Both the position numbers and the translations under genes were made by a program. This document shows positions 1 through 64,000 of a stretch of DNA of 64,000 nt, piece by piece. The stretch is from IMG/VR virus record IMGVR_UViG_2541047860_000002; one strand, written 5' to 3'. Under the pieces are notes generated by a model that was not told the DNA's origin, did not search any database, and saw only the letters and a program-made list of their open reading frames with translations. The DNA comes from a virus. Its lineage: Duplodnaviria > Heunggongvirae > Uroviricota > Caudoviricetes. Every line of letters begins with the position of its first letter. Within the stretch, counting starts at the first letter, position 1.

Positions 1-339
1 TTTGTTATTTTGCGGCAGGGATAATAGTTTCTGGAGTTTTAACTCTTTGTATCTTTCCATCCCGACGATGATTGCTGCTCTACCATCGGCATGACGGGTC
101 TTGAGAGTCACCTGGCTTGCTCCGGTGCCAGCGGAGATCGTTGGCGTAATTTCGTCTACCAGTACCTTAAATTTGCTTTTCCGCAGGGCTGCTATAGCTG
201 GAGGAATTTTTTGCTTTTGCTCCAATGCTGACGCGGGAAGGGGTTTTACTTCGTTAATAATGAGAGCACCGTCTTTCAGTATTGCAGTGAGCATTTGAGG
301 CTTGCTGGTGGTCAGGCTGAATATTGCGATCTTTTCCAT
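1..339 (-). CDS. hypothetical protein, 3' end beyond window start
   Basis: Minus-strand ORF from ATG at 337-339 preceded by GGAGGAAGG RBS; open to position 1; absent from the ORF track because it has no stop in the window. Confidence 0.4.
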   Translation of the reverse strand, partial: MEKIAIFSLTTSKPQMLTAILKDGALIINEVKPLPASALEQKQKIPPAIAALRKSKFKVLVDEITPTISAGTGASQVTLKTRHADGRAAIIVGMERYKELKLQKLLSLPQNNK

Positions 340-365
340 TGTCCTTCCTCCACGGATGACGGATA

Positions 366-390
366 CAAAAAAAGGCCGCACATGGCGGCC
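366..390 (-). terminator. rho-independent terminator-like hairpin
   Basis: GGCCGC-ACATG-GCGGCC stem-loop with an adjacent A-run on plus (T-run on minus). Confidence 0.45.
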
Positions 391-606
391 TGCTTTGGCG
401 TTATGACTCCCTACCGCGCTTCGGCTGAAAGTTAATCGTCAAAAGAACCTTCAACGGGAGCCGTTAGCGCGATGGATTATGTGCAGTTTGTGATTTCCAA
501 AATAGTGTCAACCACTTTTTGTGGATTTTATTTTTTGACAGAAATTTGGCCTAAATCATGTTGATTTGGCTGATTATTTTTATAACATAAAAGTCATTTT
601 GATTGC

Positions 607-1506
607 ATGAAGGACGGTGCAGTGAAGTTAAGGGTTTTAGGGACCGCGCTCGCGGCTAAGATGGTAAGGTATGGAGTTAATGAAATGTTTTTTATAAAAA
701 ATGGAAAAAGATTTTCCTCAACAATACTAGCTACTGTTGTTGCTCTTTTTGTCCCCACACTCACCTTTGCTTATGATTTTAGCAAAATTGACTGCAATTC
801 CCCTAAAACTAGGCAGATGTTAATCGATGATTATAATGAACTGCTGAAGGACGATCAGGAAGCAATTTCTGTAATCGATGCTTATAATCAGATCAATGAG
901 ATAAGAGAAAAAAATAAGCTCCAATGCCTGGGAACGTATGAATTCTCAGATGGAAGTGCGCTTAGGGTTAGATATAAGTTATATTTAAATAGCCTCGGCA
1001 CCCCCATATATGAATTTGCTCCAGTTGAGGAGTTAACGCAAGATGACGTAAGCGCATCTATCCAAAATATCCCTGCAACCACAGCGAGTAAGGCTGGAGG
1101 GAATGAAGAAACGTACTCCTGTAAAGTGGCTGTAACCTACAATGGAAAGCGCTCTAACTATATGGGGGATACTGGAGTCTGGGATCGTGTGATTACTGAC
1201 TATGGCACTTATTTCTCATGGGATTTGCCGCGCGGAAATCGAGGCAATAGTACAGGCCAGGATGCTTTTAGTGGCATGGACGAATCAAAGCCAGCATTAG
1301 AAAATAAGCTGGTGAGAAAGGAAGTCGAAAAAGATGGTAGCGTGGTTGATGAATTTAGGACTGATGTAAGTTATGGGGAAAAACAACCAGTTCATAAGTT
1401 TGTATATGCTCGTAGAATAAAACCTACAGGCATGAGAGAGTATTATGTTACGGATTTAACAGACAAGCGGGCGTTTATGTTTCTGAATTGTCAGAGAGAT
1501 TCGTGA
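607..1506 (+). CDS. hypothetical secreted protein (AT-rich cargo gene)
   Basis: 299-aa ORF; likely start at internal Met (about 661 or 685) giving a hydrophobic signal-peptide-like N-terminus; AT-rich codon usage unlike neighbours. Confidence 0.5.
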   Translation: MKDGAVKLRVLGTALAAKMVRYGVNEMFFIKNGKRFSSTILATVVALFVPTLTFAYDFSKIDCNSPKTRQMLIDDYNELLKDDQEAISVIDAYNQINEIREKNKLQCLGTYEFSDGSALRVRYKLYLNSLGTPIYEFAPVEELTQDDVSASIQNIPATTASKAGGNEETYSCKVAVTYNGKRSNYMGDTGVWDRVITDYGTYFSWDLPRGNRGNSTGQDAFSGMDESKPALENKLVRKEVEKDGSVVDEFRTDVSYGEKQPVHKFVYARRIKPTGMREYYVTDLTDKRAFMFLNCQRDS

Positions 1507-1546
1507 TTGACATAGCAGGCTTACTATTAAGCCTGCTTTTTGGCTA

Positions 1547-1906
1547 TTACTCGGTAATAGTTTTGCAGTTGTTTTGATTTAATGACAATCCTAGCTTGCT
1601 AGCAGCCAACTCATTTTCTGTGTGAGAACCAGCAAAAATGAAGCCTTGTTTTATCTTATTTACGGTGAAATATTTATTATACATGAACGCCCAGATAAAT
1701 GAGGCAATCCACGGGCCAATTCCGGCTGTGAGGAATGCCAGTATCAGCATCACTACGAATACCCCAATAAAAGTTATAAAGTCTTTCCTGAACAAAGCTG
1801 GAAAAGCACCAAACAAGAATGTAGTCCAGGAAAAACCATAAAAACCGGTGATTGATTCGCCAGTTTGAGGGTTTTCAAGTTTAATTTTAGTAGCCACGAT
1901 TATCAT
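1547..1906 (-). CDS. hypothetical membrane protein
   Basis: 119-aa ORF with several hydrophobic helices; AT-rich. Confidence 0.45.
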   Translation of the reverse strand: MIIVATKIKLENPQTGESITGFYGFSWTTFLFGAFPALFRKDFITFIGVFVVMLILAFLTAGIGPWIASFIWAFMYNKYFTVNKIKQGFIFAGSHTENELAASKLGLSLNQNNCKTITE

Positions 1907-2042
1907 CCTTTTACATAAAAAACATATAGTTATAGTGCTGTGTGAGATTCTAATGTTACTAATTTACACTTTGTAATGCAATTAAATAACTTTAGGCAGT
2001 GAAAGTAACTATTCGTGGCAGACTATCGTTAAGACCTTTCAA

Positions 2043-2327
2043 TTATGGTTGCTGTAAGTGGAGGGGAACAGCCTGTTCTATCATCTCGCGTATCAAGCCA
2101 ACTTCAAGTAGTTCCTCGGATTCCCAGTATCTGTTTGTCACCAGATCCAGGCTGGCTATGACCTTGTGCCGGTCATTCGGCATAGCCAATTTTTCTGCTA
2201 TAACCATCAGTGAAAACTCTTCATCCAGTAGAATTTGATACCAGTTTTTTGATAGTTCCACTTCCCTTATGAGACTGAAACGTCGCTGGATTGTGGCAGC
2301 AGAGTAAGTGAAATCTATTTTCTTCAT
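2043..2327 (-). CDS. hypothetical protein
   Basis: 94-aa ORF, AT-rich, no recognised motif. Confidence 0.35.
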   Translation of the reverse strand: MKKIDFTYSAATIQRRFSLIREVELSKNWYQILLDEEFSLMVIAEKLAMPNDRHKVIASLDLVTNRYWESEELLEVGLIREMIEQAVPLHLQQP

Positions 2328-2386
2328 CGTGCGGAGAATCCGGTTATTTAGTAGTTAAAGCCCCGGACAGGCCGGGGCAACAGTAA

Positions 2387-3328
2387 TTAACTAACAATCC
2401 AGTCCGTAGCAACAACATCCTCTGGAGCTAAATCAATCGCATGGATTTTCCCATCCCGGATAGTGCGCCAGTGCTTTCGTGATCCACCTTCGGGCCATAC
2501 CCATACACCTTCAGGCCAAGATGCTCGACGGCATACGATTGCATACCCTGTTTTAATCCTCTCTCTGGCGGTATGCAACGACAGGTTTGCCTTTGGACTT
2601 TCAGGCACAGGATGGTGGATTGCCTGAAACATCCCCATCTTTGGATGATACCAGCGTTTATTGCGTGGTTCTGCCTCCGACATCACCTGCTTAAAGGCTT
2701 TCCGGAAGGGGGCCAGAGCCACAATGGAGCGTCGCGCAAGCAAGCCATCGGGGGTCAAAAACTCATGTGTATCGGTGGGAATCCGGTAAGCGTTAACCAG
2801 GTTGCGGCATTTGGCTTCAGTCAGGCCGCATTTCGCCGCCAGCTGGCGGTAGCCAATGTAACCTTCCGGCATATTGCCTTTCTTGATTTGCTCGAGTGTT
2901 TCAGCAACCATCGATACTTGTGCTGATACCTCGGCTACCTGGGCATTTACGGCGTTGATCCGGCGTTCATGCTCAAGATGCATTTGCGCCATTTCAGCCA
3001 GGATTTCGGCTTTTGATTTTAACTGTACCCGGGCATTCTCCAGTTCGCGCCAGCGGTCCACTAGCCGGGCGGTAAATTCGGGAGAGAGCTGCGCGACGAC
3101 AACAATGCTGTCTCGTTTTCCTTGCTCGCCTTCGAAGACATAGACCGGATCTTTGACAACCTTCCCTAAGTTATTGATTCTTTCGACGAACTCATTTTGA
3201 GTTTCTCGGATGACACCGCTAGCCATCATATTGCGAATGGTACGTAAAACATTGCCGTGACGACTACCAACTAACTCTGCAATATCTAGGCTACTCATTG
3301 TCGCTTTTTGAGAGATGGACAGATTCAT
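2387..3328 (-). CDS. Rha-family phage antirepressor-like protein with C-terminal DUF2829-like W-rich extension
   Basis: 313 aa; N-terminal 235 aa is a paralogue of the ORF at 39966-40673; the extra C-terminal ~75 aa (W-x-G-W ... DL ... DWIV) is homologous to the separate ORF 39769-39969. Confidence 0.7.
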   Translation of the reverse strand: MNLSISQKATMSSLDIAELVGSRHGNVLRTIRNMMASGVIRETQNEFVERINNLGKVVKDPVYVFEGEQGKRDSIVVVAQLSPEFTARLVDRWRELENARVQLKSKAEILAEMAQMHLEHERRINAVNAQVAEVSAQVSMVAETLEQIKKGNMPEGYIGYRQLAAKCGLTEAKCRNLVNAYRIPTDTHEFLTPDGLLARRSIVALAPFRKAFKQVMSEAEPRNKRWYHPKMGMFQAIHHPVPESPKANLSLHTARERIKTGYAIVCRRASWPEGVWVWPEGGSRKHWRTIRDGKIHAIDLAPEDVVATDWIVS

Positions 3329-3543
3329 CAGTGCACCTCCACGCAGTTCATCGGCAGATTCCAGTAATTGAGGATCTCCATCGCATCAAGAGTGAAGCGA
3401 GCAGCAAAAATGCAGGGTTCTTCGGGAAGGTATGAGCGCGCCTCTGATTCGGTAGCAGCCATGACGCAGATATACAGGTGCTTTTGGCAGGAATAGAAAC
3501 GCCAGATAAATTCAGAATGAGTTGGGGTAGGGATAGTAGCCAT
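3328..3543 (-). CDS. small conserved prophage protein
   Basis: 71 aa; paralogue of ORF 40673-40897 (shared EFIWRF...QKH...AATE.EARS motif); start overlaps upstream gene stop. Confidence 0.5.
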   Translation of the reverse strand: MATIPTPTHSEFIWRFYSCQKHLYICVMAATESEARSYLPEEPCIFAARFTLDAMEILNYWNLPMNCVEVH

Positions 3544-3855
3544 ATTGGCAGCCTCCTTTTGCTAATTTAAGGAGCTACCGCGTGAGGTCTCAATCTCAAT
3601 GGCGGTAGCACTGGCTGGGTTGAGACTACCGGCGCAAAAGGGAACCGGCCTGCCTTTCGGCAGCCCAGCCAGCACTACCATTGATCTTGGAGCTATACGC
3701 TACGTATGGCTGTGCGATGGCATGACACAAAAAAAGACGCTTTCGGCGTCTGTGTCGCCTTTTGCATTATCCGGGGTCTCAATCCCGGCACCCGTTTTTC
3801 TAAGGTGCCGTAGAAATATACCCCACGATAATGCCAGGGCGCAACAGTCAGTATT

Positions 3856-4023
3856 TTATGCTTTGGCGGATTTTTTCCGGGCTTGCTTGCAGGCGTAGGC
3901 CATTGCTTTAGCTTTCACTTCATCCAGCTTCCCGGTGATCACTTCTTTTCCGAGAGTGACAAACCAGTCATAGCAACCGCCAGTAATGTTCTTGATTTGA
4001 AAGTTGAGGTAGCGAACAGTCAT
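3856..4023 (-). CDS. small hypothetical protein (55 aa)
   Basis: Hand-translated ORF below the 60-aa track cutoff, with a G-rich RBS-like stretch before the ATG. Confidence 0.25.
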   Translation of the reverse strand: MTVRYLNFQIKNITGGCYDWFVTLGKEVITGKLDEVKAKAMAYACKQARKKSAKA

Positions 4024-4344
4024 TTTGACACCCCCAGCGCGAGTAAAGAATGCAGATTATCGCGTGAGTGGTGGACGACGAGTGATGGGAAAAGACTGTA
4101 GTTGTTCATAGTGTAGTGACTCCTTGCTTTCGGAGCCGCCATCGACTGTTCCACGGTCTGGTGGCGGCGCAATAAAGGCTGGAACACCGTGAGTCAACGG
4201 GGGCTTTTCAGCCACCTATATTGCACCGCCATAGGTATGGCGGCGGCAATAATACGAAAAACTAAACAGTTTGTCTCAAAAAGTTGACCGGTGTGCCAAT
4301 CGGTAGTGAATGTACATCGGAGAAATTTTCAATTCAACTTAAAA

Positions 4345-4361
4345 TGTTAGAAAACTAATTT
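4345..4361 (+). promoter_or_regulatory. recurrent motif TGTTAGAAAACTAATTT (candidate operator/promoter element)
   Basis: Full 17-mer; overlaps the stop codon of the Ref-like gene. Confidence 0.4.
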
Positions 4362-4933
4362 ATCAATTCAATTGCCATCTGATACAACGCCATTTCATCG
4401 GCATTGTGCCGCATGAAATCTGCTTTTCCGCCTATTTTTCCATCAGCATGAACAGGGACCAGCCAGGGATATTGTTCTCGGACCTCGGCTGGCGCTGCGT
4501 ACTGGTGGTGCCATTTACACAAAGGGAGGACATATTTATGCGCGTTCTCTGCCGTTCTCCCGAAGATATGGTGCAGGGATACTACTGGGCTATGTTGCCC
4601 GTGAATATGGCAGGCAATGCAGGGGAGAGTACCGATAGCGGTCTGTATCCGGCGTTCATCGGCTGTGAGTGATCTGCCCTTCAGGCCGCGTGACGTGCGT
4701 GTTTTTTTGGACGGAGCGGATACAGCTTTCTCTTTTCTCCGCTGGTCATATTGCTTTGCTTTTTCAATTTTTTTTTGCCGATATTCAGGCGATGCGGCTT
4801 TTTCTCTCGCTCGCTGCTGCTGGCGTTGAGCTTGTTGAAGGCGCTTTGCCCTTTGTTCCTCTCGCCAGGCCGGGTCAGCCAATTTTTGCATGGCTTTTTG
4901 TCTCTGTTTCTCCCAGTAGCTCTGTTTCTGCAT
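4355..4933 (-). CDS. HNH-motif protein, Ref (recombination enhancement function)-like
   Basis: 192 aa; Cys/His motifs (CIAC ... HH ... CKWHH) and a C-terminal block resembling P1 Ref as I recall it; lysine/arginine-rich N-terminus. Confidence 0.55.
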   Translation of the reverse strand: MQKQSYWEKQRQKAMQKLADPAWREEQRAKRLQQAQRQQQRAREKAASPEYRQKKIEKAKQYDQRRKEKAVSAPSKKTRTSRGLKGRSLTADERRIQTAIGTLPCIACHIHGQHSPVVSLHHIFGRTAENAHKYVLPLCKWHHQYAAPAEVREQYPWLVPVHADGKIGGKADFMRHNADEMALYQMAIELIN

Positions 4934-4981
4934 GATGGCTGCCTCTTACTTTTCAGCGATTTTTCTATGATTGATCAAAAT

Positions 4982-4990
4982 TGTTAGATA
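4982..4990 (+). promoter_or_regulatory. recurrent motif variant TGTTAGATA
   Basis: Forms an inverted pair with the site at 5003-5011 in the divergent intergenic region. Confidence 0.35.
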
Positions 4991-5002
4991 TTCAAAATTG
5001 AT

Positions 5003-5011
5003 TTTCTAACA
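5003..5011 (-). promoter_or_regulatory. recurrent motif TTTCTAACA (reverse orientation)
   Basis: Partner of 4982-4990; about 195 bp upstream of the DUF4406 gene start. Confidence 0.4.
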
Positions 5012-5205
5012 CAAAACATTAATATCATTCCTGATAACTGTTTGGAGGACATGATGCTTATAGCTTTAAGTGCGATCCACCAGCCATCTGTGAATGAGAT
5101 TGGCCTGTTCTATGTGTTGTTTTTCGGGGCGTTGGCGCTACTTGAGCTTGGTATTGAGCTTTTCGCAGTGCTTATGTTTTGCGTCACGATTTTGGGGAAA
5201 TTTTG

Positions 5206-5829
5206 ATGGTGAAACGTGTTTTGAAAATTTACATCGCGGGGCCGATGACTGGTTATCCAGATTACAACCGTGCGGCGTTTAATGCGAAAGCGAGCGAGTT
5301 GATGGCTGAAGGGCATATCGTTCTGAATCCAGCGGTGTTACCTGGTGGCCTTTGCCAGAGTGAATACATGGATATTTGCCTGGCAATGGTGCGTTCTGCT
5401 GATGCGATCTATTTGCTCAATCAATGGGAAGAATCGGTTGGTGCTCGTGCAGAGCACGCGTTGGCTGAAAAGCTTGGGCTGACTGTAATTTATGAGTCAC
5501 CAACCAACATTGAATGCCAGGTTGCTACGCATATTTACCGGGAACTGGTCAATGCGTTACGTGATGTTGCTATTGAATGTCACGGCACGGATCAGCTTCG
5601 CGCTCGCTTAAGCCAAACCCTTTCCAGTTACCTGTCTTTGGCTGAAGGATACAACCTCCGACAGCGAAGAATGGTCAGATTAATCACGCGGTTATCTCAA
5701 TCCCTGGCAAATGCTGAACCAACTAATCCGCTACCTAATGACGCAATGAATTATCTGAAGTCATGCGGCGTTGTTTCTGAAGATGCAGTTCGTTTTGTGG
5801 AGTTTATGTCTCAGAGGATGTCGGCGTGA
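5206..5829 (+). CDS. DUF4406-like (nucleoside 2-deoxyribosyltransferase-like) domain protein
   Basis: N-terminal KIYIAGPMTGYPDYN motif typical of DUF4406; start taken at the internal ATG at 5206; C-terminal module shared with the ORF at 11567-12733. Confidence 0.55.
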   Translation: MVKRVLKIYIAGPMTGYPDYNRAAFNAKASELMAEGHIVLNPAVLPGGLCQSEYMDICLAMVRSADAIYLLNQWEESVGARAEHALAEKLGLTVIYESPTNIECQVATHIYRELVNALRDVAIECHGTDQLRARLSQTLSSYLSLAEGYNLRQRRMVRLITRLSQSLANAEPTNPLPNDAMNYLKSCGVVSEDAVRFVEFMSQRMSA

Positions 5830-6143
5830 GCTGGCGGGGATGGGGAAGGGCAGAAATCATGATACTCCGCCAGTGCGCCGGAACTATGACGGTCGAGAGT
5901 ATTGGGAAGCTGATCGGTCGTACCGGTGATGCCGTCAGGACTAAAGCGCGGGAGTTGGGGATCAGCATGATTCTGAAAGGAGACTTTCATCCGTCAGCCA
6001 AATACCGGCAGAGCGATATAGAACTGGCACGGCAGCTTCATCAGTGTGGTGTTCCCCGCCGTGAGATCGCGGAAAAACTCGAAATGCCCCTGGGCATGAT
6101 TAATCAGTACGTTTATTTCGAAAGGAGAGTGTATGAAGTCTGA
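5826..6143 (+). CDS. hypothetical protein
   Basis: 105-aa ORF in the plus-strand early-gene array; start uncertain. Confidence 0.4.
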   Translation: MSWRGWGRAEIMILRQCAGTMTVESIGKLIGRTGDAVRTKARELGISMILKGDFHPSAKYRQSDIELARQLHQCGVPRREIAEKLEMPLGMINQYVYFERRVYEV

Positions 6144-6642
6144 AGGTTTAACGCCCGCACAACTGGCAGAGCGTAACGCTGAGTATGTAACGGAAATTTC
6201 CCGACTTGAGCAAGAACGCTCGGCGCTGGCGGCGGAGAATGCGGGAATAAAGTCTGCAATTCCAGAATCACGGGATATTGAGGATGACAATGACAATATG
6301 GATGACGTATCTCTCGCGGAAGATTTCGGGTTCAATCATGCAATAGAACTGATGAGGAGACGGATTCCTGAAACTCCGGCCACCGACGCTTTCCTGGCTG
6401 AAGTACGTGCGGAGGCACGCAACGAGGGGATTAACTACACCGCAAGCCGTCTTGCTGCTGCGTTCAATCACGGATTTATCAATAAGTCTTTGCGTGAAGT
6501 TTTCGACGTTACACGCATGATTTTGTCAGCGAAAGAAGAGTTGGCTAATGAACCGCATCCGCTTGATGGCCTGTCCGGTGAATATGCGGAGAAATCCCTA
6601 GAAGAATGGGCGGAACAGATTCGCAAAGGAAGCAGCCAGTGA
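6133..6642 (+). CDS. hypothetical protein (acidic, coiled-coil)
   Basis: 169 aa; start preceded by AAAGGAGAGTGTATG cassette. Confidence 0.5.
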   Translation: MKSEGLTPAQLAERNAEYVTEISRLEQERSALAAENAGIKSAIPESRDIEDDNDNMDDVSLAEDFGFNHAIELMRRRIPETPATDAFLAEVRAEARNEGINYTASRLAAAFNHGFINKSLREVFDVTRMILSAKEELANEPHPLDGLSGEYAEKSLEEWAEQIRKGSSQ

Positions 6643-6914
6643 ATATCGACACCACGATAACGATCGATACGGCCCTAAATACCGGACTGGCACTTCTCGG
6701 TTGGCTTTACATCATGTCCAGTACATGGCGATGGCTGGGTTCCATTTTCCTAAAACAGTGGAAAAAACGGCGCAAACAGGAACTACGCCAGAAGGCATTA
6801 GAAGCGTTCTATGACGCATTTGAACTTAGCCGCATAGAACCAGGCACAACAGCCAGGATAGCGACAAAAGGCGACCTGATGATAGTGATGTTCAGACAGG
6901 AGAAAACAAAATGA
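6606..6914 (+). CDS. hypothetical protein
   Basis: 102-aa ORF overlapping neighbours in operon-like fashion. Confidence 0.35.
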   Translation: MGGTDSQRKQPVNIDTTITIDTALNTGLALLGWLYIMSSTWRWLGSIFLKQWKKRRKQELRQKALEAFYDAFELSRIEPGTTARIATKGDLMIVMFRQEKTK

Positions 6915-7135
6915 CAGAACAGACGATGACAAATCGCGAACTTGTTGATGCCGCGATTGAACTTGCTGGCGATTTTTATTCCATGATGGGTTACGAGCAT
7001 CGACCTGGTTTTAAGTATTGGGAGTCACCGCATCCGCAAGAACAACAGGTGTTTGAAATGGCTTGCCGTGCTTTTGAGTTTATTCGCGGTTCTGATGTGA
7101 TGGAGGCCGTTGCCGATTTGGAGGATGAAGAGTGA
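6911..7135 (+). CDS. hypothetical protein
   Basis: 74 aa, start overlaps upstream stop. Confidence 0.4.
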   Translation: MTEQTMTNRELVDAAIELAGDFYSMMGYEHRPGFKYWESPHPQEQQVFEMACRAFEFIRGSDVMEAVADLEDEE

Positions 7136-7443
7136 GCACAATTAAAGAAATGCCGGTAGAACGTGATGAATATGGCTGCTGGACACATCCGGAGTATGAA
7201 AAGTTTTGCGCAGGCCGTGAATATATTTCCACTGAGGAATTTGACGCCTGGATGAAGGGAAATAATCTTCAGTGGACTATTCGCAGTATGGATGAAGATG
7301 ATTTTGATCTGGACGCAGCTGGTCCCGATATTGCCGCCTGGGAACCGGAGCGACCAGAGGGTGAAGGCTGGTTTGTTGGCTCTATTCATGACACTGAAGA
7401 TGGTCCGGTTTGTATCTGGCTGCGTGAGAAGGTTGCCGCATGA
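7132..7443 (+). CDS. hypothetical protein
   Basis: 103 aa, translationally coupled to neighbours. Confidence 0.45.
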
Positions 7444-8132
7444 CACAGGCTATGCATGAAGTGAATTTATATAGCCGTATTGATGGTTCTGGCTACAGAA
7501 ACATATGGGTTGTTGGTGATCTGCATGGTTGCTACACCAGACTGATGTCCGAACTCCATCGTGTGGATTTTGACCCGGCGCAGGATTTACTGATATCGGT
7601 TGGCGACCTTATCGATCGCGGTACTGAAAATGTCGAATGTCTGGAACTATTGCAGATGCCCTGGTTCAGGGCAGTAATGGGGAACCATGAGCGGTTGATG
7701 CTTGATGCGTTAAGTCCTGATGGCAACGTGAATAACTGGCTAATGAATGGCGGACAATGGTTCTTCATGCTGGACACTGATCAGGAAATATTAGCCAAGG
7801 CGCTGGTGGAGCTGGTAAAGCGTCTGCCATATATCATTGAGTTGAACACCGGGCATGAAACTATCGTTATAGCCCATGCCGACTATCCAGGTGGAGAGTA
7901 CCAGTTCGGTAAGGATGTGTCGCTTTTTGATGTTGTCTGGTCGCGCAGTCGCGTCGGTGATTCGATAGATGGCATTGGTGGAGAAATCACAGGCGCAGAT
8001 CGCTTTATCTTTGGGCACACACCGGTACGAAGACCAAAAGCATACTGGAATCAGCACTACATAGACACGGGCGCGGTTTTTTGCGGAAATCTGACGCTAA
8101 TGCAGGTGAAGGGAGGGCAGCTTAAAGTCTGA
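7440..8132 (+). CDS. serine/threonine protein phosphatase (calcineurin-like, lambda PPase family)
   Basis: GDLHGC, GDLIDRG and GNHE metallophosphatase motifs. Confidence 0.9.
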
Positions 8133-8157
8133 TCAAATCATTTACGCACTCAAAATT

Positions 8158-8167
8158 TGTTAGAACA
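8158..8167 (+). promoter_or_regulatory. recurrent motif variant TGTTAGAACA
   Basis: Inverted pair with 8179-8187, 45-70 bp upstream of the 8230 gene. Confidence 0.4.
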
Positions 8168-8178
8168 TTGATTATAGT

Positions 8179-8187
8179 TTTCTAACA
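8179..8187 (-). promoter_or_regulatory. recurrent motif TTTCTAACA
   Basis: Partner of 8158-8167. Confidence 0.4.
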
Positions 8188-8229
8188 TATTATTTTACCG
8201 CTCGGAACAAAACAGAGTCGGTATACATT

Positions 8230-9225
8230 ATGAGTGCAATAATCACACCTCATTTCGTAAACGGAGCTGGTGTGGCTGTCTTTCCGGTAGACAAGCCCAC
8301 CAGTAACTACATTGGCGCAGGTCGCCGTTTCATTATCTCCCCACTTCCGCGTGAACAGGCTGAAAACACGCCAGATGGCGTAGTGGATCTGAATTATTCG
8401 CTGGTTGCCAACCAGTCTCTGAAACCGTTTTTTCAAAGCGAGCGCGTATTTAACGCGTTGGGCGGTGAAGATTCGCTTGTTCATTGGGTAAGTTCCAATA
8501 TCCACGATTGCCAGGCGCACGATAAGCGCGATTGCAGCCACCAGCTAACCACTCATTTCTATAACGGCTCTGCCGTTCGCCTGTGCTGGAAGCATGATGC
8601 GGAATACATGATGAAGGGGTACAGCAAGTTGGACGACCAGTTATCCCTGAATCGTGCCAACTGGGTTATGAACTGGGCTGCGAGCGAGTTAAAACTACCG
8701 CCAGAACGCGATCTGAGCATGGTTGAACTCACTTTTTGGGCCATTCGCCGGAATCTGAAAGATGAGCTACCAGATGAAGCCGGTCGCATTGCATTTTGTC
8801 AGCCAAAAACTGAAATCCCTACCGGTACGCTGAAAGAATCAGATATCACCTGGGAGCACAGTACCCGCGAGCTGGTGGACATAACCGCAGAGCAGATCGT
8901 CAACCTGTCTGTAGATGAGGATTCCGGCCTGCTTTATATGCGCCGACCAAAAGCGGTCCTCGGTAAAAGCCCGGCTTATCTCCGGTTTGTGGTTTCTCGT
9001 CCGTGCATCGGATGCGGTGGCAAAGTTAACCACCCGTTCATGTACCGCGCCCGCTCGTTAAACGAACACGACCGCTGGGCTGTTCCTCTTTGCGATGACT
9101 GCGCCAGAAGCGCAGAAAACGATGTCCGGGCATGGGAAAAAGCACATGGCATACGCCTTTACGTAGCCGCTAACCAGCTTTTTGACTTCGCCATCGAGCG
9201 CGGAGTGATCACTTTCAATAACTGA
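8230..9225 (+). CDS. hypothetical phage protein with C-terminal Cys/His-rich (HNH-like) motif
   Basis: 331 aa; C-terminal CIGCGG ... H ... NEHD ... CDDC pattern. Confidence 0.5.
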   Translation: MSAIITPHFVNGAGVAVFPVDKPTSNYIGAGRRFIISPLPREQAENTPDGVVDLNYSLVANQSLKPFFQSERVFNALGGEDSLVHWVSSNIHDCQAHDKRDCSHQLTTHFYNGSAVRLCWKHDAEYMMKGYSKLDDQLSLNRANWVMNWAASELKLPPERDLSMVELTFWAIRRNLKDELPDEAGRIAFCQPKTEIPTGTLKESDITWEHSTRELVDITAEQIVNLSVDEDSGLLYMRRPKAVLGKSPAYLRFVVSRPCIGCGGKVNHPFMYRARSLNEHDRWAVPLCDDCARSAENDVRAWEKAHGIRLYVAANQLFDFAIERGVITFNN

Positions 9226-9229
9226 TGAG

Positions 9230-9922
9230 GTGGATCAAAAAATGAAAGAACGCGGGATGATTTTTAACGATGAGATGGTCAGGGCCATCCTCGAAGGAAG
9301 GAAGACGCAGACTCGCCGACCTGTAAAAAATGTCAGGGCCGATAACTGCCTGGTTATCCGTAAACCGACAAAGAAACGCAATGGTGTCTATACCCACGTT
9401 ATGGATGCACCTGAACATGGTTTATGCCCGTTCGGTAACGTTGGTGATCGCATATGGGTCCGTGAGGCGTGGGCGATATTAGGCAATGAGGATGGTTGCA
9501 GTGTGGACTGGAACGACAACCTTTGTCGTGGCGATGAGAAGAACGCAGCAAGGATTTATCGGGCCAGTTGTGAGCAAAAGCCGGGTGATTACGGCTTGTG
9601 GTCGATACCCGATGATGCCGACTGGAAACCTCACACTGTGAATGAAAAATTTGATGGCGGGTGGCGTCCATCAATTCACATGCCGCGCTGGGCATCGCGC
9701 ATTTTGCTGGAAATTACCGACGTGCGTGTGGAACGGCTGCGTGATATGAGCGAGGCAGATGCTAAAGCAGAAGGCGCATCTCCGGCGATGTACAAAATTA
9801 CGCCGCCGGAAGCTGTTTATCGCGTTGGTTTTGGTGATATCTGGCGCAGTATTTACGGGCAGGATAACTGGCTATCTAACCCGTGGGTATGGGTAATCGA
9901 GTTTAAGCGCATTCAGGAATAA
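9230..9922 (+). CDS. conserved phage protein
   Basis: 230 aa; N-terminal FNDEMVRAILEGRKTQTRRP block that I recognise as a common phage signature but cannot assign. Confidence 0.5.
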   Translation: MDQKMKERGMIFNDEMVRAILEGRKTQTRRPVKNVRADNCLVIRKPTKKRNGVYTHVMDAPEHGLCPFGNVGDRIWVREAWAILGNEDGCSVDWNDNLCRGDEKNAARIYRASCEQKPGDYGLWSIPDDADWKPHTVNEKFDGGWRPSIHMPRWASRILLEITDVRVERLRDMSEADAKAEGASPAMYKITPPEAVYRVGFGDIWRSIYGQDNWLSNPWVWVIEFKRIQE

Positions 9923-10005
9923 ACCGTGAGTATGCATCAAATCGTCAGTTTTTCAGGTGGACGAGCATCGGCCTGTCTCGTTCATCTGTTCGAAGAGGTA
10001 GTGGC

Positions 10006-10209
10006 ATGACAATCGTAAAAACCCATACCGGCACCGTGATCACCAAAGACGGTCCGCAGGTAAAAAAACTGCACCAAACAGAGCGGATGTGGGTCGTCGG
10101 CAAAAATGAGTTTTACCACAAAGATACCGGACGCCGCCACTTTGCAGAAAATACGCGCCGTCGACTGCTGTTAGACACCATCAAGCCTATCGAGGTGAAG
10201 CATGTTTAA
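10006..10209 (+). CDS. hypothetical protein
   Basis: 67-aa ORF. Confidence 0.35.
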   Translation: MTIVKTHTGTVITKDGPQVKKLHQTERMWVVGKNEFYHKDTGRRHFAENTRRRLLLDTIKPIEVKHV

Positions 10210-10441
10210 ACAGAACGAAAAAGCTATCGCTCAAATTGCTGATTATATCCCGCGTGCGTGCCGGGGTATGCAGTTGCAGGAAGCCAAAGCGCGCCTGGAG
10301 AAAAAAATTGCGCTCTATATTGATGACGGCTGTGATGCTGCCGTTCTTAACGCGGCGTTCGCACCAGCTCTTAACAGTCATACTCGGGAGTCTTTTTTTT
10401 CGTGCATCGAAGCGCAACTCCGCAAAGGAGGCAACCAGTGA
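10202..10441 (+). CDS. hypothetical protein
   Basis: 79-aa ORF; stop overlaps next start (GTGA). Confidence 0.4.
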   Translation: MFKQNEKAIAQIADYIPRACRGMQLQEAKARLEKKIALYIDDGCDAAVLNAAFAPALNSHTRESFFSCIEAQLRKGGNQ

Positions 10442-11163
10442 GCCAGATTGATTATCAAAAGCTTCGTGAAATCGCTGAAAAAACAAAAATTGCCGGTGAA
10501 GCACCTGTAATGCCTTTCGATCAGCGAATTAATGCGCTTAACGATTTTATGAAGCACTTTTCGCCAGATATCGCGCTGGCATTGTTGGATGAACGGGAAA
10601 GAAACCAGCAATACATCAAACGCCGCGACCAGGAGAACGAGGATATTGCGCTTACGGTTGGGAGGCTGCGCGTTGAGCTGGAAGGCAAAGACAGCAAAAT
10701 AGCCAATCTTACCGCCGAACGCGATGCTCTTCGTGAAGGTGAGATGGGCGACGCTAGGCATAGCAACACACGGGCCGCAGCTGATATCTACTTCCAACTG
10801 GTCGAGGAATGCGAAATTCCTGCTGGCGGATCTCTGGTCGAGTACGTTGACGATATGCGCGAGAAGCTGGAAGCCGCAGAGAAGCGCATTGCAGAACTGG
10901 AAGCACGGGAAATAAAACCAGCCAAAGGCGAAGTTCTTGTCGTTGTCTCTGGTTTTACTGGTTGCGGGAAAAGCGCCATTGCCGGGGAAATAGAAATTGC
11001 GATGAAAGCTATTGGTGTGCCGGTTCAATGGACTAATGGCGATGCAGAAAAGCATATGACCGGCGCTGACTGGCTGACAGCGATTGAGATGTACAAACCA
11101 ACTGTGCGCATCGTGGAAGTTAATGTGCCACGCGCCGCTGGCATTCGCATCAAAGGAGAGTGA
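10438..11163 (+). CDS. Ea22-like coiled-coil protein
   Basis: GTG start after AAAGGAGG RBS; 241 aa with central coiled-coil heptads. Confidence 0.5.
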   Translation: MSQIDYQKLREIAEKTKIAGEAPVMPFDQRINALNDFMKHFSPDIALALLDERERNQQYIKRRDQENEDIALTVGRLRVELEGKDSKIANLTAERDALREGEMGDARHSNTRAAADIYFQLVEECEIPAGGSLVEYVDDMREKLEAAEKRIAELEAREIKPAKGEVLVVVSGFTGCGKSAIAGEIEIAMKAIGVPVQWTNGDAEKHMTGADWLTAIEMYKPTVRIVEVNVPRAAGIRIKGE

Positions 11164-11164
11164 T

Positions 11165-11359
11165 ATGGCAACCAACAACCGTAAAGCAAAGATTCTGTTA
11201 GTTCGTAGAAACGCTCCTGGCGTCTGGCAGTGGGTGAGACTCAGCAACCGACGGATGGGGTTGATGAAATATTACGGGATGATGGATTGTGGTTTTTGCA
11301 AAAAGCCCAGCGCGGCGCAAAACCGCTGGAAAAACCATTTGCGCACTAAAGGAGAGTGA
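11165..11359 (+). CDS. small hypothetical protein
   Basis: 64 aa from ATG preceded by the AAAGGAGAGTGAT cassette. Confidence 0.35.
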   Translation: MATNNRKAKILLVRRNAPGVWQWVRLSNRRMGLMKYYGMMDCGFCKKPSAAQNRWKNHLRTKGE

Positions 11360-11360
11360 T

Positions 11361-11570
11361 ATGGCTATTGCCGCAAGTTACACCATGCATCTCTATTGTG
11401 ACTGCCGCCAGTGTACGGAAGGTGTATATCCAGTGCCAGACTTCGGTGAGTATATCGGTACGTCATGGTCTGGTTGTGCAAAAGAGGCGCGCAAGGATGG
11501 CTGGCGCATAAGCAAAGACAAAACGCGTGCTTTTGCGCCCGGGCATAAAGTTTTGAGGATTAACAAATGA
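11361..11570 (+). CDS. small Cys-rich hypothetical protein
   Basis: 69 aa from ATG preceded by the same AAAGGAGAGTGAT cassette. Confidence 0.35.
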   Translation: MAIAASYTMHLYCDCRQCTEGVYPVPDFGEYIGTSWSGCAKEARKDGWRISKDKTRAFAPGHKVLRINK

Positions 11571-12733
11571 CCACTATTACCAAAGAGCGACTGCTGGCAA
11601 TCAAGCAGTGGCGCGAAACATACGGACCTGGTAGCAACGTTGTACTGCCAGCAGAAGAAGCGGAAGAACTGGCACGGATTGCTCTGGCAGCGCTGGAAGC
11701 TGAACCTGTTCTGTATCAGTCCTGCACTCGCCCCACTTGGAATAGCGGTGTTCCGTGGACGGAATGGAAAGAACGTAGTCGTGAGGGCTACGAAAACGAT
11801 TTGCGCTTTACAGACACGCCTGACCATGCCGGTTGGATAAACAAATGCCGAAAACAATATACCACTCCGCCAGTTCCGGTAATGCAGGCTGATGTCGCGC
11901 AAGCAATTGAAAACCTCAAGCAGAAGTTAGTGGAATGCAATCGCTATAACTACTGCGCAGATGCCGTTAAAGGTGTTGAGGATGCCAGCCGCGTCTTGGC
12001 ACTCCAAAATCAAAATATGTCAGCGCCGATAACGCCGGAGGCTATTGAAAACGCAATTGAATACATCCGCAGTATCGCTTTTCACATCAATGAAGACGAT
12101 TACCACGGCAAACATATTGCGTATTTCATGCGACAAGCATTGGCCTGGCTGGAAGGGCATTCATGCAGCAACGATAGACTGGGTAAAGCCGATAATCAAC
12201 CAGTACGCGGCAACCAGGCTGCCGAATCCAATCGCGGTAATGAGTGGACCGGCAATCCTGATATTGATAACGCCATCATCATGCTCGATCGCATAGATAC
12301 TCTGGAAAATTGCGATGATGACCGTATTGAGGCTGTTAAGGCCGTTTTGCGTAGACTGGCTGGCAACTATCCGGATATTCCGGATAGTTCGGTGCCAGCG
12401 CCAGGAAAGGGCGTCACCGGTGAACGTATCCGAATTAAGCCGCATGTTTATCGCGAACTGGTTAACCGTCTCCACGATACAGCGATCAAGTGTGCTGGCA
12501 CCCAGCAATTACGAGAAAGAATTAGCCGTGTTTTAGGCGACGTTATTACGCCAGATCATCATAAACAAGCCGAGAAAAGTGGCTTGGAAAGGTGTCACCT
12601 TGAGGCGGCATTAAACATTAAGCCGGGGCATACACTTGGCATTATTGATGCACTATTGGTTCATAAGATGGCCAGGGCTTTATTGCCGCTGGTGGCTGAA
12701 AAGCATGAGGTGGACCATGCCAACGAAAGCTGA
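11567..12733 (+). CDS. hypothetical protein
   Basis: 388 aa; C-terminal YRELVN.L.D.AI.C.GT.QLR.R module shared with the ORF at 5206-5829. Confidence 0.5.
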   Translation: MTTITKERLLAIKQWRETYGPGSNVVLPAEEAEELARIALAALEAEPVLYQSCTRPTWNSGVPWTEWKERSREGYENDLRFTDTPDHAGWINKCRKQYTTPPVPVMQADVAQAIENLKQKLVECNRYNYCADAVKGVEDASRVLALQNQNMSAPITPEAIENAIEYIRSIAFHINEDDYHGKHIAYFMRQALAWLEGHSCSNDRLGKADNQPVRGNQAAESNRGNEWTGNPDIDNAIIMLDRIDTLENCDDDRIEAVKAVLRRLAGNYPDIPDSSVPAPGKGVTGERIRIKPHVYRELVNRLHDTAIKCAGTQQLRERISRVLGDVITPDHHKQAEKSGLERCHLEAALNIKPGHTLGIIDALLVHKMARALLPLVAEKHEVDHANES

Positions 12734-13001
12734 ATTACAGGTGCGCGTAGATGAGCTTGAAAAAGAGAACGCGAGCCTCAAAAAAATGCTGTCGCGGGCG
12801 GAAAGGGAATTATCAGGCAAATTATTGCCAGAAGAACTGCCACCAGCAGATATACCTGATCGAGTGTCCTGGTGGATGAAGTATTTCCGTGCACCGTGGG
12901 AGGCGTTTTGGTGCTACCACCATCGCAGATGGTGTGATGAACTTGATAGCAGTTTTCCCTACTTTGCGGAAGGGAACACCTGCCCTCAATGCAGGGGATA
13001 G
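12717..13001 (+). CDS. hypothetical coiled-coil protein
   Basis: Internal ATG of track ORF 12636-13001. Confidence 0.35.
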   Translation: MPTKAELQVRVDELEKENASLKKMLSRAERELSGKLLPEELPPADIPDRVSWWMKYFRAPWEAFWCYHHRRWCDELDSSFPYFAEGNTCPQCRG

Positions 13002-13336
13002 CATTTGACGAAATCGATCACCCTATCCTGAACTTCAGAAAGAAGGTCTTTTTCACGCGCCAGGACGTCAGGATATTGACGTTCTGGCCTTACCAGATGC
13101 CGGAGCTTCCCATTAAGCAGAATGGCCTCAGAAAACACTTTTACGCTGTGCTTTATCCCCTCTGTTTCACTTTTCAGCGTCAAAATAAAGCGCAATTGCT
13201 TATTAGCCTGATTCAGATTCAATACACGAATTTGCAGTTCGTCTATGCTGTTTCGCAATGGGATTGATGCCACCACACTGGTGCAGTCTCTGATTGTCTG
13301 AATTGAACGGCTAACATTGAGAACGTTGTTGTGCAT
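12986..13336 (-). CDS. hypothetical protein
   Basis: 116-aa AT-rich ORF divergent from the humD-like gene. Confidence 0.4.
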   Translation of the reverse strand: MHNNVLNVSRSIQTIRDCTSVVASIPLRNSIDELQIRVLNLNQANKQLRFILTLKSETEGIKHSVKVFSEAILLNGKLRHLVRPERQYPDVLAREKDLLSEVQDRVIDFVKCYPLH

Positions 13337-13488
13337 GTGCCCGATCCACTAACTCCTGGAGGTTTCTTGTGTCAGATCGAAATATAGCAGCTAAAAGCCA
13401 GGAAGAGCGAGACAAGGTGAACGTAGACCTTGCCGCCAGCGGTGTTGCTTACAAACCCCGCTTTCACAAACTATGCCTTTTCAATGTA

Positions 13489-13508
13489 TACTGTATGAAT
13501 AAACAGTA
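13489..13508. promoter_or_regulatory. LexA box (SOS operator)
   Basis: TACTGTATGAATAAACAGTA matches CTGT-N8-ACAG; about 20 bp upstream of the humD-like start. Confidence 0.7.
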
Positions 13509-13526
13509 TCATTGAGGTAAAACGCT

Positions 13527-13916
13527 ATGGGCTTCCCTTCTCCTGCGGCGGATTATGTTGAAAGCCGAATTTCTCTTGATCAACAACTAATCAGGCATCC
13601 ATCAGCAACCTACTTCATGCGGGCAGCTGATAGCCATCACCGTGAGGGAATATTGCAGGGTGCTTTGCTGGTGGTTGATTCTTCGCTTACTCCAGTTGAT
13701 GGTTCGCTGCTTGTGTGCGCTATGGAGGGTGAATATCGCATAAAGAGATACAGGAAGTATCCGCGCCAGCACCTGGAGGATTTAAGCACCGGGAAGAAAG
13801 AGGCGTTACCAGTAGATGACGATGGATACACGGGCAGTAATGCTGTTTTTGGTGTGATCACCCACATTATCAATGACGCCAGGGGCGGTGAATTTGATGA
13901 TAGTCCTGCTATATGA
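13527..13916 (+). CDS. humD: UmuD-prime homologue (HumD-like)
   Basis: 129 aa starting directly at the GFPSPAADYVE motif, i.e. the post-cleavage form of UmuD; Ser and Lys dyad positions look conserved; LexA box upstream; no umuC-like gene follows. Confidence 0.75.
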   Translation: MGFPSPAADYVESRISLDQQLIRHPSATYFMRAADSHHREGILQGALLVVDSSLTPVDGSLLVCAMEGEYRIKRYRKYPRQHLEDLSTGKKEALPVDDDGYTGSNAVFGVITHIINDARGGEFDDSPAI

Positions 13917-14050
13917 TTTGTTTTCAGAGAAACCATAGAGAGGCATGACTGGATCTATATCGCCCTGGCCATTTAAATGATTCCTCCCATTAGACGCGGT
14001 TACTCACTTGAAGATAAGATGAGGTTATAATTCTCTTTTTAGGTACGCGA

Positions 14051-14473
14051 ATGAGTTCGTCTGCTTTTGTCACTGTTGTCACTGGAGTAAGCGTTTTTGT
14101 CCTAGGTCGACTCATCATCAAGGGGGTTGAGTCTTACATTTCATTCAAGGAACAGTTGGGGGAAATATCGCATCTGTTATTGTCTAACCAAGCAAAGCTA
14201 TCGAATCCCCGCTCTGACTTAAAACAAGAAATCATCCATGATTTGAAAGATGCGGCAGCACAGTTACGGGTGAAGTACGAACTATTACCTTTCTATATCA
14301 AAATGTTACACATCGGTTTTCGCCTTGTTCCATCAGAAACTGAAATTCGTAAAGCGGCGCAAGAATTGAATCTGATAGCCTCGATACATGACGGTAAAAC
14401 CGGAGAGCTGCCATATGAGCACATAGCCAAGATTGGATTACTGCTCAGAATTCCAACCACTTATTCTGCTTAA
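14051..14473 (+). CDS. hypothetical membrane-anchored protein
   Basis: 140 aa with a single N-terminal hydrophobic helix; AT-rich. Confidence 0.45.
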   Translation: MSSSAFVTVVTGVSVFVLGRLIIKGVESYISFKEQLGEISHLLLSNQAKLSNPRSDLKQEIIHDLKDAAAQLRVKYELLPFYIKMLHIGFRLVPSETEIRKAAQELNLIASIHDGKTGELPYEHIAKIGLLLRIPTTYSA

Positions 14474-14575
14474 TCCCAGCAATTGCAAGACTGCATCTCG
14501 AGGATTTAAGGCACCAAGAAGTGGTATTCAGCATCATTAAAACCTATAATTGCGTACACATAACGAGCACACGAG

Positions 14576-14803
14576 GTGTTTATGCAATCCATTAACTTCC
14601 GTACCGCGCGCGGCAACCTTTCTGAAGTGCTCAACAATGTTGAAGCCGGGGAAGAGGTTGAAATCACCCGCAGAGGCCGTGAGCCAGCAGTAATTGTTAG
14701 CAAGGCTACTTTTGAAGCCTACAAAAAAGCGGCGCTGGATGCCGAATTTGCATCCCTGTTTGACACCCTGGACTCCACCAACAAGGAACTGGTTAACCGA
14801 TAA
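14576..14803 (+). CDS. phd: Phd antitoxin (Phd/YefM family)
   Basis: Sequence matches P1 Phd as I recall it; true start probably the ATG at 14582; stop overlaps the doc start. Confidence 0.9.
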
Positions 14804-15183
14804 TGAGGCATATATCACCGGAAGAACTTATTGCGCTTCATGATGCGAATATAAGCCGCTACGGTGGCCTGCCGGGAATGTCAGATCCGGGTAGGGCAGA
14901 GGCCATTATCGGGAGAGTTCAGGCCAGAGTTGCCTACGAAGAGATCAGCGACCTTTTCGAAGTCTCCGCCACCTACCTGGTGGCTACAGCGAGAGGGCAT
15001 ATATTCAATGATGCCAATAAGCGTACCGCGCTAAACAGTGCGCTGCTATTTCTACGCCGTAACGGGGTGCAGGTATTTGATTCACCTGAACTGGCAGACC
15101 TTACTGTAGGCGCTGCGACTGGCGAGATATCTGTATCTTCTGTCGCCGACACGTTACGTAGATTGTATGGTTCTGCGGAGTAG
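14803..15183 (+). CDS. doc: Doc toxin (Fic-fold kinase)
   Basis: 126 aa matching P1 Doc as I recall it; immediately downstream of phd. Confidence 0.9.
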
Positions 15184-15187
15184 ATTA

Positions 15188-15385
15188 ATGGCACGTAAAT
15201 ACAACAAGTTGTCCCGTGAAGCGTTAAAGATGCTTCTTGATGGCGTGAGTCGCCGCGAGGTAAAGCAATACCTGGTTGGTAAGCAAATTGGTGCCAGGAC
15301 CGCTATTGCTGTGTTATGCCGTCAGGAAATGGTTGTGCTTAAACAGAGAATGCTTGGTAGCAGACAAAGTGCTTCCAGTATTTGA
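15188..15385 (+). CDS. small hypothetical protein
   Basis: Internal ATG of track ORF 15167-15385; basic 65-aa product. Confidence 0.3.
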   Translation: MARKYNKLSREALKMLLDGVSRREVKQYLVGKQIGARTAIAVLCRQEMVVLKQRMLGSRQSASSI

Positions 15386-15390
15386 AAAGA

Positions 15391-15417
15391 AGCCCGCCAT
15401 ACCAAGCGGGCTTTTTG
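15391..15417. terminator. bidirectional rho-independent terminator
   Basis: AGCCCGC-CATACCAA-GCGGGCT hairpin followed by a T-run, between convergent genes. Confidence 0.6.
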
Positions 15418-16194
15418 TTATTTCACCTCTTCTGCCGCTGTATCATTGGACTGTTCTTCTTTGGCCCGTTCTGCAATCGCCGCACGGCATTTCGCCCTGG
15501 CTGTAGCGATTGCTTCTGCTCGCACATCGTCTGGAATCGTTGACGTGATATACATATCCAGTTCTTCGGCACGGAATACTGTTTGGTCCAGATATTCGCG
15601 TAGCATCCAAGTAAATTCGAAATCACACGCGATAATCTCTGCGCTACCTTCTGCACCATTTGGGAAATGAATAAATGCCTGTTTAGCCAAACCGATAACA
15701 CGACATGCGGTTGCCAAAACAGCGACAACCAGGTTTACATTTTCACACGCTACGGGCTGATTAACGCCGGAGATTACTCCATTTAACTGTCGGTTATATG
15801 GAAGGTAGTTTGAGATGCGTTCTACGCGCCATGTGCCAGTCAGGCTGCCATTCTTAAAGATAATTGGTGTAACGGATAGCCCAAGCTCGCGTATAAGTCG
15901 TTGCGCTATAGCAGGATCATTAAACATGTCTAATGCTACACATTCGAAAGACTGTGCAAGGGTAAACAGTTCTTCCAGAGAGTAGTCTTTGCCCCTGGCG
16001 GTGATGTAACGATGAACGCCGCTTTCTGCATCGCTCCATATAGCTACGCCATGCTCTTCATTCAGCTCTTCATTAAAGCCGAGATACGTCATGATAGTAC
16101 GTTCAATCGTGTCAAACGGCAGTGACATGTCGGCGTTAACAGCCACCAGCAGGCCATTACGCAAGCGGTATTGAATTGCTTTAGTATTTTCCAC
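15418..16194 (-). CDS. hypothetical protein
   Basis: 258 aa, no recognised motif; first gene-distal member of the minus-strand operon ending at 18201. Confidence 0.5.
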   Translation of the reverse strand: MENTKAIQYRLRNGLLVAVNADMSLPFDTIERTIMTYLGFNEELNEEHGVAIWSDAESGVHRYITARGKDYSLEELFTLAQSFECVALDMFNDPAIAQRLIRELGLSVTPIIFKNGSLTGTWRVERISNYLPYNRQLNGVISGVNQPVACENVNLVVAVLATACRVIGLAKQAFIHFPNGAEGSAEIIACDFEFTWMLREYLDQTVFRAEELDMYITSTIPDDVRAEAIATARAKCRAAIAERAKEEQSNDTAAEEVK

Positions 16195-16200
16195 GTTAAA

Positions 16201-16878
16201 TCACTCCACTACAAACCAGTCACATGCCAGTAAGTCGCCTACAGAAGGAACCCACGGAACAACTACACCTTGTGCATTTTTTAAGGCGAAATAAGCACCA
16301 TACGGAACGAGGTCGCCGGGGAAATATCCCTTAATGGCTTCCATTCGTGCCGGGTACTGTCCTTCAGGAACCAGCCAGCAGAATTGGTTTTCGCCGTTCC
16401 ACCCGCGTCGAGCAACTTTCTTGCCATCCTTCAGCCACATCAGCGCGTCAGAAAAGTCGGCTGCTTCAAGGTCGATTTCTTCTTGCTGGGTGGTGATGCC
16501 ACCAGCAGAAATAGTTACGCTCCCGGTAAGATTAATCATCACGCCGTTGTCATCCGTAATGATGACCGTGGTTCCATTTTTGGAGGCGTCGTTAACCAGG
16601 CCATAGCGTTCCTCAAATGGTTTCTCCGGGGCATAGAACAGATAACCGTTTTCATAAACGATCAGATACCCGCCAGTTTTTGGTCGGTGTTTTTGTAAAA
16701 ACATTGCGTCAACACAAACTGTTGCCCCTTTTGGTTCAACGAGTTCGATGCAGCCCCAAAGTGGGGCATCAGTTACTCCGAAAATAACAACATTTTTGAT
16801 TTTCGATGCACTAACGTTTTTGTGAGCTTTGTATTTGGGAAGGAACTTAAAAAGCTCTTTCGTTGCCATGTTATTCAT
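16201..16878 (-). CDS. two-domain protein with C-terminal DUF2829 (Tad2-like) domain
   Basis: 225 aa; C-terminus FSDALMWLKDGKKVARRGWNG ... PWVPSVGDLLACDWFVVE matches the DUF2829 signature; N-terminal ~140 aa unassigned. Confidence 0.6.
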   Translation of the reverse strand: MNNMATKELFKFLPKYKAHKNVSASKIKNVVIFGVTDAPLWGCIELVEPKGATVCVDAMFLQKHRPKTGGYLIVYENGYLFYAPEKPFEERYGLVNDASKNGTTVIITDDNGVMINLTGSVTISAGGITTQQEEIDLEAADFSDALMWLKDGKKVARRGWNGENQFCWLVPEGQYPARMEAIKGYFPGDLVPYGAYFALKNAQGVVVPWVPSVGDLLACDWFVVE

Positions 16879-16892
16879 AGTCTTTTCTCTGC

Positions 16893-17387
16893 TTATAACT
16901 TTTCGTACTGAAGCGGTGAACGCTTAATTTCAAAGTGGCCTTCCGATGTGCTACCAAAGCCACCAGCACCACGTTCCGTTTCGTTGAGTTCCTCAACCTC
17001 GACTAGTGAGACTTGTTCAACTCGTTCAAAAATTCCTTGCATGACAGCCATTCCAGGCTTGAGACAAACGCCTTCCCCGCCGGGATCAGTAATCAGTTTT
17101 GCCATGATTTCGCCGCGATAATCGGAGTCGATAATTCCTACGCAGTTAGCCAGGCGAGTATGTTTTTTGCAGCCCAATCCGGATCGCGGATAGAGTTTCA
17201 GACACCAGCCGGGCGGGATCTCCATAGCCAGTCCGGTATACACCCACCAGCTTGAGGAAATTGCACCATTGCTATCGACGCATGGTTTTATTTCAACAGC
17301 CTCAAAATCCATCGCCGCCGATCCGGAGGTGGCATAAGCTGGAAGTTTTGCTGCCGGATGTAGGCGTTTCACTTTTACGTAAATCAT
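16893..17387 (-). CDS. dut: dUTP diphosphatase
   Basis: 164 aa with trimeric dUTPase motifs (AMDF, GIIDSDYRGE, RG.GGFGSTS). Confidence 0.9.
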   Translation of the reverse strand: MIYVKVKRLHPAAKLPAYATSGSAAMDFEAVEIKPCVDSNGAISSSWWVYTGLAMEIPPGWCLKLYPRSGLGCKKHTRLANCVGIIDSDYRGEIMAKLITDPGGEGVCLKPGMAVMQGIFERVEQVSLVEVEELNETERGAGGFGSTSEGHFEIKRSPLQYEKL

Positions 17388-17860
17388 TGTTTTTTAGCTC
17401 TCTGCGTGAAGGTGTAAACCCGACGTTTGATATGTGGAACGGTAGGAACAGGAAGACAGGAACTTTCAATAACTCCTTGCTCCTCCAGCGATCGCACCGC
17501 CCGCAAGAACTGCGACGTGTCGCCGCCAAACTGGCGGGCATAGGTGCTGCCGTTATGAAGTATTTGAGCTATTACCCGAGCTTTTGTCTGGCTGTCACGA
17601 TATGCGAATAGCCGCACGGCCTCTTCTGGCGCAATCGCTAACTGATAGCCTTTCCCGGCACGGTGTCGAATGAATCCATGCGCCAGTAGGTTTTTGAGTT
17701 CGTTACGAGTGCGAACAGATCCGTAATCCAGGAAGTGTGGATTGATAACGACTGGCTTAAACCATTCCGTAGGTGCTTTAGCTAATAGAGCTAACAGCTT
17801 CCCGGATAATTCTGGATAGGAAGACGGGTAACAATTCAGAGATGTGTAATAAGTTTTCAC
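17384..17860 (-). CDS. hypothetical protein
   Basis: 158 aa, translationally coupled to dut. Confidence 0.45.
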   Translation of the reverse strand: MKTYYTSLNCYPSSYPELSGKLLALLAKAPTEWFKPVVINPHFLDYGSVRTRNELKNLLAHGFIRHRAGKGYQLAIAPEEAVRLFAYRDSQTKARVIAQILHNGSTYARQFGGDTSQFLRAVRSLEEQGVIESSCLPVPTVPHIKRRVYTFTQRAKKQ

Positions 17861-18201
17861 CGACGCCCCCTTGCAGGATAGCGACCTGCATTAGTATCCG
17901 GTGCAATAAAGCCGGTAGTGGGGCGAGTGAAAGCGAGATTAATCTTCTCGACCATAGTGCGATAATTTTCCTGATAGTGGGCCAGGAGTTTTTCGGCGGC
18001 AATGATGGTTACTTTCCGGACGTAGCTTTCTGCTTCCTCCAGATTTCGCCAGTTTTTTTCGAGGGTAAACACAGGGACGGCCTCAAGCCCGGTCATGATG
18101 CCGAACACAACGACAGCATGACTGTTCTTAACACCAGCGGCGAAGGTTACGGTGTAACCATCCACCTTAAAGCGTCTTGATTCCGTGATTTGACTCTGCA
18201 A
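17857..18201 (-). CDS. hypothetical protein
   Basis: 114 aa; first gene of the minus-strand operon; recurrent motif about 60 bp upstream. Confidence 0.4.
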   Translation of the reverse strand: MQSQITESRRFKVDGYTVTFAAGVKNSHAVVVFGIMTGLEAVPVFTLEKNWRNLEEAESYVRKVTIIAAEKLLAHYQENYRTMVEKINLAFTRPTTGFIAPDTNAGRYPARGRR

Positions 18202-18259
18202 AGCACCCTCCGAAATAGGCGAGGGTACTTTACAGCAAAGATAACAATCTAAAAAGATG

Positions 18260-18276
18260 TGTTAGAAATTTAATTT
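18260..18276 (+). promoter_or_regulatory. recurrent motif TGTTAGAAATTTAATTT
   Basis: Overlaps the stop codon of the recombinase gene; reads TTTCTAACA toward the 17857-18201 operon on the minus strand. Confidence 0.4.
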
Positions 18277-19303
18277 ATGAATCCATCAGGCGGCTATTAG
18301 CCCCCACAGACACGCCGCCACGGCGCAGATACCGCATAAGTGTTTCCGGTTTCTTCCAGGTTCCTTCCTGCATGATCTCCACCATAGACACCTGCTTTTC
18401 TGCCATATCGATAGCAGCCCCGACACGAGCACTATGCCCGGTCCACGTCCGGTATCTCCCCTTGTTTGGAGTGGCATCTCTTTTATTCAGCAACACCCAG
18501 GCGTCACTAAATATTTTCTCCATTGCAGGTGCAGTAAGGGGCGTTGTCGTAATCCTGGCCTTATTGCTACGGTGTATCGGCGGGAACAGCACCGCGTCAG
18601 GATGTTCACGAAGCCCGGAAACATCCAGCCAGTCATTCAGCACAGCAGTAGTGCGACGGGAAAGCACCTTATCAAGCCCGGCGGCGGTCGTTATTGTCTT
18701 CGTGTGTGAAATATGTAGCGTGACAGTGTCACCTGTTTGGTCCAGATCTCCTACACGAATACGCGAGATTTCAGACATGCGCATCAGCGTATTGTATGCA
18801 ACAAAGAGAAAAGCCCGGTTGCGCAGGTCCACCAGCCGTTCTGACCTGGACAACAGGACGTCGAGCAGTTTCAGATCGTCCCACCGCAGCGGTATAGCCT
18901 GGCCTGTTCGTTCGCCTTTTTCCGTTGCCGCTTCACGCCGGATGCGCCGCATAGCCAGAGAAACACTTTTATCATCCGAAAGTGGCGGAAGGCCACAATG
19001 CGAAAGCAGCATGTTCAGCATGGCGTAGTGCTTATCAATGGTGGTCGAAGCCAGATCAGCATCATGCAGCTGAAGAAAATACTCGCGGGCCATCTCTGGA
19101 GAGATCGGGAACCAGGCGAGCTGGCGAGCGTGACACCATCTCGCCCAGGAGTGAAACACTAACCGGAGATCGCGCAAAGTATTAGGCGCGTAAGCCCCCT
19201 GGTCATTCATGAACCGCATAAAGTTTTCTGCGGCCTCCTGGTACTCTTTGCCAATGTTGCGCAGAAAACCACTGGAGCTGCCAGAGATAATTAATTCACT
19301 CAT
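18275..19303 (-). CDS. dre: Cre-family tyrosine site-specific recombinase, Dre-like
   Basis: 342 aa colinear with Cre, including the catalytic region (HSARVGAA ... Y near C-terminus); adjacent 32-bp site matches the rox site I recall for Dre of phage D6. Confidence 0.85.
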   Translation of the reverse strand: MSELIISGSSSGFLRNIGKEYQEAAENFMRFMNDQGAYAPNTLRDLRLVFHSWARWCHARQLAWFPISPEMAREYFLQLHDADLASTTIDKHYAMLNMLLSHCGLPPLSDDKSVSLAMRRIRREAATEKGERTGQAIPLRWDDLKLLDVLLSRSERLVDLRNRAFLFVAYNTLMRMSEISRIRVGDLDQTGDTVTLHISHTKTITTAAGLDKVLSRRTTAVLNDWLDVSGLREHPDAVLFPPIHRSNKARITTTPLTAPAMEKIFSDAWVLLNKRDATPNKGRYRTWTGHSARVGAAIDMAEKQVSMVEIMQEGTWKKPETLMRYLRRGGVSVGANSRLMDS

Positions 19304-19455
19304 GAAACTATTTAACCTCTATATACAGATGACGCTACGCGAAAAATATAAAAATGACAGGGTAGCTATAAGTTAATTTTCAAGATTCAAACCTTTGATT
19401 CGAGGCACGTATTTTCAGTGATGTCAACACTGATCATCCACCCATGATTATAGCT

Positions 19456-19487
19456 TAACTTTAAATAATGCCAATTATTTAAAGTTA
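19456..19487. other. rox-like recombination target site (14-4-14 inverted repeat)
   Basis: TAACTTTAAATAAT-GCCA-ATTATTTAAAGTTA, perfect 14-bp arms, about 150 bp upstream of the recombinase start. Confidence 0.8.
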
Positions 19488-19669
19488 TAAAGTGCCAATT
19501 TTTTTTAATCCATCATAGATTGATGATGACCAGTAACACGTTGCCTTCATGGTCTTTAATTTGCGAAGTGTGGTTTCTACGGTTGGTTTTCTAAAATTGA
19601 TGACAAAAAATCACAGTTCGATCCTTTACTCACTCTGTTATTCGACATAAATTTGTCATAGTAATTTTA

Positions 19670-19686
19670 TGTTAGAAAACTAAATC
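19670..19686 (+). promoter_or_regulatory. recurrent motif TGTTAGAAAACTAAATC
   Basis: Ends 11 bp before the ATG of the 345-aa gene. Confidence 0.45.
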
Positions 19687-19697
19687 GAGTAGGAATA

Positions 19698-20735
19698 ATG
19701 AGTAAGAAGTCGATCGAGAAAGAGTACAAACGGTTCCTGCAAACCGCTGAACGGTGGAAAGAGCTGGTGGTCGCAAACTCTGTTTTCCATGATACCAGTT
19801 ATGCTGGCGAGGAATTCCGCCATGTTGCATTAACGCATGACCAAAACATATTAGAAGAAGCTGAAAAATGTCTTGCTGAATGGAAAGCCTTCGTTGACAT
19901 GTGCCGCGATTCCGACGGCAAAGCGTCGAACATTGTTGAGTCTGTATATTCTCCGATCCCATTCATCATTGAGGACACCAATCAAAGCACGCATGTTGTT
20001 GTGCAAAGCGCTACAACAACACGTACATTTACACGTGAACAATTGCTCAAAAAATACGACAAAATCATAAAGAAAAGCCTGAAAAATAGGGTTTTTTCTC
20101 AAATCGTAGGCGCTCTTGAAGAAGAACAGCGCTTCTTTGAAGCTGAGCCTGAAGGCGAGATCTACCGGGCGCGTAAAGAGGCATATACAGATGTTGTGCT
20201 GACAACAAATATCGAAGGCAGCAATGCCCTTTCTCGCTTTAGAGTTGGCGCACATGGCGCATTGGTTTTCGCAAGACTACCGAAGACAACGATCCCCGTT
20301 GTCAATAATGTTGGTGAACGCCGGAGCATTACAATTTATTCTGGCGTCGAATCGGTACCTTGCAGCCTTCTCGGCGATTTTAACTTATATCGTGTTCGTG
20401 ACCTGGAAAAACACCAGCCAAGCTACGTTGCGAAGTCGTACATCTTAAGGAACATCGATATTCGCAATGAAAGCCTTAAGCAGAAATCCGCTAAGATGCT
20501 GGAGGATGCCGATCCGGCTATTCGCCATATCATTGAGCGTAAGATACGTACATCACGTGAAGCAATGGCAAGGCTGGATAAAATGGATCTGGAATTGTTA
20601 GACGTAATGATGGCCTCTGGAGACGACCTGACCGGCATTAAACTGAATGAAGCTCGTAAAAAATACGGCAAAGCAATCGAAGAACGTTACGGATACACAT
20701 TCCCCCAAACGCAGTACGCCGCGAAGCTCTGGTAA
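19698..20735 (+). CDS. hypothetical protein; positional candidate for the immunity repressor
   Basis: 345 aa, no recognised motif; lies between the rox site and pacB where P1-type phages carry c1; recurrent motif directly upstream. Confidence 0.45.
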   Translation: MSKKSIEKEYKRFLQTAERWKELVVANSVFHDTSYAGEEFRHVALTHDQNILEEAEKCLAEWKAFVDMCRDSDGKASNIVESVYSPIPFIIEDTNQSTHVVVQSATTTRTFTREQLLKKYDKIIKKSLKNRVFSQIVGALEEEQRFFEAEPEGEIYRARKEAYTDVVLTTNIEGSNALSRFRVGAHGALVFARLPKTTIPVVNNVGERRSITIYSGVESVPCSLLGDFNLYRVRDLEKHQPSYVAKSYILRNIDIRNESLKQKSAKMLEDADPAIRHIIERKIRTSREAMARLDKMDLELLDVMMASGDDLTGIKLNEARKKYGKAIEERYGYTFPQTQYAAKLW

Positions 20736-20744
20736 TCACAACCG

Positions 20745-20767
20745 GCCCCGCATCGCGGGGCTTTATA
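20745..20767. terminator. bidirectional rho-independent terminator
   Basis: GCCCCGC-ATC-GCGGGGC hairpin plus T-run between convergent genes. Confidence 0.55.
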
Positions 20768-22271
20768 TATCCAGATCAGGCATTTCGATATCCGCCAGAA
20801 CCTGATCTCGGAAAGTTGCCATTTCGGCACCAATATCTTCATTAGCAGGCACATAGTCCACCAGCATAGTGAAGCAGTAGGTATCCCATCGGTCAGGCGA
20901 TTTGATGTTTAGCTTTTGCCGCATGTGCTCTTTGCGCATCATCGCCATTTTCCCTTCTTCATTCAGTAAAAAGGGGATTTTTGACGCTTGCTCTGCCGTT
21001 TTAGGGTCACTGTCTATCCGCATACGCCCTGACTTTATGGCATCACGCGCCATAATATTTGCGTAGGCACGCTGATTAACAAATCGCTCCCTGTCTTTGT
21101 TCGCAAACATGGGTTTTCCCCACCGAATACGTACCGGGTTCGCACCACGACGCACCAACTGCGCACACGTATCAGAACCAAAACCATCAGCATCAACCGC
21201 GATTGTTATATTCGGGTATTTTTCCGGCGTACATTCGTTATATATGAAGTCAGCAAAGGCCAATGGGTCCATAGTGCCAGGCATCTCCATTACCTTAAAG
21301 TTAACAACGCGACGCTTATCCCTGTGACCAGATACCTTGCAGATGTTGAGGACCGACTTATCTCGCCCATTACCAACGTCAGCCGTTGCCACCCATCCCC
21401 AGTTTTTCTCCAACAACACCTTGCGGCGAGCAGCGCGATCGCATTCATCACGACCAAGCAAATAGCCGTTAATTTCTCGTGGGAACTGACCAAGCACCTT
21501 GACCATGTACTCAATAGAATCGCGCCCGCCATATTCCAGAAGCTTCTGCTTGATGAATTGTGGTGTGACGAACGGTGATTCTTCCGAGTTAAGAACAATT
21601 GCTGTCCAGATCCCTTTCGGGTTGTCTGGGGTTTTTGCTTGAGAATGGTGCGAATCGTAGAAATAACCACTTGGCCTTGTTGGCTGGGATAGCATCAACA
21701 TCCGGTTATCTTCTTCAGTAAGAGCACCGGTCATTACGCCGATCGCCTTATCAGATATACCAGATGCTTCGTCCAGAATTAGAAGCAAATGTGCCGCGTG
21801 TTCCCCCGCCAGCGCTTCTTCGTTGCCGAGTCGATAACCTTTGCAGAGAACTTCCCAAATCCCCTTACGGGAGCGCTCATAAAACATGGTGTCAGAGAGG
21901 ACAAAATAGGTCTGCAACCACCCATGACGCTTAACTGCATTCGCCCAATACTGTTTAACGTATTTGAATACGCCTGTTTTTACCTGGCCTATCTTGTTAG
22001 CAACAATGATGACACGGGCATCGGGGAACAGGATCATAAAAATCAACAGCAACATCGCGGTAAGGGACGACTTCCCCGTTCCGTGTCCGGACGTGACGGT
22101 CGTCCTACTCCCCGTTTCCTGCACTGACTGAATGATCTGCTGCTGCTGGTGGGAGGGGAACATCCCAAAAATATCGACAACAGCCTGGGTAAAGTTGTAG
22201 CGGTATTTGATTACCATATCGCGCCAGCGTGGATCGCTGGTGACGCATTTAATCTTGCGCCCGCCAGCCAT
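20763..22271 (-). CDS. pacB: terminase large subunit (PacB-like)
   Basis: 502 aa with Walker A (SGHGTGKS) and a C-terminal nuclease-like region; immediately downstream of the pacA-like gene. Confidence 0.75.
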   Translation of the reverse strand: MAGGRKIKCVTSDPRWRDMVIKYRYNFTQAVVDIFGMFPSHQQQQIIQSVQETGSRTTVTSGHGTGKSSLTAMLLLIFMILFPDARVIIVANKIGQVKTGVFKYVKQYWANAVKRHGWLQTYFVLSDTMFYERSRKGIWEVLCKGYRLGNEEALAGEHAAHLLLILDEASGISDKAIGVMTGALTEEDNRMLMLSQPTRPSGYFYDSHHSQAKTPDNPKGIWTAIVLNSEESPFVTPQFIKQKLLEYGGRDSIEYMVKVLGQFPREINGYLLGRDECDRAARRKVLLEKNWGWVATADVGNGRDKSVLNICKVSGHRDKRRVVNFKVMEMPGTMDPLAFADFIYNECTPEKYPNITIAVDADGFGSDTCAQLVRRGANPVRIRWGKPMFANKDRERFVNQRAYANIMARDAIKSGRMRIDSDPKTAEQASKIPFLLNEEGKMAMMRKEHMRQKLNIKSPDRWDTYCFTMLVDYVPANEDIGAEMATFRDQVLADIEMPDLDI

Positions 22272-23635
22272 TAATCATCCTCCGGCGGTTCTATCGCGAT
22301 ATCATCATCTCCGGCGTCATACCCTGCATCAGATGCATCATAATCACCGTAAATTTCAGCCGTTGCCGAAGGGTCAATATCCAGCTCTTCGTCGTTGGCC
22401 TCGAATTCTCCAGCTTTACGCTCGCCATTGCGGTCGTAATCTCCGCACCCCAATTCTTCAACAATGGTTGCCACATCCGCCCGGCGCTCTGCCAGCCATT
22501 GCGGATGGTTAGCCTGAAGCGTTGCAAACTCCCTTGCCTCTTTGTCCAGCTGTTCATCATCAACATCATTGACGTCAGAAACAGGTGGTTCGAGAAGAGT
22601 GATAGCTTTCGCCGCGCGCGCCGCGAGGATAGCCGGGACGCTGACCCCCTGGCGCTCGATGTATTCAGCAACACCGATATCATCCAGTTCCTCGCGCTCA
22701 CGCATACGTATAGCGGCGGCGATAACTCTGGCAGCGCGTGCGTCAGCGCCAATGCGATATTCAATCTCTTTGCCACGCTGTTCGGCCTGTAGGCGTGCTA
22801 ATTCGAGTTTTTCTCTGGCCTCAGCCTCTTTGAATGCTTGCTGGCGAGCGCTCTGACGAAGCTTTTCATCCCCCTGTCGCAGCTTTTGTTCGGACTGATA
22901 TATAGCTGCCAACCTACTGATAAAATCATTCATGTAGTAGGCCGCGTCACTGATTAGACCGAGAAGGCGCTGCCCAGGGTGCATTCCTTCTGGCTCTTTA
23001 TCGCCCAAGGCGTCTATTTCCGCCTGTAGACGTTCGGCCTCCTGATCAACAATGCTTTGATACTGAAGTGCGCGCTCTTGCGCCATTTGAATTGCTAACC
23101 GCAGGTGTTCTTCTGCGCCGTTCTTCATCATGTCGCGAGCCACATTCGTAGTGGGCAATGTGGCACGTTGCACAGCACCGCCAGGGATCATTGCTGAAGA
23201 TCCCTCAATTTTTGGGGCGCTTTTATCTTCTTCGGGGATCATTTTCGCCATTTTTTCGCGCAATGATCTCCTGACAGATTCTTTTATCTCATTGTTATTA
23301 TTTGCATTATTTTCATGATCCGAAGTTTTCTTTCTCGGCATACTTCGGAAAGAACCTGCGCCCTGCGAATTGTCAATTTCTGTAAATTTTGTTTTTTCTG
23401 CACCCTCTTCCAGCTTTTTTGTTGCTCTTCCCGCCCGTTTTTTTTCAGGTGATTTGGTGCTTTTTTTTGTTGTCTTTACCTGCGACCGCACCTCATTTTT
23501 TTTCATATTGAGATGCTTTCTGGCTGTATTGAAGCTAAGGCCATGCTCCTCACAGTATTCCTTTACAGTGATCCCTTTTTCTTCACGCAACGCTATAAAG
23601 CGGGCGCGGTGCTCCTCCCAATTAACCAGACTCAT
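22271..23635 (-). CDS. pacA: terminase small/pac-recognition subunit (PacA-like)
   Basis: 454 aa with N-terminal HTH-like segment and acidic C-terminus; start overlaps upstream gene; carries a GATC cluster (candidate pac site). Confidence 0.6.
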   Translation of the reverse strand: MSLVNWEEHRARFIALREEKGITVKEYCEEHGLSFNTARKHLNMKKNEVRSQVKTTKKSTKSPEKKRAGRATKKLEEGAEKTKFTEIDNSQGAGSFRSMPRKKTSDHENNANNNNEIKESVRRSLREKMAKMIPEEDKSAPKIEGSSAMIPGGAVQRATLPTTNVARDMMKNGAEEHLRLAIQMAQERALQYQSIVDQEAERLQAEIDALGDKEPEGMHPGQRLLGLISDAAYYMNDFISRLAAIYQSEQKLRQGDEKLRQSARQQAFKEAEAREKLELARLQAEQRGKEIEYRIGADARAARVIAAAIRMREREELDDIGVAEYIERQGVSVPAILAARAAKAITLLEPPVSDVNDVDDEQLDKEAREFATLQANHPQWLAERRADVATIVEELGCGDYDRNGERKAGEFEANDEELDIDPSATAEIYGDYDASDAGYDAGDDDIAIEPPEDD

Positions 23636-24024
23636 AAAGCAACACCACGCTTTTTAACGGCGGCATTCCACAGCTTATTCGCCATGTCCACCAGCTCTCG
23701 TTGCTCTTTTCGCGCCTGTTCGACTGATTTCCTGCTACAGTTTTTAACCAGTAAGCTACCGTATTCAGGCGTGCGCCCGCGCACCTTGAACTGATATCCG
23801 TTCAGACCATGTAGCCAGTATTTTCGTGGATACACACGATCATCCAGCTCACAGATTGCCCTGCTTGAACGAACAAAATGACGAATGATGTTAGTTACAC
23901 TTACTCGTGAAACATGGAGATGAGGGTATTTTTCTTTGGCGAGAGTGGTAATTTCAGTGACTGTCAGATAGCAGTCAGCCCTGATCATGATATCCGCAAT
24001 TTCTGCGCTGCTGATTTGTTCCAT
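23632..24024 (-). CDS. putative transcriptional regulator (possible late-gene activator, by position)
   Basis: 130 aa directly upstream of and coupled to pacA, where P1 carries lpa; HTH-like stretch; assignment positional only. Confidence 0.35.
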   Translation of the reverse strand: MEQISSAEIADIMIRADCYLTVTEITTLAKEKYPHLHVSRVSVTNIIRHFVRSSRAICELDDRVYPRKYWLHGLNGYQFKVRGRTPEYGSLLVKNCSRKSVEQARKEQRELVDMANKLWNAAVKKRGVAL

Positions 24025-24132
24025 TAATCCCCCGGGCAGGAAATGACCGAGGGGATGATAATGAGAATGTTAAAACTGTATAGACTGGTAAAAAGATGAT
24101 TATATTAGAAAATTAATATTAAATACCTAACG

Positions 24133-24525
24133 CTACCAGCGAGACAAACGAACAACATGTTTCACTTTTGCGATCCACTTTCCGCGATAACTATTGATTA
24201 CGGCCTGTGCCAGCTTCAAATTGGCTTCAAAATCAGCCTTACTACCATCAGACTCCACCAGCATTCCTCCATCTATTTCTGGTAAACATAGATAATCCTG
24301 CTCAACCTGCAGCGGCATTGATGGCTCTCTGAATGGCGTTACTTGCTCTGCTTTCCAGCGAAATCTAACCCTCATCCCCCTGGTGGTCATTACTAGATAG
24401 CCTGTTATAGTGCTTTTATGGCCCACATCAGTACGCGTGGCATTGCATGACACGATCTTACAGTTAGCGATAGACCACTCCATATTGGTGGCCTGTTGAG
24501 TGCTTAATTTGGTAGTCCCGTACAT
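24133..24525 (-). CDS. hypothetical protein
   Basis: 130-aa ORF. Confidence 0.4.
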   Translation of the reverse strand: MYGTTKLSTQQATNMEWSIANCKIVSCNATRTDVGHKSTITGYLVMTTRGMRVRFRWKAEQVTPFREPSMPLQVEQDYLCLPEIDGGMLVESDGSKADFEANLKLAQAVINSYRGKWIAKVKHVVRLSRW

Positions 24526-25100
24526 CAGAAAGCCTCCCAGTCAGTCGCGATAATATCCACACCAGTTGCAAACCAGTCTGTCTGCGCCTGTAAATCCCCA
24601 TTCATCATTACCAGGCGAGGCATCACCATCACATCGCACCCTTCCACAATATCGAATGCCTCTTCCGGCAAGAATTCGAAGAGCTTTTCTTTGCTGCCAA
24701 TGCTGCCACGGAACATCGATATATAGCTCCCTTTAGGCCATGATGTCCGCCGGGCATCAAGCCCTTTCATCATCCAGTAAAAAGCCGAGGAAAAAGGGAT
24801 ATTCTTTTTGCCAATGATTACATTATTCGCTTCTGTGTACTTCAGGAACTTAACTAACCTTACCATTGACTCGGATAACGCAACGTATGGCTCATGATTG
24901 ATTGCTGACACGCTTACACCGTGCAATCCAACGCTTACCACTGTCATATCGCCGCTCTGTGCGGTTTCGATATTGACGCCTTTGCGAACTAATGAGGCGT
25001 AAAGTTCCTCTCGCTTTTGGGTCCAGCGTTCCCGCTTCCCTATGAAGTCACTCAAAATGAGATCTTCTTCTGCATATGCGTTATCGTTCGCCATTAACAT
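24525..25100 (-). CDS. two-domain protein with C-terminal DUF2829-like domain
   Basis: 191 aa; C-terminus FYWMMKGLDARRTSWPKGSYI ... TDWFATGVDIIATDWEAF fits the W-rich DUF2829 pattern. Confidence 0.5.
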   Translation of the reverse strand: MLMANDNAYAEEDLILSDFIGKRERWTQKREELYASLVRKGVNIETAQSGDMTVVSVGLHGVSVSAINHEPYVALSESMVRLVKFLKYTEANNVIIGKKNIPFSSAFYWMMKGLDARRTSWPKGSYISMFRGSIGSKEKLFEFLPEEAFDIVEGCDVMVMPRLVMMNGDLQAQTDWFATGVDIIATDWEAF

Positions 25101-25554
25101 AACGTCTCCTTTTTTACACGCGCGACTATCCCCCGGAAGTGCCGGTAGTGATGTCGTAAATTCGTATTAATTAAGGGGTACAGCCTGAGCGGCTATATGA
25201 TGAATTGAAAGGAGTTGTGGCGGTGGTGCCTCCACCTGCCAGGTTAGCCACTCCTGGCGACGTCACTTATCAGAACGTAGTGAATAAAAATGGCTTCGTC
25301 ACGAGCGCATAGCCGCAATTACCACAACGGAAACGGCGCTCACGCTAATTAAACGCCTTTTCCTGTTGTGCGCCGTGCTCTTCCGGCTGTCACACCGAAT
25401 CGCCAGGATGGTGAGTCCTCGGTCCGCCACTGTTATCGGGGCTTGCACATTCCGGCTACCTGGTCCGTTTGCCTGAGCAAGAGTCAAAGATACCCCTTTA
25501 ACGTCACCAGACCGCTAACGACGCATGTGCCAGACGCCGTGTTACAACCAAATA

Positions 25555-25630
25555 TGGTGGCCCCTACCGGACTTGAACCGGTGACCGTGCGATTATGAGT
25601 CGCCAGCTCTAACCACTGAGCTAAAGGGCC
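25555..25630 (-). tRNA. tRNA-Ile2-like (anticodon CAT; could be read as Met)
   Basis: 76-nt cloverleaf with CCA end; near-identical to the E. coli ileX-type sequence as recalled. Confidence 0.8.
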
Positions 25631-25784
25631 AGATTACTGTTAATTCCGCTTACGCTTTTTGCCAGGACCGCGTAAGGCTTTTGCTGCTTGCTCGACCCCA
25701 TATGCAACCACCAGCAGAAATAAAAATGTCCACCAAGGGTTCTTGTCGGCAAACGTCCAAAATTCCATCATGTTATCTATTTGG

Positions 25785-26612
25785 TTATTTCACCGGAACA
25801 AACGGAACAGCGGTATTACTGGTCATATACTGCGGTAGCGTTCCGTTCCATTTGTTGATCGCTTCCAACTCCATAACGCCGGGGTTCTGGCGCAGAGCCT
25901 CACCGCGTAAACGAATGGCATCAGCTTCAGCCTGGGCTTTTGTGCGAATGGCATCGGCCTGTCCAGCAGCTTCTGCGCGCAGCATGTTGGCTTCTGCTTC
26001 GCGTTGCTTGACTTCCTGCTCGCGTTGCAGAGTTTTCTGGTTCGCCGTGACTTTGGCATTAATGCTGTCGATAACGGTTGGCGGGTACTCCGGCTTGCCC
26101 ACATATGAGAGGCTCATTACCTGAATACCGATGGGCGTCATTTCTTCCTGAATGTCTTTAAGGGCTGCATCAAGCAATTCAGATTTGCCACCGTCGATAA
26201 ATTTGTCGGTGGTCATTTTGCTGGCTAACCGGTTCAGAGCATCTGCAACCTTCTGGCGTAGATCGGTATCAGTAATATCATCTACACCTTTGCGATAGGT
26301 CTGAAATACCGTTGTGACTTTTGCTGGATCAACCTTGTAGGCTACGCCGATGTGGTAACCAATGGTTGTTCCGTCGCTCATCTGGAAGCTGAACGGCTCA
26401 TCGTATGTCTTCATTTGCTTAAAGGTCGGGAAGATATAAACTTCAGTATTCAAGCCTGTCCAGTAGCGACCAACGCCAACTACTTCACCGATACCTTTAT
26501 CATCCCCCAGCTTATTTACTTTGATCCCTACGTTACCTGGCTCTACCCGATCGCATCCGGTCAGACATAAAGAACCAAAAATAATCGCTGCACTAATCAA
26601 CGTTTTTTTCAT
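25785..26612 (-). CDS. SPFH/band-7 domain lipoprotein
   Basis: 275 aa; lipobox LCLTGC after signal peptide; prohibitin-like core and C-terminal coiled coil. Confidence 0.7.
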   Translation of the reverse strand: MKKTLISAAIIFGSLCLTGCDRVEPGNVGIKVNKLGDDKGIGEVVGVGRYWTGLNTEVYIFPTFKQMKTYDEPFSFQMSDGTTIGYHIGVAYKVDPAKVTTVFQTYRKGVDDITDTDLRQKVADALNRLASKMTTDKFIDGGKSELLDAALKDIQEEMTPIGIQVMSLSYVGKPEYPPTVIDSINAKVTANQKTLQREQEVKQREAEANMLRAEAAGQADAIRTKAQAEADAIRLRGEALRQNPGVMELEAINKWNGTLPQYMTSNTAVPFVPVK

Positions 26613-26829
26613 TAATCAATTTCCTGGTTTTTTCACGAAAAAAGACTACTGCAAAAGCCGGGTAAATGAGCGCGAGAAGGACTCCCAACAATACAAGTAT
26701 TGTGCTGTCAGATGAGATCATATTTGGCAAAAGCCAAACATACAGAACCAGTGACACAATCAAACAGAGGACGACATAAATATATAACCGCACCCATAGC
26801 GTTCGACATTTGTTCGGATTGTTCTGCAT
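26593..26829 (-). CDS. small membrane protein
   Basis: 78 aa with two hydrophobic helices; overlaps the lipoprotein gene start. Confidence 0.4.
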   Translation of the reverse strand: MQNNPNKCRTLWVRLYIYVVLCLIVSLVLYVWLLPNMISSDSTILVLLGVLLALIYPAFAVVFFREKTRKLINEKNVD

Positions 26830-27092
26830 CCTCTCACTCCATTATTTACCGAATAAAAAAGCTGCGGTGCCTGGTGCCTCCAGGTGACGTTAACCAGTTA
26901 ACAATTAACGCCGGGATGTTTGACTTAACCACTAAGGAGGATTGTTTTAACTGTTCCGCGTGCGCTTAGCCGCATTCACCGCAATGGTAAGAGCACTTGG
27001 CTGGCTGGGCGGCGATGACGCCTGTACGCATTTGGTGATCCGGTTCTGCTTCCGGCATTCGCTTAATTAGCCAAATACTCTTAACGTTGCAC

Positions 27093-27179
27093 TGGCGGAG
27101 AGTAATGGAATCGAACCATCATCGCTTGCGCAATGGGACGGTTTTCAAGACCGCTTGAGCACCATGCTCCCTACTCTCC
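27093..27179 (-). tRNA. tRNA-Ser-like (anticodon TGA), type II
   Basis: 87 nt; 7-bp acceptor stem, CTTGAAA anticodon loop, long variable arm, CCA end; fold checked by eye only. Confidence 0.55.
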
Positions 27180-27581
27180 AGTGATTGTGATGGTCGGTGC
27201 TGAACTCCGACACAGGGTTGTAGCAAGCCCCGCAAAGCGCGCACTACTGTAGTTGCGGCACATCAGCCTGTGCATTCACCACAATGTTGAGAACACTGGT
27301 TGTCACGCTGCAACGCAACATTTATTCATAGATTGGGATATGACCCCGTTACGCCAGTGTTCTCAACGTTGTGGTGCCGGTTACGGTTCCGGCCAGGCCT
27401 CTTCCTCAACGGGGTGTTCTCCATACGGACTACCGTTTATTGGTCGTTCCTGCGGTTTATGTTGTGAAGCCAGATGCTTATCTTCTGGTTGCTTCAAAGA
27501 GCTGCACTTCATCACAACGGTAAGAGCACTCGATGCATTTAAGCCAAGCCCCATAAGGGAGAATGCCCTTACCTGTTGTGT

Positions 27582-27657
27582 TGGTGCCGGTTAACGGACT
27601 CGAACCGCTGACATCCTGCTTACAAGGCAGGCGCTCTACCAACTGAGCTAAACCGGC
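27582..27657 (-). tRNA. tRNA-Thr (anticodon TGT)
   Basis: 76 nt, canonical D and T arms, CCA end. Confidence 0.8.
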
Positions 27658-27661
27658 AATT

Positions 27662-27748
27662 TGGTGGGGAGTGATGGAGTCGAACCACCCGAGTCGCAAT
27701 GACAGTAGATTTACAGTCTACCCCGCTACCCCTACGGACTAACTCCCC
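27662..27748 (-). tRNA. tRNA-Tyr (anticodon GTA), type II
   Basis: 87 nt with long variable arm, CTGTAAA anticodon loop, CCA end. Confidence 0.7.
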
Positions 27749-27753
27749 TAAAT

Positions 27754-27830
27754 TGGCGATGGTGGGTGGATTCGAACCACCGACCGACAGCTTAGAAGGC
27801 TGCTGCTCTATCCTACTGAGCTACACCATC
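27754..27830 (-). tRNA. tRNA-Arg (anticodon TCT)
   Basis: 77 nt, CTTCTAA anticodon loop, GGTTCGAATCC T-arm, CCA end. Confidence 0.8.
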
Positions 27831-28897
27831 ACTTGCCGGGTACGTCTCCGGCGAGGGCTTCCACCTCCGTATGCTTTTCGGCGCACCGCGCCCTGGCTGC
27901 AATTCGGTAACAGGGGATGCACAACCCTGGCTTCCAGCGTGATTAGCGCCTTCAGCATGACGGGATATACCCGTAGTAGGATGTTATCCCAGAAAGCCAT
28001 TAATCAATGGCTGTTACGCGGGAGGGACGTAACAGGTAAGGGCGCTGACCAGAAAGACCTGACCCTTCTCATTCATCTGGTTAATCACACCAGCGCCCTT
28101 GCCTGTTATGCCTCCCCGTTCCCTAATACACAGACGGGGACACTCTGCGGTCGATTTTTTGACGGGGGACGACTCATACCCCGTGGCGTCTGGCTTCTTA
28201 GGCCGCTACCATCATCAGATCATCGTTTGCATTTACTTTAATGGTCGGTTTCTAAACCGCCGCAAAGTCGCTAACCATGACGAAAACCCTAAAAAAGCCC
28301 ACCCGAAGATGGGCAAATACGCTACATCTCACACAAGAAAGAAGCCGACTGCCTGAGCTGGATTCACTTTCAAATGCCCGCAGAAAGGGATCACAAGTCG
28401 GCTTCTTTCTTGATGCGGCACTCTCTCCGCCCGTCACCGCTCTGTCTCGGTTGTCGCGTTTGCCACGCCAGCCGTAACGAGGTTTAAAGTCTTTACACGT
28501 TTCCATCACTCGACTGCCGTCTGTGGCTGTTCGTTGCAGCGGGGGTGCCTCCCCCTGGGGATATCCCCGGCCTTACCCCATTCTTTCAAGACACAATGCA
28601 AGGCCACATCCGCATAGGTGCATTACCGCAACATTAAGGAGACTCAGGGCAAAAGGTAACCGCCACAAAAATCCCTATGCCTCCTTAATGTTGAAGATGT
28701 GCATTGATGATTAGATGCAGCATGTACCGTTACTCTCTGCCGGACCATCATCAATGAACACCTTAAAAAGACCTTCCGTGGCTCAACATGTATTGTCGTT
28801 TACTCCGCAAAGTGCTCTCTCTGAAACCACTTTCCGCACTAAACCTGCTGAACTTTGGCCTGCACGGTGCCAAAGCGTGCTCTTGCATTACCATCCT

Positions 28898-28906
28898 TTT
28901 CTAACA
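28898..28906 (-). promoter_or_regulatory. recurrent motif TTTCTAACA
   Basis: In the ORF-free region upstream (minus strand) of the tRNA cluster. Confidence 0.35.
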
Positions 28907-29053
28907 CTTTAATTTGTTAAATGCTGGTGGGCGAACAATAACCAATAAGTGACTATCAAGCCCAGCAAGCGAAACGTGGGTACTGCCCACCAGCAAGGAA
29001 AATTCTATGTTAAGTTATCTCCACAATCAATACATTCGAATTGTGATTTTAGA

Positions 29054-29062
29054 TTTCTAACA
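29054..29062 (-). promoter_or_regulatory. recurrent motif TTTCTAACA
   Basis: 3 bp before the stop of the 407-aa gene; oriented toward the tRNA cluster. Confidence 0.35.
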
Positions 29063-29064
29063 CA

Positions 29065-30288
29065 TTATTTCCCATAAAGATCTTCTACACCCCCATTCTT
29101 CTTATCCCATTCGTTCGCCCATACCCGGCAAGCGTCAATGATTTCCTGACGACGATCTCCTTGCATGAACGGGATGCTTTCATGGAAACAGCTTGGAATG
29201 CAGGCCACACTGAATACAGTATCAAACTCCGTCTGCTTGATTGCCTCCAGCGTCTCCGGACGCATTTTTAATTCATCGATTGGCGCATCCTTAGAGTCCA
29301 TAATCCGGCGATATAAGCGCGGAAAATCCGTCTCCAGGTACGCCATAATTTTATCTGCGAGACATTCGTCTATGTCGGTATTCCAGTCCTTTTCGAAGCC
29401 CGGCAGGCGATAGTAAAGCGGCGTTCCCCATACCGATGGGATCACATCCATCGTTAACAGGCGATTGGTTCTGATTTGTTGATGGTAATTAGCCGTCAAC
29501 AGTGCTTCGCCACGCTGCCCTGTTTCCGCAACCAGGCCGTGCGGATACTCATGGATGTAGGCAATGGCATCCCTTCCATCATACATGAGTGGAAATGTCT
29601 CTGGTCTTTGTCCCATGCCACAAGCACGGTTCAGATCGTGACCAAGCTGTGAGCACTCTCGCTTTAATGTTTCGATAATGCTCTGCGCTGTAGCCAACTT
29701 TTTACGCAGTGTGACGCCTTCGCCTTGATAATCAATGCATTGCTGATTGAGCTTGGTTAAACGCTCTTTTAGTTCCCTGCGCTCTCTTTTCAGCGTGCGG
29801 TTATCCTTCTCCGCAACATCCAGCCGCTTTGTCAGGCTTGGCGGATAGTCTTTTTTGTAACGGTTCAAATCGGCTTCGGCAGATTTACGCAGTGTATTTG
29901 CCTGTTCAAGACGCGCTTCCAGATTGCCGATCTCATTACGCATATTCGCGGCAAATTGATTAACTGCATCACCTAGGCTTTCAACTGTCGCTGATACGCC
30001 TGTGACTTGTGAAAAACGGATCAAGCCATCATTAACGGCTTGTTGGTATTCCTCAAACTGATCCACCAGCTTATTGTAATCAACTGCCCCATCATCAAGC
30101 AGCTTGTTGATTTCCGCCACCAGGTTATCTGTAGTGGCAATGACACTCTCGTGCAGTCGCTTTGACAGGTCATCACCCGGATTCCGTTTCTGTATAAGAG
30201 CGATTTGTGTGCGCAGCGTTTCAATTGCTGTCGAGATAATTTCCAGATTAGAAGTATCAGTGTGTTGACTCATTGCTGTTCCCGTCAC
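29065..30288 (-). CDS. hypothetical coiled-coil protein
   Basis: 407 aa; N-terminal ~230 aa heptad-rich, C-terminal globular part with conserved Cys/His; probable start at the internal ATG (30273). Confidence 0.5.
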   Translation of the reverse strand: MTGTAMSQHTDTSNLEIISTAIETLRTQIALIQKRNPGDDLSKRLHESVIATTDNLVAEINKLLDDGAVDYNKLVDQFEEYQQAVNDGLIRFSQVTGVSATVESLGDAVNQFAANMRNEIGNLEARLEQANTLRKSAEADLNRYKKDYPPSLTKRLDVAEKDNRTLKRERRELKERLTKLNQQCIDYQGEGVTLRKKLATAQSIIETLKRECSQLGHDLNRACGMGQRPETFPLMYDGRDAIAYIHEYPHGLVAETGQRGEALLTANYHQQIRTNRLLTMDVIPSVWGTPLYYRLPGFEKDWNTDIDECLADKIMAYLETDFPRLYRRIMDSKDAPIDELKMRPETLEAIKQTEFDTVFSVACIPSCFHESIPFMQGDRRQEIIDACRVWANEWDKKNGGVEDLYGK

Positions 30289-30294
30289 TTTGTT

Positions 30295-30311
30295 AAATTA
30301 GTTTTCTAACA
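30295..30311 (-). promoter_or_regulatory. recurrent motif TGTTAGAAAACTAATTT (minus strand)
   Basis: Full 17-mer about 20 bp upstream of the probable start of the 407-aa gene. Confidence 0.45.
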
Positions 30312-30386
30312 TATTTTATTAGTTTGATGACGGTATCGGAAGATGCAATAAACAAAAAACCCGCTAATTGGCTGGTTTTTATGCAA

Positions 30387-30701
30387 TTACTGTGTTGCAG
30401 CCTGATAAATAAGATACGCGATAAATACAGGTACGATGGCCCATTGCAGCAATGAAAGTAGCCTCATTACTGTTATTGGGGTAACTCCATCCACGTATTG
30501 TTTCTCTGACATTTTCCCTAACCAACTAACCGACAACAGTGCCGAGTTTTCCCCCAATTCCAGCTCTCTGAGAGCTTCACGGATTAACGGCGCTGTCACA
30601 GCCTTAACCGGCGTGCTCAACGTGATACTCCGCGTCCTCCCCGCATCGTCAGCGAACGCCAGACTCACATGATATTTTTTGCTCAATGCACAAACTCCCA
30701 A
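30387..30701 (-). CDS. hypothetical protein with C-terminal membrane helix
   Basis: 104-aa ORF. Confidence 0.4.
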   Translation of the reverse strand: MGVCALSKKYHVSLAFADDAGRTRSITLSTPVKAVTAPLIREALRELELGENSALLSVSWLGKMSEKQYVDGVTPITVMRLLSLLQWAIVPVFIAYLIYQAATQ

Positions 30702-30897
30702 TCATCAGCGCTTGCACTTTCCGGGGTTATGTGAACCTTATCGCCAGTAACAATATTGCGAGCTTCAAAACTTCCATTGATACGTTTCGAGATCTCAATA
30801 CATAGAGCCTGCTGCCATGAGCGACGACGAGCGATAGCATTAGTTCCTGCAGGGATAAGTTCTGCCACGTTAAGTAAACGCAAAACGATTTCTCCGT

Positions 30898-31393
30898 TTA
30901 ATCAAGACAAACATACTCCGTGATAGCTTTTATGGCTTCAGCGGCACTGCGCGCCTCAAAGCAGTAGTAACCGGCTTCAGTGAGGCGGGTCATCCAGACG
31001 AGTTGTTCGGGAGTCAGGCGATTTCTCCCATGTTTCATCTCAATGCGCATTCCGTGGTATCCCCCCACAAGCAAGGTCTATAGAAAGATCGGGATATCCC
31101 TTCTTTTGGCCCTCTGCCACCATTTTTATTGCCGTCCTTATGCCTCGCAGGCCACCGTTTGGAGTGGCGTGAGTATGCTCATACACATAACGCATATTGC
31201 GATACAACCAGTCCAGGACGCGAACCTGCTCGTAATGCTCATGGTTCCTTTTGATTAGATCTGGGTTTTTCTCCAGTTCTCTAAGAGCTGCGGCATGTGG
31301 GGATGTTTCAGAATATTCACTGCGACGCCTTCTCTTTCGCGCTATTTTTCTAACACACATATTGATAGTAAATATGCGAAATAATAACAACAA
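30898..31393 (-). pseudogene. VRR-NUC domain nuclease, frameshifted at a C6/G6 homopolymer
   Basis: N-terminal frame (track ORF 31040-31393) carries the conserved NGG and PDL motifs then stops; the C-terminal E-x-K and LTPEQ motifs continue in another frame to 30898; a 5-nt tract would restore one ORF. Confidence 0.55.
31347..31355 (-). promoter_or_regulatory. recurrent motif TTTCTAACA
   Basis: Lies within the first codons of the VRR-NUC reading frame. Confidence 0.3.
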
Positions 31394-31529
31394 CGTTAGA
31401 TTTATAAAACAAGAGAGATACTACTCAAGGATGGTCTATATGCAACAGGTCGGATTTGCTTTTAGAGTAAAGAGTGACCTTAATCAACAAGGAGGGTAAA
31501 TCGCATGGCATTTACCCAACCTGTTATTT

Positions 31530-31790
31530 TTAAAGGGTTATTTTATCCTGTTCGGATAATTCTTTGATTGTCTTGTCGATTGCGATCAACCAACCTTCAT
31601 AGGTTAAATCATCAACAAGTTCTACCAACTTATCATCGGTGTGAGGAAAGTATACCCAGCTCCAGTTCGCGGGGTTTTCTGCTTTTCGCAGCGTAAAAAC
31701 CTTCTTGTATCGGTGGAACTCAAGGACATACCCCTTCGATATGGAATATTCCTTTAGGTCTTCGACCGTAAACCTACGATTCTTTCGCAT
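31530..31790 (-). CDS. hypothetical protein
   Basis: 86-aa ORF downstream of the DarB-like gene. Confidence 0.4.
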   Translation of the reverse strand: MRKNRRFTVEDLKEYSISKGYVLEFHRYKKVFTLRKAENPANWSWVYFPHTDDKLVELVDDLTYEGWLIAIDKTIKELSEQDKITL

Positions 31791-31792
31791 GG

Positions 31793-32227
31793 CTACCCCA
31801 TGATTCGATATTTCTCTATAGACTCGTCGTAACTTGTGTACACGTATGGCTCTGTATCATCGGCATAAGGTGCGACTTCCAGAGCATGAACAGGATTGTA
31901 TACCGCGTCATTTTCCAGGCGATCGCTCGAATACAGATGCCCAGCCAAAACCGTAAGCGCCGGGCGACTCATTTTGTAGATCTCTGCCACATCACTATCT
32001 ACAACTTGTCCAAATGATATGTCGCCGCGCTCCAGCAATAACGTTTTAAGCGCAGGCCACCACGGCCCATAAAGGTGATAAAGCTGTGGATCTCGTTTCA
32101 GCCTTTCCACCATGCCATTCAGATATGCATCCAGAAACGCCTCTTCACTCCTGCCATTGAGCGCCTGCGGCAAAATGTCCTCAAGGTAGGATTCCGTCGG
32201 TTTTACAGTGTCAATTAGTGTCGTCAT
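31793..32227 (-). CDS. hypothetical protein
   Basis: 144-aa acidic ORF immediately after the DarB-like gene terminator. Confidence 0.45.
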   Translation of the reverse strand: MTTLIDTVKPTESYLEDILPQALNGRSEEAFLDAYLNGMVERLKRDPQLYHLYGPWWPALKTLLLERGDISFGQVVDSDVAEIYKMSRPALTVLAGHLYSSDRLENDAVYNPVHALEVAPYADDTEPYVYTSYDESIEKYRIMG

Positions 32228-32263
32228 TCAAATTCGGCCCCGGTTGGGGCCGCTCCTTATCTG

Positions 32264-35200
32264 TTAAGCCGCATCGGCGATTATTTTACGCAGTTCATCT
32301 ACCGAGTAACGCGTAGATACCATCCACGCCGGACGGTCAAAGTCCACATCCGCGACAGGATTCACTTCAAAATTCCAGAAACGCCCGCCAATCTTCTTAA
32401 TCGCGTCTTTGGCGTTCCGTATTGTCGAGGAACCTGGTTGGTCGGCAATGAGATAAACCGCGCCAACGTCCTCGCTGACGCTCCACCAGCGCCCGCGAAC
32501 ACGCGCCTTAGCGCGAATAGGCTTATCATTAACCACAATGATATAGTCATCATTTGCCGCTTCATCAGCTCTGGCTTCAGCCACTGCCGCCTGCTCTTCT
32601 CTTTTGCTTTCAGCCTGCTCAAGCCTTTCCGCGATCTCTGATTCAGTGGCCCCGCCGTTTTTCAGCGATACATAGTCCTGCCACGTTGCCGATTTGAGCG
32701 TATCCGGCAACTCATTCACATAGTCGCCATCTTTCAACTCACGGGCGCGGCGGGTAGCCATTTCTACCAGGCGATTAACAGAAACAGCATCAGCAAAATC
32801 GTCCTTACTAATGTGTTTTTCATCAAATGCATTGATGACAGCCCCCACCTTAATCCACTGTGCTGCCGGTGATTCCAGGGGGTTATCAGCCTGGACAATG
32901 GCGAGTTTCGCTCCATCTACCCCATTATTCGCCAACTGTTCCAGCGCCGCCCATCCATCTGCATCACTGAGTGATTTATATTGCTCAAACAATGCATCGC
33001 GCCAGGCCACCAGCGCAGAACGTGTTTTTTCGATCTTCGCCTTAATTTTCGCGATCTTGACCTGATTAAACATCCGTTCAATATCATCGATATTGCTAAA
33101 GGCTTTCATCCTGCCCTGGAATAAACGGTATGCCAGCACGGTCCTCCAGAATGATTCCAGACCTTCTCCGGACGGTTTACGGAACAAGCTAAGAATATCT
33201 TCAGAAGTGACTTTATTAAGCGAACGACCTGACAGACCACGCCCAGCCATCCAGTTTTCGAACTCCTTGGCAACATCATCCATCGTTGCCTGTGCGCCCC
33301 ATGCCTGCATTCCCTGGATGTAATCATACCCATACAATGCCTGGAGGAATCCCTCTCCGTCCACGATATTCAGCGGGTTATCACTGGCTTGTATTTTTGC
33401 CACTTCACGCTTCAGCGCCTCGTCGTTGCCATCAGGATATATCCATCGTTCAGGTGCTATATCCGATGCTCGCCCGATTTTTTGGCCTATCACGCCATCA
33501 TAGGTCGATGACAGCGCGATCTGCCCATCATCTGTGCGATAGGCCCAGTATTTAATAGCTGATCCACCGCCCCATGCATTACCAGGTTTACCAGCAATAA
33601 CATTCATTACCCCATTGCGAATAGCATCATAGAACTGATCGCGAGTAAGTATTGTTGATAGCTGGTGGCACTGAACACCACGCGCAGCCGTTGCGCGCGA
33701 TTCAGCAACCCCCTCTTCAAAAGTTACCGCTTCAATCACAGAGTCAAACGGCAATGTAACGATTGACCCCGGTGATCGAGCGTAACGACTTGCTCTATCC
33801 AGCCAGGCGATACGACAGATGTATTGTGCTTTTTCACCGTCAATTTTTTCCACCCGGACAATCGCTGTTGTTTCGCGATCATCAATGACTGCACGGTAAT
33901 AACTACCTTTATGCAACAGGATATTCTTGTCAGTGCGCATATATTCCTGTGGGTTCTGAATAACATCGATACTGATATCCAGCACACCAGACTTAATAGC
34001 GCGCTCCACATCACCACGAGAGCGTTTCATTATGGTATCCGCGTCTTTTGCCCTGGTGATCGCAAACCGCAGCACCCGCGCACGTTTTCTGTAGCTACTC
34101 AACTGCTCAAGCGCGTATTTTTGCCCATTCCTGTTCGTACCCGCTTTTATCAGGTCGTCAAGATTGCGCTGGTAATACTCTATCTGTTCCATCGCGCTTT
34201 TCAGTTCTGTCTCCATCATGCCGATATCTTTTCCGGCGGCGTTTGCCGCTTTCAGGTAGATATCGAGAGCATTGTTGGCCTCGCGCTGTGCTTTCAGTTT
34301 CAGACGTTCTTCACGCTCTTGCGCCTGGCGAGCCATGATTGCGCGGCGTTCTTCCGGGTTTGCCGCCAGCATAATGGCGCGTTCATCAGCATCATCCACA
34401 TCACCATTGGCGATCTCTGACATGTCGGAGGTCATCACCATCTTGATCCAGTCTTTCTTACGTTTCAGCGTATCCAGACGGAAGTCGTCGAATGTGCCTT
34501 TGCCACAATAGTAGTGAACATTGACCTTCTCTTGCGGTGAACCTACGCGCGCACCGCGCCCATTTCGTTGGTCGATACTGGCTGGTGTCCAGGGTAGTGT
34601 CAGGTGGTGGATATCGGTTGTCCCGATGTGCAGGTTAATACCTACTTCAGCCTTCTTGTTACAGATTATGATGCGCGTGCGACCTTCGTTATAGTCGGCG
34701 GCAATACCTTCCATGCCCTCAAGGCCAGCATCATTTTTAGCTGAGAGATAATCCTCATATTGGGCAAGTTTGCTGTAGTAGGTTTCCCATGCCCCTTCTT
34801 TGTATTCACCGTTTTTGTTTGGAGTAGGTTCGGTCGGCTTATTCACCTTCTTCAGCTTGATGCCGCCAGCCTGGCTAACTGTCGTCGCATTGATAATGCC
34901 AATCTCCTGCTCCGGCATTTGCAGTGCACTGGCGATAATACGGCGCAGCTTCTGGTGCTGGGCTTTTTCATCAATAAAGACGATCTGCTTACCGTTCTTC
35001 AGACCTTCACGAAGATTTTCGATCAGCGCGGCATACTTCGGCGGGATGGGGTGCGATACCTGCTGCATATCAATACCGGCAGCCGCAATGGCCTTCAGTA
35101 TTTCAGCTTCCAGTTCAATGCTGGCACGTATTTCAACATGCGTCGGATGTTCACTAAAAGCGGTCTTCACTACCTTGCTGGTACGCGTACTGACCAGCCC

Positions 35201-38200
35201 GCCAGCGCCGTCTTCCTCGGCCTCATCAACATCATCTGCCACTTTACCACCAGCTACTTTTGGCAAGGCATCAGCAATAGCTTTTACCTGGTCTGCAAGC
35301 TCAACGGGGAACTGGAATGTAATCGCACTGGCATACAGATCCGGGTCTATAGCAACCTTGTCCATGTCACGGATGATGGAGAAGATGAAATCATCCGGTT
35401 TGTCGTTAGTGATATGCCCGTTTTCATCGACTGTCAGCTCATCATTGCGACTTAACTCCTGAGCACGCTTACGAAGTTCTTCATAAGCAGACTCCTGCTC
35501 CCCTGTCATCGGGATCTGCAAGGTGTTCTCGATGATGTCGGGAATTTTAACCGTCGCTCCGACATCTGCGGCAGTCTTCAGAGTGGTCCAACGATGGAAA
35601 ATACCACGCAGGCCATCAAGGTTCTGGAAGCCCACCAGCCCCTGCTTCTCTTCCACTTCCCCGGAAATTTTCTGGACCTGAACTGTGGCTGTTTTGCCAA
35701 ACACACGAACGAAATCATCAGGCGTAATGATGCCCATGCGCATCCACTCTTCCTGCGGAATGACAGTAGACAGCATGTTGAAGGCATCAATCGGACTGTT
35801 CACCAGCGGAGTTGCCGTCAGCATGACTACACCACGTCCGTTGTTGCGTTTCATCATGTACGCAGCTTTTACAGCCATGTCGCGGGCCATCTTGGATACT
35901 GCCGGGTTAGGCAAATATGCCAGTTGTCCCGCTTCACGCCCGGCATTAAAGGAGTTGCGGTAGTTATGCCCCTCGTCGGCAATCACGCTATCGAAGTTCA
36001 TATCCTCAAAGTACGGGATATTCTGCTTCTTCGTTGTACCGGTATTCGCGGCCTGATCCTTAATCTTGTTCTTCTTCTGTGCATCACGGTGTTTGCCAGA
36101 CGCCAGGTCAAGACGCCCCATTTCCACAGCATTAAAGACAGCTTGCTGTGAGTTCTCCTCGATGGTTTTTTCTCGTAGCGGGATAGACGCGAATTGTTCT
36201 TTTGTCATGATGACCGTTCGCCAATTTGACGACGGGATCATGTTCATGCGCTGAACGATAACGGCGCTGGCGGACTCTTTCACAACATTTCTGGTAAGAG
36301 GCTGCCCGTTACTGTCGAGGCGTGGTTCGCCATTTTCATCAAGCACCGGCGCGGTCAGAATATTTCCGCTGTCATCACGAACTTCATCCAAACCGATAAA
36401 CATCATATTGGCGAAGGCATCAGCACTGTAGAAACTCTGTGCCTCGTGATACCAGTTCTGATAAACCGCCTTCGGAACAACAATACACGTGCGTTTAGTG
36501 CGACCTGTTTCGAAGTTATACGCCTCAAGCGCAAGCGCGGTCGTGGTTTTACCCAGCCCGGTACCAAATCCCATGATGCCGCGCCCATCTTCTGACAAGC
36601 GACGAACTTCTTCATTTTGATAAGTCAGAGGAATGCGCTTTCCACTAATCCCTTCCAGGCCAAGCGGTGCGTTAGAGTGCGTGAACGGAATGAAGCCATT
36701 GAATGCGTCGTTATAGTCACGGGCTATCTGATCCGCCTGCGGGTGGGTGCGTAACCAGTCGTTAAAGCTAACTTCCAGTTGAGCAATTTTATCCAGGTAC
36801 TCGTTAGCGTTCTGCCCACGCGGTTTAACACCGTTCAGGTAGTTTTCTAACTGGTTCAGGAAGCCGTCTTTATTGTTGGCCTTCTTGAACTCATTCCCGT
36901 TTTTGCCGTTTACGGTTCGTAGCTGATAGCCGGTAAATACCCCGTCCTTACCTTCGTAATCGTCCGGAGATACCAGAATGCCATCGACGACCTTCAGATC
37001 AGGTTCAGTGTACTTAAACTCGTCATAGCCCTGCTCTGCCAGGAACTCTTTTATCAAGCGGCGATCCAGCCAGCGGGCATTCAGATTAACGGTGACTTTA
37101 TTTAGTGGCGTGAAAATGCGTTTCTCTTCGATTTTCGCCAACTGACGCTCAAAGTTCGCTTTCTGCTCACCTGTTGACGCATCACGCCAGCCCACCAGCA
37201 ATGCTGTTTTGGTTGCAATATCGCCGCTGGTGGCGCGGTCCATCGGCAGCAGGCAGCCATACCCATCAATAGCGATATCATCAAATTTCGCTAGGTATTC
37301 AAGGGCCGCGTCGTCGTCCTCTGGCAATTCACCAGCAAACGCCTCACGAAAGTCGCCCAGCGTTATAGGATTAAGGGCTACATCACTGAAAAGATGTGCT
37401 ATCACTTGTTCAGGACGTGTAAAGTCAATACCGGCAGCACCATCCGTTACATCAAGTCGCCCTGCCAGAAGGTCAGAAGTGGAACCATCCTGTTTCACAT
37501 TGCCAGTGAACGTCATCCAGTTTTTAGCGCCAGCTTCAGCAAGCCCATTCAGCTTAATCGCGTGCGGTGGTCCATACTTCGCAACTTCTGCTGCCGCCAG
37601 GCGGGATGCATCTGCCAGTTTGTCATCAACGTTCACCCCCAGGTTACGCAAATCAAGTGCCTTGTTGATCAACTGCCCTATCAGCGCACCGCGCATAACG
37701 CGCTCTCTGTCTTTTTCTCGCTGCTTGCCAGCAAAGCGAATCATTGCTGCCACTTCATCACTGACAACCGATGGATAGTCGGACGCGATCGCCGATATCT
37801 GGTCCCATGACAAAGCCAGAATCCCGTTTGTTGACTGGAACGCGATCTGCAGATCGCCAAACGTCGAAACACCATATCGACTTACATCAAGCGCGGAGGA
37901 TTTGGTTGTCGTGTCCTTAACCCATTTCAGGCCATCAAACTCATGCCAGATACCGCCTACAAGGCGTTTATCGCCCACTTTCGCGCCCTGCCATGCCTGA
38001 GTAGTTACGCCGAGCAAATCCCAATTGATGCGACTATCAAAGCGACGAGATAGCGCGGTTTTCATCGACTCATTGGATACACGGCCGTCTTTTTTCACCA
38101 CTAGGGTATTGCGGAAGCTGGTACGTTCCATGTCGCCGTAAACAAACCGCTTCCCTTCGGTTGTAAACCATTTTCCTTTGAGGAAGGTATCCCAAAGGAC

Positions 38201-39100
38201 GTTTGCCGATTTGAGCGTGGCATCATCCGTGTCGGGGATCATCTCCAGGAAGGTTTCCGGGTGTTTACGCAATACCCATACGTCCACCACGGTATCTGTA
38301 CCGGATTCGCTGAACGTACCAGAAGGCATACGATGTGCGGCCAAAAATTCCGCTTTACGGCTGACTTTATCGCGCAATTTTTTGTATTTCGTACCATCGG
38401 TCATGCCATTCGGCACCACCAATACGATAAGCCCACCAGGCTTAACCTTGTCGATCGTGCGCAACACAAAATAATTGCCAACGTTCTTCTCGTTTGCATA
38501 TGCCGGATCAAGCCCGGCAACGCCGGAACGCCCTTCACCAAACGGTACGTTACCAACAGCGTGGTCATACATTGCATCTTTCGCCGCCAGCGCCTCAAAC
38601 GCCCCGATATTCACATCGTCTTCCGGGTGCAAAAGCTGGTTTATTCGACCAGAAATCGGAGACAGTTCGGCGCTGGTCATTATCATGCCCTGCCGTTTTG
38701 TCTCCTGGAAAATACCTGTGCCCGCTGATGGTTCCAGTACGTGCCCGCCATCAATACCGTAGTCAGCAAACAGATCCCATATACCTTCAGCCATAAACTG
38801 TGGCGTGTAGTATTCGTATTGGCTGCCCTCACCATCTGTCAGGCCGCCTTCACCGGTATACCCGGCAAGAATCTGACGTTGTTCGTCAGTTAATTTCGCC
38901 CCATCGAAGCCGGGCGGAAGGGAATTAAGAAGATTTACTGCGGCGTTGTTTGCTGCACGGCGTGTTTTCTGAATACTGACGCCATCGGCTTTCCTGACGC
39001 CAAAGGTCGCAACAGCACGTAATTTATGCAACCGACTAACAATTTCAATCAGTTCGCCTAAGCTGGAGGCTTCACTGATTGAATGAAGTAATTTGTCCAA
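32264..39100 (-). CDS. darB: DarB-like anti-restriction protein (N6-adenine methyltransferase plus DEAH helicase)
   Basis: 2278 aa; methyltransferase motifs (EPSAGTG, NVPFG), Walker A GFGTGLGKT, DEGH box; size and architecture match P1 DarB as recalled. Confidence 0.85.
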   Translation of the reverse strand: MDKLLHSISEASSLGELIEIVSRLHKLRAVATFGVRKADGVSIQKTRRAANNAAVNLLNSLPPGFDGAKLTDEQRQILAGYTGEGGLTDGEGSQYEYYTPQFMAEGIWDLFADYGIDGGHVLEPSAGTGIFQETKRQGMIMTSAELSPISGRINQLLHPEDDVNIGAFEALAAKDAMYDHAVGNVPFGEGRSGVAGLDPAYANEKNVGNYFVLRTIDKVKPGGLIVLVVPNGMTDGTKYKKLRDKVSRKAEFLAAHRMPSGTFSESGTDTVVDVWVLRKHPETFLEMIPDTDDATLKSANVLWDTFLKGKWFTTEGKRFVYGDMERTSFRNTLVVKKDGRVSNESMKTALSRRFDSRINWDLLGVTTQAWQGAKVGDKRLVGGIWHEFDGLKWVKDTTTKSSALDVSRYGVSTFGDLQIAFQSTNGILALSWDQISAIASDYPSVVSDEVAAMIRFAGKQREKDRERVMRGALIGQLINKALDLRNLGVNVDDKLADASRLAAAEVAKYGPPHAIKLNGLAEAGAKNWMTFTGNVKQDGSTSDLLAGRLDVTDGAAGIDFTRPEQVIAHLFSDVALNPITLGDFREAFAGELPEDDDAALEYLAKFDDIAIDGYGCLLPMDRATSGDIATKTALLVGWRDASTGEQKANFERQLAKIEEKRIFTPLNKVTVNLNARWLDRRLIKEFLAEQGYDEFKYTEPDLKVVDGILVSPDDYEGKDGVFTGYQLRTVNGKNGNEFKKANNKDGFLNQLENYLNGVKPRGQNANEYLDKIAQLEVSFNDWLRTHPQADQIARDYNDAFNGFIPFTHSNAPLGLEGISGKRIPLTYQNEEVRRLSEDGRGIMGFGTGLGKTTTALALEAYNFETGRTKRTCIVVPKAVYQNWYHEAQSFYSADAFANMMFIGLDEVRDDSGNILTAPVLDENGEPRLDSNGQPLTRNVVKESASAVIVQRMNMIPSSNWRTVIMTKEQFASIPLREKTIEENSQQAVFNAVEMGRLDLASGKHRDAQKKNKIKDQAANTGTTKKQNIPYFEDMNFDSVIADEGHNYRNSFNAGREAGQLAYLPNPAVSKMARDMAVKAAYMMKRNNGRGVVMLTATPLVNSPIDAFNMLSTVIPQEEWMRMGIITPDDFVRVFGKTATVQVQKISGEVEEKQGLVGFQNLDGLRGIFHRWTTLKTAADVGATVKIPDIIENTLQIPMTGEQESAYEELRKRAQELSRNDELTVDENGHITNDKPDDFIFSIIRDMDKVAIDPDLYASAITFQFPVELADQVKAIADALPKVAGGKVADDVDEAEEDGAGGLVSTRTSKVVKTAFSEHPTHVEIRASIELEAEILKAIAAAGIDMQQVSHPIPPKYAALIENLREGLKNGKQIVFIDEKAQHQKLRRIIASALQMPEQEIGIINATTVSQAGGIKLKKVNKPTEPTPNKNGEYKEGAWETYYSKLAQYEDYLSAKNDAGLEGMEGIAADYNEGRTRIIICNKKAEVGINLHIGTTDIHHLTLPWTPASIDQRNGRGARVGSPQEKVNVHYYCGKGTFDDFRLDTLKRKKDWIKMVMTSDMSEIANGDVDDADERAIMLAANPEERRAIMARQAQEREERLKLKAQREANNALDIYLKAANAAGKDIGMMETELKSAMEQIEYYQRNLDDLIKAGTNRNGQKYALEQLSSYRKRARVLRFAITRAKDADTIMKRSRGDVERAIKSGVLDISIDVIQNPQEYMRTDKNILLHKGSYYRAVIDDRETTAIVRVEKIDGEKAQYICRIAWLDRASRYARSPGSIVTLPFDSVIEAVTFEEGVAESRATAARGVQCHQLSTILTRDQFYDAIRNGVMNVIAGKPGNAWGGGSAIKYWAYRTDDGQIALSSTYDGVIGQKIGRASDIAPERWIYPDGNDEALKREVAKIQASDNPLNIVDGEGFLQALYGYDYIQGMQAWGAQATMDDVAKEFENWMAGRGLSGRSLNKVTSEDILSLFRKPSGEGLESFWRTVLAYRLFQGRMKAFSNIDDIERMFNQVKIAKIKAKIEKTRSALVAWRDALFEQYKSLSDADGWAALEQLANNGVDGAKLAIVQADNPLESPAAQWIKVGAVINAFDEKHISKDDFADAVSVNRLVEMATRRARELKDGDYVNELPDTLKSATWQDYVSLKNGGATESEIAERLEQAESKREEQAAVAEARADEAANDDYIIVVNDKPIRAKARVRGRWWSVSEDVGAVYLIADQPGSSTIRNAKDAIKKIGGRFWNFEVNPVADVDFDRPAWMVSTRYSVDELRKIIADAA

Positions 39101-39250
39101 AGGATTTCCCCCTCTAAACCGTAAAAATTCCGCTATGCGGTACGGTTGAGAGGGTATGGAGAATGTTATTTTCAGGGGGACGATACTACCGTCAAAATCA
39201 CATACTCCCCATAGTTTGCCTACTTATTAACCCATGACCGGGAGAAAAAT

Positions 39251-39736
39251 ATGGCAAACATTGAACCTCGCTGGCTAATTGAAGCCCGTAAGCACATTGG
39301 CCTGACTGAAATAAAAGGCGCTAAACACAACCCTGAAATCGTTCAGTTCTGGCGCGACATCAAGCGCGGCGGAATTAAAGACGATGAAACGCCGTGGTGC
39401 GCAGCATTTGTCGGTGCAATGCTGGAACGTGTAGGCATCCGCTCAACAAGATTTGAGTCGGCAAAATCCTATCTGGATTGGGGCGAGAAATTAGATACAC
39501 CGGCATACGGATGTATCGTTGTATTTACCCGCGTAGGCGGTGGGCACGTAGGCTTCGTTGTCGGACGCCGCGCCAATGGCGATCTGCTTGTCTTGGGTGG
39601 GAACCAGGGGGATGCGGTTAATATTCGCGCATTCCCAACATCAAGAGTGTCAGGCTATCGCTGGCCTGCTGGCGAACCACGCAATACCGCTCTGTTACCA
39701 GTCGGAGACGCAGCAACCTCAACTAATGAGGCATGA
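39251..39736 (+). CDS. putative cell-wall hydrolase-like phage protein
   Basis: 161 aa with a conserved Cys (WCAAFV) and His (GGGHVGFVV) suggestive of a CHAP/NlpC-P60-type fold; assignment tentative. Confidence 0.4.
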   Translation: MANIEPRWLIEARKHIGLTEIKGAKHNPEIVQFWRDIKRGGIKDDETPWCAAFVGAMLERVGIRSTRFESAKSYLDWGEKLDTPAYGCIVVFTRVGGGHVGFVVGRRANGDLLVLGGNQGDAVNIRAFPTSRVSGYRWPAGEPRNTALLPVGDAATSTNEA

Positions 39737-39741
39737 AAAAA

Positions 39742-39760
39742 GCCCCGGCCAGGCCGGGGC
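39742..39760 (-). terminator. rho-independent terminator
   Basis: GCCCCGGCC-A-GGCCGGGGC hairpin with T-run on the minus strand. Confidence 0.55.
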
Positions 39761-39768
39761 ATCACGCT

Positions 39769-39969
39769 TCAAGTCACGATCCAATCATTACCGACAATAT
39801 CAGCCGTCGATAAATCAACTTCCCGGATCTGGAGTCCATTAATACAAAACCATCCGGTAGTAGAGTAATTATCAGGCCAGGCCCATACACCAACACTCCA
39901 TGCTTTACGGCGGCACACTTCAGCCTGTCCTTCCCTGATTTTTTTTACCGCCTGCATGATGTCCATCAC
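39769..39969 (-). CDS. stand-alone DUF2829-like W-rich protein
   Basis: 66 aa homologous to the C-terminal extension of the 2387-3328 protein; start overlaps the stop of the upstream Rha-like gene. Confidence 0.5.
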   Translation of the reverse strand: MMDIMQAVKKIREGQAEVCRRKAWSVGVWAWPDNYSTTGWFCINGLQIREVDLSTADIVGNDWIVT

Positions 39970-40673
39970 TCACCTCCCCAACCGATCACCTGGAATTGCC
40001 CCATTTTTGGGTGATACCAACGTTTTCCTCGGTGTTCAGCCTCCGACATCATCCGGTTAAAAGCATTCATGAAGGGAGATAAGGCGACGATGGAACGACG
40101 CGACAATACCCCCTCTGGAGTTAAAAACTCATGTGTATCTGTGGGAATCCGGTAAGCGTTGACAAGGTTGCGGCATTTGGCTTCGGTCAGGCCGCATTTC
40201 GCCGCCAGCTGGCGGTAGCCAATGTAACCTTCCGGCATGTTGCCCTTCTTGATTTGCTCGACGGTTTCTACCACCTGGCTAACCTTTGACTCAACAACAT
40301 GAAGCCGCTTTTGCTGCTGAACTGCATTTGCAGCCATTGCGGCGATCATCTCTATTTCGGTCAACGGCTGGCGTACTTGTTCTTCCAGTTCGCGCCAGCG
40401 GTCCACCAGCCGGGCGGTGAATTCCGGAGAGAGCTGCGCAACGACAATGATACTGTCACGCTTGCCTTGTTCGCCTTCGAAGACGTAGTGTGAATTTTTA
40501 ACTTTAAATCCTAAGTTATTGATATTTTCGGAAACCTCCATTGGAGGAAGTGGAATAACACCTGATTTACTCAAGCGTTCAATAGTGCGTTTAACGTTAT
40601 CCGGGCGACTTCCCACCAGCTCCGCGATCTCAATGCTGGTCATTGATGGCTTTTCAAGAATGCAGATTTCCAT
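39966..40673 (-). CDS. Rha-family phage antirepressor-like protein
   Basis: 235 aa; paralogue of the N-terminal part of 2387-3328 with long stretches of near-identical DNA. Confidence 0.7.
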   Translation of the reverse strand: MEICILEKPSMTSIEIAELVGSRPDNVKRTIERLSKSGVIPLPPMEVSENINNLGFKVKNSHYVFEGEQGKRDSIIVVAQLSPEFTARLVDRWRELEEQVRQPLTEIEMIAAMAANAVQQQKRLHVVESKVSQVVETVEQIKKGNMPEGYIGYRQLAAKCGLTEAKCRNLVNAYRIPTDTHEFLTPEGVLSRRSIVALSPFMNAFNRMMSEAEHRGKRWYHPKMGQFQVIGWGGE

Positions 40674-40897
40674 CAGTGTGCCTCCGCAATTCCGGGATTG
40701 GTAATATTGCGATACCAGGGATTAGTGTTTGGTTGTGGGGAAGTAGAGAAACGACCAGTAAGAACACCATACTGATCAGGGATCAGAGAACGGGCTTCTT
40801 TTTCGGTTGCGGCAATTGCGAAGTGATCGCAGTGTTTTTGCAGGGAGTGGAAACGCCAGATGAATTCTGGACGTGAGCAAGGATTGGCATTAACCAT
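40673..40897 (-). CDS. small conserved prophage protein
   Basis: 74 aa; paralogue of 3328-3543. Confidence 0.5.
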   Translation of the reverse strand: MVNANPCSRPEFIWRFHSLQKHCDHFAIAATEKEARSLIPDQYGVLTGRFSTSPQPNTNPWYRNITNPGIAEAH

Positions 40898-41248
40898 AGT
40901 TACGGCCTCACTAACAGGTTTAACAACCTGCTACCCGCTGTCAAACAGGTGGCAGGACGTGACAGGGTTGACAGACTGGCGTTAGTGAAACCAGCAGGCC
41001 GAAGCCTCCCCATCACGCCCCACCATAATTCGGGCGTAACGCGGTTTACGGACACAAAAATACCGCAATATCGGAAATCTGCGGTTGTCCGCACTAACAT
41101 TCAGGCTGTCAAACCTGGTCGCAGAATTTGCTACGACGGCATGAATATAAGCCTGAAAACATGGAAGATCAACTAAAAAATTTCAGCAATGGATGACTTC
41201 AGTCGATGATGCAGATCATACATTCCGATTTAGAAACAGCAAATTAAT

Positions 41249-41257
41249 TTTCTAACA
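41249..41257 (-). promoter_or_regulatory. recurrent motif TTTCTAACA
   Basis: Intergenic, upstream (minus strand) of the antirepressor cassette. Confidence 0.35.
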
Positions 41258-41311
41258 CAAATCATCGAGCGAGCATTTTCCGATCATTGGGATGCTTTGT
41301 AGACACACAGG

Positions 41312-42274
41312 TCATCCCCTAAATCCCGCAGGGATTGACCAATCCTCCCGGTCAAATTCAGACCGATAGCCACGTTGTTTCATCAGGTCAAAGGCTTCAC
41401 CAATGGTTACACACCCCTGGGAGCCAGAATAATCCATTGAGAAATCCAGGGCACTGGATTGTTTAGGCTTATTCACTGCGGTAGCGGCACTACGTATCCA
41501 TGCAAATTTTTTTGCCAGCTTTTCAGCGGTACGATACAGAGCCTGCCGTTTTGCGTGCCCCTCGTCTGAACGACGCTTTGCAGCTCTCGCTTTTGCCGCC
41601 GCCAGGCAGTGGTTGGTATGTTCTTCCCTGATTACTGTTTTTTTATCCAGTCCCCCATTATCCGCTTGAGTACTATCTGCTGGTGAAGCCTTTGGCTGAA
41701 CCGCGCATGATCTTTCTCTTCTTTTGGCTATAGAGTGACTCTTATTTTCTATTGGCTGTTCATTTTGAACATGGGGGGACTTGTTCAATTTGAACAGGGG
41801 GTTCCCAGTTTCAAAAAAATAACGTACCTTTGAAATCAATTGCTTAACCAGCTTTGTGGCGTTGGCAAATTTGATGCCCTGCTTACCCCCTATCTCCATT
41901 GCTACATGAATGAAGTGGAGAAATTGTGTCGTAAACCGATATACGTTACACACCTGGGCATTGTTATTCGCTACCTGATGTTGCTTAACAAGCATTCCGC
42001 ACTTCGTCGCTTCAGCAAATGCCCGGCGCACAGTAGAAATGCTGCGTCCTGTAATCTCGGACATATCAGCATATGAGCGACGGATCATGTATTCATCGGT
42101 AGACCCTGCCAGGTTGGCGAACTCGGCAATAATGGCGCTATGTGAAGGGGAAAGAAGACCGCTATGACGAGCAAAAAAACTCAACTGATGACCTTTGATT
42201 TTTTTGTGGTATTCAGTGTTGTTTTTATACTCAGAAGTGTTGAAAGTTACTGAAACTGAATTTAAAATACTCAC
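41312..42274 (-). CDS. HTH-containing protein, possibly RepL-like replication initiator
   Basis: 320 aa with an HTH segment (ADMSEITGRSISTVRRAFAEATKCGML) resembling RepL-family initiators; recurrent motif upstream. Confidence 0.4.
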   Translation of the reverse strand: MSILNSVSVTFNTSEYKNNTEYHKKIKGHQLSFFARHSGLLSPSHSAIIAEFANLAGSTDEYMIRRSYADMSEITGRSISTVRRAFAEATKCGMLVKQHQVANNNAQVCNVYRFTTQFLHFIHVAMEIGGKQGIKFANATKLVKQLISKVRYFFETGNPLFKLNKSPHVQNEQPIENKSHSIAKRRERSCAVQPKASPADSTQADNGGLDKKTVIREEHTNHCLAAAKARAAKRRSDEGHAKRQALYRTAEKLAKKFAWIRSAATAVNKPKQSSALDFSMDYSGSQGCVTIGEAFDLMKQRGYRSEFDREDWSIPAGFRG

Positions 42275-42447
42275 CAGATAGTTCCGTGAAAAAATCTATC
42301 TACCGTATAAATCTATGGCAGTGGATTTATACACCCAAAAAGCCGCTTCTCAGCGGCTTTTGCTTTTTTGGCAGTCGCTACCGGAGCAGTGACCGCGATC
42401 CTACTCGATCCCATCCACCAGGATCAACAGTGTATATAAATACACTA

Positions 42448-42464
42448 TGTTAGAAATTTAACTT
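42448..42464 (+). promoter_or_regulatory. recurrent motif TGTTAGAAATTTAACTT
   Basis: Preceded by a 16-bp near-palindrome GTGTATATAAATACAC; about 170 bp upstream of the 41312-42274 gene on the minus strand. Confidence 0.4.
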
Positions 42465-42474
42465 AACAAGGCGG

Positions 42475-43473
42475 TTACCCCCTTCTAGAAACGAAGAGTA
42501 ACGGGGTGGTGTTTTTGTTCTCCTTCGGTGATAACTCTGGTTCTTTCTTGCCTGATACCGGTAAGCCATAAGTAGCATTTGCCCCAAGAGATTCAAGCAT
42601 CGCAGCCACTATGCGGGCATCATCTTCAGACTGCATACGGCAGAGCGCCCGGCGCTGTTCTGCGCTGATAAAAACAGGCATTTCCTGGATAGCGTCACGC
42701 AAAATCCGGCGGCATTGCTTTGCATTTTCCCCCTGGCTTTCCATCATCGCTGTTTGAGCGCGCAGCTTATCTCGAAGCTGTATGTTTTCCACTTCAAGGA
42801 GCATCAATTCTGATTCCAGGGCTTCACGATGTGCAGATTCGAGCATGGCTTGCTGATTTTTCATTGCTGAAAAGTGGTGAACCAGATCCGTAGCAGCGTT
42901 ATCGGTAAAACCTTGTTCGATAAGTGCTGCATGAATAGCCGCATCGCGCTCTTCTGCTGATTCAAGCATCAGGCTTTTCTTGTCGAGGCTGATATAGTTA
43001 GGCACAGTTACGTAATCAAAGCCGTGGAAAGACTTTACCAGGGATACCGATGAATCTGGACCAGATGTAGCCCACGACCAACCACCAGCACCAGAATTAA
43101 TCATGCCCTGAACAATACGCCCGGTGTCTGTATCCAGTATTTCCTGCGTATGCGTAACAATGCCGTTGTCGTCAATCGAAATGTCGATAGTCCTGTTTGA
43201 CGGCACGTTCTCCAATACAACAGGCTTCCCATCTACCATCACAACAGAGACTTCCGGCAAGTTCAGGCTTTTCGTTTTGTTATAGTGCATCGCCCGGCGA
43301 CCATGACCGTAATAACCATACATCTCACCCAGCGCGATACGCTCTTTTGTTTCTGGCGAGTTGAATGTGTCTCGTACCGACTGAATGACATAATTTCGGT
43401 TGTTCTGCGGTGTGTGTTTGCGGATTTTCTCCACCAGGGAGAAGCGATCCGTAACAGTATTCAGTGATTGCAT
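42475..43473 (-). CDS. phage morphogenesis protein (possible head protease/scaffold)
   Basis: 332 aa directly downstream of the putative portal gene; C-terminal coiled coil; assignment positional. Confidence 0.35.
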   Translation of the reverse strand: MQSLNTVTDRFSLVEKIRKHTPQNNRNYVIQSVRDTFNSPETKERIALGEMYGYYGHGRRAMHYNKTKSLNLPEVSVVMVDGKPVVLENVPSNRTIDISIDDNGIVTHTQEILDTDTGRIVQGMINSGAGGWSWATSGPDSSVSLVKSFHGFDYVTVPNYISLDKKSLMLESAEERDAAIHAALIEQGFTDNAATDLVHHFSAMKNQQAMLESAHREALESELMLLEVENIQLRDKLRAQTAMMESQGENAKQCRRILRDAIQEMPVFISAEQRRALCRMQSEDDARIVAAMLESLGANATYGLPVSGKKEPELSPKENKNTTPLLFVSRRG

Positions 43474-43486
43474 TATTTCCCTCCGG

Positions 43487-45169
43487 TTAATTGCTCATCA
43501 CAAATTTTGCAAAGTTTATTAACTGTTCTGGCGTCCAGTTTTCCGGATCGTCACCGGACGACAACGGCGCGGATTCGTACATACCATGCTCGTTGTTTTG
43601 CTCTGATTCATTCGCCTTAAACTCTTTGATCATGGTGTTGAGAGTGTCATCGTCGATGTGCAACTGCTCAGTGAACAGATAACGCATAAACGCGTCACTA
43701 CCAGCCAGTTTCGGGTTGTTCTGGATCTGGTCCATAATTTGGGAGATGACAGCAACAAAGTTGGCGCGTGCATCCAGTTCTCGGTTTTCCTCTTCCTGGA
43801 TAGCAGTGTTCATTGAGTTGAATTGCACGTCATAAGGGCGGTTTGTTTCGGTGTAAACCTTGCCGTATTTATAAGCGAGGTGAATGTCCAGAAGCCGATA
43901 AATAGTTCGCTGGGCGGCCTGTCTGATCCAGTTCGCACGCAATGCAGCCTGGATAGCAGTTTGCTGCCAGCCGCCTTCTCCAAGCCCTCCGCTCATCTGA
44001 TCAGCCCAGCCAAGCATTGTTGCGTCAATGCCGAGGCTTGCAGCAAGCTGCCGGAGGTGAAACATAACGTCTTCGATACCACTGATATCTGCGGGTATGG
44101 ATTGCGTATCAATGGTGATGCCGTTCTTCCCGTCTCCCATAACAGGTATCAGATGGTTAAGCACAGTCGGAATAGCGTTGGCATTAATCGACCTTTGCGC
44201 CACCAGGTCACTATGACGCTTCAATGCCTGGCTGACGCCACGCGTATAGTTCGCCGCATTAACCGGGTCCAGTGTGTTCGTCGTAAGAGCAATCAGGCGG
44301 TCAATTTTGGCTGCATTATTTCGCGTTGATTTCAGCGCGGCGAGCGCAGCACATAAATTCAGGTAAGGTTCATAGCTGTATTCAAGGAATGAAGTTCCGT
44401 AATTCTGCGTCTCCATTAACGGCTTATCAGCCTGCTCACTTAACAGTGAGTACCCTTTTGTGCCGTAGCTGACCGGAATAACTTTATGCTGCGGCGTCCA
44501 ATAGGGATTTTTCATGGAAACCAGATTCCACGGTTCGGTTATTACTCTGCGCAAACTATGCGTATCCAGGATGTAATCACCACTGAAACCTACCAGCTGG
44601 CTACCACGATAAAACTCCTGGACGAAGTGTGGCAGAGTGTAATAACTGGACTCAATGCCTGTTATCCCCCTGCCCTGTTCAGCATAAGGGCGGACATAAG
44701 ACACCCCAAAGATAGCCATAATCATGGCCCATGAAGGAAGTCCGTCATTAATCATCGCCCCCAAATCAGCGGTTAACTCTTCACATCTACTTACTGCCTC
44801 GGCATCGGAACCATCCTTTGGCGAAAGGATGAATGCTTGTCCGGTTTTTTTTGAAGGCGCAAGCGCATGTGCAATGTGAATGTTTAAAGCCGTCGAGATA
44901 GTCGGGCTTTTAGCCATCGTTTCCAGGATGTTGTACTTTTGCAGGCGCTCGCCGGGCAGTTCAGCGGATAAAGAAATTGAATCTGCTGCACTCGTCATGC
45001 CATCGCTATTGCTCCCCAGGATGCCTGGACGTAAAGCAGACAGGCCGGAACGAGCAACGACACTATGTCCGCTCGTAAAAACGACCGGATCGGCGGGCGT
45101 AACATCACCACCGTTGAAGGCTTTCTTCAATGCTGACAGAAAGCCTTTGTTTTTGTCTTTCGTTGCCAT
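43487..45169 (-). CDS. phage structural protein, possible portal
   Basis: 560 aa; size and position between accessory virion genes and head-processing gene; no motif confirmed. Confidence 0.4.
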   Translation of the reverse strand: MATKDKNKGFLSALKKAFNGGDVTPADPVVFTSGHSVVARSGLSALRPGILGSNSDGMTSAADSISLSAELPGERLQKYNILETMAKSPTISTALNIHIAHALAPSKKTGQAFILSPKDGSDAEAVSRCEELTADLGAMINDGLPSWAMIMAIFGVSYVRPYAEQGRGITGIESSYYTLPHFVQEFYRGSQLVGFSGDYILDTHSLRRVITEPWNLVSMKNPYWTPQHKVIPVSYGTKGYSLLSEQADKPLMETQNYGTSFLEYSYEPYLNLCAALAALKSTRNNAAKIDRLIALTTNTLDPVNAANYTRGVSQALKRHSDLVAQRSINANAIPTVLNHLIPVMGDGKNGITIDTQSIPADISGIEDVMFHLRQLAASLGIDATMLGWADQMSGGLGEGGWQQTAIQAALRANWIRQAAQRTIYRLLDIHLAYKYGKVYTETNRPYDVQFNSMNTAIQEEENRELDARANFVAVISQIMDQIQNNPKLAGSDAFMRYLFTEQLHIDDDTLNTMIKEFKANESEQNNEHGMYESAPLSSGDDPENWTPEQLINFAKFVMSN

Positions 45170-45233
45170 GAATCACCGCAAATTGTTTCCAGTTTTGCGG
45201 CAGCATAATCAGTATGTGATTTCAGCGGTTGGT

Positions 45234-46631
45234 TTAGTTTTCCGTACGGCAATTATTTAGAACTGTAGAATTTTCAAACATAGCAAAGTTCAGACCTTTC
45301 CCTTCGCCAAATTCACCCTCAATTTCATCAGATACAGCAGACAAAATACAACGCAGATCAACATCGCCACCGCCGAACATATCGCCCAATGCCTGTTGTT
45401 TATGAGTCAGCTCGTCGTTGATTTTTTGCGCCATTTTTTTGAATGCTGCCCCCATACGCTTCGCACTGCGATTATTTGCTACGATGAATAGCGCCAATGC
45501 CTCAGCTTCCGGTGTACTGTCGCCGAATAACCCCCTTTGGGCGATCACTTCTTCAACGGCCTGACCGTTGTCTTTGGCTTCACGTACAAGATTAATTGCT
45601 TCCTGGAGTGCTGCTATCGCCTGTGTATCCAGGCCATTAACCTGCTCTATACCGTCCACTAAGCCTGTTACTGCGTCATGGTGAGCGTCGCCAGACAGCG
45701 ACTGCATTTGCGCAAAATCGCTGGCTGCCGTATTTAATGCGGTCAGGATATTACGCATTTCCGGATCTGGCTCTTCCGACACCAGCCGAACAAGCCTTTC
45801 ATCCTTGTACGCTTTGGCAAAAATTGCATTCTGGATGCGATCGATAAGCTGTTTCGTGGGACGCCCATCGGCAGTAAGCAAGCCTGCCGTCGCTGTATCG
45901 CCAATTTCGCACAAAAACGCACGAATAAACGCATCATTGGACCGCGCCAGCAGATTTCCATCATCTGAAGGATTAAATAGCGCCATGACGCTCTCAGTGA
46001 GAAATTGCGCATCCGCATACGCTTTTTCACTTGCTGCCATCTCTTGCAGATCGCTAATGTTTGAATCGCGGGCAAATTGAGCGCGGTCTACATCTGTGAG
46101 TCTTTCTCGCACCAGTACGGGCATAGACATTTGCGAAATTTCGTCAGGATTCAGACCAAACTCTTTCGCATGGTCGATCAGGTACTGGCGATACTCATCC
46201 GCCTGTCCTTGCTCATAGGCACGCCAGATACCCATACTCCTTCCGTTGCCGGATTCAACAACGTTGTCCGGACCAACTATCGGCGCTCCGTGGCTGCTCA
46301 TACCGGAATCCGTTAATTGTGCCGGGCGTAAATTGGAGGCAATACGGTTAACCTGGAGTTTGCTGGATAGCCGGGTACGATCTCGTGGTTGGAGTTCTTC
46401 CGGGAAGGCCGGGTTAATCGTACCGTCAAGGTTGTTCGAAATGATCAGACTGCTGGCATCAACGACCTTAAAAGCCGTCTTTACCTCTGCACCTTTGCTG
46501 GTGACTACGTAGCTACTTCGCCCCAAGCGTGTTTCTTTCCTCTCTAATGAAGAAACCAGAGCAATGACGCTGTTAATATCTGTGGCCCCGGAAAGCGCAG
46601 AAGTAACTGATTTGTTCAAAATACACTCCAA
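45234..46631 (-). CDS. ParB N-terminal domain-like protein
   Basis: 465 aa with ESGNGRSMG resembling the ParB/Srx nuclease-fold motif. Confidence 0.45.
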   Translation of the reverse strand: MECILNKSVTSALSGATDINSVIALVSSLERKETRLGRSSYVVTSKGAEVKTAFKVVDASSLIISNNLDGTINPAFPEELQPRDRTRLSSKLQVNRIASNLRPAQLTDSGMSSHGAPIVGPDNVVESGNGRSMGIWRAYEQGQADEYRQYLIDHAKEFGLNPDEISQMSMPVLVRERLTDVDRAQFARDSNISDLQEMAASEKAYADAQFLTESVMALFNPSDDGNLLARSNDAFIRAFLCEIGDTATAGLLTADGRPTKQLIDRIQNAIFAKAYKDERLVRLVSEEPDPEMRNILTALNTAASDFAQMQSLSGDAHHDAVTGLVDGIEQVNGLDTQAIAALQEAINLVREAKDNGQAVEEVIAQRGLFGDSTPEAEALALFIVANNRSAKRMGAAFKKMAQKINDELTHKQQALGDMFGGGDVDLRCILSAVSDEIEGEFGEGKGLNFAMFENSTVLNNCRTEN

Positions 46632-46713
46632 CTATAGAGAAAGCTGTGAGTGTAAAAAGTGTGTGATTTATGTGAGAACAGATAAGTAAAAGGGGCATTT
46701 CAGCCCCTTTTGA

Positions 46714-47082
46714 TTACCCGGCATAACCGTTAGCTTTCACCCAGCTTATGGTCTGCTCTTTAGCCTGCTCCAACGTAAGGAACTCGCCAACATAGTTTGA
46801 GATCCCACGCAGCGCATCAATAAATTCCATTTGTGTGGACTTTGTGAACACACCGCCCAGGAAGTCAGTCACTATCTTAGGGACTTCATCTACAACAGGA
46901 TCAGCCTGTTGTTGCGGTTCCGCTGCCGGTTGCGCGGCAGTCCCCAGGCCCAATTTCAGCATCACATCAACAATCTGCTTACCAATGGTGACGCGTTGCA
47001 ATACTGGCGCAGTTTTCTGCGCCTGCATTAGATCTGATAGCTCTTTACCTAATTTCAGGCGGTCTAAAACAGAGATGGTCAT
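46714..47082 (-). CDS. hypothetical protein
   Basis: 122 aa, translationally coupled to the upstream 660-aa gene. Confidence 0.4.
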   Translation of the reverse strand: MTISVLDRLKLGKELSDLMQAQKTAPVLQRVTIGKQIVDVMLKLGLGTAAQPAAEPQQQADPVVDEVPKIVTDFLGGVFTKSTQMEFIDALRGISNYVGEFLTLEQAKEQTISWVKANGYAG

Positions 47083-49064
47083 TAAACACCTCCCTGCTGA
47101 ATTTCAGCCAGAATATTGATCAGGTAGTCAACTGCTGCACCCACAGTGGCTTCGTTCTCGTCGTATCGACCTGCACTGATTAGAGCGTTTGCTGCTTCCT
47201 GCACATGATCAAGTTCAGCACTGATGACCGTCAGATCGCGGGATGTAAACTGCTCCGGCACGGATTTCAGGTACTCCAGCGCTTTATCTGCTTCCTGATC
47301 AGCTTCACTTGCTGATTCACCCGCTTCTTCTGGCTCCGACTCCTGTTCTGGTGCTGGTTGTGGTTGTGGTTGTGGTTGTGGTTGTGATTCTGGCTCAACC
47401 ACATGCTCTGTTTTTACTTCGCTTGAATGATTTTGAAGGGCGTTATACACGTCCATAATGAAAAGGTTCTCCCCATCACTAAGTGGATACGCCACGTTTG
47501 GAAACGCTTTGCGGAAAAGAATTTTCACTTGCGCCTTGAATGTTTTCAGGTCACTGCCAAACAGGTCCACATAGCCATCAATATGTTTCGACATGCTGGA
47601 CGCAACCAATTGGCCTGCAAAATCTTTCAGCTCATCTTCATCAGGAAGATAAAGCAACTCGTACTGGCTGACTTCTTCATCTGTCAGTTTACGGTCATAC
47701 GTAATGATACCGTGACGAGCATATTCGTAATACTGATCAGCCTGGTCAGGACGATCAAGCACGGCTTTATTTCCATCCGGAACAGCACCAACACCAGCTG
47801 GGCGAGATTGAAGTGCATAGTGGTATTTACCTACATCTTGGCTCTCTGGTTGTAATACTGGGTTCGTTTCGGGGTCTGTCTGTGGTGGCTCGGAGTCTTC
47901 CAACTGGCCTGGTAACACATCAACTTTATATTTATTTGCGTTATGCTCTCGGTAGGCTTTAAGTAATTTGGTTGCAGCATCTGCCAAACTGCCTCCTTTG
48001 ACAGCACTGGCATCAATACTGAATTTACCTTCAGGTGCTACTATCGTAACGAAATTGTCACTGCCGGACGTGACATAATTAACTTCAGCGCCATTATCCA
48101 GCACTGTTTTTCCGTCAATGGCAAGATTATGTTTTACATGTCGCAGCTGGTCACTAAACGCTCGTTCTTTCGTTTTTTCACCTTTAGCAGACAACAATTT
48201 ATCGCGTTTTGCTTGTAATTCCGCGTTGATGGCTTTCTGGGCATCAAGTTTTTTTTGCATCTCCGTAAGAGCAGCACGCTTTTCAGTCAGCCCACGTTGC
48301 GCAACGTCCACCTGATCAATCATTATTGACCGTTCTTCTGCCAGTTTATCTGCTTCATTGAGATAACTCTCAATATCTGCCTTCATTTTGTCCTGGCGCT
48401 CTTTTGCTTTCTTAAATTTTTCGCTGTTACGCTCAATCAAATTAGATAGCGCCTGACATACTTGGCTTAAAGAAACATCTCTCCCACCAATCGGGGCGAC
48501 AACGTGAGTTACGTTACGCTTATTAAGTAAAAACTGAAATGCAACAAGCTCGTCGTTACTCTTTATTTTTGCCCCATCAGCTGTTGGAGAGTGGAAAATT
48601 ATGCTTGTGCTCTGCCCGTCAGTAAGCGGTATCTGCGCGGTCAAAACAGGGATATTAGCTACCCGACGTACACGACCGATAATTGCACCACCAATACAAT
48701 TACGTCCATTTTCATCGGTCCCAGCTTCATCAGTCCCTGCCATAATATTCGTACCATTCAGGCCACGATTCAGCGCACGGACGAAAGCTCGCATTGTTTG
48801 AGCTAACCGAATTCTGGTTGTAGTTATGGACTCAAACATAGCTTCGTCAGACACAACCAGAATTTCATTGCCCATATAGGCAAGCTCAATATCTTCTAAG
48901 GTCGCCGCCTCAAAAATCAGGTCATCTTCGCTTAATTCTTCTGAAGACCAGCGACTTGGCATATAGCCGGGGATCGTATCAGCAAAAGTAGACTGAATAT
49001 TAATTCGTAAAGGATTGTTAATCATGCTCATCCTCCAGGCGCGCGATTTCTTCTTTAAGAGCAC
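47082..49064 (-). CDS. large virion-associated coiled-coil protein (possibly DarA-like)
   Basis: 660 aa with central coiled coil and a (QP)5 repeat; follows the holin-like pair as darA does in P1; assignment positional. Confidence 0.45.
   Translation of the reverse strand: MLLKKKSRAWRMSMINNPLRINIQSTFADTIPGYMPSRWSSEELSEDDLIFEAATLEDIELAYMGNEILVVSDEAMFESITTTRIRLAQTMRAFVRALNRGLNGTNIMAGTDEAGTDENGRNCIGGAIIGRVRRVANIPVLTAQIPLTDGQSTSIIFHSPTADGAKIKSNDELVAFQFLLNKRNVTHVVAPIGGRDVSLSQVCQALSNLIERNSEKFKKAKERQDKMKADIESYLNEADKLAEERSIMIDQVDVAQRGLTEKRAALTEMQKKLDAQKAINAELQAKRDKLLSAKGEKTKERAFSDQLRHVKHNLAIDGKTVLDNGAEVNYVTSGSDNFVTIVAPEGKFSIDASAVKGGSLADAATKLLKAYREHNANKYKVDVLPGQLEDSEPPQTDPETNPVLQPESQDVGKYHYALQSRPAGVGAVPDGNKAVLDRPDQADQYYEYARHGIITYDRKLTDEEVSQYELLYLPDEDELKDFAGQLVASSMSKHIDGYVDLFGSDLKTFKAQVKILFRKAFPNVAYPLSDGENLFIMDVYNALQNHSSEVKTEHVVEPESQPQPQPQPQPAPEQESEPEEAGESASEADQEADKALEYLKSVPEQFTSRDLTVISAELDHVQEAANALISAGRYDENEATVGAAVDYLINILAEIQQGGV
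47356..47385. repeat. hexanucleotide tandem repeat (TGGTTG)x5
   Basis: Five perfect copies encoding (QP)5 on the minus strand within the 660-aa gene. Confidence 0.9.
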
Positions 49065-49653
49065 GTGTCTTAGCTACTTCCTGAGACAAGGCAGCTTTAA
49101 CGTTACCCGTATCTTGCATTACTTTGTCTGACTTGCTCTGGAGTTTAGACAGTTTGTCGTTAGCATTAGCGATATCTTCACGGAGTGCATCACGTGATTC
49201 TTTCGCTTCAGCTAATTTCTGAGCGTTAGATTTAACTCCCTGCCGCTTCTTATTTCCGTCATCAATATTTTTTGCTGCACGAGCAAGTTTTCGAGCTAAT
49301 GACTTCTGGAAAGAAGTTGCTCCGCGATTAAATAAAGCCGCAAGAGATTGCCCCAAAGCCGACATTGTTTTTACTGGCTTGAACGGTACTGTTTTACCAT
49401 TCAGTTTGATCCCAGATATATCACCGGTATCGTTAACCTGAACTTCCATTGTCTGTTCATCAATACCAATAAGAGTAAACGTGCGCGTCATGATCCCATC
49501 TTTCTTCCTGCCATTACTTACAGGGATCACCCTCGCTATCTTGTAACCACCTTTGCTGATTTCTTTGACGAGTTTTGCCAGCCCCTTTTCGTTTAATTCA
49601 GCATAATTAAGAAGAACATAATTATTCTTATTTGACATCCCAGTCTCCTTCAC
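49018..49653 (-). CDS. hypothetical coiled-coil protein
   Basis: 211-aa ORF; probable start at an internal Met (about 49638). Confidence 0.4.
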   Translation of the reverse strand: MKETGMSNKNNYVLLNYAELNEKGLAKLVKEISKGGYKIARVIPVSNGRKKDGIMTRTFTLIGIDEQTMEVQVNDTGDISGIKLNGKTVPFKPVKTMSALGQSLAALFNRGATSFQKSLARKLARAAKNIDDGNKKRQGVKSNAQKLAEAKESRDALREDIANANDKLSKLQSKSDKVMQDTGNVKAALSQEVAKTRALKEEIARLEDEHD

Positions 49654-50074
49654 GCTTTTCGATCGTAAACTGGCGCTCTATGCAGTCATTGATAGGGAAA
49701 ATGCGATAAAGCGGATTCAGTCGGCAGTTACCGTTAGTCAATGTGACTTTCAGATCCCACTTCGTTGGCTCAAGATATTTCGTATCGATGAGCAAATACT
49801 CTTCTCTCTCACCGCGTTTTGAGGCGTCAACTGGTCGCGTTTTCCCTGAAATAACCACAGATGGATTTTTCAGGTCTTGCAACCAATATTCGATTTGAGC
49901 ATTGCTGACCCAGCTTCGCTTAACACGTAGCGAAACAGGAAATGCTATAGCGGATTCTTTCACTACAGCGTCACCAATACTCAAAATCTCAACACTCTTG
50001 CGACGAAAAATGAAACGGTCAATGATGGCAACAAATGCCATGATAAAAATGAAATAATTTCCAAAGTTACCCAT
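49628..50074 (-). CDS. membrane-anchored protein (possible antiholin, LydB-like by position)
   Basis: 148 aa with N-terminal hydrophobic helix, immediately after the holin-like gene. Confidence 0.35.
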   Translation of the reverse strand: MGNFGNYFIFIMAFVAIIDRFIFRRKSVEILSIGDAVVKESAIAFPVSLRVKRSWVSNAQIEYWLQDLKNPSVVISGKTRPVDASKRGEREEYLLIDTKYLEPTKWDLKVTLTNGNCRLNPLYRIFPINDCIERQFTIEKREGDWDVK

Positions 50075-50400
50075 TATTTCTCTCCACCTTTTCCCCCATT
50101 CGCTATTACGCTTAAGAGATTCAAGACGTTACTAGCTCTGGACTTCAAGCCCTGTAAAATTTCACTACCGTTGTTACTGGCAATCAGAACAACGCAGAAA
50201 ATGATACCTTCAGGCCATTCTTGGCTAACCGCCACCCCATACCCCGCAAGCCCGGCTGTTACCGCAGTAAACAATTCACTCGCAAGATTGAGCAGGGACG
50301 CAGAAATGCGCCCGTCTCTAACTCCGAGAAGGAATACGCCGGTTCCACTTAGTAGGGATGTTATGACTACTACAGCCAGATTTTCATAATCTGCAAACAT
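50074..50400 (-). CDS. holin-like membrane protein (LydA-like by size and position)
   Basis: 108 aa with hydrophobic segments and a charged C-terminus. Confidence 0.4.
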   Translation of the reverse strand: MFADYENLAVVVITSLLSGTGVFLLGVRDGRISASLLNLASELFTAVTAGLAGYGVAVSQEWPEGIIFCVVLIASNNGSEILQGLKSRASNVLNLLSVIANGGKGGEK

Positions 50401-50506
50401 ACCCCTCCAGAAATAACATCTAATGCGCCACTAACTTAGTCAGTTTGTTATTTCCTTACAGGACATCTTCTAAAATCTCCCCCCTTAACATACAAGGGGG
50501 GGACAT

Positions 50507-51067
50507 ATGCTTATTGGATACATTCGCGTATCAACTAATGACCAAAACACCGCTTTACAACGAAACGCCCTTGAAAGCGCAGGATGTGAGCTAATTTTTG
50601 AGGATAAGGCGAGCGGCAAAAAGGCTGAACGCCCAGGGTTAAAAAAGGTTCTCCGTATGCTTTCCAGAGGTGACACCCTAGTCGTATGGAAGTTAGATCG
50701 TCTTGGGCGCAGCATGCGTCACTTAGTTGTGCTGGTGGAAGAGCTGCGTGACAGAGGCATTAACTTCCGGAGTCTCACTGACTCCATCGACACCAGTACA
50801 CCAATGGGGCGCTTTTTCTTTCACGTAATGGGGGCGCTGGCAGAAATGGAACGTGAGCTTATCGTTGAACGTACACGCGCTGGACTTGATGCAGCTCGCG
50901 CAGAAGGTCGTATAGGTGGGCGTCGGCCTAAATACCAAGAAGAAACATGGCAGCAAATGCGGCGATTGCTCGAGAAGGGCATCCCCCGTAAGCAGGTTGC
51001 AATCATCTATGATGTGGCTGTTTCCACGCTTTATAAGAAGTTTCCGGCGTCATCATTTCAATCCTAA
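50507..51067 (+). CDS. serine DNA invertase (Cin/Gin/Hin/Pin family), copy 1
   Basis: 186 aa; N-terminal MLIGYIRVSTNDQ catalytic-serine motif and C-terminal HTH; 3' end runs into the left cix-like site. Confidence 0.9.
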   Translation: MLIGYIRVSTNDQNTALQRNALESAGCELIFEDKASGKKAERPGLKKVLRMLSRGDTLVVWKLDRLGRSMRHLVVLVEELRDRGINFRSLTDSIDTSTPMGRFFFHVMGALAEMERELIVERTRAGLDAARAEGRIGGRRPKYQEETWQQMRRLLEKGIPRKQVAIIYDVAVSTLYKKFPASSFQS

Positions 51068-51084
51068 ACCTTGGTTTAAGAGAA
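51059..51084. other. cix/gix-like inversion crossover site (left)
   Basis: CAATCCTAAACC-TT-GGTTTAAGAGAA, 12-2-12 imperfect inverted repeat. Confidence 0.55.
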
Positions 51085-51114
51085 CTCGGTACCAGTGGTG
51101 AAAAGATCCCCCTG

Positions 51115-52650
51115 TTGAGCACGGCTAACACATGGAGTGCGCGCCAGACTTTCAACGGCGGGATCACCGGGGCGCTGACAGGGAACGCCGATACCGCGAC
51201 GAAATTGAAAACAGCCAGAAACATTAATGGCGTCAGGTTCGATGGTTCGGCTGACATTAATATCAATACTCTGGTATCACGCGGTCGAGTAACTGCTCTG
51301 GCGTCGAATGCGCAGGGGACATCCGGGATTCAGCTGTATGAGGCATACAACAATGGCTACCCTTCCCCCTATGGCAATGTGCTTCACCTTAAAGGTGCCA
51401 CCGCTGCTGGCGAAGGTGAGTTATTCATTGGCTGGAGTGGCACGAGCGGTGACCATGCGCCCGTACATATCCGTTCGCGGCGGGATACTGATTCTGCCAA
51501 CTGGTCTGAATGGGCGCAGGTCTATACGTCAAAAGATTCCGTTCCCGGCGTTAATACCAAAGGGAATCAGGACACCTCTGGTAATGCGGCTACAGCGACC
51601 AAATTGCAGACAGCACGTACTATTAACGGTGTCTCGTTTGATGGTTCTAAAAACATTGAGCTAACAGCGGAAGATTTAAATCTTGAGCAAACCGTAGAAT
51701 TAGCCGCTGGATCATTGCAGAAAAACCAGAACGGCGCAGATATTCCAAACAAAGATAAATTTACGCAAACAATAGGTGCTTGCCGCTCTTTTCATGGTGC
51801 TATTAGCACAGGTGCAGGAAACTGGACGACGGCACAATTGATTGAATGGCTGGATTCTCAAGGGGCATTCAATCACCCATACTGGATGTGCAAATGTTCA
51901 TGGTCATACGGCAATAATAAAATTATTACCGATACTGGCTGTGGAACTATTCATCTTGCAGGTTGCGTTATTGAGGTTATGGGTAATAAAGGTGCCATGA
52001 CTATCCGTGTAACCACCCCGAGCACTTCCAGAGGTGGCGGAACTACTAATGCACAATTTACTTATATAAACCATGGCGCAGATTACGCACCAGGCTGGCG
52101 GCGTGACTACAGTACCAAAAATCAGCAGCCTGCATTTGCTTTAGGGCAGACAGGAAGCACTGTTGGAAATGACAAAGCTGTTGGATGGAACTCAATTAGT
52201 GGCGTTTATAATGCGACTATTGGTGGAGCATCAACATTGATTCTTCACTTTAATATGAATGCGGGGAGTTGCCCTGCTGTACAGTTCCGTGTGAATTACA
52301 GGAACGGTGGTATTTTTTATCGTTCAGCGCGTGATGGTTACGGATTCGAAGCTGACTGGTCAGAATTTTACACCACAACACGCAAGCCATCAGCAGGAGA
52401 TGTTGGTGCATATACCAAAGCGGAGGCGGACTCCCGTTATGTACGTGATATCCGACTTGGTGGCGCATCATCATACAAACCAGCAAATAATGGCACAACA
52501 TGGACACATCAGGCTCCATCTGGTTGCGCATATACCGGAATAATTGTTCAGGATACAGGCTCAAACTCTGCCGATAATATTGGTGGTGTTTATTACAGAC
52601 CAATTCAAAAAAATATTAATGGCACATGGTATAACGTATCGAGTATTTGA
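51115..52650 (+). CDS. tail fibre variable C-terminal segment (Sv-like), no constant part attached
   Basis: 511 aa from a TTG; frame is open back through the cix site to a stop at about 51034 with no ATG. Confidence 0.65.
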   Translation: MSTANTWSARQTFNGGITGALTGNADTATKLKTARNINGVRFDGSADININTLVSRGRVTALASNAQGTSGIQLYEAYNNGYPSPYGNVLHLKGATAAGEGELFIGWSGTSGDHAPVHIRSRRDTDSANWSEWAQVYTSKDSVPGVNTKGNQDTSGNAATATKLQTARTINGVSFDGSKNIELTAEDLNLEQTVELAAGSLQKNQNGADIPNKDKFTQTIGACRSFHGAISTGAGNWTTAQLIEWLDSQGAFNHPYWMCKCSWSYGNNKIITDTGCGTIHLAGCVIEVMGNKGAMTIRVTTPSTSRGGGTTNAQFTYINHGADYAPGWRRDYSTKNQQPAFALGQTGSTVGNDKAVGWNSISGVYNATIGGASTLILHFNMNAGSCPAVQFRVNYRNGGIFYRSARDGYGFEADWSEFYTTTRKPSAGDVGAYTKAEADSRYVRDIRLGGASSYKPANNGTTWTHQAPSGCAYTGIIVQDTGSNSADNIGGVYYRPIQKNINGTWYNVSSI

Positions 52651-53186
52651 TTATGATGCATTTAAAAAACATAAAGCCAGGCAATCCAAAAACCGAAGAG
52701 CAATATCTTTTAACTAAAAACTCAGGCGTCGTCTGGTTATGGACCGAAGATGGTAAGAACTGGTATGAGGAACAAAAGAACTTTCAGGAAGACACCATAA
52801 AGATTGCATATGATGAAAATAATGTTATATGCGACGTGCAAAAGGATGTGACTGCAATTTGCCCGGAGGGAAAAAGTGTCGTTGAGGTTCCTGATATTAC
52901 AGCAAATCGCCGGGCTGATATTTCGGGTAAATGGATGTTCAAAGATGGCGTAGTGATAAAGCGAACTTATACCGAGGAAGAGCAGAGGCAACAAGCGGAA
53001 AATGAAAAGCAAAGCCTGCTACAGCTCGTCAGGGATAAAACACAGCTATGGGACTCACAGTTACGGCTGGGTATCATTTCCGACGAGAATAAACAAAAAT
53101 TAACCGAGTGGATGCTCTATGCGCAGAAGGTCGAATCCACAGACACCTCCAGCCTGCCAGTAACATTTCCCGAACAACCAGAATGA
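52647..53186 (+). CDS. tail fibre assembly protein
   Basis: 179 aa; paralogue of the convergent ORF 53215-53742. Confidence 0.75.
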   Translation: MIMMHLKNIKPGNPKTEEQYLLTKNSGVVWLWTEDGKNWYEEQKNFQEDTIKIAYDENNVICDVQKDVTAICPEGKSVVEVPDITANRRADISGKWMFKDGVVIKRTYTEEEQRQQAENEKQSLLQLVRDKTQLWDSQLRLGIISDENKQKLTEWMLYAQKVESTDTSSLPVTFPEQPE

Positions 53187-53214
53187 GAGAAGGCCCGATA
53201 TCGGGCCTTAATTT

Positions 53215-53742
53215 TTATTCAGGCTTTTGTGGCCATTCAGGATTTGCCGTATCCACACGGCTGACCAGAACACTGTAGCGTTCCCATGACTCCAGTCGTG
53301 CGCGTTCCTCATCCGTCGCCATATTCAGCCTGACAGCGCGTTCCAGTGGCTGAATAACGCTTTCTGCTTCGGAAAGTAACGCGGCCTTTTGTGATTCGGC
53401 CTGTTGTTGCTGTTCATCTGCCGTATAAATCCGTTTAACCACAGCTCCGTCCTTAAACATCCACTTCCCTGAATCATCGGCACGACGATTGGCTGTTATG
53501 TCGGGAACCTCAACGACGCTAAAACCTTCAGGGTTAAGCGTGGAGGCATCTTTGGTGATGGCGACAATAATATTATTTTCATCGTAAACAATCTTTATGG
53601 TGTCTGGCTGAAAGTTTTTCACTTCCTCATACCAGTTTTTTTCGTCCTCAGAGTAAAGCCAGATGACTCCGTGCTTCTTTGTTAACTCATACTGATCCAG
53701 TGTTTTAGCATTACCCGCTTTTATGTTCTTTAAGTGCATCAT
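53215..53742 (-). CDS. tail fibre assembly protein (alternative)
   Basis: 175 aa, mirror-image partner of 52647-53186. Confidence 0.75.
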
Positions 53743-53743
53743 A

Positions 53744-54754
53744 TTAAACGCTCGCTACATTATACCAGGTGCCATTTATATACTTTTGAACGGGTCTGTA
53801 ATAAACGCCCGCTATATTATCGGCAGAGTTGGACCCTGTATCCTGAACATTAATACCAGACAATACATGACCTGACGGGCACTGGAAATTCCATGTTTGC
53901 CAGTTGTTTACTCCATAATATTGCTGTGAACCAAGTCGAACATCTTTCACATAACGGGAATCAAAGTTACCGTAATCCGAGGGATTAACACGCCCTGTAA
54001 TATTTATGGTTTTATTACTTTGAATGCTGCCGGAGACAAAGCGCATAACATGGACGTTATTAGCATAAACGTCCAGATTACCGTCGCCATTTTGTTTAAA
54101 GCCCGTGTCATTATCACCCAAAACAATCGAGTTACCGCCAAGAGCACTGGATGTTCCGATACCCAATGCACCATTCAATTGACCGCCAGATAATGACAAC
54201 GCCCCAACCTCAGCAGCAGTCGGTTTAATGTGCGAACTGTAAATTACATATACAGTTCCATCTGTCAGGCCTGTTGGTTTATTCGCTGTATAAGTTGGTG
54301 ATGTATGAATTTGTACAGTTGCATCCTTTGTATAATCCCACTGGATATTAACACCTGTGGCGTAATTACCTATTTTTACATAAATGTCATAGGTATCACC
54401 GGATGTATTCACCCATGCAAAATTAGTAAATCCAACCGAGGTCCGTCGCCATAATGCACCAGTAAGACCTTTTGGATTTCCATTTCCCGCACGAAGAACA
54501 AGTTCAGATATACCAGCCTGCATAGGGGAGTTAACATTATATCCAGCACCACCAATCAGACTTATGTAAACCACGGAACTGGCTTGTGGCATTGTTACAG
54601 TTGCCAGTTTGAACCATCCAGCACCACCACTAAAAGACATGGTTGTTGAATTTGTTGTGCCGATATTACGCAGGAATAGTTTTTTATCGGGAATATCTGC
54701 GCCGTTCTGGTTTTTCTGTAATGCGCCAGAAGCCTGATTTACCGTTTCCTGCAA
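53744..54754 (-). CDS. tail fibre variable C-terminal segment (alternative), no constant part attached
   Basis: 336 aa from a TTG inside the right cix site; a stop lies 3 codons upstream; shares the [12 protein letters not shown] block with the other variable segment. Confidence 0.65.
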
Positions 54755-54771
54755 ACCGAGGTTTTAGATAA
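54746..54771. other. cix/gix-like inversion crossover site (right)
   Basis: TTCCTGCAAACC-GA-GGTTTTAGATAA, close to the Mu gix sequence as recalled. Confidence 0.7.
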
Positions 54772-54825
54772 TGGCCGTTTCTGACCTGCATGGCATGATT
54801 TACGCTTTTGGACGGGAGATTCAGC

Positions 54826-55413
54826 GTGCTGATTGGCTATGTAAGGGTATCAACAAATGACCAGAATACAGACCTGCAACGAAACGCTCTTGTTTGTGCA
54901 GGATGTGAACAAATATTTGAAGATAAATTAAGCGGGACAAAGACAGACCGACCGGGATTAAAACGCGCTTTAAAGCGCCTTCAAAAAGGTGACACGCTGG
55001 TTGTCTGGAAACTGGATCGCCTCGGGCGAAGCATGAAACATCTGATTTCTCTCGTCGGGGAACTACGGGAGCGAGGGATTAATTTTCGCAGTCTGACCGA
55101 CAGCATAGATACATCTTCTCCAATGGGACGTTTTTTCTTCCACGTGATGGGTGCCCTGGCTGAAATGGAACGTGAATTAATTGTTGAACGTACACTGGCC
55201 GGACTGGCAGCAGCGCGCGCACGGGGGCGCACAGGCGGACGTCGCCCGAAGCTGACAAAAGAACAGCATGAGCAAATAGCAAGGCTGATTAAAAACGGTC
55301 ACGACAGAAAACAACTGGCAATAATTTACGGCATTGGTACATCGACGATTTATCGTTACCACCCCGCAGGAGAATCAAGCGGAACAATAGAGAAGAGTCA
55401 GAAAACAAAATAA
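54826..55413 (+). CDS. serine DNA invertase (Pin/Gin-like), copy 2
   Basis: Probable GTG start giving (M)LIGYVRVSTNDQ; catalytic-serine and HTH regions conserved; the track ORF starts at an upstream TTG (54808). Confidence 0.9.
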   Translation: MLIGYVRVSTNDQNTDLQRNALVCAGCEQIFEDKLSGTKTDRPGLKRALKRLQKGDTLVVWKLDRLGRSMKHLISLVGELRERGINFRSLTDSIDTSSPMGRFFFHVMGALAEMERELIVERTLAGLAAARARGRTGGRRPKLTKEQHEQIARLIKNGHDRKQLAIIYGIGTSTIYRYHPAGESSGTIEKSQKTK

Positions 55414-55441
55414 CCGCTAATCTGACCATTAGCGGTTTTTG
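55412..55441. terminator. bidirectional rho-independent terminator
   Basis: AACCGCTAAT-CTGACC-ATTAGCGGTT hairpin plus T-run between convergent genes. Confidence 0.65.
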
Positions 55442-55448
55442 TGTTAAA

Positions 55449-55943
55449 TCAGAACAGCCCTTTAACTGAACTGGCCGCGCTGTTAAGAGATGATGTCACC
55501 TTATCTTTGAAGCCGGACAGCATATCGCTGAACGATGAGGATTGCAGGCGCTCCCGCAAATCCTCATCACAGCGTTCAAGGGTCAGTGAAAATTCTATCT
55601 TTTTCGCCTTACCGTAGCGATCAAACTCGGAACGGGTCGTATTCGTTCCGGTCAGGACATACATGCCGTAAATCTGCCCGACGCCATCAATCAAAGGCCA
55701 GGGTCGTCCTGTATACGCCTGCGTGGTCAGCAGCGACAGCGACACTTCGCCACCTGTAATTTCAGGATAAAGCACACCAGAAAGAACGATGCGATCATCA
55801 CCTGCACCGATATACTGCCAGCTTGCTGAACGGTTAACGCGTTCATTTTTCACATGCCGCCAGCTTTTGTTTTGCTGTAACTGCTGATGCGGCAGCGTGC
55901 GCAGCTCAAAAACAAACATGCCGTAGATCATCATCATGGCCAT
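55449..55943 (-). CDS. P2 gpU-like tail protein
   Basis: 164 aa with the WQY.GAGDD ... LSG.LYPE.TGG block I associate with P2 gpU. Confidence 0.75.
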   Translation of the reverse strand: MAMMMIYGMFVFELRTLPHQQLQQNKSWRHVKNERVNRSASWQYIGAGDDRIVLSGVLYPEITGGEVSLSLLTTQAYTGRPWPLIDGVGQIYGMYVLTGTNTTRSEFDRYGKAKKIEFSLTLERCDEDLRERLQSSSFSDMLSGFKDKVTSSLNSAASSVKGLF

Positions 55944-55949
55944 GACTCC

Positions 55950-58757
55950 TCAATCTTTATCGTAAAAACTGCCACGCCCGGCACGGGCGCGCCGTTCCAT
56001 TTCTGCCCTGACCATTTCACCGACCAGTTTCGCCAGTTCGCGGGGATTCTGTGTAACAACGTTATGCAGATGAACATGAATTTCACCGCCAAATCCGGAG
56101 GCAACAGGCTCCCGGTTACGGGAAGTTGCAGGAACTGATGCCACTGGCGATCGTATGGCCTCCGCCACCGGGCGGGAGCTGGCCGCAACAACAGGGACCA
56201 GCGCCGGAGGCAGCGGAGCCGGAACCACGGGTGTGATATTAATTGCGGGGGCAGGCTTACTGACCTGCGCAATCTTCCGCTCCTGCCACTCCCCACGAAC
56301 AGCAAGTGCGCGGGGCAGGTTCTTAAAGACAATATCGCCGGGGCCAATGCGTTTTTTCGTCTCATCAACCAGCTTACCTGTGTTATCAGCAATTTTGCTG
56401 AGTCTGCGTAGCGTCCCGGTATTGCTGTCTGTGAGCGGTTTGTTGTCTTTGGGTTTATCACCTCCGGTGCCATTGCCATTTTCCACAGGCTTCGGCGGAT
56501 TGATTTTCGCCAGGTCCCCCTGAAGCAAGGCAACCTTGTCCTGAAGAATGGCCGCACGCTGTGCGTCTTCGATTTTCTTGCGCGCCCTTTCCGCTTCATC
56601 CGGAAGGACGCCAAGTTTTTCAAGTATCCACGCCAGCGTATCCAGTAGCATTTTTGCAGGTGTCAGAACAAGTTGTAACGCACCGCCAAGAACGTTACCG
56701 AATATCTCGCCAGCACTGGTACATTTATCCAGAGTTTCCTTGCTGGATTCCATCGGTGACAGCAGCGATTTAAACCAGTTAAACACCTGGCTGATCCCGC
56801 TTCCGATTGCGTCAAAAACAGGACCAAACCGTTCAAAGGTTTCGCGCAACGGGGTCAGCCTTTCCATAATCCCGCTGAACACCCCGGCAAAAAATGCCCT
56901 GATGGGATCCCAGTATTTCCAGATAAGAACGGCAGCTCCGGCAAGCGCAGCCACGATAAGACCAACCGGACTGAACAACGCCCCGATGGCGCCTCCCAGT
57001 AAAGAAACGGAACCCGTCACCATTCCCCACAGCGCAGGCAACGCCCTGACGACATTCATTGACCGGGTAAGAATGTCAAAACCAAGACGCAGGGTGGCCA
57101 GCTTCCCGTAAAGCACCCCAATAACCAGCGACAACGAGCCAATCGTTGCAGTCATTGCCAACAACGCACCGCCTGCTATCAGTAGCTGGCGCGTCAGTAC
57201 CGGATGGGCCTGCGCCAGCGAGGTGATTTTTTCAAGCACCCGCGTGAGCCACTGCGTGACAGAACGCAGCGGACCGTCAACCAGATCACTGATGCGAATA
57301 CGAAGACCTTCCCATGCGCTGTCGAGATTTTTCAGGTCCCCATCAAGATTATCGGCCATTACTTTTGCAACGCGATCGGACTCTCCCCTTGCCCCCTGCA
57401 ATTCTCTGGTCAGTTTTTGCAGCTCTCCTGAACCAGCCGCCGCAACAAGCGTCTGCAAACCAACGAACGCCTCTTCTCCGGCGATGTCCTTGAAGAAGGA
57501 AACCTGGTCCACCTGTCCGTATTTTTGTGTCGCCTTATAGAGATCAAGCAGCACATCCTCCATCGGGCGCATTTTGCCTCTGGCGTCAGCAACTGACACC
57601 CCCAGCTCTTTCAGTGCATCAGCCGCAGCTTTTGGCGGTGATGCAAGGCGGGACAGACTTGCGCGCATGGCCGTACCAGCATCGCTTCCACGAAGACCAT
57701 TATTGGCAAGCATCCCGGCCATAGCTGCCGCTTCTTCAAGACTGATACCAAGTTTTGCGGCAACCGGACCGGTATACTTCATGGTTTCGCCCAGCGCGCG
57801 TAAATCAGTATTGGTCCGGGTGAATGCCGCTGTCAGCGTATCGCCAACCCGGTCCATTTGATCGGCTGTCAGGTTGAACTGTGTGAGGATATTGGAGCCT
57901 ATATCAGCCGTCTCGCCGAGTTCGACGCCACCTGCCAGCGCCATATTAAGAACACCGGGCAATGCGGCCTGAATGGCCTGCGGAGTAAAACCAGCCATTG
58001 CCAGAAAGCTCTGCCCACTGGCGGCATCACTCGCAGTAAACTGTGTTTCAGAGCCAAGTTTTAACGCCTGCTCACGCAGCGCCTTAAACTGCGGGCTGTT
58101 TTTGTCGATTCGCGTCAGCGCCTGAACGCGGGACATCTCTTTGCCGAACCCGATCGCGGGCTGCAAAAAACGCCCGGCAGCATAGCCGCCCGCCGCTGCC
58201 GCACCAATTGCCAGCGCACCACCTGTTTTCAGTTTTCCCGCGGTTTCCTGCGCGCGCGAATACCGCTCACGCGCCCGCGTTACACGCGCAAGCGCCTGCC
58301 GTTCGCGTTCAAGCTGGTTGTTGTACTGTTCGGTGCGTCTGATGGCCTGCTGGATGGTGTTATCGCTGCCTGTCAGGGAAATGCCGTGGCGTTTCAGTTC
58401 TCCGCCAATCTCCCGCATTTTCTGAATTTCCCGTGTGCGCGATTCATTCAGGCGTTCAAGCCGGGTGCTTAACTGCTGCATCAGCTTTTGTTGTTTTTCG
58501 CTGAGCACTGTACCCGTGCGTTGTAACTGATTAAGGGCGTTAAGCTGGCGTCGTGCTTTCACGATGCCCGCATCCGCTTTACTGACAGCGTCACGGGCGC
58601 GCTCAAATGAACGCGCCTGACGCTCGAGATTTTTGATCGCCCCCTGCGTTCGCTGGATGGAGTCACCAAACTGCCCCATCAGGCGGCGGGCGTTTTCGGC
58701 AGGCCGGGTCAGCCTGTCAACGGCGCTGAAAGCGACCCGGATATCAAGAGTCTTCAT
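55950..58757 (-). CDS. tail tape measure protein
   Basis: 935 aa, coiled-coil N-terminus, Gly/Ala-rich hydrophobic core; directly after the E/E-prime chaperone genes. Confidence 0.85.
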   Translation of the reverse strand: MKTLDIRVAFSAVDRLTRPAENARRLMGQFGDSIQRTQGAIKNLERQARSFERARDAVSKADAGIVKARRQLNALNQLQRTGTVLSEKQQKLMQQLSTRLERLNESRTREIQKMREIGGELKRHGISLTGSDNTIQQAIRRTEQYNNQLERERQALARVTRARERYSRAQETAGKLKTGGALAIGAAAAGGYAAGRFLQPAIGFGKEMSRVQALTRIDKNSPQFKALREQALKLGSETQFTASDAASGQSFLAMAGFTPQAIQAALPGVLNMALAGGVELGETADIGSNILTQFNLTADQMDRVGDTLTAAFTRTNTDLRALGETMKYTGPVAAKLGISLEEAAAMAGMLANNGLRGSDAGTAMRASLSRLASPPKAAADALKELGVSVADARGKMRPMEDVLLDLYKATQKYGQVDQVSFFKDIAGEEAFVGLQTLVAAAGSGELQKLTRELQGARGESDRVAKVMADNLDGDLKNLDSAWEGLRIRISDLVDGPLRSVTQWLTRVLEKITSLAQAHPVLTRQLLIAGGALLAMTATIGSLSLVIGVLYGKLATLRLGFDILTRSMNVVRALPALWGMVTGSVSLLGGAIGALFSPVGLIVAALAGAAVLIWKYWDPIRAFFAGVFSGIMERLTPLRETFERFGPVFDAIGSGISQVFNWFKSLLSPMESSKETLDKCTSAGEIFGNVLGGALQLVLTPAKMLLDTLAWILEKLGVLPDEAERARKKIEDAQRAAILQDKVALLQGDLAKINPPKPVENGNGTGGDKPKDNKPLTDSNTGTLRRLSKIADNTGKLVDETKKRIGPGDIVFKNLPRALAVRGEWQERKIAQVSKPAPAINITPVVPAPLPPALVPVVAASSRPVAEAIRSPVASVPATSRNREPVASGFGGEIHVHLHNVVTQNPRELAKLVGEMVRAEMERRARAGRGSFYDKD

Positions 58758-59282
58758 TATCTACATTCCCGCTGCGAAGTGCCGCCCGCTCACGCCAGCT
58801 AACCACTTCGCCGGGCGTCATCATGAAGATTTCGGCGGGCGACCAGTTAAAAATGGCGGCGATATCTGCCACCAGATCTTCGATGTGCTCAAAGCACACC
58901 AGGGTGATTACGCTGCCGTCTCCTGCACGCTCTTCGCGCCAGAGTCTGGCTCGCTCATAAAATTTACAGCCACAGCGCACAACTGAATAAAATCGCGTGA
59001 CGACATTTTTTTAATCATCACTTCATCCAGTCGTGGCGAGGTCACGCGAGGCAACAGCGTGAACATGGTATCCGCTTTCAGATTCAGCACATCAGACAGC
59101 GACAGACCACGCAGGGATCCAGCCTGTTCAATAGCCCCGGTGATCTCCACATACGTGATTTTTTCGCCACCACGCTCAATTGGTCGGGTCAGTTTTACGC
59201 CACGTTCGACAGCCATATCCTCACCTGCCGTCACATCATCCGCCACGGTGTTATTCCGGGTTTCAGTATCGATGTCTTTCAT
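58744..59282 (-). CDS. tail assembly chaperone E plus E-prime fusion via -1 programmed frameshift
   Basis: gpE ORF is 58908-59282 (124 aa); the -1 frame is open from the A7 tract at 59006-59012 to 58744 and overlaps the tape measure start. Confidence 0.65.
59006..59012 (-). other. slippery heptanucleotide (AAAAAAA on mRNA) for the E/E-prime -1 frameshift
   Basis: Covers Lys91-Lys92 of gpE; shifting back one nt continues into the E-prime frame. Confidence 0.6.
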
Positions 59283-59337
59283 CAGTTGTCTCCTTTTCAG
59301 TCAGAGGCGACGCACTGCGCCGCCTGCATATTACTTA

Positions 59338-59850
59338 TCAGCCAAGCCCGAGCGCGGAACGGATGCGATCGGGCACAATGTCCTTGCCGTCCTTCCGGTA
59401 AATGAAGTTCAGCAGGTCAATCTCCCACAACGGGCGATCGTTAACACTCAGCTTGTAGTAGGTGTTTTTAATGGCGTAAGTGTGTGATGTGGCTTCGCCC
59501 TGTTTGGCTTCCCCCATATCAATTTCCGTCACACGTCCGCGCATTTCGACTTCATACAGGTCGCTTTCTGCATCGGTGTAGTATTCACCCGCAAAACGCA
59601 GCAGCGTGCCGTCAATCGTGCCGCCATACTTAAGGAACAGCTCACGAACTGCGCCCCCCATGACAAAGCTCGCATCAAGCGCGGAGTCGTCCAGACCGAG
59701 ATCAATACTTACCGCACCCATCATGCCACCACCCCGGTAGCTGTCGGTTTTGCGCGTCAGCTTAGGCAGAGTGACGGACGTCACCTTACCCACTTCGTTT
59801 TCACCATCCACAAACAGCGTAAAAAAGCGAAGATGTTTTGGTACAGCCAT
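59338..59850 (-). CDS. tail tube protein (P2 FII-like)
   Basis: 170 aa directly downstream of and coupled to the sheath gene. Confidence 0.8.
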   Translation of the reverse strand: MAVPKHLRFFTLFVDGENEVGKVTSVTLPKLTRKTDSYRGGGMMGAVSIDLGLDDSALDASFVMGGAVRELFLKYGGTIDGTLLRFAGEYYTDAESDLYEVEMRGRVTEIDMGEAKQGEATSHTYAIKNTYYKLSVNDRPLWEIDLLNFIYRKDGKDIVPDRIRSALGLG

Positions 59851-61034
59851 CAGGCACCTCCCAGCACCGCAAATGCGGGACCAAAGAATTCATCAGTAAA
59901 CGACTGGTAAAGCTCCATGTCTTCCAGCGGGGGAACAGGCGTATATTTGTAGCGAATACGCACGCGCCCCTGACGTAAATTCGTGGTGCCGTTATCCACC
60001 ACGTCATACCAGCACGACGCCCCAATCAGTTTCCCGGCAGTAACCAGTGAATCCAGTTTTGCCCTGATGGCACTGATAACATCTTTCACGTTCGCAGGCG
60101 TCAGTGGACTGTCGATGGTTTCAAACTGCGCTTCCGCAATTGAATCAGCCAGCACCTGTGCGGTTCGGGTATACACCTCAAAGATGTAGGCGTTCGTTTC
60201 CGGTGTGCGGTTGCCCCAGAAGCGGAACCCATTGCGACGAATAATGGTCGTGATTTCTTTGTTGTTGAGGCTGTTGGCATCGCTGTCTTCGGCCTGCAAC
60301 GACCAGAACACATGCCTCGACATCCCCAGCACATTTTTAACCGGAACGTTGGACAGTGATTTGTGCCAGCCCTGCTCATGGTCAATGTACGCACGAAGGC
60401 CGCACGCATAGGCAGGCGCGGGGAACGTTTCGTTTTTGCCACTTTTCGGGTTGTAGGCAATGAAGTCCGGCCATAAGAGCATCACCTCACGTTCGTTGAA
60501 TTTCTGGCGGTAGGTAATCGCCTCAGCCATCGTGTTACAGCCGTAACATGAGGCATACACAAACGCGCGCAGTTTACCTGCAATCACGCACAGGGATTTT
60601 GTTACAGCCTCCGTGTCCAGCTCCGGCGCGGCCAGAATACGCGGACGGTATCCGATGCTTTCATCCTGCTCTGCAACAAGCAGCGCATACATCCCCGTAT
60701 AGCTGCCGTCAGATTCAGAGCCACCGATAACCAGTTGATCCTGCGTCTTTCCGTCTTCTTCTTTGTGTTCAGCCACGCGAACGACGATCACCTTTGTGCT
60801 CACCTGGTCTGCGATGGCCTTAAGCGCACGATAAAGCGTCCCCGTTGTCCCGCATTTTCCCAGCACGTCATTGACGCGGGTCAGCAGTGTGGGCTTGTTC
60901 AGCGGGAACAGCTCTGCGTCCGCATCATCCGCCGTTGCCACGATACCGATAACACTGGAGTCAACATCATTAATCGCTGTTACCAGGTCGGTACTTTCCG
61001 TGACACGGGCACCATGAAAACGAGTTTCACTCAT
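59850..61034 (-). CDS. tail sheath protein (P2 FI-like)
   Basis: 394 aa, contractile-sheath size; first gene of the FI-FII-E-T-U block. Confidence 0.85.
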   Translation of the reverse strand: MSETRFHGARVTESTDLVTAINDVDSSVIGIVATADDADAELFPLNKPTLLTRVNDVLGKCGTTGTLYRALKAIADQVSTKVIVVRVAEHKEEDGKTQDQLVIGGSESDGSYTGMYALLVAEQDESIGYRPRILAAPELDTEAVTKSLCVIAGKLRAFVYASCYGCNTMAEAITYRQKFNEREVMLLWPDFIAYNPKSGKNETFPAPAYACGLRAYIDHEQGWHKSLSNVPVKNVLGMSRHVFWSLQAEDSDANSLNNKEITTIIRRNGFRFWGNRTPETNAYIFEVYTRTAQVLADSIAEAQFETIDSPLTPANVKDVISAIRAKLDSLVTAGKLIGASCWYDVVDNGTTNLRQGRVRIRYKYTPVPPLEDMELYQSFTDEFFGPAFAVLGGA

Positions 61035-61191
61035 AGCTTCAGCCCCTTGTATCCGTTAAATGATTCGGCAACAATCATCACCCACCACGCGCGTAATCTC
61101 ACCCCTGCGCCGTTCTCCCGCCACGGCGACAACAAAAAGCAGTAACCCCCTCCGCACGCACATGCGACCATGCCGCACAGGGAGGGAACAG

Positions 61192-62301
61192 ATGACCGAC
61201 ACCACCATGCAATTGCTCAGTCAGGGCACAGACCCCGTGAAAATGCCGGATTTTGATATTCTCGCGGAGGGTAAAACGTTGTCAGGCGTGGCAGAGCGCC
61301 TGATGAGCCTGTCACTGACCGACAACCGGGGATTTGAAGCGGACCAGCTCACCATCACGCTGGATGATGCGGATGGTCAGTTGCAGCTACCGCCACGGGG
61401 CGCGCGCCTGACGGTTCTCATTGGCTGGAAAGGAGAACCGCTGACAGAAAAAGGCACTTACATTGTTGATGAAATCGCTCACGAAGGACCGCCGGACAGG
61501 CTGACTGTTTCAGCCAGAAGCGCAGATTTTCGGGATGAATTTAACGTTAAACGTGAGGTGTCCTGGCATGATGTGACCGTTGAGCGTGTGGTATCCGCCA
61601 TCGCTCATCGGTATGGTCTGAAACCGCAAATCAGCGAAATGCTGATGGATATCGAAATCGACCACGCCGACCAGACCGAAGAAAGCGACATGTCCTTCCT
61701 TACGCGCATGGCGGAAATGCTGGGCGCAATCACCACGGTAAAAAGCGGTAATCTGTTATTCATCATGCCCGGCGGTGGCGTGAACGCGCAGGGCCAGCCG
61801 TTGCCATCGTTTGCCATCACACGCAGCAGCGGCGATCGCCATCAGTTCCGCATTGCTGACCGCGAGGCGTATACGGGTGTACGCGCCTACTGGCTTGATC
61901 TTAATTACGGGAAAAAGAAAAAAGTCAGCGTGAAACGCCGCAAACCGCCAAAACCCAAAAAGGAGAAAAGCAGCAGCCGCGAAGGTGACTATATGGAAGG
62001 TGCGGAAGGCAACGTATTTGTGTTACGCAAGACTTATCAGAACGAGCAGGCAGCAAGACGCGCAGCGGCGGCAAAATGGCAGCAGCTACAACGCGGAGCC
62101 GCATCATTTTCCATCACGCTGGCACGTGGACGCGCAGAACTCTACCCCGAAATGCATGGCACGGTAACAGGATTTAAAAGCGAGATTGATAATCAGGACT
62201 GGATTATTGCAAAAGCCGAGCACACCATTGATAACAGCGGCTTTACCACGCAGCTTGAGCTTGAGGCAAAAATCCCGGAATGGATAGCGGAAACAAAGTG
62301 A
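61192..62301 (+). CDS. P2 gpD-like tail protein
   Basis: Start at the internal ATG of track ORF 61060-62301; contains LTDNRGFEADQL characteristic of gpD; followed by ogr. Confidence 0.75.
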   Translation: MTDTTMQLLSQGTDPVKMPDFDILAEGKTLSGVAERLMSLSLTDNRGFEADQLTITLDDADGQLQLPPRGARLTVLIGWKGEPLTEKGTYIVDEIAHEGPPDRLTVSARSADFRDEFNVKREVSWHDVTVERVVSAIAHRYGLKPQISEMLMDIEIDHADQTEESDMSFLTRMAEMLGAITTVKSGNLLFIMPGGGVNAQGQPLPSFAITRSSGDRHQFRIADREAYTGVRAYWLDLNYGKKKKVSVKRRKPPKPKKEKSSSREGDYMEGAEGNVFVLRKTYQNEQAARRAAAAKWQQLQRGAASFSITLARGRAELYPEMHGTVTGFKSEIDNQDWIIAKAEHTIDNSGFTTQLELEAKIPEWIAETK

Positions 62302-62343
62302 GCAACTTAGAATAGCGGCAGCACCACGTTAAGGGAGGTCGCT

Positions 62344-62604
62344 ATGTTCCGTTGTCCGCTTTGTGGCGCATCTGCCCGTATCCGCACCAGTCGTCCGGAA
62401 AATGATTCAAACACCGTGCGGCAAAAGTATTACCAGTGTAACAACCTGGAATGCGGCGTATGCTTCTCAACACTGGAAGCTTTCCATAAATTCACATCGA
62501 AACACGCCTCCGGCGTTCACTCATCAGAAGGTATCCCGTGGCATGAGCTGCCAGCTTCACACAGGGGAAACAATCAGATGAGTTTGCCTTTACCTCAGAA
62601 TTAA
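62344..62604 (+). CDS. ogr: Ogr/Delta-family zinc-finger late transcription activator
   Basis: N-terminal MFRCPLCG ... YYQCNNLECG four-Cys pattern as in P2 Ogr. Confidence 0.75.
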   Translation: MFRCPLCGASARIRTSRPENDSNTVRQKYYQCNNLECGVCFSTLEAFHKFTSKHASGVHSSEGIPWHELPASHRGNNQMSLPLPQN

Positions 62605-62793
62605 CAGGCAGAATTGCCGGAGTAACAAAAAAGCGATAGATTACGTGCGGGTGCCTTTCGGCTGATGGTCGGAGGGAATACCCGAAGGCCAGATGTGGAA
62701 AGGCCCCGGAAAACATTTCTGTTTAACCGAGGCCCTAACCCGTCAACCTAGCAAGTGATAGGTTAGCGCCTCTCCAACAAAGGAGCAAGCGCT

Positions 62794-62934
62794 ATGTCGC
62801 AAAAATCGCTTACGGCCATCACGTTCTGCGTGACGGTAATCCTCATCATCTGGATGCTGCACGGTTCGCTGTGTGAAATACGGATGAGCTTCTGGGGAGC
62901 GGAGTTTGCGGCGTTCTTACAGTGTAAGCAGTAA
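62794..62934 (+). CDS. Hok/Gef-family type I toxin-like peptide
   Basis: 46-aa ORF below the track cutoff with one membrane helix and the LCEIR hallmark; upstream leader carries a small overlapping ORF. Confidence 0.6.
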   Translation: MSQKSLTAITFCVTVILIIWMLHGSLCEIRMSFWGAEFAAFLQCKQ

Positions 62935-63123
62935 GGAAACCGCGACGGGGAGGCAACTCCCCGTCAATCGGTTGCTAGGGTAAGGCCGATAAGGCACCCT
63001 ATCTCATAGGCATGAATAACAACCCCGCAGCGTAAAAACTGCGGGGTTTCTTTTTGGAACTCTCACTAGCTAGTGAGCCGTTAACTGCACATAATGCTCG
63101 CACAACAAATCAGTTAAAAGAGA

Positions 63124-63519
63124 TTACTCAGCATTCTCCTGCTTCCATTGCCGGATCATTTCATCGGTAACATCACTTTCATAACATACCACGTCATACC
63201 CGCCAGTACGGCTATATGCACTGCGTCCACCACATCTACTACCATTCCTTGCATGATTATACGGACACGCACAATTGCCTGGATAAGATTCAATGGATTC
63301 TTTAATTATTTCTTTCTTGATCTGAGCATCTGACTTTCCTGTTGCTGCATACCCACTAAAAGATACCAAACAAAGGCAGATTGCCATTAATAAACCACAT
63401 CGCATACCGATACACTCTATTACTAACCAATCATAGCCCACATCATAAAATCGAGATGAGGAGTACAACACCTTTAACAAGAAGGTGCCATCACGATAAT
63501 ATGCCGTGCAATTCATCAA
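63124..63519 (-). CDS. small secreted Cys-rich protein
   Basis: Likely start at an internal Met giving a signal peptide and a ~70-aa mature part with 6 Cys. Confidence 0.4.
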   Translation of the reverse strand: MMNCTAYYRDGTFLLKVLYSSSRFYDVGYDWLVIECIGMRCGLLMAICLCLVSFSGYAATGKSDAQIKKEIIKESIESYPGNCACPYNHARNGSRCGGRSAYSRTGGYDVVCYESDVTDEMIRQWKQENAE

Positions 63520-63945
63520 AAAAAAGATCTATATCAAAGAGATAGAGTTATTATCAGTGCTGCAGACATCAGCATTCGAGGCAGCAGAAAGACAGTAAAT
63601 CTAACGAATTTGTCTTTTTCTCAGGATGTTGTCAGATTAAAAAAGATAGAGTAGCGCAGACACCTTTTGGTGGATGGTAGGAGGAAAAATGAAGTTGAGT
63701 GGGAAGATCCCAGAAAAAACTTTGGTTTAACCAAGGCCCTAGTTCAATATGCGAAATGCAGATGAGTTGCAAGAGAGTTTTGCTTCACCCTTAGAGTTTA
63801 AACAGACGTGTACTATTATTATTTCTGCATATCGCCACACCATCGCCACTTTACCGCCATTTAACAAAATACAAATACAAAAAAACCACCCGAAGGTGGT
63901 TTCACGACACTGCTTATTGCTTTGATTTTATTCTTATCTTTCCCA

Positions 63946-64000
63946 TGGTACCCGGAGCGGGACTTGAACCCGCACAGCGCGAACGCCGAGGGATTTTAAA
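63946..64000 (-). tRNA. tRNA-Leu (anticodon TAA), 3' portion only
   Basis: CCA end, acceptor, T-arm and anticodon region readable on the minus strand; truncated by the window end. Confidence 0.7.

What the first reader, a model, noticed from the sequence alone, without database searches (positions are those of the whole stretch)
32264..39100. DarB-like 2278-aa methyltransferase-helicase with its own terminator and a downstream accessory array
The giant protein has the domain order of P1 DarB (virion-packaged anti-restriction). It is followed by a terminator, then two small unknowns, the frameshifted VRR-NUC gene and two more small ORFs, and is preceded by a divergent hydrolase-like gene. These neighbours are candidates for additional Dar-type or counter-defence components.
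Basis: partly seen in the sequence, partly recalled or inferred. Interest (0 to 1): 0.55.

Follow-up and report, generated by a model that had tools for sequence, protein, structure and literature searches.

The report
Known DarB anti-restriction operon, D6-like phage
This is the already annotated darB-ulx anti-restriction operon of a D6-like (P1-family) plasmid prophage that is common in E. coli and Salmonella; it is ordinary for this phage family, and apart from Ulx the neighbouring genes are not extra anti-restriction parts.

Summary
The 2278-aa ORF at 32264-39100 (-) is real. It is the DarB orthologue of a D6-like phage-plasmid: the region is 98.6% identical in DNA to Escherichia phage D6, whose orf15 is annotated 'similar to P1 darB'. 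The protein is 99% identical to D6 orf15 and 40% identical to P1 DarB over its full length, and all methyltransferase and SNF2 helicase motifs are intact. All six P1 Dar components have homologues in the window: DarB, Ulx, DdrB, DdrA, DarA and Hdf.

It lies between a GGAG and the ulx ATG. The same layout occurs in 26 distinct junction sequences with 11 different stems, so it looks like a structure-dependent ribosome-binding site rather than a terminator.

The neighbours resolve as follows:
- One 'small unknown' is Ulx, a known Dar protein.
- The other is probably a divergent Lxc (hhalign 82%).
- The VRR-NUC gene is the pmgM homologue, carrying a private +1 frameshift (G6 versus G5).
- The remaining genes are orf11, pmgR and pmgS.
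- The divergent hydrolase is a CHAP/TIGR02594 enzyme and the only endolysin candidate annotated in D6.

The DarB call is supported; the 'accessory Dar array' idea is mostly not. The finding is already known and of low interest.

The parts
32264..39100 (-). darB: 2278-aa DarB orthologue (TTG start, TAA stop)
   Evidence: ORF found. 40% identity to P1 DarB over the full length, E=0. 99.0% aa identity to D6 orf15, annotated 'similar to P1 darB'. PHROG 1685 matches full length.
39011..39100 (-). Codons 1-30 of darB: counterpart of the P1 DarB capsid-targeting sequence
   Evidence: The alignment with P1 DarB starts at residue 1, and the first 100 aa are 50% identical. In P1 the first 30 residues are sufficient for packaging (PMC9024508). 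Function here is inferred.
38201..38833 (-). N6-adenine methyltransferase domain (aa ~90-300)
   Evidence: Pfam N6_Mtase matches aa 152-282. PDB 7eew type I HsdM matches aa 91-264. Motifs YYTP97, EPSAGTGIF123 and NVPF184 are identical in kind to P1.
34421..36643 (-). SNF2/SF2 helicase-ATPase domain (aa ~820-1560)
   Evidence: Pfam SNF2-rel_dom, ResIII and Helicase_C. Motifs GTGLGKT846, DEGH1042, TATP1095 and QRNGRGAR1511 are conserved with P1.
32267..34300 (-). Fast-evolving DarB-specific C-terminal third (aa 1601-2278), function unknown
   Evidence: Only 20-26% identity to P1, against 29-68% upstream. No Pfam match. Only 32 clusters match among 1.84 billion representatives, and every full-length hit is 2190-2300 aa. 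The AF2 model is poor, pLDDT 51.5.
39110..39154 (-). 14-bp imperfect inverted repeat / hairpin in the darB leader, ending at the Shine-Dalgarno G-run
   Evidence: the repeat finder pair I2, 93% complementary. RNA fold -25.9 kcal/mol, z = -3.9. Function not tested.
32235..32252 (-).
   Evidence: Sequence read. Fold -16.5 kcal/mol. Not called by the terminator scan. The same SD-hairpin-ATG layout occurs in 26 distinct junctions with 11 different stems and U-poor tails.
31793..32227 (-). ulx: 144-aa Ulx homologue (Dar component that aids DarB incorporation in P1)
31530..31790 (-). orf13: 86-aa protein, probably a divergent Lxc (modulator of the C1 repressor)
   Evidence: BLAST finds no similarity to P1 Lxc. 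It has the same position and size as lxc in every lineage. Profile-profile match has probability 81.9%, E=1.1e-5, over 78 columns end to end.
31494..31517 (-). Terminator-like hairpin ending the darB-ulx-orf13 unit (weak T tail)
   Evidence: Terminator scan. It is followed by a promoter-like site at 31408-31381 upstream of pmgM.
30898..31393 (-). pmgM homologue, a VRR-NUC nuclease gene, disrupted here by a +1 frameshift in a G-run (31061-31066)
   Evidence: The D6 copy matches Pfam VRR_NUC at 27 bits against a cut-off of 23.8. The window has G6; D6 and two closely related plasmids have G5. The shift separates the PD and E-x-K halves of the active site. It is the only indel inside a CDS in 17.5 kb compared with D6.
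30683..30883 (-). orf11: 66-aa protein of unknown function
   Evidence: PHROG 7206, unknown function. Syntenic in D6-like elements only.
30387..30686 (-). [quoted passage not shown]
   Evidence: D6 orf10 is annotated 'similar to P1 pmgR'. PHROG 9115. P1 phenotype from PMC9024508.
29065..30288 (-). pmgS homologue (coiled-coil, putative prohead scaffold)
   Evidence: PHROG 1660 'PmgS-like head morphogenesis', 1e-146. D6 orf9.
39251..39736 (+). CHAP/TIGR02594 peptidoglycan hydrolase, probable endolysin
   Evidence: Pfam CHAP 31.4 bits against a cut-off of 26. TIGR02594 143 bits against 70.55. Cys (PWCAAF) and His (GGHVGF) are present and there is no N-terminal membrane segment. No other endolysin is annotated in D6, and the window has no P1 Lyz homologue.
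39196..39206 (+). AATCACATACT box upstream of the hydrolase gene; candidate D6-type late promoter element
   Evidence: There are three exact copies, upstream of the hydrolase gene, prt (45211-45221) and ddrB (46658-46668). Each is followed after 3-4 nt by a TAnnnT-like hexamer. Inference only.
39742..39760 (-). Strong GC hairpin with T-run between the hydrolase gene and orf17 (true terminator-like site)
   Evidence: Terminator scan: 8 GC pairs, tail TTTTTTCA.
45234..46631 (-). ddrB homologue, half length (about 460 aa against 995 aa in P1)
   Evidence: 64% identity to residues 2-442 of P1 DdrB. D6 orf25.
46714..47082 (-). ddrA homologue
   Evidence: 33% identity to P1 DdrA, E=4e-22.
47082..49064 (-). 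darA homologue
   Evidence: 38% identity to P1 DarA, E=1.5e-138.
49018..49653 (-). hdf homologue
   Evidence: 39% identity to P1 Hdf, E=2e-29.

Best explanation
The ORF is the DarB orthologue of a D6-like, P1-family phage-plasmid. It is the first gene of a conserved darB-ulx-(lxc-like) unit.

By analogy with P1, the proposed mechanism is:
- DarB is made late in infection.
- Its N-terminal signal directs it into the procapsid. This requires the Hdf/DarA scaffold-like pair, then DdrB and Ulx, and all of these have homologues in the window.
- DarB is ejected together with the DNA.
- It then protects the incoming genome in cis from type I restriction enzymes of the EcoK/EcoB kind.

The most likely biochemical route uses both enzymatic modules. 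The SNF2 ATPase would track along the entering duplex. The EcoKI/TaqI-like N6-adenine methyltransferase would modify or occupy it before host HsdR can cleave.

Shown here: the orthology, the intact catalytic motifs, the complete Dar gene set and the conserved operon layout.

Inferred from P1 and untested here: the packaging, the ejection, the spectrum of restriction systems countered and the enzymatic mechanism. The mechanism is undefined even for P1.
For: - The DNA is 98.6% identical to phage D6, where the gene is annotated as a darB homologue.
- The protein is 40% identical to P1 DarB from end to end, E=0.
- All MTase and helicase motifs are conserved, and the domain order is confirmed by Pfam.
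- Ulx lies directly downstream, as in P1.
- DdrB, DdrA, DarA and Hdf homologues are present in the window.
- The darB-ulx order, with a conserved junction, is found in 88 loci from Escherichia, Pantoea, Enterobacter and Citrobacter phage-plasmids.
- P1 literature: all six Dar proteins are in the virion, the first 30 aa of DarB target it to the capsid, and darB deletion sensitises P1 to EcoB and EcoK (PMC9024508, PMC12810830, PMC11109961).
- The methylase-helicase dyad model comes from Iyer et al. 2017 (PMC5512222).
Against: - No experiment exists for this element or for D6.
- The last 680 residues are only 20-26% identical to P1, so the range of restriction systems countered could differ.
- DdrB is only half the P1 length, so the assembly pathway may differ.
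- MTase motif IV is NVPF rather than the canonical NPPF/Y, and the Pfam MTase match is weak at 21 bits. Methyl transfer is therefore not certain.
- PMC11109961 states that the DarB mechanism is undefined. It also shows that plasmid-borne darB DNA can alleviate EcoKI restriction without the protein.
Confidence: 0.88

Rival explanations
1. The giant protein is a defence enzyme of the prophage rather than a counter-defence protein. It would be a fused methylase-helicase of the type ISP restriction, DISARM DrmD or BREX-like kind, protecting the lysogen from other phages.
For: NCBIfam gives partial matches of the helicase C-terminal lobe to DISARM DrmD, DpdE and a Dnd restriction enzyme. The methylase resembles type I HsdM.
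Against: - Those matches score 28-46 bits against cut-offs of 500-1100 bits, and they cover only generic SF2 motifs.
- No nuclease domain is detected.
- The protein is orthologous along its whole length to P1 DarB, which is a virion protein.
- It sits among late and morphogenetic genes, with its packaging partners present.
Confidence: 0.03
2. One reading: the downstream small genes, the VRR-NUC gene and the divergent hydrolase are further Dar-type or counter-defence components working with DarB.
For: - They are adjacent and mostly co-oriented with darB.
- orf13, orf11 and pmgR have no known biochemical function.
- The order darB-ulx-orf13-pmgM is conserved in most non-P1 lineages.
Against: - P1 deletions of pmgM and pmgS were among 29 knock-outs. 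[quoted passage not shown]
- orf13 matches Lxc, an immunity modulator.
- VRR-NUC nucleases of this kind are widespread in unrelated phages. The gene is broken in this window, although the window otherwise shows no other indel inside a coding sequence across the 17.5 kb aligned with D6.
- A hairpin and a promoter-like site separate orf13 from pmgM.
- The hydrolase is the only endolysin candidate in D6.
Confidence: 0.07
3. DarB protects DNA non-enzymatically, as an abundant internal head protein that coats or escorts the ejected DNA. The many Chi sites in the gene and genome would contribute to restriction alleviation, and the methylase and ATPase activities would be dispensable.
For: - P1 packages about 40 copies of DarB per head.
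- In the plasmid assay of PMC11109961, catalytic-site mutants and stop-codon versions of darB still alleviated EcoKI, through Chi plus EcoKI sites.
- Chi occurs 33 times in this window against 2.0 expected, with 7 copies inside darB.
Against: - Every catalytic motif of both enzymes is conserved between lineages that share only 40% identity overall. The helicase core is the most conserved part of the protein, at 61-68%. This argues for selection on activity.
- The plasmid effect is host restriction alleviation, not the in-cis protection seen with virions.
Confidence: 0.1
4. The hairpin after darB is a transcription terminator or attenuator that gives darB its own transcript.
For: It is a stable GC-rich stem-loop immediately after the stop codon (-16.5 kcal/mol), and it is conserved in every relative examined.
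Against: - No U-tract follows it in any of the 26 variants (0-4 T in the next 8 nt, mostly A-rich).
- The terminator scan does not call it.
- GGAG always abuts its 5' side (0-1 nt away in 25 of the 26 junctions, 3 nt in L071), and the ulx ATG lies 5-9 nt from its 3' side.
- No other SD precedes ulx, so the stem is needed to bring the SD and the ATG together.
Confidence: 0.12

Closest known systems
Escherichia phage D6 orf15 / orf14 (GenBank MF356679, NC_050154; Gilcrease & Casjens 2018)
   Same: It is essentially the same gene: 99.0% aa identity for DarB, the same 6837-nt length and TTG start, and the same neighbours in the same order.
   Different: - 101 nucleotide substitutions lie within darB.
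- The window carries a +1 frameshift in the pmgM homologue.
- It lacks D6 orf23-orf24.
- Its ddrB is more divergent, at 87% nt identity.
Phage P1 DarB with Ulx (Dar anti-restriction system: Hdf, DarA, DdrA, DdrB, Ulx, DarB)
   Same: - DarB is homologous over its full length, with the same domain order and the same catalytic motifs.
- ulx lies immediately downstream behind the same SD-hairpin-ATG junction.
- All six Dar genes are present.
   Different: - Overall identity is only 40%, and 20-26% in the last 680 residues.
- DdrB is half length.
- P1 has prt/pro divergent from darB and the EcoP1 res/mod genes after lxc. Here a hydrolase gene is divergent from darB and pmgM follows.
DarB-like 'polyvalent' methylase-helicase proteins of Bcep22-like, PEp14-like and other phages (Iyer et al. 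2017)
   Same: They share the LPD36/TP-motif N6A methylase fused to an SNF2 ATPase.
   Different: They share only the dyad (25-34% identity over parts). They carry other effector domains, are often 3000-4600 aa long, and lack the P1/D6-specific C-terminal third.
Hairpin-bridged ('split') ribosome-binding sites such as phage T4 gene 38 (recalled from memory, not checked here)
   Same: The SD and start codon are about 25 nt apart in sequence but roughly 6-10 nt apart once an intervening hairpin folds.
   Different: No expression data exist for the darB-ulx junction. Here the hairpin also directly follows the stop codon of the upstream gene, so translational coupling or mRNA stabilisation are alternatives.
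P1 Lxc (Bof), modulator of the C1 repressor, as a comparison for orf13
   Same: It has the same position after ulx and a similar size (86 against 82 aa). The profile alignment runs end to end with the shared W...I/L...N/D C-terminal helix pattern.
   Different: BLAST detects no similarity, and the hhalign probability is only 82%. Function is untested.

Membership tests
P1-type DarB | Full-length sequence homology to P1 DarB | tested here: met
   BLASTP gives 943 of 2370 identities (40%), E=0, from residue 1 to the C-terminus. The global alignment gives 41%.
P1-type DarB | N-terminal EcoKI/TaqI-like N6-adenine methyltransferase with TP motif, followed by an SNF2/SF2 ATPase | tested here: met
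   Pfam N6_Mtase, SNF2-rel_dom, ResIII and Helicase_C occur in that order. Motifs present: YYTP97, EPSAGTGIF, NVPF, GTGLGKT, DEGH, TATP, QRNGRGAR.
P1-type DarB | Encoded together with the packaging partners Hdf, DarA, DdrA, DdrB and Ulx | tested here: met
   Ulx is 46% identical to its P1 counterpart. DdrB is 64%, DdrA 33%, DarA 38% and Hdf 39% identical.
P1-type DarB | N-terminal capsid-targeting sequence, incorporation into the virion and ejection with the DNA | not testable with these tools
   Only sequence conservation of the N-terminus is seen, at 50% identity in residues 1-100. The function is known for P1 only.
P1-type DarB | Protection of phage DNA in cis against EcoK/EcoB-type type I restriction | not testable with these tools
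   No experimental data were found for D6-like phages. The P1 phenotype comes from the literature.
Ulx | Sequence homology to P1 Ulx and position immediately 3' of darB | tested here: met
   E=7e-45. PHROG 1629. The position is conserved in 88 loci.
Intrinsic (Rho-independent) terminator | GC-rich stem-loop | tested here: met
   7-bp stem, -16.5 kcal/mol.
Intrinsic (Rho-independent) terminator | U-rich tract directly after the stem | tested here: not met
   The tail AAUUUGAA has 3 U in 8. The 26 homologous junctions have 0-4 U. The terminator scan does not call the site.
Lxc (Bof) family, tested for orf13 | Detectable sequence or profile similarity to P1 Lxc, and the same genomic position | tested here: inconclusive
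   BLAST finds nothing. hhalign gives probability 81.9%, E=1.1e-5, over 78 columns. The position and size are equivalent in all lineages.
VRR-NUC nuclease (pmgM homologue) | Pfam VRR_NUC above the gathering score with an intact PD-(D/E)xK site | tested here: not met
   The D6 copy scores 27 bits against a cut-off of 23.8. In this window a G6 run (G5 in relatives) shifts the frame between the PD and E-x-K motifs.
CHAP / TIGR02594 peptidoglycan hydrolase | Family score above the curated cut-off, with catalytic Cys and His present | tested here: met
   CHAP scores 31.4 bits against 26. TIGR02594 scores 143.3 against 70.55. The PWCAAF and GGHVGF motifs are present.
DISARM DrmD / other defence SNF2 helicases | Score at or above the NCBIfam equivalog cut-off | tested here: not met
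   Scores are 46 bits against 610 and 30 bits against 950.

The most novel reading that the evidence does not exclude
Two features not described in the D6 GenBank annotation or in the papers I could read may matter (the D6 genome paper itself was not available).

(1) The hairpin between darB and ulx may be a structure-dependent ribosome-binding site. It is conserved in shape but not in sequence across P1-, D6- and Pantoea-type phage-plasmids, and it always lies between GGAG and the ATG. It could couple or meter Ulx synthesis relative to DarB.

(2) The fast-evolving, family-restricted C-terminal third of DarB may be the module that determines which host defence systems are countered. If so, D6-type DarB would neutralise a different set of systems from P1 DarB.
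Probability: 0.3. Interest if true: 0.35.

Novelty: already known. Interest (0 to 1): 0.12.

Why it matters
The finding matters little as a discovery.
- The gene, its Ulx partner and the rest of the Dar set are already annotated in phage D6.
- The element is common. The 9.5-kb region is at least 80% covered in 113 PLSDB plasmids and in 93 of 5426 complete E. coli genomes.

Its value is as a natural second sequence family for a system whose mechanism is still undefined in P1.
- The P1/D6 comparison shows which parts of DarB are under strong constraint: the N-terminal signal, the methylase and the helicase core.
- It also shows which part diverges freely: the last 680 residues.
- It exposes a conserved RNA hairpin at the darB-ulx junction that could be tested easily.

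Tried and rejected
- **Homologue searches with the DarB C-terminal 718 aa.** I searched it alone and as a 12-sequence profile of diverse lineages. Both searches returned only the same 12 near-identical E. coli/Salmonella fragments, so no deep alignment could be built.
- **AlphaFold of that region.** With the shallow alignment the mean pLDDT was 51.5. Only a coiled coil and a small beta domain in the first ~240 residues exceeded 70. No fold search was run on it.
- **P1 late-promoter pattern.** AAGTKAYT-N5-TANNNT, taken from the three annotated P1 late promoters, has no match in the window. A different box, AATCACAYACT, was found instead.
- **Column-wise covariation of the hairpin.** MAFFT alignment of the junctions is not structure-aware because stem lengths differ. 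I therefore tallied pairs from the loop outward in a script rather than with the count of structure pairs.
- **Papers not held.** The D6 genome paper and Piya et al. 2017 are not in the library. A search for 'olxA', the label NCBI gives some Ulx homologues, found nothing relevant.
- **pmgS against P1.** tblastn of the pmgS homologue did not reach P1 at E<=1e-5. That assignment rests on PHROG 1660 and the D6 annotation.
- **orf13 against P1 Lxc.** BLAST found no similarity; only the profile comparison did.

Full report
**Observation.** The window holds one uninterrupted ORF at 32264..39100 on the minus strand, 2278 codons with a TTG start.
- Pfam places an N6-adenine methyltransferase at residues 152-282. 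An SNF2/ResIII ATPase lies at 826-1047 and a Helicase_C lobe at 1464-1520.
Two small genes lie at 31793-32227 and 31530-31790. A VRR-NUC gene is split into two ORFs (31040-31393 and 30898-31074). Two further small ORFs and a 407-aa gene follow.
- A divergent 161-aa hydrolase gene lies at 39251-39736.

**Identity of the element.**
- The 11 kb around the ORF is 98.6% identical to Escherichia phage D6, a P1-like plasmid prophage.
- Both D6 records annotate the same 6837-nt gene (orf15) as 'similar to P1 gene darB; defense against restriction'. They annotate the next gene (orf14) as 'similar to P1 gene ulx'.
- The window protein is 99.0% identical to D6 orf15.
- The 9.5-kb region is at least 80% covered in 113 PLSDB plasmids and in 93 of 5426 complete E. 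coli genomes. In the E. coli set, 369 of the 377 matching places are on plasmids.

- P1 DarB (2255 aa) aligns from residue 1 to the end at 40% identity, E=0. This also supports the TTG start.
- Identity is 29-68% per 100-residue block through residue 1600. It is highest in the helicase core and falls to 20-26% in the last 680 residues.
- The motifs YYTP, EPSAGTG(I/V)F, NVPF, GTGLGKT, DEGH, TATP and QRNGRGAR are present in both proteins.
- The 144-aa gene downstream is 46% identical to P1 Ulx, E=7e-45.
- The other four Dar genes lie elsewhere in the window. ddrB is at 45234-46631: it is 64% identical to P1 DdrB but matches only the first 442 of P1's 995 residues. ddrA is at 46714-47082 (33%), darA at 47082-49064 (38%) and hdf at 49018-49653 (39%).
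- All six Dar components therefore have homologues here.

**The 'terminator'.** The 36 nt between the darB stop and the ulx ATG read TAA-CAGAT-AAGGAG-CGGCCCC-AACC-GGGGCCG-AATTTGA-ATG.
- The stem is stable (-16.5 kcal/mol), but no U-tract follows it and the terminator scan does not call it.
- I collected 88 loci encoding Ulx relatives from virus and genome collections. They give 26 distinct junction sequences.
- Every junction has GGAG, ending 0-1 nt before the stem in 25 of them and 3 nt before it in L071. The stem is 6-8 bp and GC-rich, with a 4-5 nt loop. A spacer of 5-9 mostly A-rich nucleotides then leads to the ATG.
- The stems fall into 11 different sequences with many CG-to-GC exchanges. 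The 8 nt after the stem hold 0-4 T.
- No other Shine-Dalgarno sequence precedes ulx. The hairpin therefore looks like a device that brings the SD and the start codon into register, or one that couples ulx translation to the end of darB. It does not look like a terminator. This is inference; no expression data exist. Rfam has no family at this site.
- A weaker terminator-like hairpin (31494-31517) and a promoter-like site (31408-31381) lie between orf13 and pmgM. The transcription unit is therefore probably darB-ulx-orf13.

**The neighbours.**
- **orf13 (86 aa).** BLAST finds no similarity to P1 Lxc. In all 88 loci, however, the gene right after ulx is either an orf13 relative (D6, Pantoea, Enterobacter and Citrobacter lineages) or Lxc (P1 lineage), and the two are of similar size. 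A profile of 14 orf13 relatives aligns end to end with a profile of 5 Lxc sequences (hhalign probability 81.9%, E=1.1e-5). orf13 is therefore probably a divergent Lxc, an immunity modulator.
- **VRR-NUC gene.** This is the pmgM homologue (Pfam VRR_NUC 27 bits on the D6 copy; 57% identical to the gene in a P1-like phage). The window has a run of six G at 31061-31066, where D6 and two closely related plasmids have five. The shift separates the two halves of the nuclease active site. It is the only indel inside a coding sequence in 17.5 kb compared with D6. I cannot tell whether it is a single sequencing error or a recent pseudogene.
- **orf11, pmgR and pmgS homologues** follow.
- **P1 knock-out data.** In P1, 29 pmg/upf knock-outs were made, including pmgM, pmgS and pmgR. 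Of these, 24 changed neither plating nor anti-restriction. [quoted passage not shown]
- **The divergent hydrolase.** It is a CHAP/TIGR02594 enzyme with its Cys and His in place. D6 annotates a holin and an antiholin but no other endolysin. The window has no P1 Lyz homologue. Its upstream region shares an exact AATCACATACT box with the portal gene, and ddrB carries a one-base variant, AATCACACACT. The gene is best read as the endolysin.

**Mechanism.** What is known comes from P1.
- All six Dar proteins are in the virion, and about 40 DarB copies are packaged per head.
- The first 30 residues of DarB target it to the capsid.
- Hdf and DarA are needed for all the others, and DdrB and Ulx are needed for DarB.
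- Loss of DarB sensitises the phage to EcoB and EcoK (PMC9024508, PMC12810830, PMC11109961).
- The biochemical mechanism is explicitly 'not defined'.
- The model of Iyer et al. 2017 has the SNF2 ATPase translocating on the injected DNA while the fused EcoKI/TaqI-like methylase modifies it. It fits the strict conservation of both sets of catalytic motifs between lineages that share only 40% identity. I adopt it as the most likely route, with the caveats listed under evidence against.

**The C-terminal third.**
- It has no Pfam match.
- It aligns end to end across lineages, with islands of conservation.
- It matches only 32 clusters among 1.84 billion representative proteins, and every full-length hit is a DarB-sized protein.
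- Structure prediction failed for lack of a deep alignment.

**Verdict.** The proposed 'accessory array' is Ulx (known), a probable Lxc, and P1-family morphogenesis/pmg genes. The 'terminator' is not one. Novelty: already known. Interest: low.

Noticed in passing
window 32228-32258 (-); loci L008-L095 just upstream of position 3001: A conserved SD-hairpin-ATG junction lies between darB and ulx. There are 26 distinct sequences and 11 different GC stems. GGAG abuts the stem (0-1 nt away in 25 junctions, 3 nt in one), a 5-9 nt A-rich spacer follows, and there is no U-tract. It looks like a structure-dependent ribosome-binding site.
   Followed up: yes
window 31530-31790 (-): The 86-aa 'hypothetical' orf13 sits exactly where P1 has lxc. 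It matches an Lxc profile end to end (hhalign 82%), so it is probably a divergent C1-repressor modulator.
   Followed up: yes
window 31061-31066: A G6 run (G5 in D6 and in two closely related plasmids) frameshifts the pmgM/VRR-NUC gene. It is the only indel inside a CDS in 17.5 kb compared with D6. It is either a sequencing error or a fresh pseudogene.
   Followed up: yes
window 39110-39154 (-): A 14-bp imperfect inverted repeat lies in the darB leader (RNA fold -25.9 kcal/mol, z -3.9). Its 3' arm runs into the Shine-Dalgarno G-run. It may be a translational control element or a protein-binding site.
   Followed up: partly
window 39196-39206 (+), 45211-45221 (-), 46658-46668 (-): The box AATCACAYACT occurs three times exactly: upstream of the hydrolase gene, the portal gene and ddrB. 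Each copy is followed after 3-4 nt by a TAnnnT-like hexamer. It is a candidate late promoter of D6-type phages; the P1 late-promoter pattern has no match in the window.
   Followed up: partly
window 45234-46631 (-): The DdrB homologue is about 460 aa and matches only the N-terminal 442 residues of the 995-aa P1 DdrB. This segment is also only 87% identical to D6 at the DNA level, against about 98% for the flanking sequence.
   Followed up: partly
window 45222-45274: The window lacks about 1.1 kb that D6 carries between the portal gene and ddrB. That segment holds D6 orf23 and orf24, the latter a DUF4145 protein.
   Followed up: no
whole window; darB 32264-39100: Chi (GCTGGTGG) occurs 33 times in 64 kb against 2.0 expected. 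Seven copies lie inside darB, and only one lies beyond 44 kb. P1 is also reported as Chi-rich, with 11 sites in its darB.
   Followed up: partly
window 3598-3685 (-) and 40945-41030 (-); 41098-41150 (-): Two C4 antisense RNA genes and one a1/b1 target element (Rfam) are present. The element therefore carries two immI-type icd/antirepressor modules, as D6 does.
   Followed up: no
window 25555-27830 (-): ARAGORN finds five tRNA genes (Met, Ser-tga, Thr, Tyr, Arg-tct) on the minus strand. The D6 record annotates Ser, Thr and Asn on the other strand, and this stretch is only about 89% identical to D6 with many indels.
   Followed up: no
window 32267-34300 (-): The last 680 residues of DarB are only 20-26% identical between D6 and P1 types. 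They also vary within the D6-like group: the C-terminal part is 78-91% identical in elements whose Ulx is 99% identical, which suggests mosaic exchange of this module.
   Followed up: partly

What the first reader, a model, noticed from the sequence alone, without database searches (positions are those of the whole stretch)
50507..55413. Tail-fibre shufflon flanked by two invertase genes, with no constant tail-fibre gene and mismatched crossover cores
A 3.7 kb segment (two tail-fibre variable ends and two assembly genes in mirror orientation) lies between cix-like sites at 51059-51084 and 54746-54771. Both flanks are serine-invertase genes rather than a constant tail-fibre N-terminal gene, and both variable ORFs begin at TTG inside the sites with upstream stops, so neither can be fused to a constant region as drawn. 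The central dinucleotides differ (TT versus GA), which in Gin/Hin systems blocks productive inversion. This looks like a junction between two inversion systems, possibly locked, or using a remote constant region.
Basis: partly seen in the sequence, partly recalled or inferred. Interest (0 to 1): 0.65.

Follow-up and report, generated by a model that had tools for sequence, protein, structure and literature searches.

The report
Plasmid and prophage switches mis-joined
The "tail-fibre segment between two invertase genes" is two ordinary, well-known phage tail-fibre inversion switches, one on a P1-like plasmid and one on a P2-like chromosomal prophage, joined end to end in a draft scaffold through about 1.4 kb of identical sequence, most likely by the assembler.

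Summary
The described features are all present, but they do not form one system.

- **Left part.** Window 1 to about 52.9 kb is a P1/D6-like phage-plasmid. Its invertase is 98.9% identical to P1 Cin. Its crossover site is letter-identical to P1 cixL, and P1's 0.62-kb repeat follows it.
- **Right part.** Window 54,690-64,000 is the right arm of a P2-like prophage at tRNA-Leu, with a Gin-like invertase and a gix-like site.
- **Core mismatch.** Read in the same orientation, the core dinucleotides are AA and GA. Each is the native core of its own family. The true partner sites and the constant tail-fibre genes lie outside the window.
- **Source.** The window is the last 64 kb of a 99-kb draft scaffold, KE701072.1 of GCA_000459435.1.
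- **Duplication.** The right arm also sits in that assembly's 3.37-Mb chromosome scaffold, inside a complete prophage, with 1 mismatch in 9,311 bp.
- **Shared repeat.** Window 52,929-54,324 is 100% identical to the inverted chromosomal cassette.
- **Inversion.** The single mismatch is a half-site base that moves with the segment end. It shows the prophage segment inverting in the sequenced culture.
- **No precedent.** No finished E. coli genome, plasmid or phage record has this arrangement.

Best reading: an assembler path through a shared repeat (about 0.72). Main rival: a real plasmid-prophage cointegrate (about 0.2). Interest is low.

The parts
50507..51067 (+). cin: the P1-type serine DNA invertase of the phage-plasmid
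   Evidence: 186 aa. It is 98.9% identical to P1 Cin and 100% identical to the invertase of the D6-like plasmid pEP91B-2. Pfam Resolvase + HTH_7.
51059..51084 (.). cixL crossover site (core AA on the minus strand, TT on the plus strand)
   Evidence: Letter-identical to the annotated cixL of P1 and to the same site in pEP91B-2.
51085..51700 (+). Left copy of the P1-specific 0.62-kb inverted repeat of the C segment. Its partner copy is absent from the window.
   Evidence: 94.8% identical to the right repeat of P1 in inverted orientation. There is no second copy in the window.
51115..52650 (+). Sv' silent tail-fibre C-terminal cassette of the plasmid C segment
   Evidence: Collinear with pEP91B-2 and P1 up to about 52,420. 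The frame is open through cixL. This exact 511-aa product occurs only in this scaffold.
52653..53186 (+). U' tail-fibre assembly gene. The switch from plasmid-specific sequence to sequence shared with the chromosome falls inside it.
   Evidence: PF02413 Caudo_TAP. The exact 177-aa allele is common in Mu-like prophages, P1-like plasmids and other phage-plasmids. The last difference from the chromosomal copy is at 52,928.
52929..54324 (.). 1,396-bp stretch 100% identical to the inverted Sv-U-U' of the chromosomal P2-like prophage in the same assembly. This is the repeat through which the two elements are joined.
   Evidence: The comparison stops at 54,324 only because the chromosome scaffold has a 3,240-N gap there.
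53215..53742 (-). U tail-fibre assembly gene
   Evidence: The 175-aa product is identical to that in chromosome scaffold KE701069.1, and also occurs in P2-like and P1-like contexts elsewhere.
53744..54754 (-). Sv tail-fibre C-terminal cassette of the prophage, in its silent (invertase-proximal) position
   Evidence: 98.6% identical to the variable part of H in the SCU-111 prophage. 100% identical to the chromosome scaffold as far as it can be compared. A stop codon in the outer half-site closes the frame.
54746..54771 (.). gix-like crossover site of the P2-like prophage (core GA), in the flipped 'B' state
   Evidence: 22 of 24 non-core positions match Mu gix, and the site is identical to the TUM14668 prophage right site. 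The inner half-site base C at 54,752 belongs to the Sv end. The chromosome scaffold has T, which belongs to the Sv'c end, at the same junction. The independent Logan contig stops at 54,753.
54826..55413 (+). Gin/Pin-like serine invertase of the P2-like prophage
   Evidence: 195 aa. 100% identical to the SCU-111 prophage invertase and 85.6% to Mu Gin. Pfam Resolvase + HTH_7.
54690..64000 (.). Right arm of the P2-like prophage (invertase, gpU, tape measure, tube, sheath, D, ogr, hok, ending inside tRNA-Leu). It is duplicated in the assembly.
   Evidence: 1 mismatch in 9,311 bp against chromosome scaffold KE701069.1, and 100% identity over 9,154 bp to Logan contig SRR784825_237. The context in the chromosome scaffold is tRNA-Leu/pgsA/uvrC.

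Best explanation
The window shows two separate, conventional Din-family tail-fibre switches, not one.

**Switch 1.** This is the Cin/cix C segment of a roughly 90-kb P1/D6-like phage-plasmid. On the real circular plasmid it would run cin, cixL, 0.62-kb repeat, Sv', U', U, Sv, 0.62-kb repeat, cixR, Sc.

**Switch 2.** This is the Gin-like switch of a P2-like prophage at tRNA-Leu. It runs H-constant, left site, invertible cassette, right site, invertase.

**What they share.** The two cassettes share at least 1.4 kb of identical sequence (3' part of U', all of U, and Sv). The prophage cassette was present in both orientations in the sequenced culture.

**How the join arose (inferred).** The short-read scaffolder walked out of the plasmid's Sv'/U', through the shared repeat, and left by the prophage exit (right site, invertase, tail genes). 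It should have left by the plasmid exit (repeat, cixR, Sc). The same 9.3-kb prophage arm was therefore used twice in the assembly.

**What follows from this.**
- Both ends shown are the invertase-proximal, silent sides of their own switches, so no constant gene is seen.
- The cores differ because AA is the P1 core and GA is the Mu/P2-like core.

**Shown versus inferred.**
- Shown: the identity of each half, the duplication, the shared repeat, and prophage inversion.
- Inferred: that the join was made by the assembler and not in the cell.
For: **Source.** The window is positions 35,258-99,257 of draft scaffold KE701072.1 of GCA_000459435.1.

**Identity of the two halves.**
- Window 1 to about 52.4 kb is collinear with D6/P1-like plasmids.
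- Window 54,690-64,000 is a P2-like prophage arm found at tRNA-Leu/pgsA/uvrC in 1,102 complete genomes.

**Duplication within the assembly.**
- Chromosome scaffold KE701069.1 carries the whole prophage. Its arm differs from the window by 1 base in 9,311 and continues into pgsA and uvrC.
- The window's scaffold stops inside tRNA-Leu.

**Shared repeat.** Window 52,929-54,324 is identical to the inverted chromosomal cassette.

**Prophage inversion.**
- Three of the four possible inversion junctions are present in the assembly: H|Sv'c, Sv'c|invertase and Sv|invertase.
- The single mismatch (C/T at 54,752) is the inner half-site base that travels with the segment end.
- An independent Logan assembly contig ends exactly at that base.

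**Assembly trouble at this locus.** The chromosome scaffold has a 3,240-N gap inside this cassette.

**Sites.** Each site is native to its own system: P1 cixL/cixR have core AA, and Mu and P2-like prophages have core GA on both sides.

**No precedent for the arrangement.**
- No record covers 80% or more of the 5.1-kb region in one place. The searches covered 5,426 complete E. coli genomes, 72,556 plasmids and 50,697 phage records.
- An exact plasmid backbone protein occurs in 1,117 blocks of the collection, and no contig carrying it is longer than 200 kb. The family is therefore not seen integrated.

**Expected contig length and break point.**
- The P1-like length of the scaffold is 35,257 + about 54,690 = about 89.9 kb, one full plasmid (pEP91B-2 is 89,738 bp).
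- Draft P1-like contigs of 85-90 kb that end in a partial S gene are common.
Against: - No reads were available, so the join itself could not be tested.
- A de Bruijn graph looks the same for two separate replicons and for a cointegrate formed by crossover in the shared repeat.
- The first 35 kb of the scaffold could not be fetched. Its predicted start in the right 0.62-kb repeat, near cixR and Sc, is therefore unverified.
- The 100% identity between the plasmid and prophage cassettes could be real. That would make recombination in the cell easy.
Confidence: 0.72

Rival explanations
1. The structure is a real cointegrate. The P1-like plasmid integrated into the chromosomal P2-like prophage by RecA-dependent homologous recombination inside the shared 1.4-1.8-kb tail-fibre cassette. 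The window shows one of the two junctions. The other junction would have two constant genes facing each other and no invertase.
For: - At least 1,396 bp of perfect identity between the two cassettes gives ample substrate for recombination.
- The two segments are collinear, with gene strands +,+,-,- in both, so a single crossover gives exactly this arrangement.
- The scaffold has no N at the join.
Against: - The same assembly holds the intact prophage with the same arm, contiguous with its own cassette.
- The arm is duplicated, and in this scaffold it ends at the next repeat boundary instead of continuing into the chromosome.
- No finished genome shows such a junction.
- This plasmid family is never found on contigs longer than 200 kb.
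Confidence: 0.2
2. The two replicons were fused by site-specific recombination, with Cin or the Gin-like enzyme acting between a cix site and the prophage gix-like site.
For: From general knowledge (not tested here), Din-family invertases cross-complement, and Cin is reported to use secondary (quasi-cix) sites. The two half-site sets are similar.
Against: - Neither site is a hybrid. The left site is letter-identical to P1 cixL. The right site is the exact product of the prophage's own inversion.
- The P1-to-prophage transition lies inside the cassette, between 52,929 and 54,690, not at a site.
- The cores differ (AA versus GA).
Confidence: 0.03
3. It is a genuine single switch with two invertases and a remote or missing constant gene, in other words a locked or novel shufflon.
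For: Only the bare arrangement in the window.
Against: - There is no constant region in the 64 kb.
- Both cassettes are in the silent position.
- The cores are mismatched.
- Each half is fully explained as part of a standard element.
- The arrangement is absent from all finished records.
Confidence: 0.02

Closest known systems
Bacteriophage P1 Cin/cix C-segment switch (also in D6 and P7-like phage-plasmids)
   Same: - The left half matches P1: cin at 98.9% protein identity, an identical cixL, and the 0.62-kb repeat.
- Sv' and U' are in the silent orientation next to cin.
- The neighbours lydA/lydB/darA are as in P1.
   Different: The right 0.62-kb repeat, cixR and the constant S (Sc) gene are not adjacent here. 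Prophage sequence stands in their place in the scaffold.
Phage Mu Gin/gix G-segment switch and its homologue in P2-like E. coli prophages (also Pin of e14 and Hin of Salmonella)
   Same: - The right half has U(-), Sv(-), a gix-like site with core GA, and an invertase (+), in the same order as Mu U', S', gixR, gin.
- The invertase is 85.6% identical to Gin.
- Inversion is evident in the data.
   Different: - It sits in a P2-like prophage, not in Mu.
- The constant gene H and the left site are in another scaffold.
Min multiple-inversion system of plasmid p15B, and the R64 shufflon
   Same: Tail-fibre or pilus-tip cassettes are rearranged by site-specific recombination.
   Different: - Only two sites exist in 64 kb, not six or more.
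- The recombinases here are serine invertases. R64 uses the tyrosine recombinase Rci (general knowledge).
- There is no evidence of more than one invertible unit per element.

Membership tests
Din-family (Gin/Cin/Pin/Hin) invertase switch | Serine recombinase with a resolvase catalytic domain and a C-terminal HTH | tested here: met
   Both flanking genes carry PF00239 + PF02796. They are 98.9% identical to Cin and 85.6% to Gin, and both have the RVSTN(D/E)Q serine motif.
Din-family (Gin/Cin/Pin/Hin) invertase switch | Two 26-bp crossover sites in inverted orientation with identical core dinucleotides | tested here: not met
   - For the pair in the window the cores are AA and GA.
- The feature is met for each system with its own partner. 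The prophage left and right sites are both GA. P1 and pEP91B-2 cixL/cixR are both AA.
Din-family (Gin/Cin/Pin/Hin) invertase switch | A constant N-terminal tail-fibre gene abutting one site, so that inversion swaps the C-terminus | tested here: not met
   - tblastn with P1 Sc and with the P2-like H N-terminus finds nothing in the window.
- H is present next to the left site in chromosome scaffold KE701069.1.
Din-family (Gin/Cin/Pin/Hin) invertase switch | Both orientations occur in a population | tested here: met
   - Met for the prophage switch only. Junctions H|Sv'c, Sv'c|invertase and Sv|invertase coexist in the assembly, and the Logan contig breaks at the polymorphic half-site base.
- Not testable for the plasmid switch or for the cixL/gix pair.
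Din-family (Gin/Cin/Pin/Hin) invertase switch | Fis-dependent recombinational enhancer inside the 5' part of the invertase gene | not tested
   P1 annotates the enhancer 18-89 nt into cin. The corresponding window stretch was not analysed separately.
Shufflon (R64 type) or multiple-inversion Min system | Several (four or more) crossover sites delimiting multiple invertible cassettes | tested here: not met
   Only two AAACCNNGGTTT sites in 64 kb. A relaxed scan finds no further site scoring above 16 of 24.
P1/D6-like phage-plasmid | Collinear P1-type backbone (repL, pro, portal, darA, lydA/B, cin, pacA/B, tRNAs) | tested here: met
   Window 1-52,424 aligns with pEP91B-2 at 91-97% over most of its length. 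Pfam hits include RepL, DarA and LydB. Five tRNA genes are present.
P2-like (Peduovirus-type) prophage | P2-type tail genes gpU, T, E, FII, FI, D and ogr, at a tRNA attachment site | tested here: met
   Pfam hits are GpU, PhageMin_Tail, Phage_tube, Phage_sheath, GPD and Ogr_Delta. 97.7% identical to the SCU-111 prophage next to tRNA-Leu/pgsA.

The most novel reading that the evidence does not exclude
The join is real. A P1-like phage-plasmid recombined with a co-resident P2-like prophage inside their shared tail-fibre cassette. The result is a chromosomal cointegrate in which a roughly 93-kb stretch lies between the prophage's two gix-like sites.

A weaker version is also possible. In it, the perfect 1.4-kb identity records a very recent cassette exchange between the two elements in this strain.
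Probability: 0.2. Interest if true: 0.4.

Novelty: not a real feature. Interest (0 to 1): 0.12.

Why it matters
Mostly as a caution. Invertible tail-fibre cassettes are shared almost identically between unrelated co-resident phages, and they exist in two orientations within a culture. Short-read scaffolds can therefore stitch a plasmid to a chromosome at these points and create apparent "double-invertase" loci.

If the join were real, it would be a direct example of a phage-plasmid integrating through tail-fibre cassette homology. That would be a modest extension of the known horizontal exchange of tail-fibre genes among P1, Mu and P2.

Tried and rejected
**Reaching the first 35 kb of scaffold KE701072.1, to see whether it starts at the P1 repeat, cixR and Sc.**
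- A homologue search with the gp16-like protein returned only a non-identical cluster representative.
- A search with the S N-terminus gave 7,480 hits, and none came from a 99,257-bp contig.
- Look-up of the first window gene returned only other plasmids.

**Other dead ends.**
- Look-up of ogr was too common to find the source scaffolds.
- I considered a Cin- or Gin-mediated fusion at the sites. I rejected it because both sites are intact native sites and the transition lies inside the cassette.
- I considered a multi-site shufflon or Min-type system. I rejected it because only two sites exist.
- I looked for gix-like sites at the borders of the inverted FI-to-U tail block of the prophage and found none convincing, with a best score of 15 of 24.
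- Literature searches found background on the C segment but no report of this arrangement.


Full report
**1. What is in the window**

Two serine-invertase ORFs lie at 50507-51067 and 54808/54826-55413, both on the plus strand. They flank four genes:
- a tail-fibre C-terminal ORF at 51115-52650 (+);
- two Caudo_TAP assembly genes at 52653-53186 (+) and 53215-53742 (-);
- a second tail-fibre C-terminal ORF at 53744-54754 (-).

The motif AAACCNNGGTTT occurs exactly twice in the 64 kb, at the two reported sites. About 0.08 matches are expected by chance.

Read in the same orientation, the 26-bp sites are:
- TTCTCTTAAACC-AA-GGTTTAGGATTG at 51059-51084;
- TTCCTGCAAACC-GA-GGTTTTAGATAA at 54746-54771.

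The core mismatch is therefore real.

One detail needs correcting. The left ORF's TTG lies 31 nt inside the segment, not inside the site. The tail-fibre frame runs open through cixL. At the right site the outer half-site supplies a TAA stop. Both sites encode N-L-G-L in the fibre frame.

**2. The two halves belong to different elements**

The left invertase is 98.9% identical to P1 Cin and 100% identical to the invertase of the D6-like plasmid pEP91B-2. The right invertase is 100% identical to the invertase of a common P2-like E. coli prophage and 85.6% identical to Mu Gin.

The left site is letter-identical to the annotated cixL of P1. It is followed by P1's characteristic 0.62-kb repeat. The right site matches Mu gix at 22 of 24 non-core positions and is identical to the right site of the same prophage in strain TUM14668.

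In P1 and pEP91B-2 both cix sites have core AA. In Mu and the P2-like prophages both sites have core GA. Each site in the window therefore carries its own family's core.

Across the whole window:
- 1-52,424 is collinear with P1/D6-like phage-plasmids, with repL, portal, darA, lydB, a holin and five tRNAs.
- 54,690-64,000 is the right arm of a P2-like prophage, with invertase, gpU, tape measure, tube, sheath, D, ogr and hok. It ends inside tRNA-Leu.

The window contains no constant tail-fibre region and no second copy of the P1 repeat. In both P1 and Mu, the cassette next to the invertase gene is the silent one. The window shows the two invertase-proximal halves of two switches.

**3. Where the window comes from**

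The exact 511-aa Sv' product occurs in one contig only. That contig is KE701072.1, a 99,257-bp scaffold of draft assembly GCA_000459435.1. The window is its last 64 kb.

The same assembly has a 3.37-Mb chromosome scaffold, KE701069.1. It carries the entire P2-like prophage at tRNA-Leu/pgsA/uvrC, with baseplate genes, H, the cassette, the invertase, tail genes, D and ogr.

Three comparisons tie the window to that chromosomal prophage:
- Its arm differs from window 54,690-64,000 by one base in 9,311.
- Window 52,929-54,324 is 100% identical to the inverted chromosomal Sv-U-U'. The comparison stops only at a 3,240-N gap in the chromosome scaffold.
- An independent Logan assembly of run SRR784825 gives a 9,154-bp contig that is 100% identical to window 54,753-63,906.

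The right arm, including the second invertase gene, is therefore present twice in the assembly.

**4. The prophage switch is active, and that explains the single mismatch**

Alignment A1 shows the following.
- The chromosome scaffold's left contig joins the H side to the Sv'c end, whose inner half-site is CTGTAAACC.
- Its right contig joins the same Sv'c end to the invertase side.
- The window joins the other end, Sv, whose inner half-site is CTGCAAACC, to the invertase side.

One molecule cannot hold the first two junctions at once. Three of the four possible inversion junctions are therefore represented, which means both orientations were present in the sequenced DNA.

The only mismatch between the two copies of the arm is this C/T at 54,752. 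The Logan contig ends at 54,753, exactly where the graph must branch. So the window's right site is the normal flipped state of a working switch with matched GA cores. Its partner lies in the H gene, outside the window.

**5. Where the join lies**

The plasmid-specific sequence ends, and identity to the chromosomal cassette begins, at 52,929, inside U'.

The window's U' is nevertheless a common natural allele. It is found in Mu-like prophages, P1-like plasmids and other phage-plasmids. P1-like plasmids can also carry the identical U. The plasmid's own cassette may therefore be identical to the chromosomal one for the whole 1.4-1.8 kb.

The switch of element can then lie anywhere from 52,929 to about 54,690. 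At that point P1-type plasmids continue into the 0.62-kb repeat, and the window instead continues into the gix-like site.

Neither site is a hybrid, so a Cin- or Gin-mediated fusion at the sites is excluded.

**6. Artefact or real recombinant**

Several points favour an assembler path through the repeat.
- The arm is duplicated. In this scaffold it ends at the next repeat boundary (the tRNA-Leu attachment core). In the chromosome scaffold the same sequence runs on into pgsA and uvrC.
- The chromosome scaffold has a gap and mixed orientation states at this locus.
- The P1-like part of the scaffold is 35,257 + about 54,690 = about 89.9 kb, one full plasmid. pEP91B-2 is 89,738 bp.
- Draft P1-like contigs of 85-90 kb ending in a partial S gene are common.
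- No record among 5,426 complete E. coli genomes, 72,556 plasmids and 50,697 phage records covers 80% or more of the region in one place.
- An exact backbone protein of this plasmid occurs in 1,117 blocks of the collection, and no contig carrying it is longer than 200 kb.

A real cointegrate cannot be excluded without reads. It would form by a single homologous crossover in the shared cassette, would give exactly this junction, and would look the same in a de Bruijn graph.

My estimates are:

| Explanation | Probability |
|---|---|
| Assembly path through the shared repeat | about 0.72 |
| Real plasmid-prophage cointegrate | about 0.20 |
| Site-specific fusion at the sites | about 0.03 |
| Genuine two-invertase switch | about 0.02 |

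**7. Comparison with known systems, and verdict**

Both halves are textbook Din-family switches: P1 Cin/cix on the left, and Mu Gin/gix as found in P2-like prophages on the right.

The pair of sites in the window fails two defining features of such a switch, namely matching cores and an abutting constant gene. The prophage system meets both features with its own partner site. For the plasmid system they are met in the reference plasmids, since its own partner lies outside the window.

It is not a shufflon or a Min-type multiple-inversion system, because only two sites exist.

The locus is not a new or locked biological device. Interest is low. The practical lesson is that shared, actively inverting tail-fibre cassettes are a trap for short-read scaffolding.

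Noticed in passing
window 55449-61034 (also L001 12750-18325): In this P2-like prophage the tail block FI, FII, E, T, U lies on the opposite strand to H/G and to D/ogr, so it is inverted relative to the canonical P2 gene order. It sits between the invertase gene and gpD. The arrangement is conserved in 1,102 complete E. coli genomes. No gix-like site was found at its borders; the best score was 15 of 24.
   Followed up: partly
L011 4179-7418 (chromosome scaffold KE701069.1): The N gap in the prophage tail-fibre gene is 3,240 bp. Only about 0.3 kb should be missing if the cassette is like that of related prophages. The excess is close to one cassette length. It is probably a side-effect of read pairs coming from both orientations.
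   Followed up: partly
window 52929-54324: This stretch is perfectly identical to the chromosomal prophage cassette, and may equally be the plasmid's own (U', U, Sv). It could reflect recent cassette exchange between the plasmid and the prophage in this strain, or repeat collapse by the assembler.
   Followed up: partly
window 25555-27830: A cluster of five tRNA genes (Met, Ser, Thr, Tyr, Arg) lies in the plasmid part. The reference plasmid pEP91B-2 has a related but not identical set at the same place (Ile, Ser, Thr, Arg).
   Followed up: no
window 63876-64000: The Logan contig ends at 63,906 and the scaffold ends at 64,000, inside tRNA-Leu. This is consistent with the prophage attachment core being a repeat that stops both assemblers.
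   Followed up: no

Follow-up and report, generated by a model that had tools for sequence, protein, structure and literature searches.

A hokW-type hok/sok locus and a probable decayed ogr-hok relic beside the leuZ attachment site of a P88-like prophage

The archetypal hok/sok system is parB of plasmid R1, which combines a small membrane toxin carrying an LCE(I/V)R motif with a long mRNA leader, closure of the mRNA by tac/fbi pairing, a cis-antisense RNA directed against the leader, and a sequestered Shine-Dalgarno (SD) sequence (PMC9841398). The tac/fbi closure between the 5′ and 3′ ends is a defining trait of hok mRNAs (PMC9841398). A prophage relative, HokW-SokW of the Stx2 prophage Sp5 in E. 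coli O157:H7 Sakai, has been established by experiment as a type I toxin-antitoxin system. Both the toxicity of Hok and its neutralization by Sok were demonstrated for hokW-sokW of Sp5, and the length of HokW was given as 51 aa (PMC8621323).

The tRNA-integrating P2-family phages P88, Chuche and P88_4B11 share the gene order D-ogr-hok-cargo-att, in which the cargo differs: com/mom in Chuche, and a Zn-ribbon gene with a TagO-like gene in P88_4B11 and CREC-591. The chromosomes of E. coli contain a number of hok loci, and some of these have been inactivated. Pedersen and Gerdes are said to have described in 1999 that hokA, hokC and hokE of E. coli K-12 are inactivated with IS elements, and that hokD is truncated. 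The hokD gene of K-12 has also been remarked on elsewhere (PMC6379469).

The window analysed here is the whole 64,000-nt stretch of IMG/VR record IMGVR_UViG_2541047860_000002, the right end of which is E. coli DNA. It holds two sequences related to these loci, which are called copy 1 and copy 2 below. It is very likely that copy 1 is a hokW-type toxin-antitoxin moron in a prophage integrated in the tRNA gene leuZ, and that copy 2 is the decayed fossil of an 'ogr-hok' right end. Copy 1 is already annotated and is a known kind of prophage toxin-antitoxin locus, and copy 2 is a case of ordinary gene decay, not a new system. The mechanistic weight of the region is therefore small, given that copy 1 belongs to the known hokW type and copy 2 is a previously unannotated pseudogene.

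The hok/sok locus after ogr

The features of copy 1 and its surroundings are as follows.

59850-61034, minus strand: tail sheath gene, upstream of the hok locus
61060-62301: gpD, between the tail sheath gene and ogr
62344-62604, plus strand: ogr, late-gene activator (Pfam Ogr_Delta, 52.4 bits; ogr/Delta-like in the RM11911 annotation)
62614-62642, plus strand: putative hok1 promoter (−35 TTGCCG at 62614-62619, 17-nt spacer, −10 TAGATT at 62637-62642)
62649-63050, plus strand: full-length hok1 mRNA of 402 nt, placed from the Rfam leader, the fold and the terminator
62693-62758, plus strand: leader ORF of 21 aa, its ATG following GAAGG, within the presumed Sok target and without overlap with hok
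62695-62754, minus strand: predicted Sok1 antisense RNA, with a 5′ tail, a long hairpin (62736-62701) and then UUUCC; both ends are approximate predictions
62760-62788, minus strand: putative Sok1 promoter (−10 TAACCT, reading AGGTTA on the plus strand at 62760-62765; 17-nt spacer; −35 TTGCTC at 62783-62788)
62794-62934, plus strand: hok1 toxin ORF, 46 aa, containing GSLCEIR, with SD AAGGAG at 62780-62785
63021-63048, plus strand: intrinsic terminator of hok1
63124-63405, minus strand: orf93, the cargo gene between both hok copies (RefSeq hypothetical protein WP_071529678.1)

Copy 1 (62614-63050) is an intact-looking hokW-type hok/sok locus, carried as cargo (a moron) after ogr, which is the final conserved P2-family gene ahead of the cargo region. 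A preliminary description, made from the sequence alone, had recognized a Hok-like toxin locus with a 46-aa LCEIR peptide, and this identification was sound. The hok1 peptide scores 30.1 bits against Pfam HOK_GEF (PF01848), where the cut-off is 22 bits, matches phrog_251 'MokW-like host killing' with E = 2.5e-23, and is annotated in RefSeq genomes as a Hok/Gef family protein. Its matches to NCBIfam HokA (35.8 bits, cut-off 89) and Hok (23.6 bits, cut-off 73) lie under the cut-offs. The DNA of copy 1 is 96–97% identical to the same locus in Chuche and P88, and positions 62628-62999 are 84% identical to the hok loci of Stx2 phages, which are taken to be of the hokW type.

Like copy 1, hokW-sokW of Sp5 is a prophage-borne locus of the hok/sok type, although its phage is lambdoid, whereas the phage that carries copy 1 is P2-like and has the locus after ogr. 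The Stx phage Lyz12581Vzw has the same leader, fold-back end and putative Sok promoter block as copy 1. Its hok ORF is 46 aa long as in copy 1, rather than the 51 aa of HokW, and 35 of the 46 residues are shared with Hok1. Between prophage lineages, the hok coding sequence is 98.6–100% identical (0–1.4% divergence), compared to 91–96% for the hok leader and 79–86% for the hok 3′ UTR, while the flanks differ by 5–20%. The conservation of the coding sequence above that of the leader and 3′ UTR indicates purifying selection on the peptide.

The leader (62649-62804) aligns to the full length (1-157) of the Rfam model RF01794 'sok' with 50.4 bits and E = 1.7e-9. The gathering score of 59 bits is not reached, and copy 1 thus falls under the threshold here as it does for NCBIfam. 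The 402-nt transcript has a minimum free energy (MFE) of −183.5 kcal/mol (z = −7.9), and none of 100 shuffles was equally stable. In the MFE structure, a 5′ tac-like segment (62649-62663) is predicted to pair with an fbi-like segment (62984-62999). Both arms of this helix are conserved in four loci, and the hok SD lies inside a local hairpin in the predicted fold. On the minus strand, 62754-62688 is predicted to fold into a hairpin of −30.3 kcal/mol (z = −4.6). Together with the putative promoter block that precedes it, this hairpin has the layout to be expected of a Sok gene.

Both promoters were placed by eye, from position and conservation, and should be regarded as putative; a sigma-70 consensus scan (9 of 12 positions) flagged neither of them. 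The candidate hok1 promoter lies 6 nt 5′ of the start of the Rfam model and is invariant in four related loci. The Sok1 promoter block GGTTAGCGCCTC is likewise invariant in four loci, and its hexamers are a weak match to the consensus. Its position is one that we take to correspond to that of the sok promoter in R1.

The preliminary description had also mentioned a small overlapping ORF in the leader, which is not a mok: the two leader ORFs, 62665-62751 and 62693-62758, stop 43 and 36 nt ahead of the hok ATG. The R1 locus has a mok frame overlapping hok, and translation of hok in such systems depends on mok. In copy 1, no ORF starting with ATG, GTG or TTG overlaps the hok start, and the frame that does so is open from 62739 to 62873 with none of these codons. 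The lack of mok is the sole departure of copy 1 from the archetype, and it is common to the Stx-phage, Chuche and CREC-591 loci. The start of the leader ORF at 62693-62758 is kept in these same three loci, while its frame and end differ; speculatively, it may act as a functional stand-in for mok.

By analogy with the hok family, the hok1 mRNA (62649 to about 63050) would be translationally silent, held so by pairing of its 5′ end with the 3′ fold-back and by the hairpin over the hok SD. A cis-antisense Sok RNA of about 60 nt (approximately 62754 to 62695) would act on the leader, and decay of Sok would then lead to the synthesis of Hok, a 46-aa membrane toxin.

A second, incomplete copy

The preliminary description reported that about 75 bp of the leader recurs about 1 kb downstream at roughly 75% identity. 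Local alignment of 62600-63060 against 63560-63940 pairs 62627-62738 with 63639-63742 at a score of 55, compared to 18.5 ± 2.2 (maximum 34, n = 500) for shuffled controls and 18 for the reverse strand. Counting ungapped columns, the two leaders are 73.8% identical, and 62572-62738 agrees with 63598-63742 at 75.2%. The repeat is therefore real, and it is longer than 75 bp. It starts before the transcript and includes the −10 box: the repeated segment, 62572-62738, comprises the end of ogr (33 nt), the hok promoter and roughly 90 nt from the 5′ end of the hok mRNA.

A profile of copy 2, built after alignment of 5 and then of 24 distinct alleles from genomes and IMG/VR, was used to search both strands of the whole window. 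With nhmmer, two matches were found. The first aligns positions 64-205 of the 337-bp module described below with 62572-62737 (E = 7e-16), and the second aligns positions 204-273 with 62862-62935, which is hok codons 24-46 with the stop codon (E = 6e-5). The next match in the window, 13107-13175 with E = 1.1, is noise. The two matches adjoin in copy 2 and are 123 nt apart in copy 1. The statement that the repeat has no hok ORF after it is hence correct in that no intact ORF is present, but the last codons of hok are there. The features are as follows.

63536-63872, plus strand: att-proximal module of 337 bp containing copy 2, with the same left border in loci with different cargo
63598-63627, plus strand: pseudo-ogr, a remnant of the ogr 3′ end (nhmmer; matched by P2-type loci and not by the Stx-phage locus)
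63628-63658, plus strand: hok promoter remnant, with the −10 TAGAGT kept at 63647-63652 (alignment)
63659-63742, plus strand: hok leader remnant with 73.8% identity to 62649-62738, covering the tac/ucb part together with the segment antisense to the Sok 3′ hairpin
63743-63806, plus strand: frameshifted remnant of hok codons 24-46 and stop, fused to the leader (nhmmer)

Copy 2 is colinear with, and on the same strand as, the series ogr 3′ end, hok promoter, leader and hok 3′ codons, and the two colinear nhmmer matches support common descent with a hok locus. Given that the leader is joined directly to hok codons 24-46 and follows an ogr 3′ end, copy 2 can be described as an ogr'-hok' pseudolocus. 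Both matches recur on the hok loci of P88, P88_4B11, Chuche and CREC-591, and the coding block of the module matches other hok1 loci with E values down to 2.4e-7. Where ogr is lacking, as in the Stx-phage hok locus, the first match begins only at module position 99, as expected if positions 64-98 come from ogr.

The coding block is better preserved in some other alleles than in that of the window. The O157-type and CREC-591-type alleles read GGT TCA CTA TGC GAA ATA CGG (G-S-L-C-E-I-R), and none of 1000 shuffles aligned as well to hok1. Alleles L009 and L007 are pairwise significant over this block. The window allele reads TCA ATA TGC GAA ATG CAG, and its coding block, at 67.7% identity, is not significant taken alone (107 of 1000 shuffles).

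Copy 2 has suffered several losses. About 123 bp, the equivalent of 62739-62861, are gone. On the Sok side, this segment of copy 1 contains the putative −10 and −35 as well as the 5′ end with its target; on the hok side, it contains the SD, the ATG and codons 1-23, which encode the transmembrane half. Copy 2 has no intact Hok ORF: the SD, the ATG and codons 1-23 are missing, and frameshifts affect what is left. The promoter has a gap of 12 nt that takes out the −35 position, and the best −35-like hexamer, TTGTCA at 63629, is only 12 nt from the −10. The predicted folds are lost as well, with z values of −0.4 for the leader (copy 1, −2.4) and −0.6 for the Sok hairpin (copy 1, −4.6). No match was obtained for copy 2 (251 nt) in Rfam with E up to 10, and neither profile nor alignment found hok 3′ UTR homology after the coding remnant. 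These losses suggest that neither toxin nor antitoxin can be made from copy 2.

The reading frames of copy 2 were also considered. Indels of 1 and 2 nt in an A/T run shift the frame between copy-2 alleles, which implies that copy 2 encodes no conserved protein. The ORFs at 63667-63765, 63699-63794 and 63749-63925 and the one starting at 63689 were discarded as coding, on account of frame-shifting indels and the lack of a Pfam match. The sequence AGGAGGAAAAATG at 63679, a strong SD followed by ATG, hardly varies from allele to allele; the ORF that starts from it has 13, 34 or 36 aa depending on the lineage, and one O157 allele has ATA in place of ATG.

Between divergent lineages, the remnant is 84–88% identical in its leader part and 82–84% in its coding part, whereas in the same prophages the live hok coding sequence is 99–100% and orf93 96–97% identical. 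Conservation along the module is flat, with 68–84% invariant columns and no island in the fossil. As far as the aligned alleles can tell, copy 2 diverges like unconstrained DNA. An identical deletion junction is seen in about 25 distinct alleles, whose sources are E. coli genomes together with 31 contigs from IMG/VR and 21 from metagenomes. Since every copy found shares this junction, the deletion is older than the divergence of the alleles. No intact ancestor of copy 2 was found in IMG/VR, the metagenomes or the 651 E. coli genomes that carry the module.

The leuZ prophage and its att-proximal module

From 54753 to 64000, the window covers the right arm of a prophage that belongs to the P2 family, is P88-like (Xuanwuvirus-like) and sits in leuZ. 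A complete P2-family prophage in RM11911 is colinear with this region at 94.6% identity, and lies between yecA and the tRNA operon leuZ-cysT-glyW. A putative join of P1-like with P2-like sequence is located further upstream in the window, at about 53–54.7 kb. The phages Chuche and P88 match from 62300 to about 63057 at 96–97% and are divergent beyond. The features at the right end are as follows.

63831-63860, plus strand: direct repeats, ATCGCCAC twice and ACCGCCAT, candidate integrase arm-type sites
63873-64000, minus strand: attR identity segment, consisting of the phage-supplied leuZ downstream region and the leuZ 3′ part (K-12 homology starts at 63873)
63882-63903, minus strand: leuZ terminator, within the phage-supplied downstream region
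From 63946 and cut by the window end, minus strand: 3′ part of leuZ, tRNA-Leu(UAA)

K-12-type chromosomes show homology from 63873 onwards only, that is, over the leuZ terminator and leuZ, and in most genomes the match begins at 63875 with nothing before it. The absence of the module from the empty yecA-leuZ site of K-12 counts in favor of the leuZ prophage location. In RM11911, the segment 63877-64000 (leuZ downstream region and leuZ 3′ half) is duplicated with 100% identity at attL beside yecA, which is the place of the displaced leuZ 3′ half. This second copy indicates that the phage integrates in leuZ and supplies a replacement for the 3′ half of the tRNA. Given that two att copies flank the element, all of the sequence between them, including 63058-63872, should belong to it. 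A 'distant' blastn search of 50,697 deposited phage genomes gave no match to 63058-63880, and the view that the module is packaged draws on the logic of the att sites and on prophage predictions. The motifs ATCGCCAC and ACCGCCAT are also found beside int in the RM11911 attL, and the repeats at 63831-63860 are probably integrase arm sites.

Of 5,426 complete E. coli genomes, 651 (about 12%) carry the module; they match as single blocks of about 248 nt and fall into identity classes of approximately 100, 93, 86 and 84%. Divergence of the module between lineages is 12–16%. In IMG/VR, a search with two patterns gave 33 loci, of which 31 contain the module and two (L023 and L149) are unrelated; a further 21 metagenome contigs contain it. 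The arm motif ATCGCCACAYCAYCGCCAC was also searched for in 185,579 species-representative genomes. All of the 107 loci obtained were chance occurrences and none matched the module profile, the pattern being too short for 596 Gb.

On its right, the module invariably borders the leuZ attachment segment; what lies on its left varies. In the window and most of its relatives the left neighbor is orf93, which encodes a small, Cys-rich, secreted-looking product and belongs to phrog_27544 (E = 1.5e-59), a family with no function assigned there. In CREC-591 the place is taken by genes for a Zn-ribbon and a TagO-like protein, together with part of an attP arm of the Chuche/P88 type; even so, the CREC-591 prophage has the same leuZ-type integrase. 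In ECCTRSRTH03 it is a TIR gene with IS elements. In CREC-629 and in one further locus (L029), IS insertions interrupt the module, and what seemed to be a different gene upstream of copy 2 in L029 is an IS3-family insertion. The constant right side and variable left side indicate that the module travels with the leuZ integration module, and that the slot on its left is a recombination hot spot. Among the hok1 loci compared, the module was found in leuZ-type elements only, and the ogr'-hok' fossil thus sets these elements apart from P88, Chuche and P88_4B11. A literature search found no description of an ogr'-hok' relic. For annotation, the 337-bp module beside leuZ can now be labelled as such.

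Origin and retention of copy 2

The preliminary description offered two interpretations of the repeat, a decayed second locus or the remnant of an antisense RNA. The first is supported by the colinear order, the inactivating deletions and frameshifts, the loss of the folds and the unconstrained divergence. The second is not supported: the missing equivalent of 62739-62861 is exactly the Sok promoter and the 5′ recognition end of Sok. Copy 2 would then be what remains of an 'ogr-hok' right end that was either older or duplicated. The final 23 codons of hok, about 85 nt of its leader, the −10 box and the 3′ end of ogr are still there, and the fossil would persist as a passenger in the module, which separates the variable cargo slot from the leuZ attachment segment.

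The simplest history starts from an ancestral right end of the form ogr-hok-attP(leuZ). A second right end, ogr-hok-cargo, would have been joined in front of it, after which the redundant distal copy would decay. Two P2-like genomes or tandem prophages could have recombined to join the ends, or cargo could have been inserted after an intragenomic duplication; the data fit both routes alike. The fossil marks a place where P2-family phages have recombined in the past, namely the cargo slot between ogr and attP. The inactivated K-12 hok loci are comparable to copy 2, in that hok pseudogenes form easily and their remnants persist. They differ in how they were broken, by IS insertion rather than by an internal 123-bp deletion with small indels. 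Copy 2 is in addition a paralogue that lies 1 kb from a live copy in the same prophage and opens with a piece of ogr.

The persistence of the module through at least 15% divergence, in a phage genome of limited size, could hint at some use, and the near invariance of AGGAGGAAAAATG at 63679 likewise speaks against plain decay. While lineages diverged by about 15%, the fossil stayed in place, about 140–350 bp away from the tRNA gene, in a genome limited by packaging, and it might on this ground have been co-opted. One form of co-option is as architectural DNA of the attachment site, binding IHF, Cox or the integrase at arm sites. This would account for the fixed distance from the leuZ segment, though we consider both this role and this account of the distance improbable. 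The fossil always adjoins the att identity segment whatever the cargo, it has been retained as just described, and the candidate arm-type repeats that recur in attL are just 3′ of it. These repeats are, however, outside the hok remnant, and the tRNA gene is over 200 bp away from the start of the fossil, farther than att arm sites would be expected to reach. Linkage by itself explains the co-inheritance. The flat conservation of the module shows no fossil island, and the pattern, so far as aligned sequences can be read in this way, gives no argument for co-option. Taken more broadly, to cover either attP-arm architecture of the leuZ type or a short transcript or micropeptide from the AGGAGG-N5-ATG at 63679-63691, the proposal that the fossil is not inert is distinctly improbable.

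A regulatory role is still less probable, and we give it very little credence. Copy 2 could be a working orphan regulator that tunes hok1, either as a gene for a Sok-like antisense RNA or as a decoy that titrates Sok1. It shares its prophage with hok1, and the leader segment antisense to the Sok 3′ hairpin is still present in it. The deleted block, however, is exactly the Sok promoter, the 5′ recognition end and the matching target. The counterpart of the Sok hairpin folds like shuffled sequence, a candidate −35 on the minus strand varies between alleles, and copy 2 diverges as quickly as the unconstrained flanks. The 25–30% divergence from copy 1 would moreover block extended pairing.

It is extremely unlikely that copy 2 was left over from a host chromosomal hok locus broken by integration of the phage. 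The several chromosomal hok loci of E. coli, some of them inactivated, and the position of copy 2 next to a host tRNA operon would suit such an origin. Nothing of the kind is present, though, in the empty yecA-leuZ spacer (195 bp in K-12 MC1061), and for most genomes the match starts no earlier than 63875. Relative to the duplicated leuZ 3′ half, copy 2 is located on the phage side, and it opens with a remnant of the phage gene ogr. Finally, the identity of just 75% or so, with several gaps, might suggest chance or low complexity, a reading with practically negligible probability in view of the score of 55 against a shuffle maximum of 34, the E value of 7e-16 on the whole window with a second colinear match, and the matching of both blocks to every P88-type hok locus tested.

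With copy 2 read as a decayed ogr-hok right end, the two copies amount to a natural experiment on the strength of selection, in which the coding sequence of live hok has diverged by 0–1.4% and its dead paralogue by 16–18% in the same prophages.

The leader reading frame and the cargo gene of the hok region

The leader of the live hok locus and the interval between the two hok copies each contain a small reading frame:

62693-62758, leader reading frame of 21 aa, with GAAGG before its ATG
63124-63405, minus strand, orf93, matching phrog_27544 (function not assigned)

The leader reading frame lies wholly inside the predicted Sok target, and its stop codon is 36 nt upstream of the hok ATG. Across four related loci the start is invariant, while the frame and the end are variable. 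It is possible that this frame acts as a substitute for mok, in which case translating ribosomes would unfold the hairpin that contains the SD sequence.

The orf93 product has a signal-peptide-like N-terminus, and its mature portion, about 70 aa long, is rich in Cys (PGNCACPYN…RCGGRSAY). No family was found for it in Pfam or NCBIfam. It is 96-100% conserved among leuZ-type prophages, and is likely to be a moron expressed from the lysogen.

The fossil module in other prophages

An IS30 insertion or deletion has removed the 3' end of gpD, ogr and the live hok from the corresponding P2-like prophage of E. coli O157:H7 (L002, 2485-3895). This prophage retains orf93 and the module carrying the ogr'-hok' fossil, and thus the dead copy outlives the live copy there.

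The left border of the module was examined by comparing E. coli CREC-591 (L007, 2255-2470) with phage Chuche (L004, 4800-5010). Ahead of the module, CREC-591 has an attP arm of the Chuche/P88 type, with GTGGACA repeats, which runs up to …TCATCAACAA, after which the sequence changes over to the AGAGATAGAG… of the module. The CREC-591 prophage has kept the leuZ-type integrase. A foreign fragment consisting of cargo plus att has recombined in exactly at the left border of the module.

The attachment segment and candidate arm sites

The attachment region was delimited using the prophage of RM11911 (L005):

63873-64000 in the window and 4063-4186 in RM11911, attL/attR identity segment
63831-63860 in the window, ogr side of the att segment, direct repeats ATCGCCAC (two copies) and ACCGCCAT
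about 4250-4290 in RM11911, int side, AACGCCAT and ATCGCCAC

The identity between attL and attR extends over at least 124 bp. It comprises the 73 bp downstream of leuZ, including the terminator, together with the 3' part of the tRNA up to the anticodon loop, and therefore the phage replaces both the 3' half of the tRNA and its terminator. The repeats on the two sides are candidate arm-type binding sites for the leuZ-specific integrase, WP_001300279.1.

P1-like and P2-like parts of the window

Positions 39001-54665 (39.0-54.7 kb) match P1-like phage-plasmids at 95-97% and encode DarA, portal, lytic replication and Rha functions, while a chromosomal P2-like prophage is colinear with 54753-64000. 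The switch point lies within the invertible tail-fibre/invertase region, which is common to both phage types, and may represent either a real P1 × P2 recombinant or an assembly join.

Several RNA genes and elements, tRNA genes among them, occur at the following positions, listed jointly:

3598-3808, 40945-41150 and 25555-27830, genes for two C4 antisense RNAs (scoring 76 and 68.8 bits), one c4-a1b1 target element, isrK, and five clustered tRNA genes (Met, Ser, Thr, Tyr, Arg)

Together these suggest that the window contains more than one P1/P7-like immunity region.
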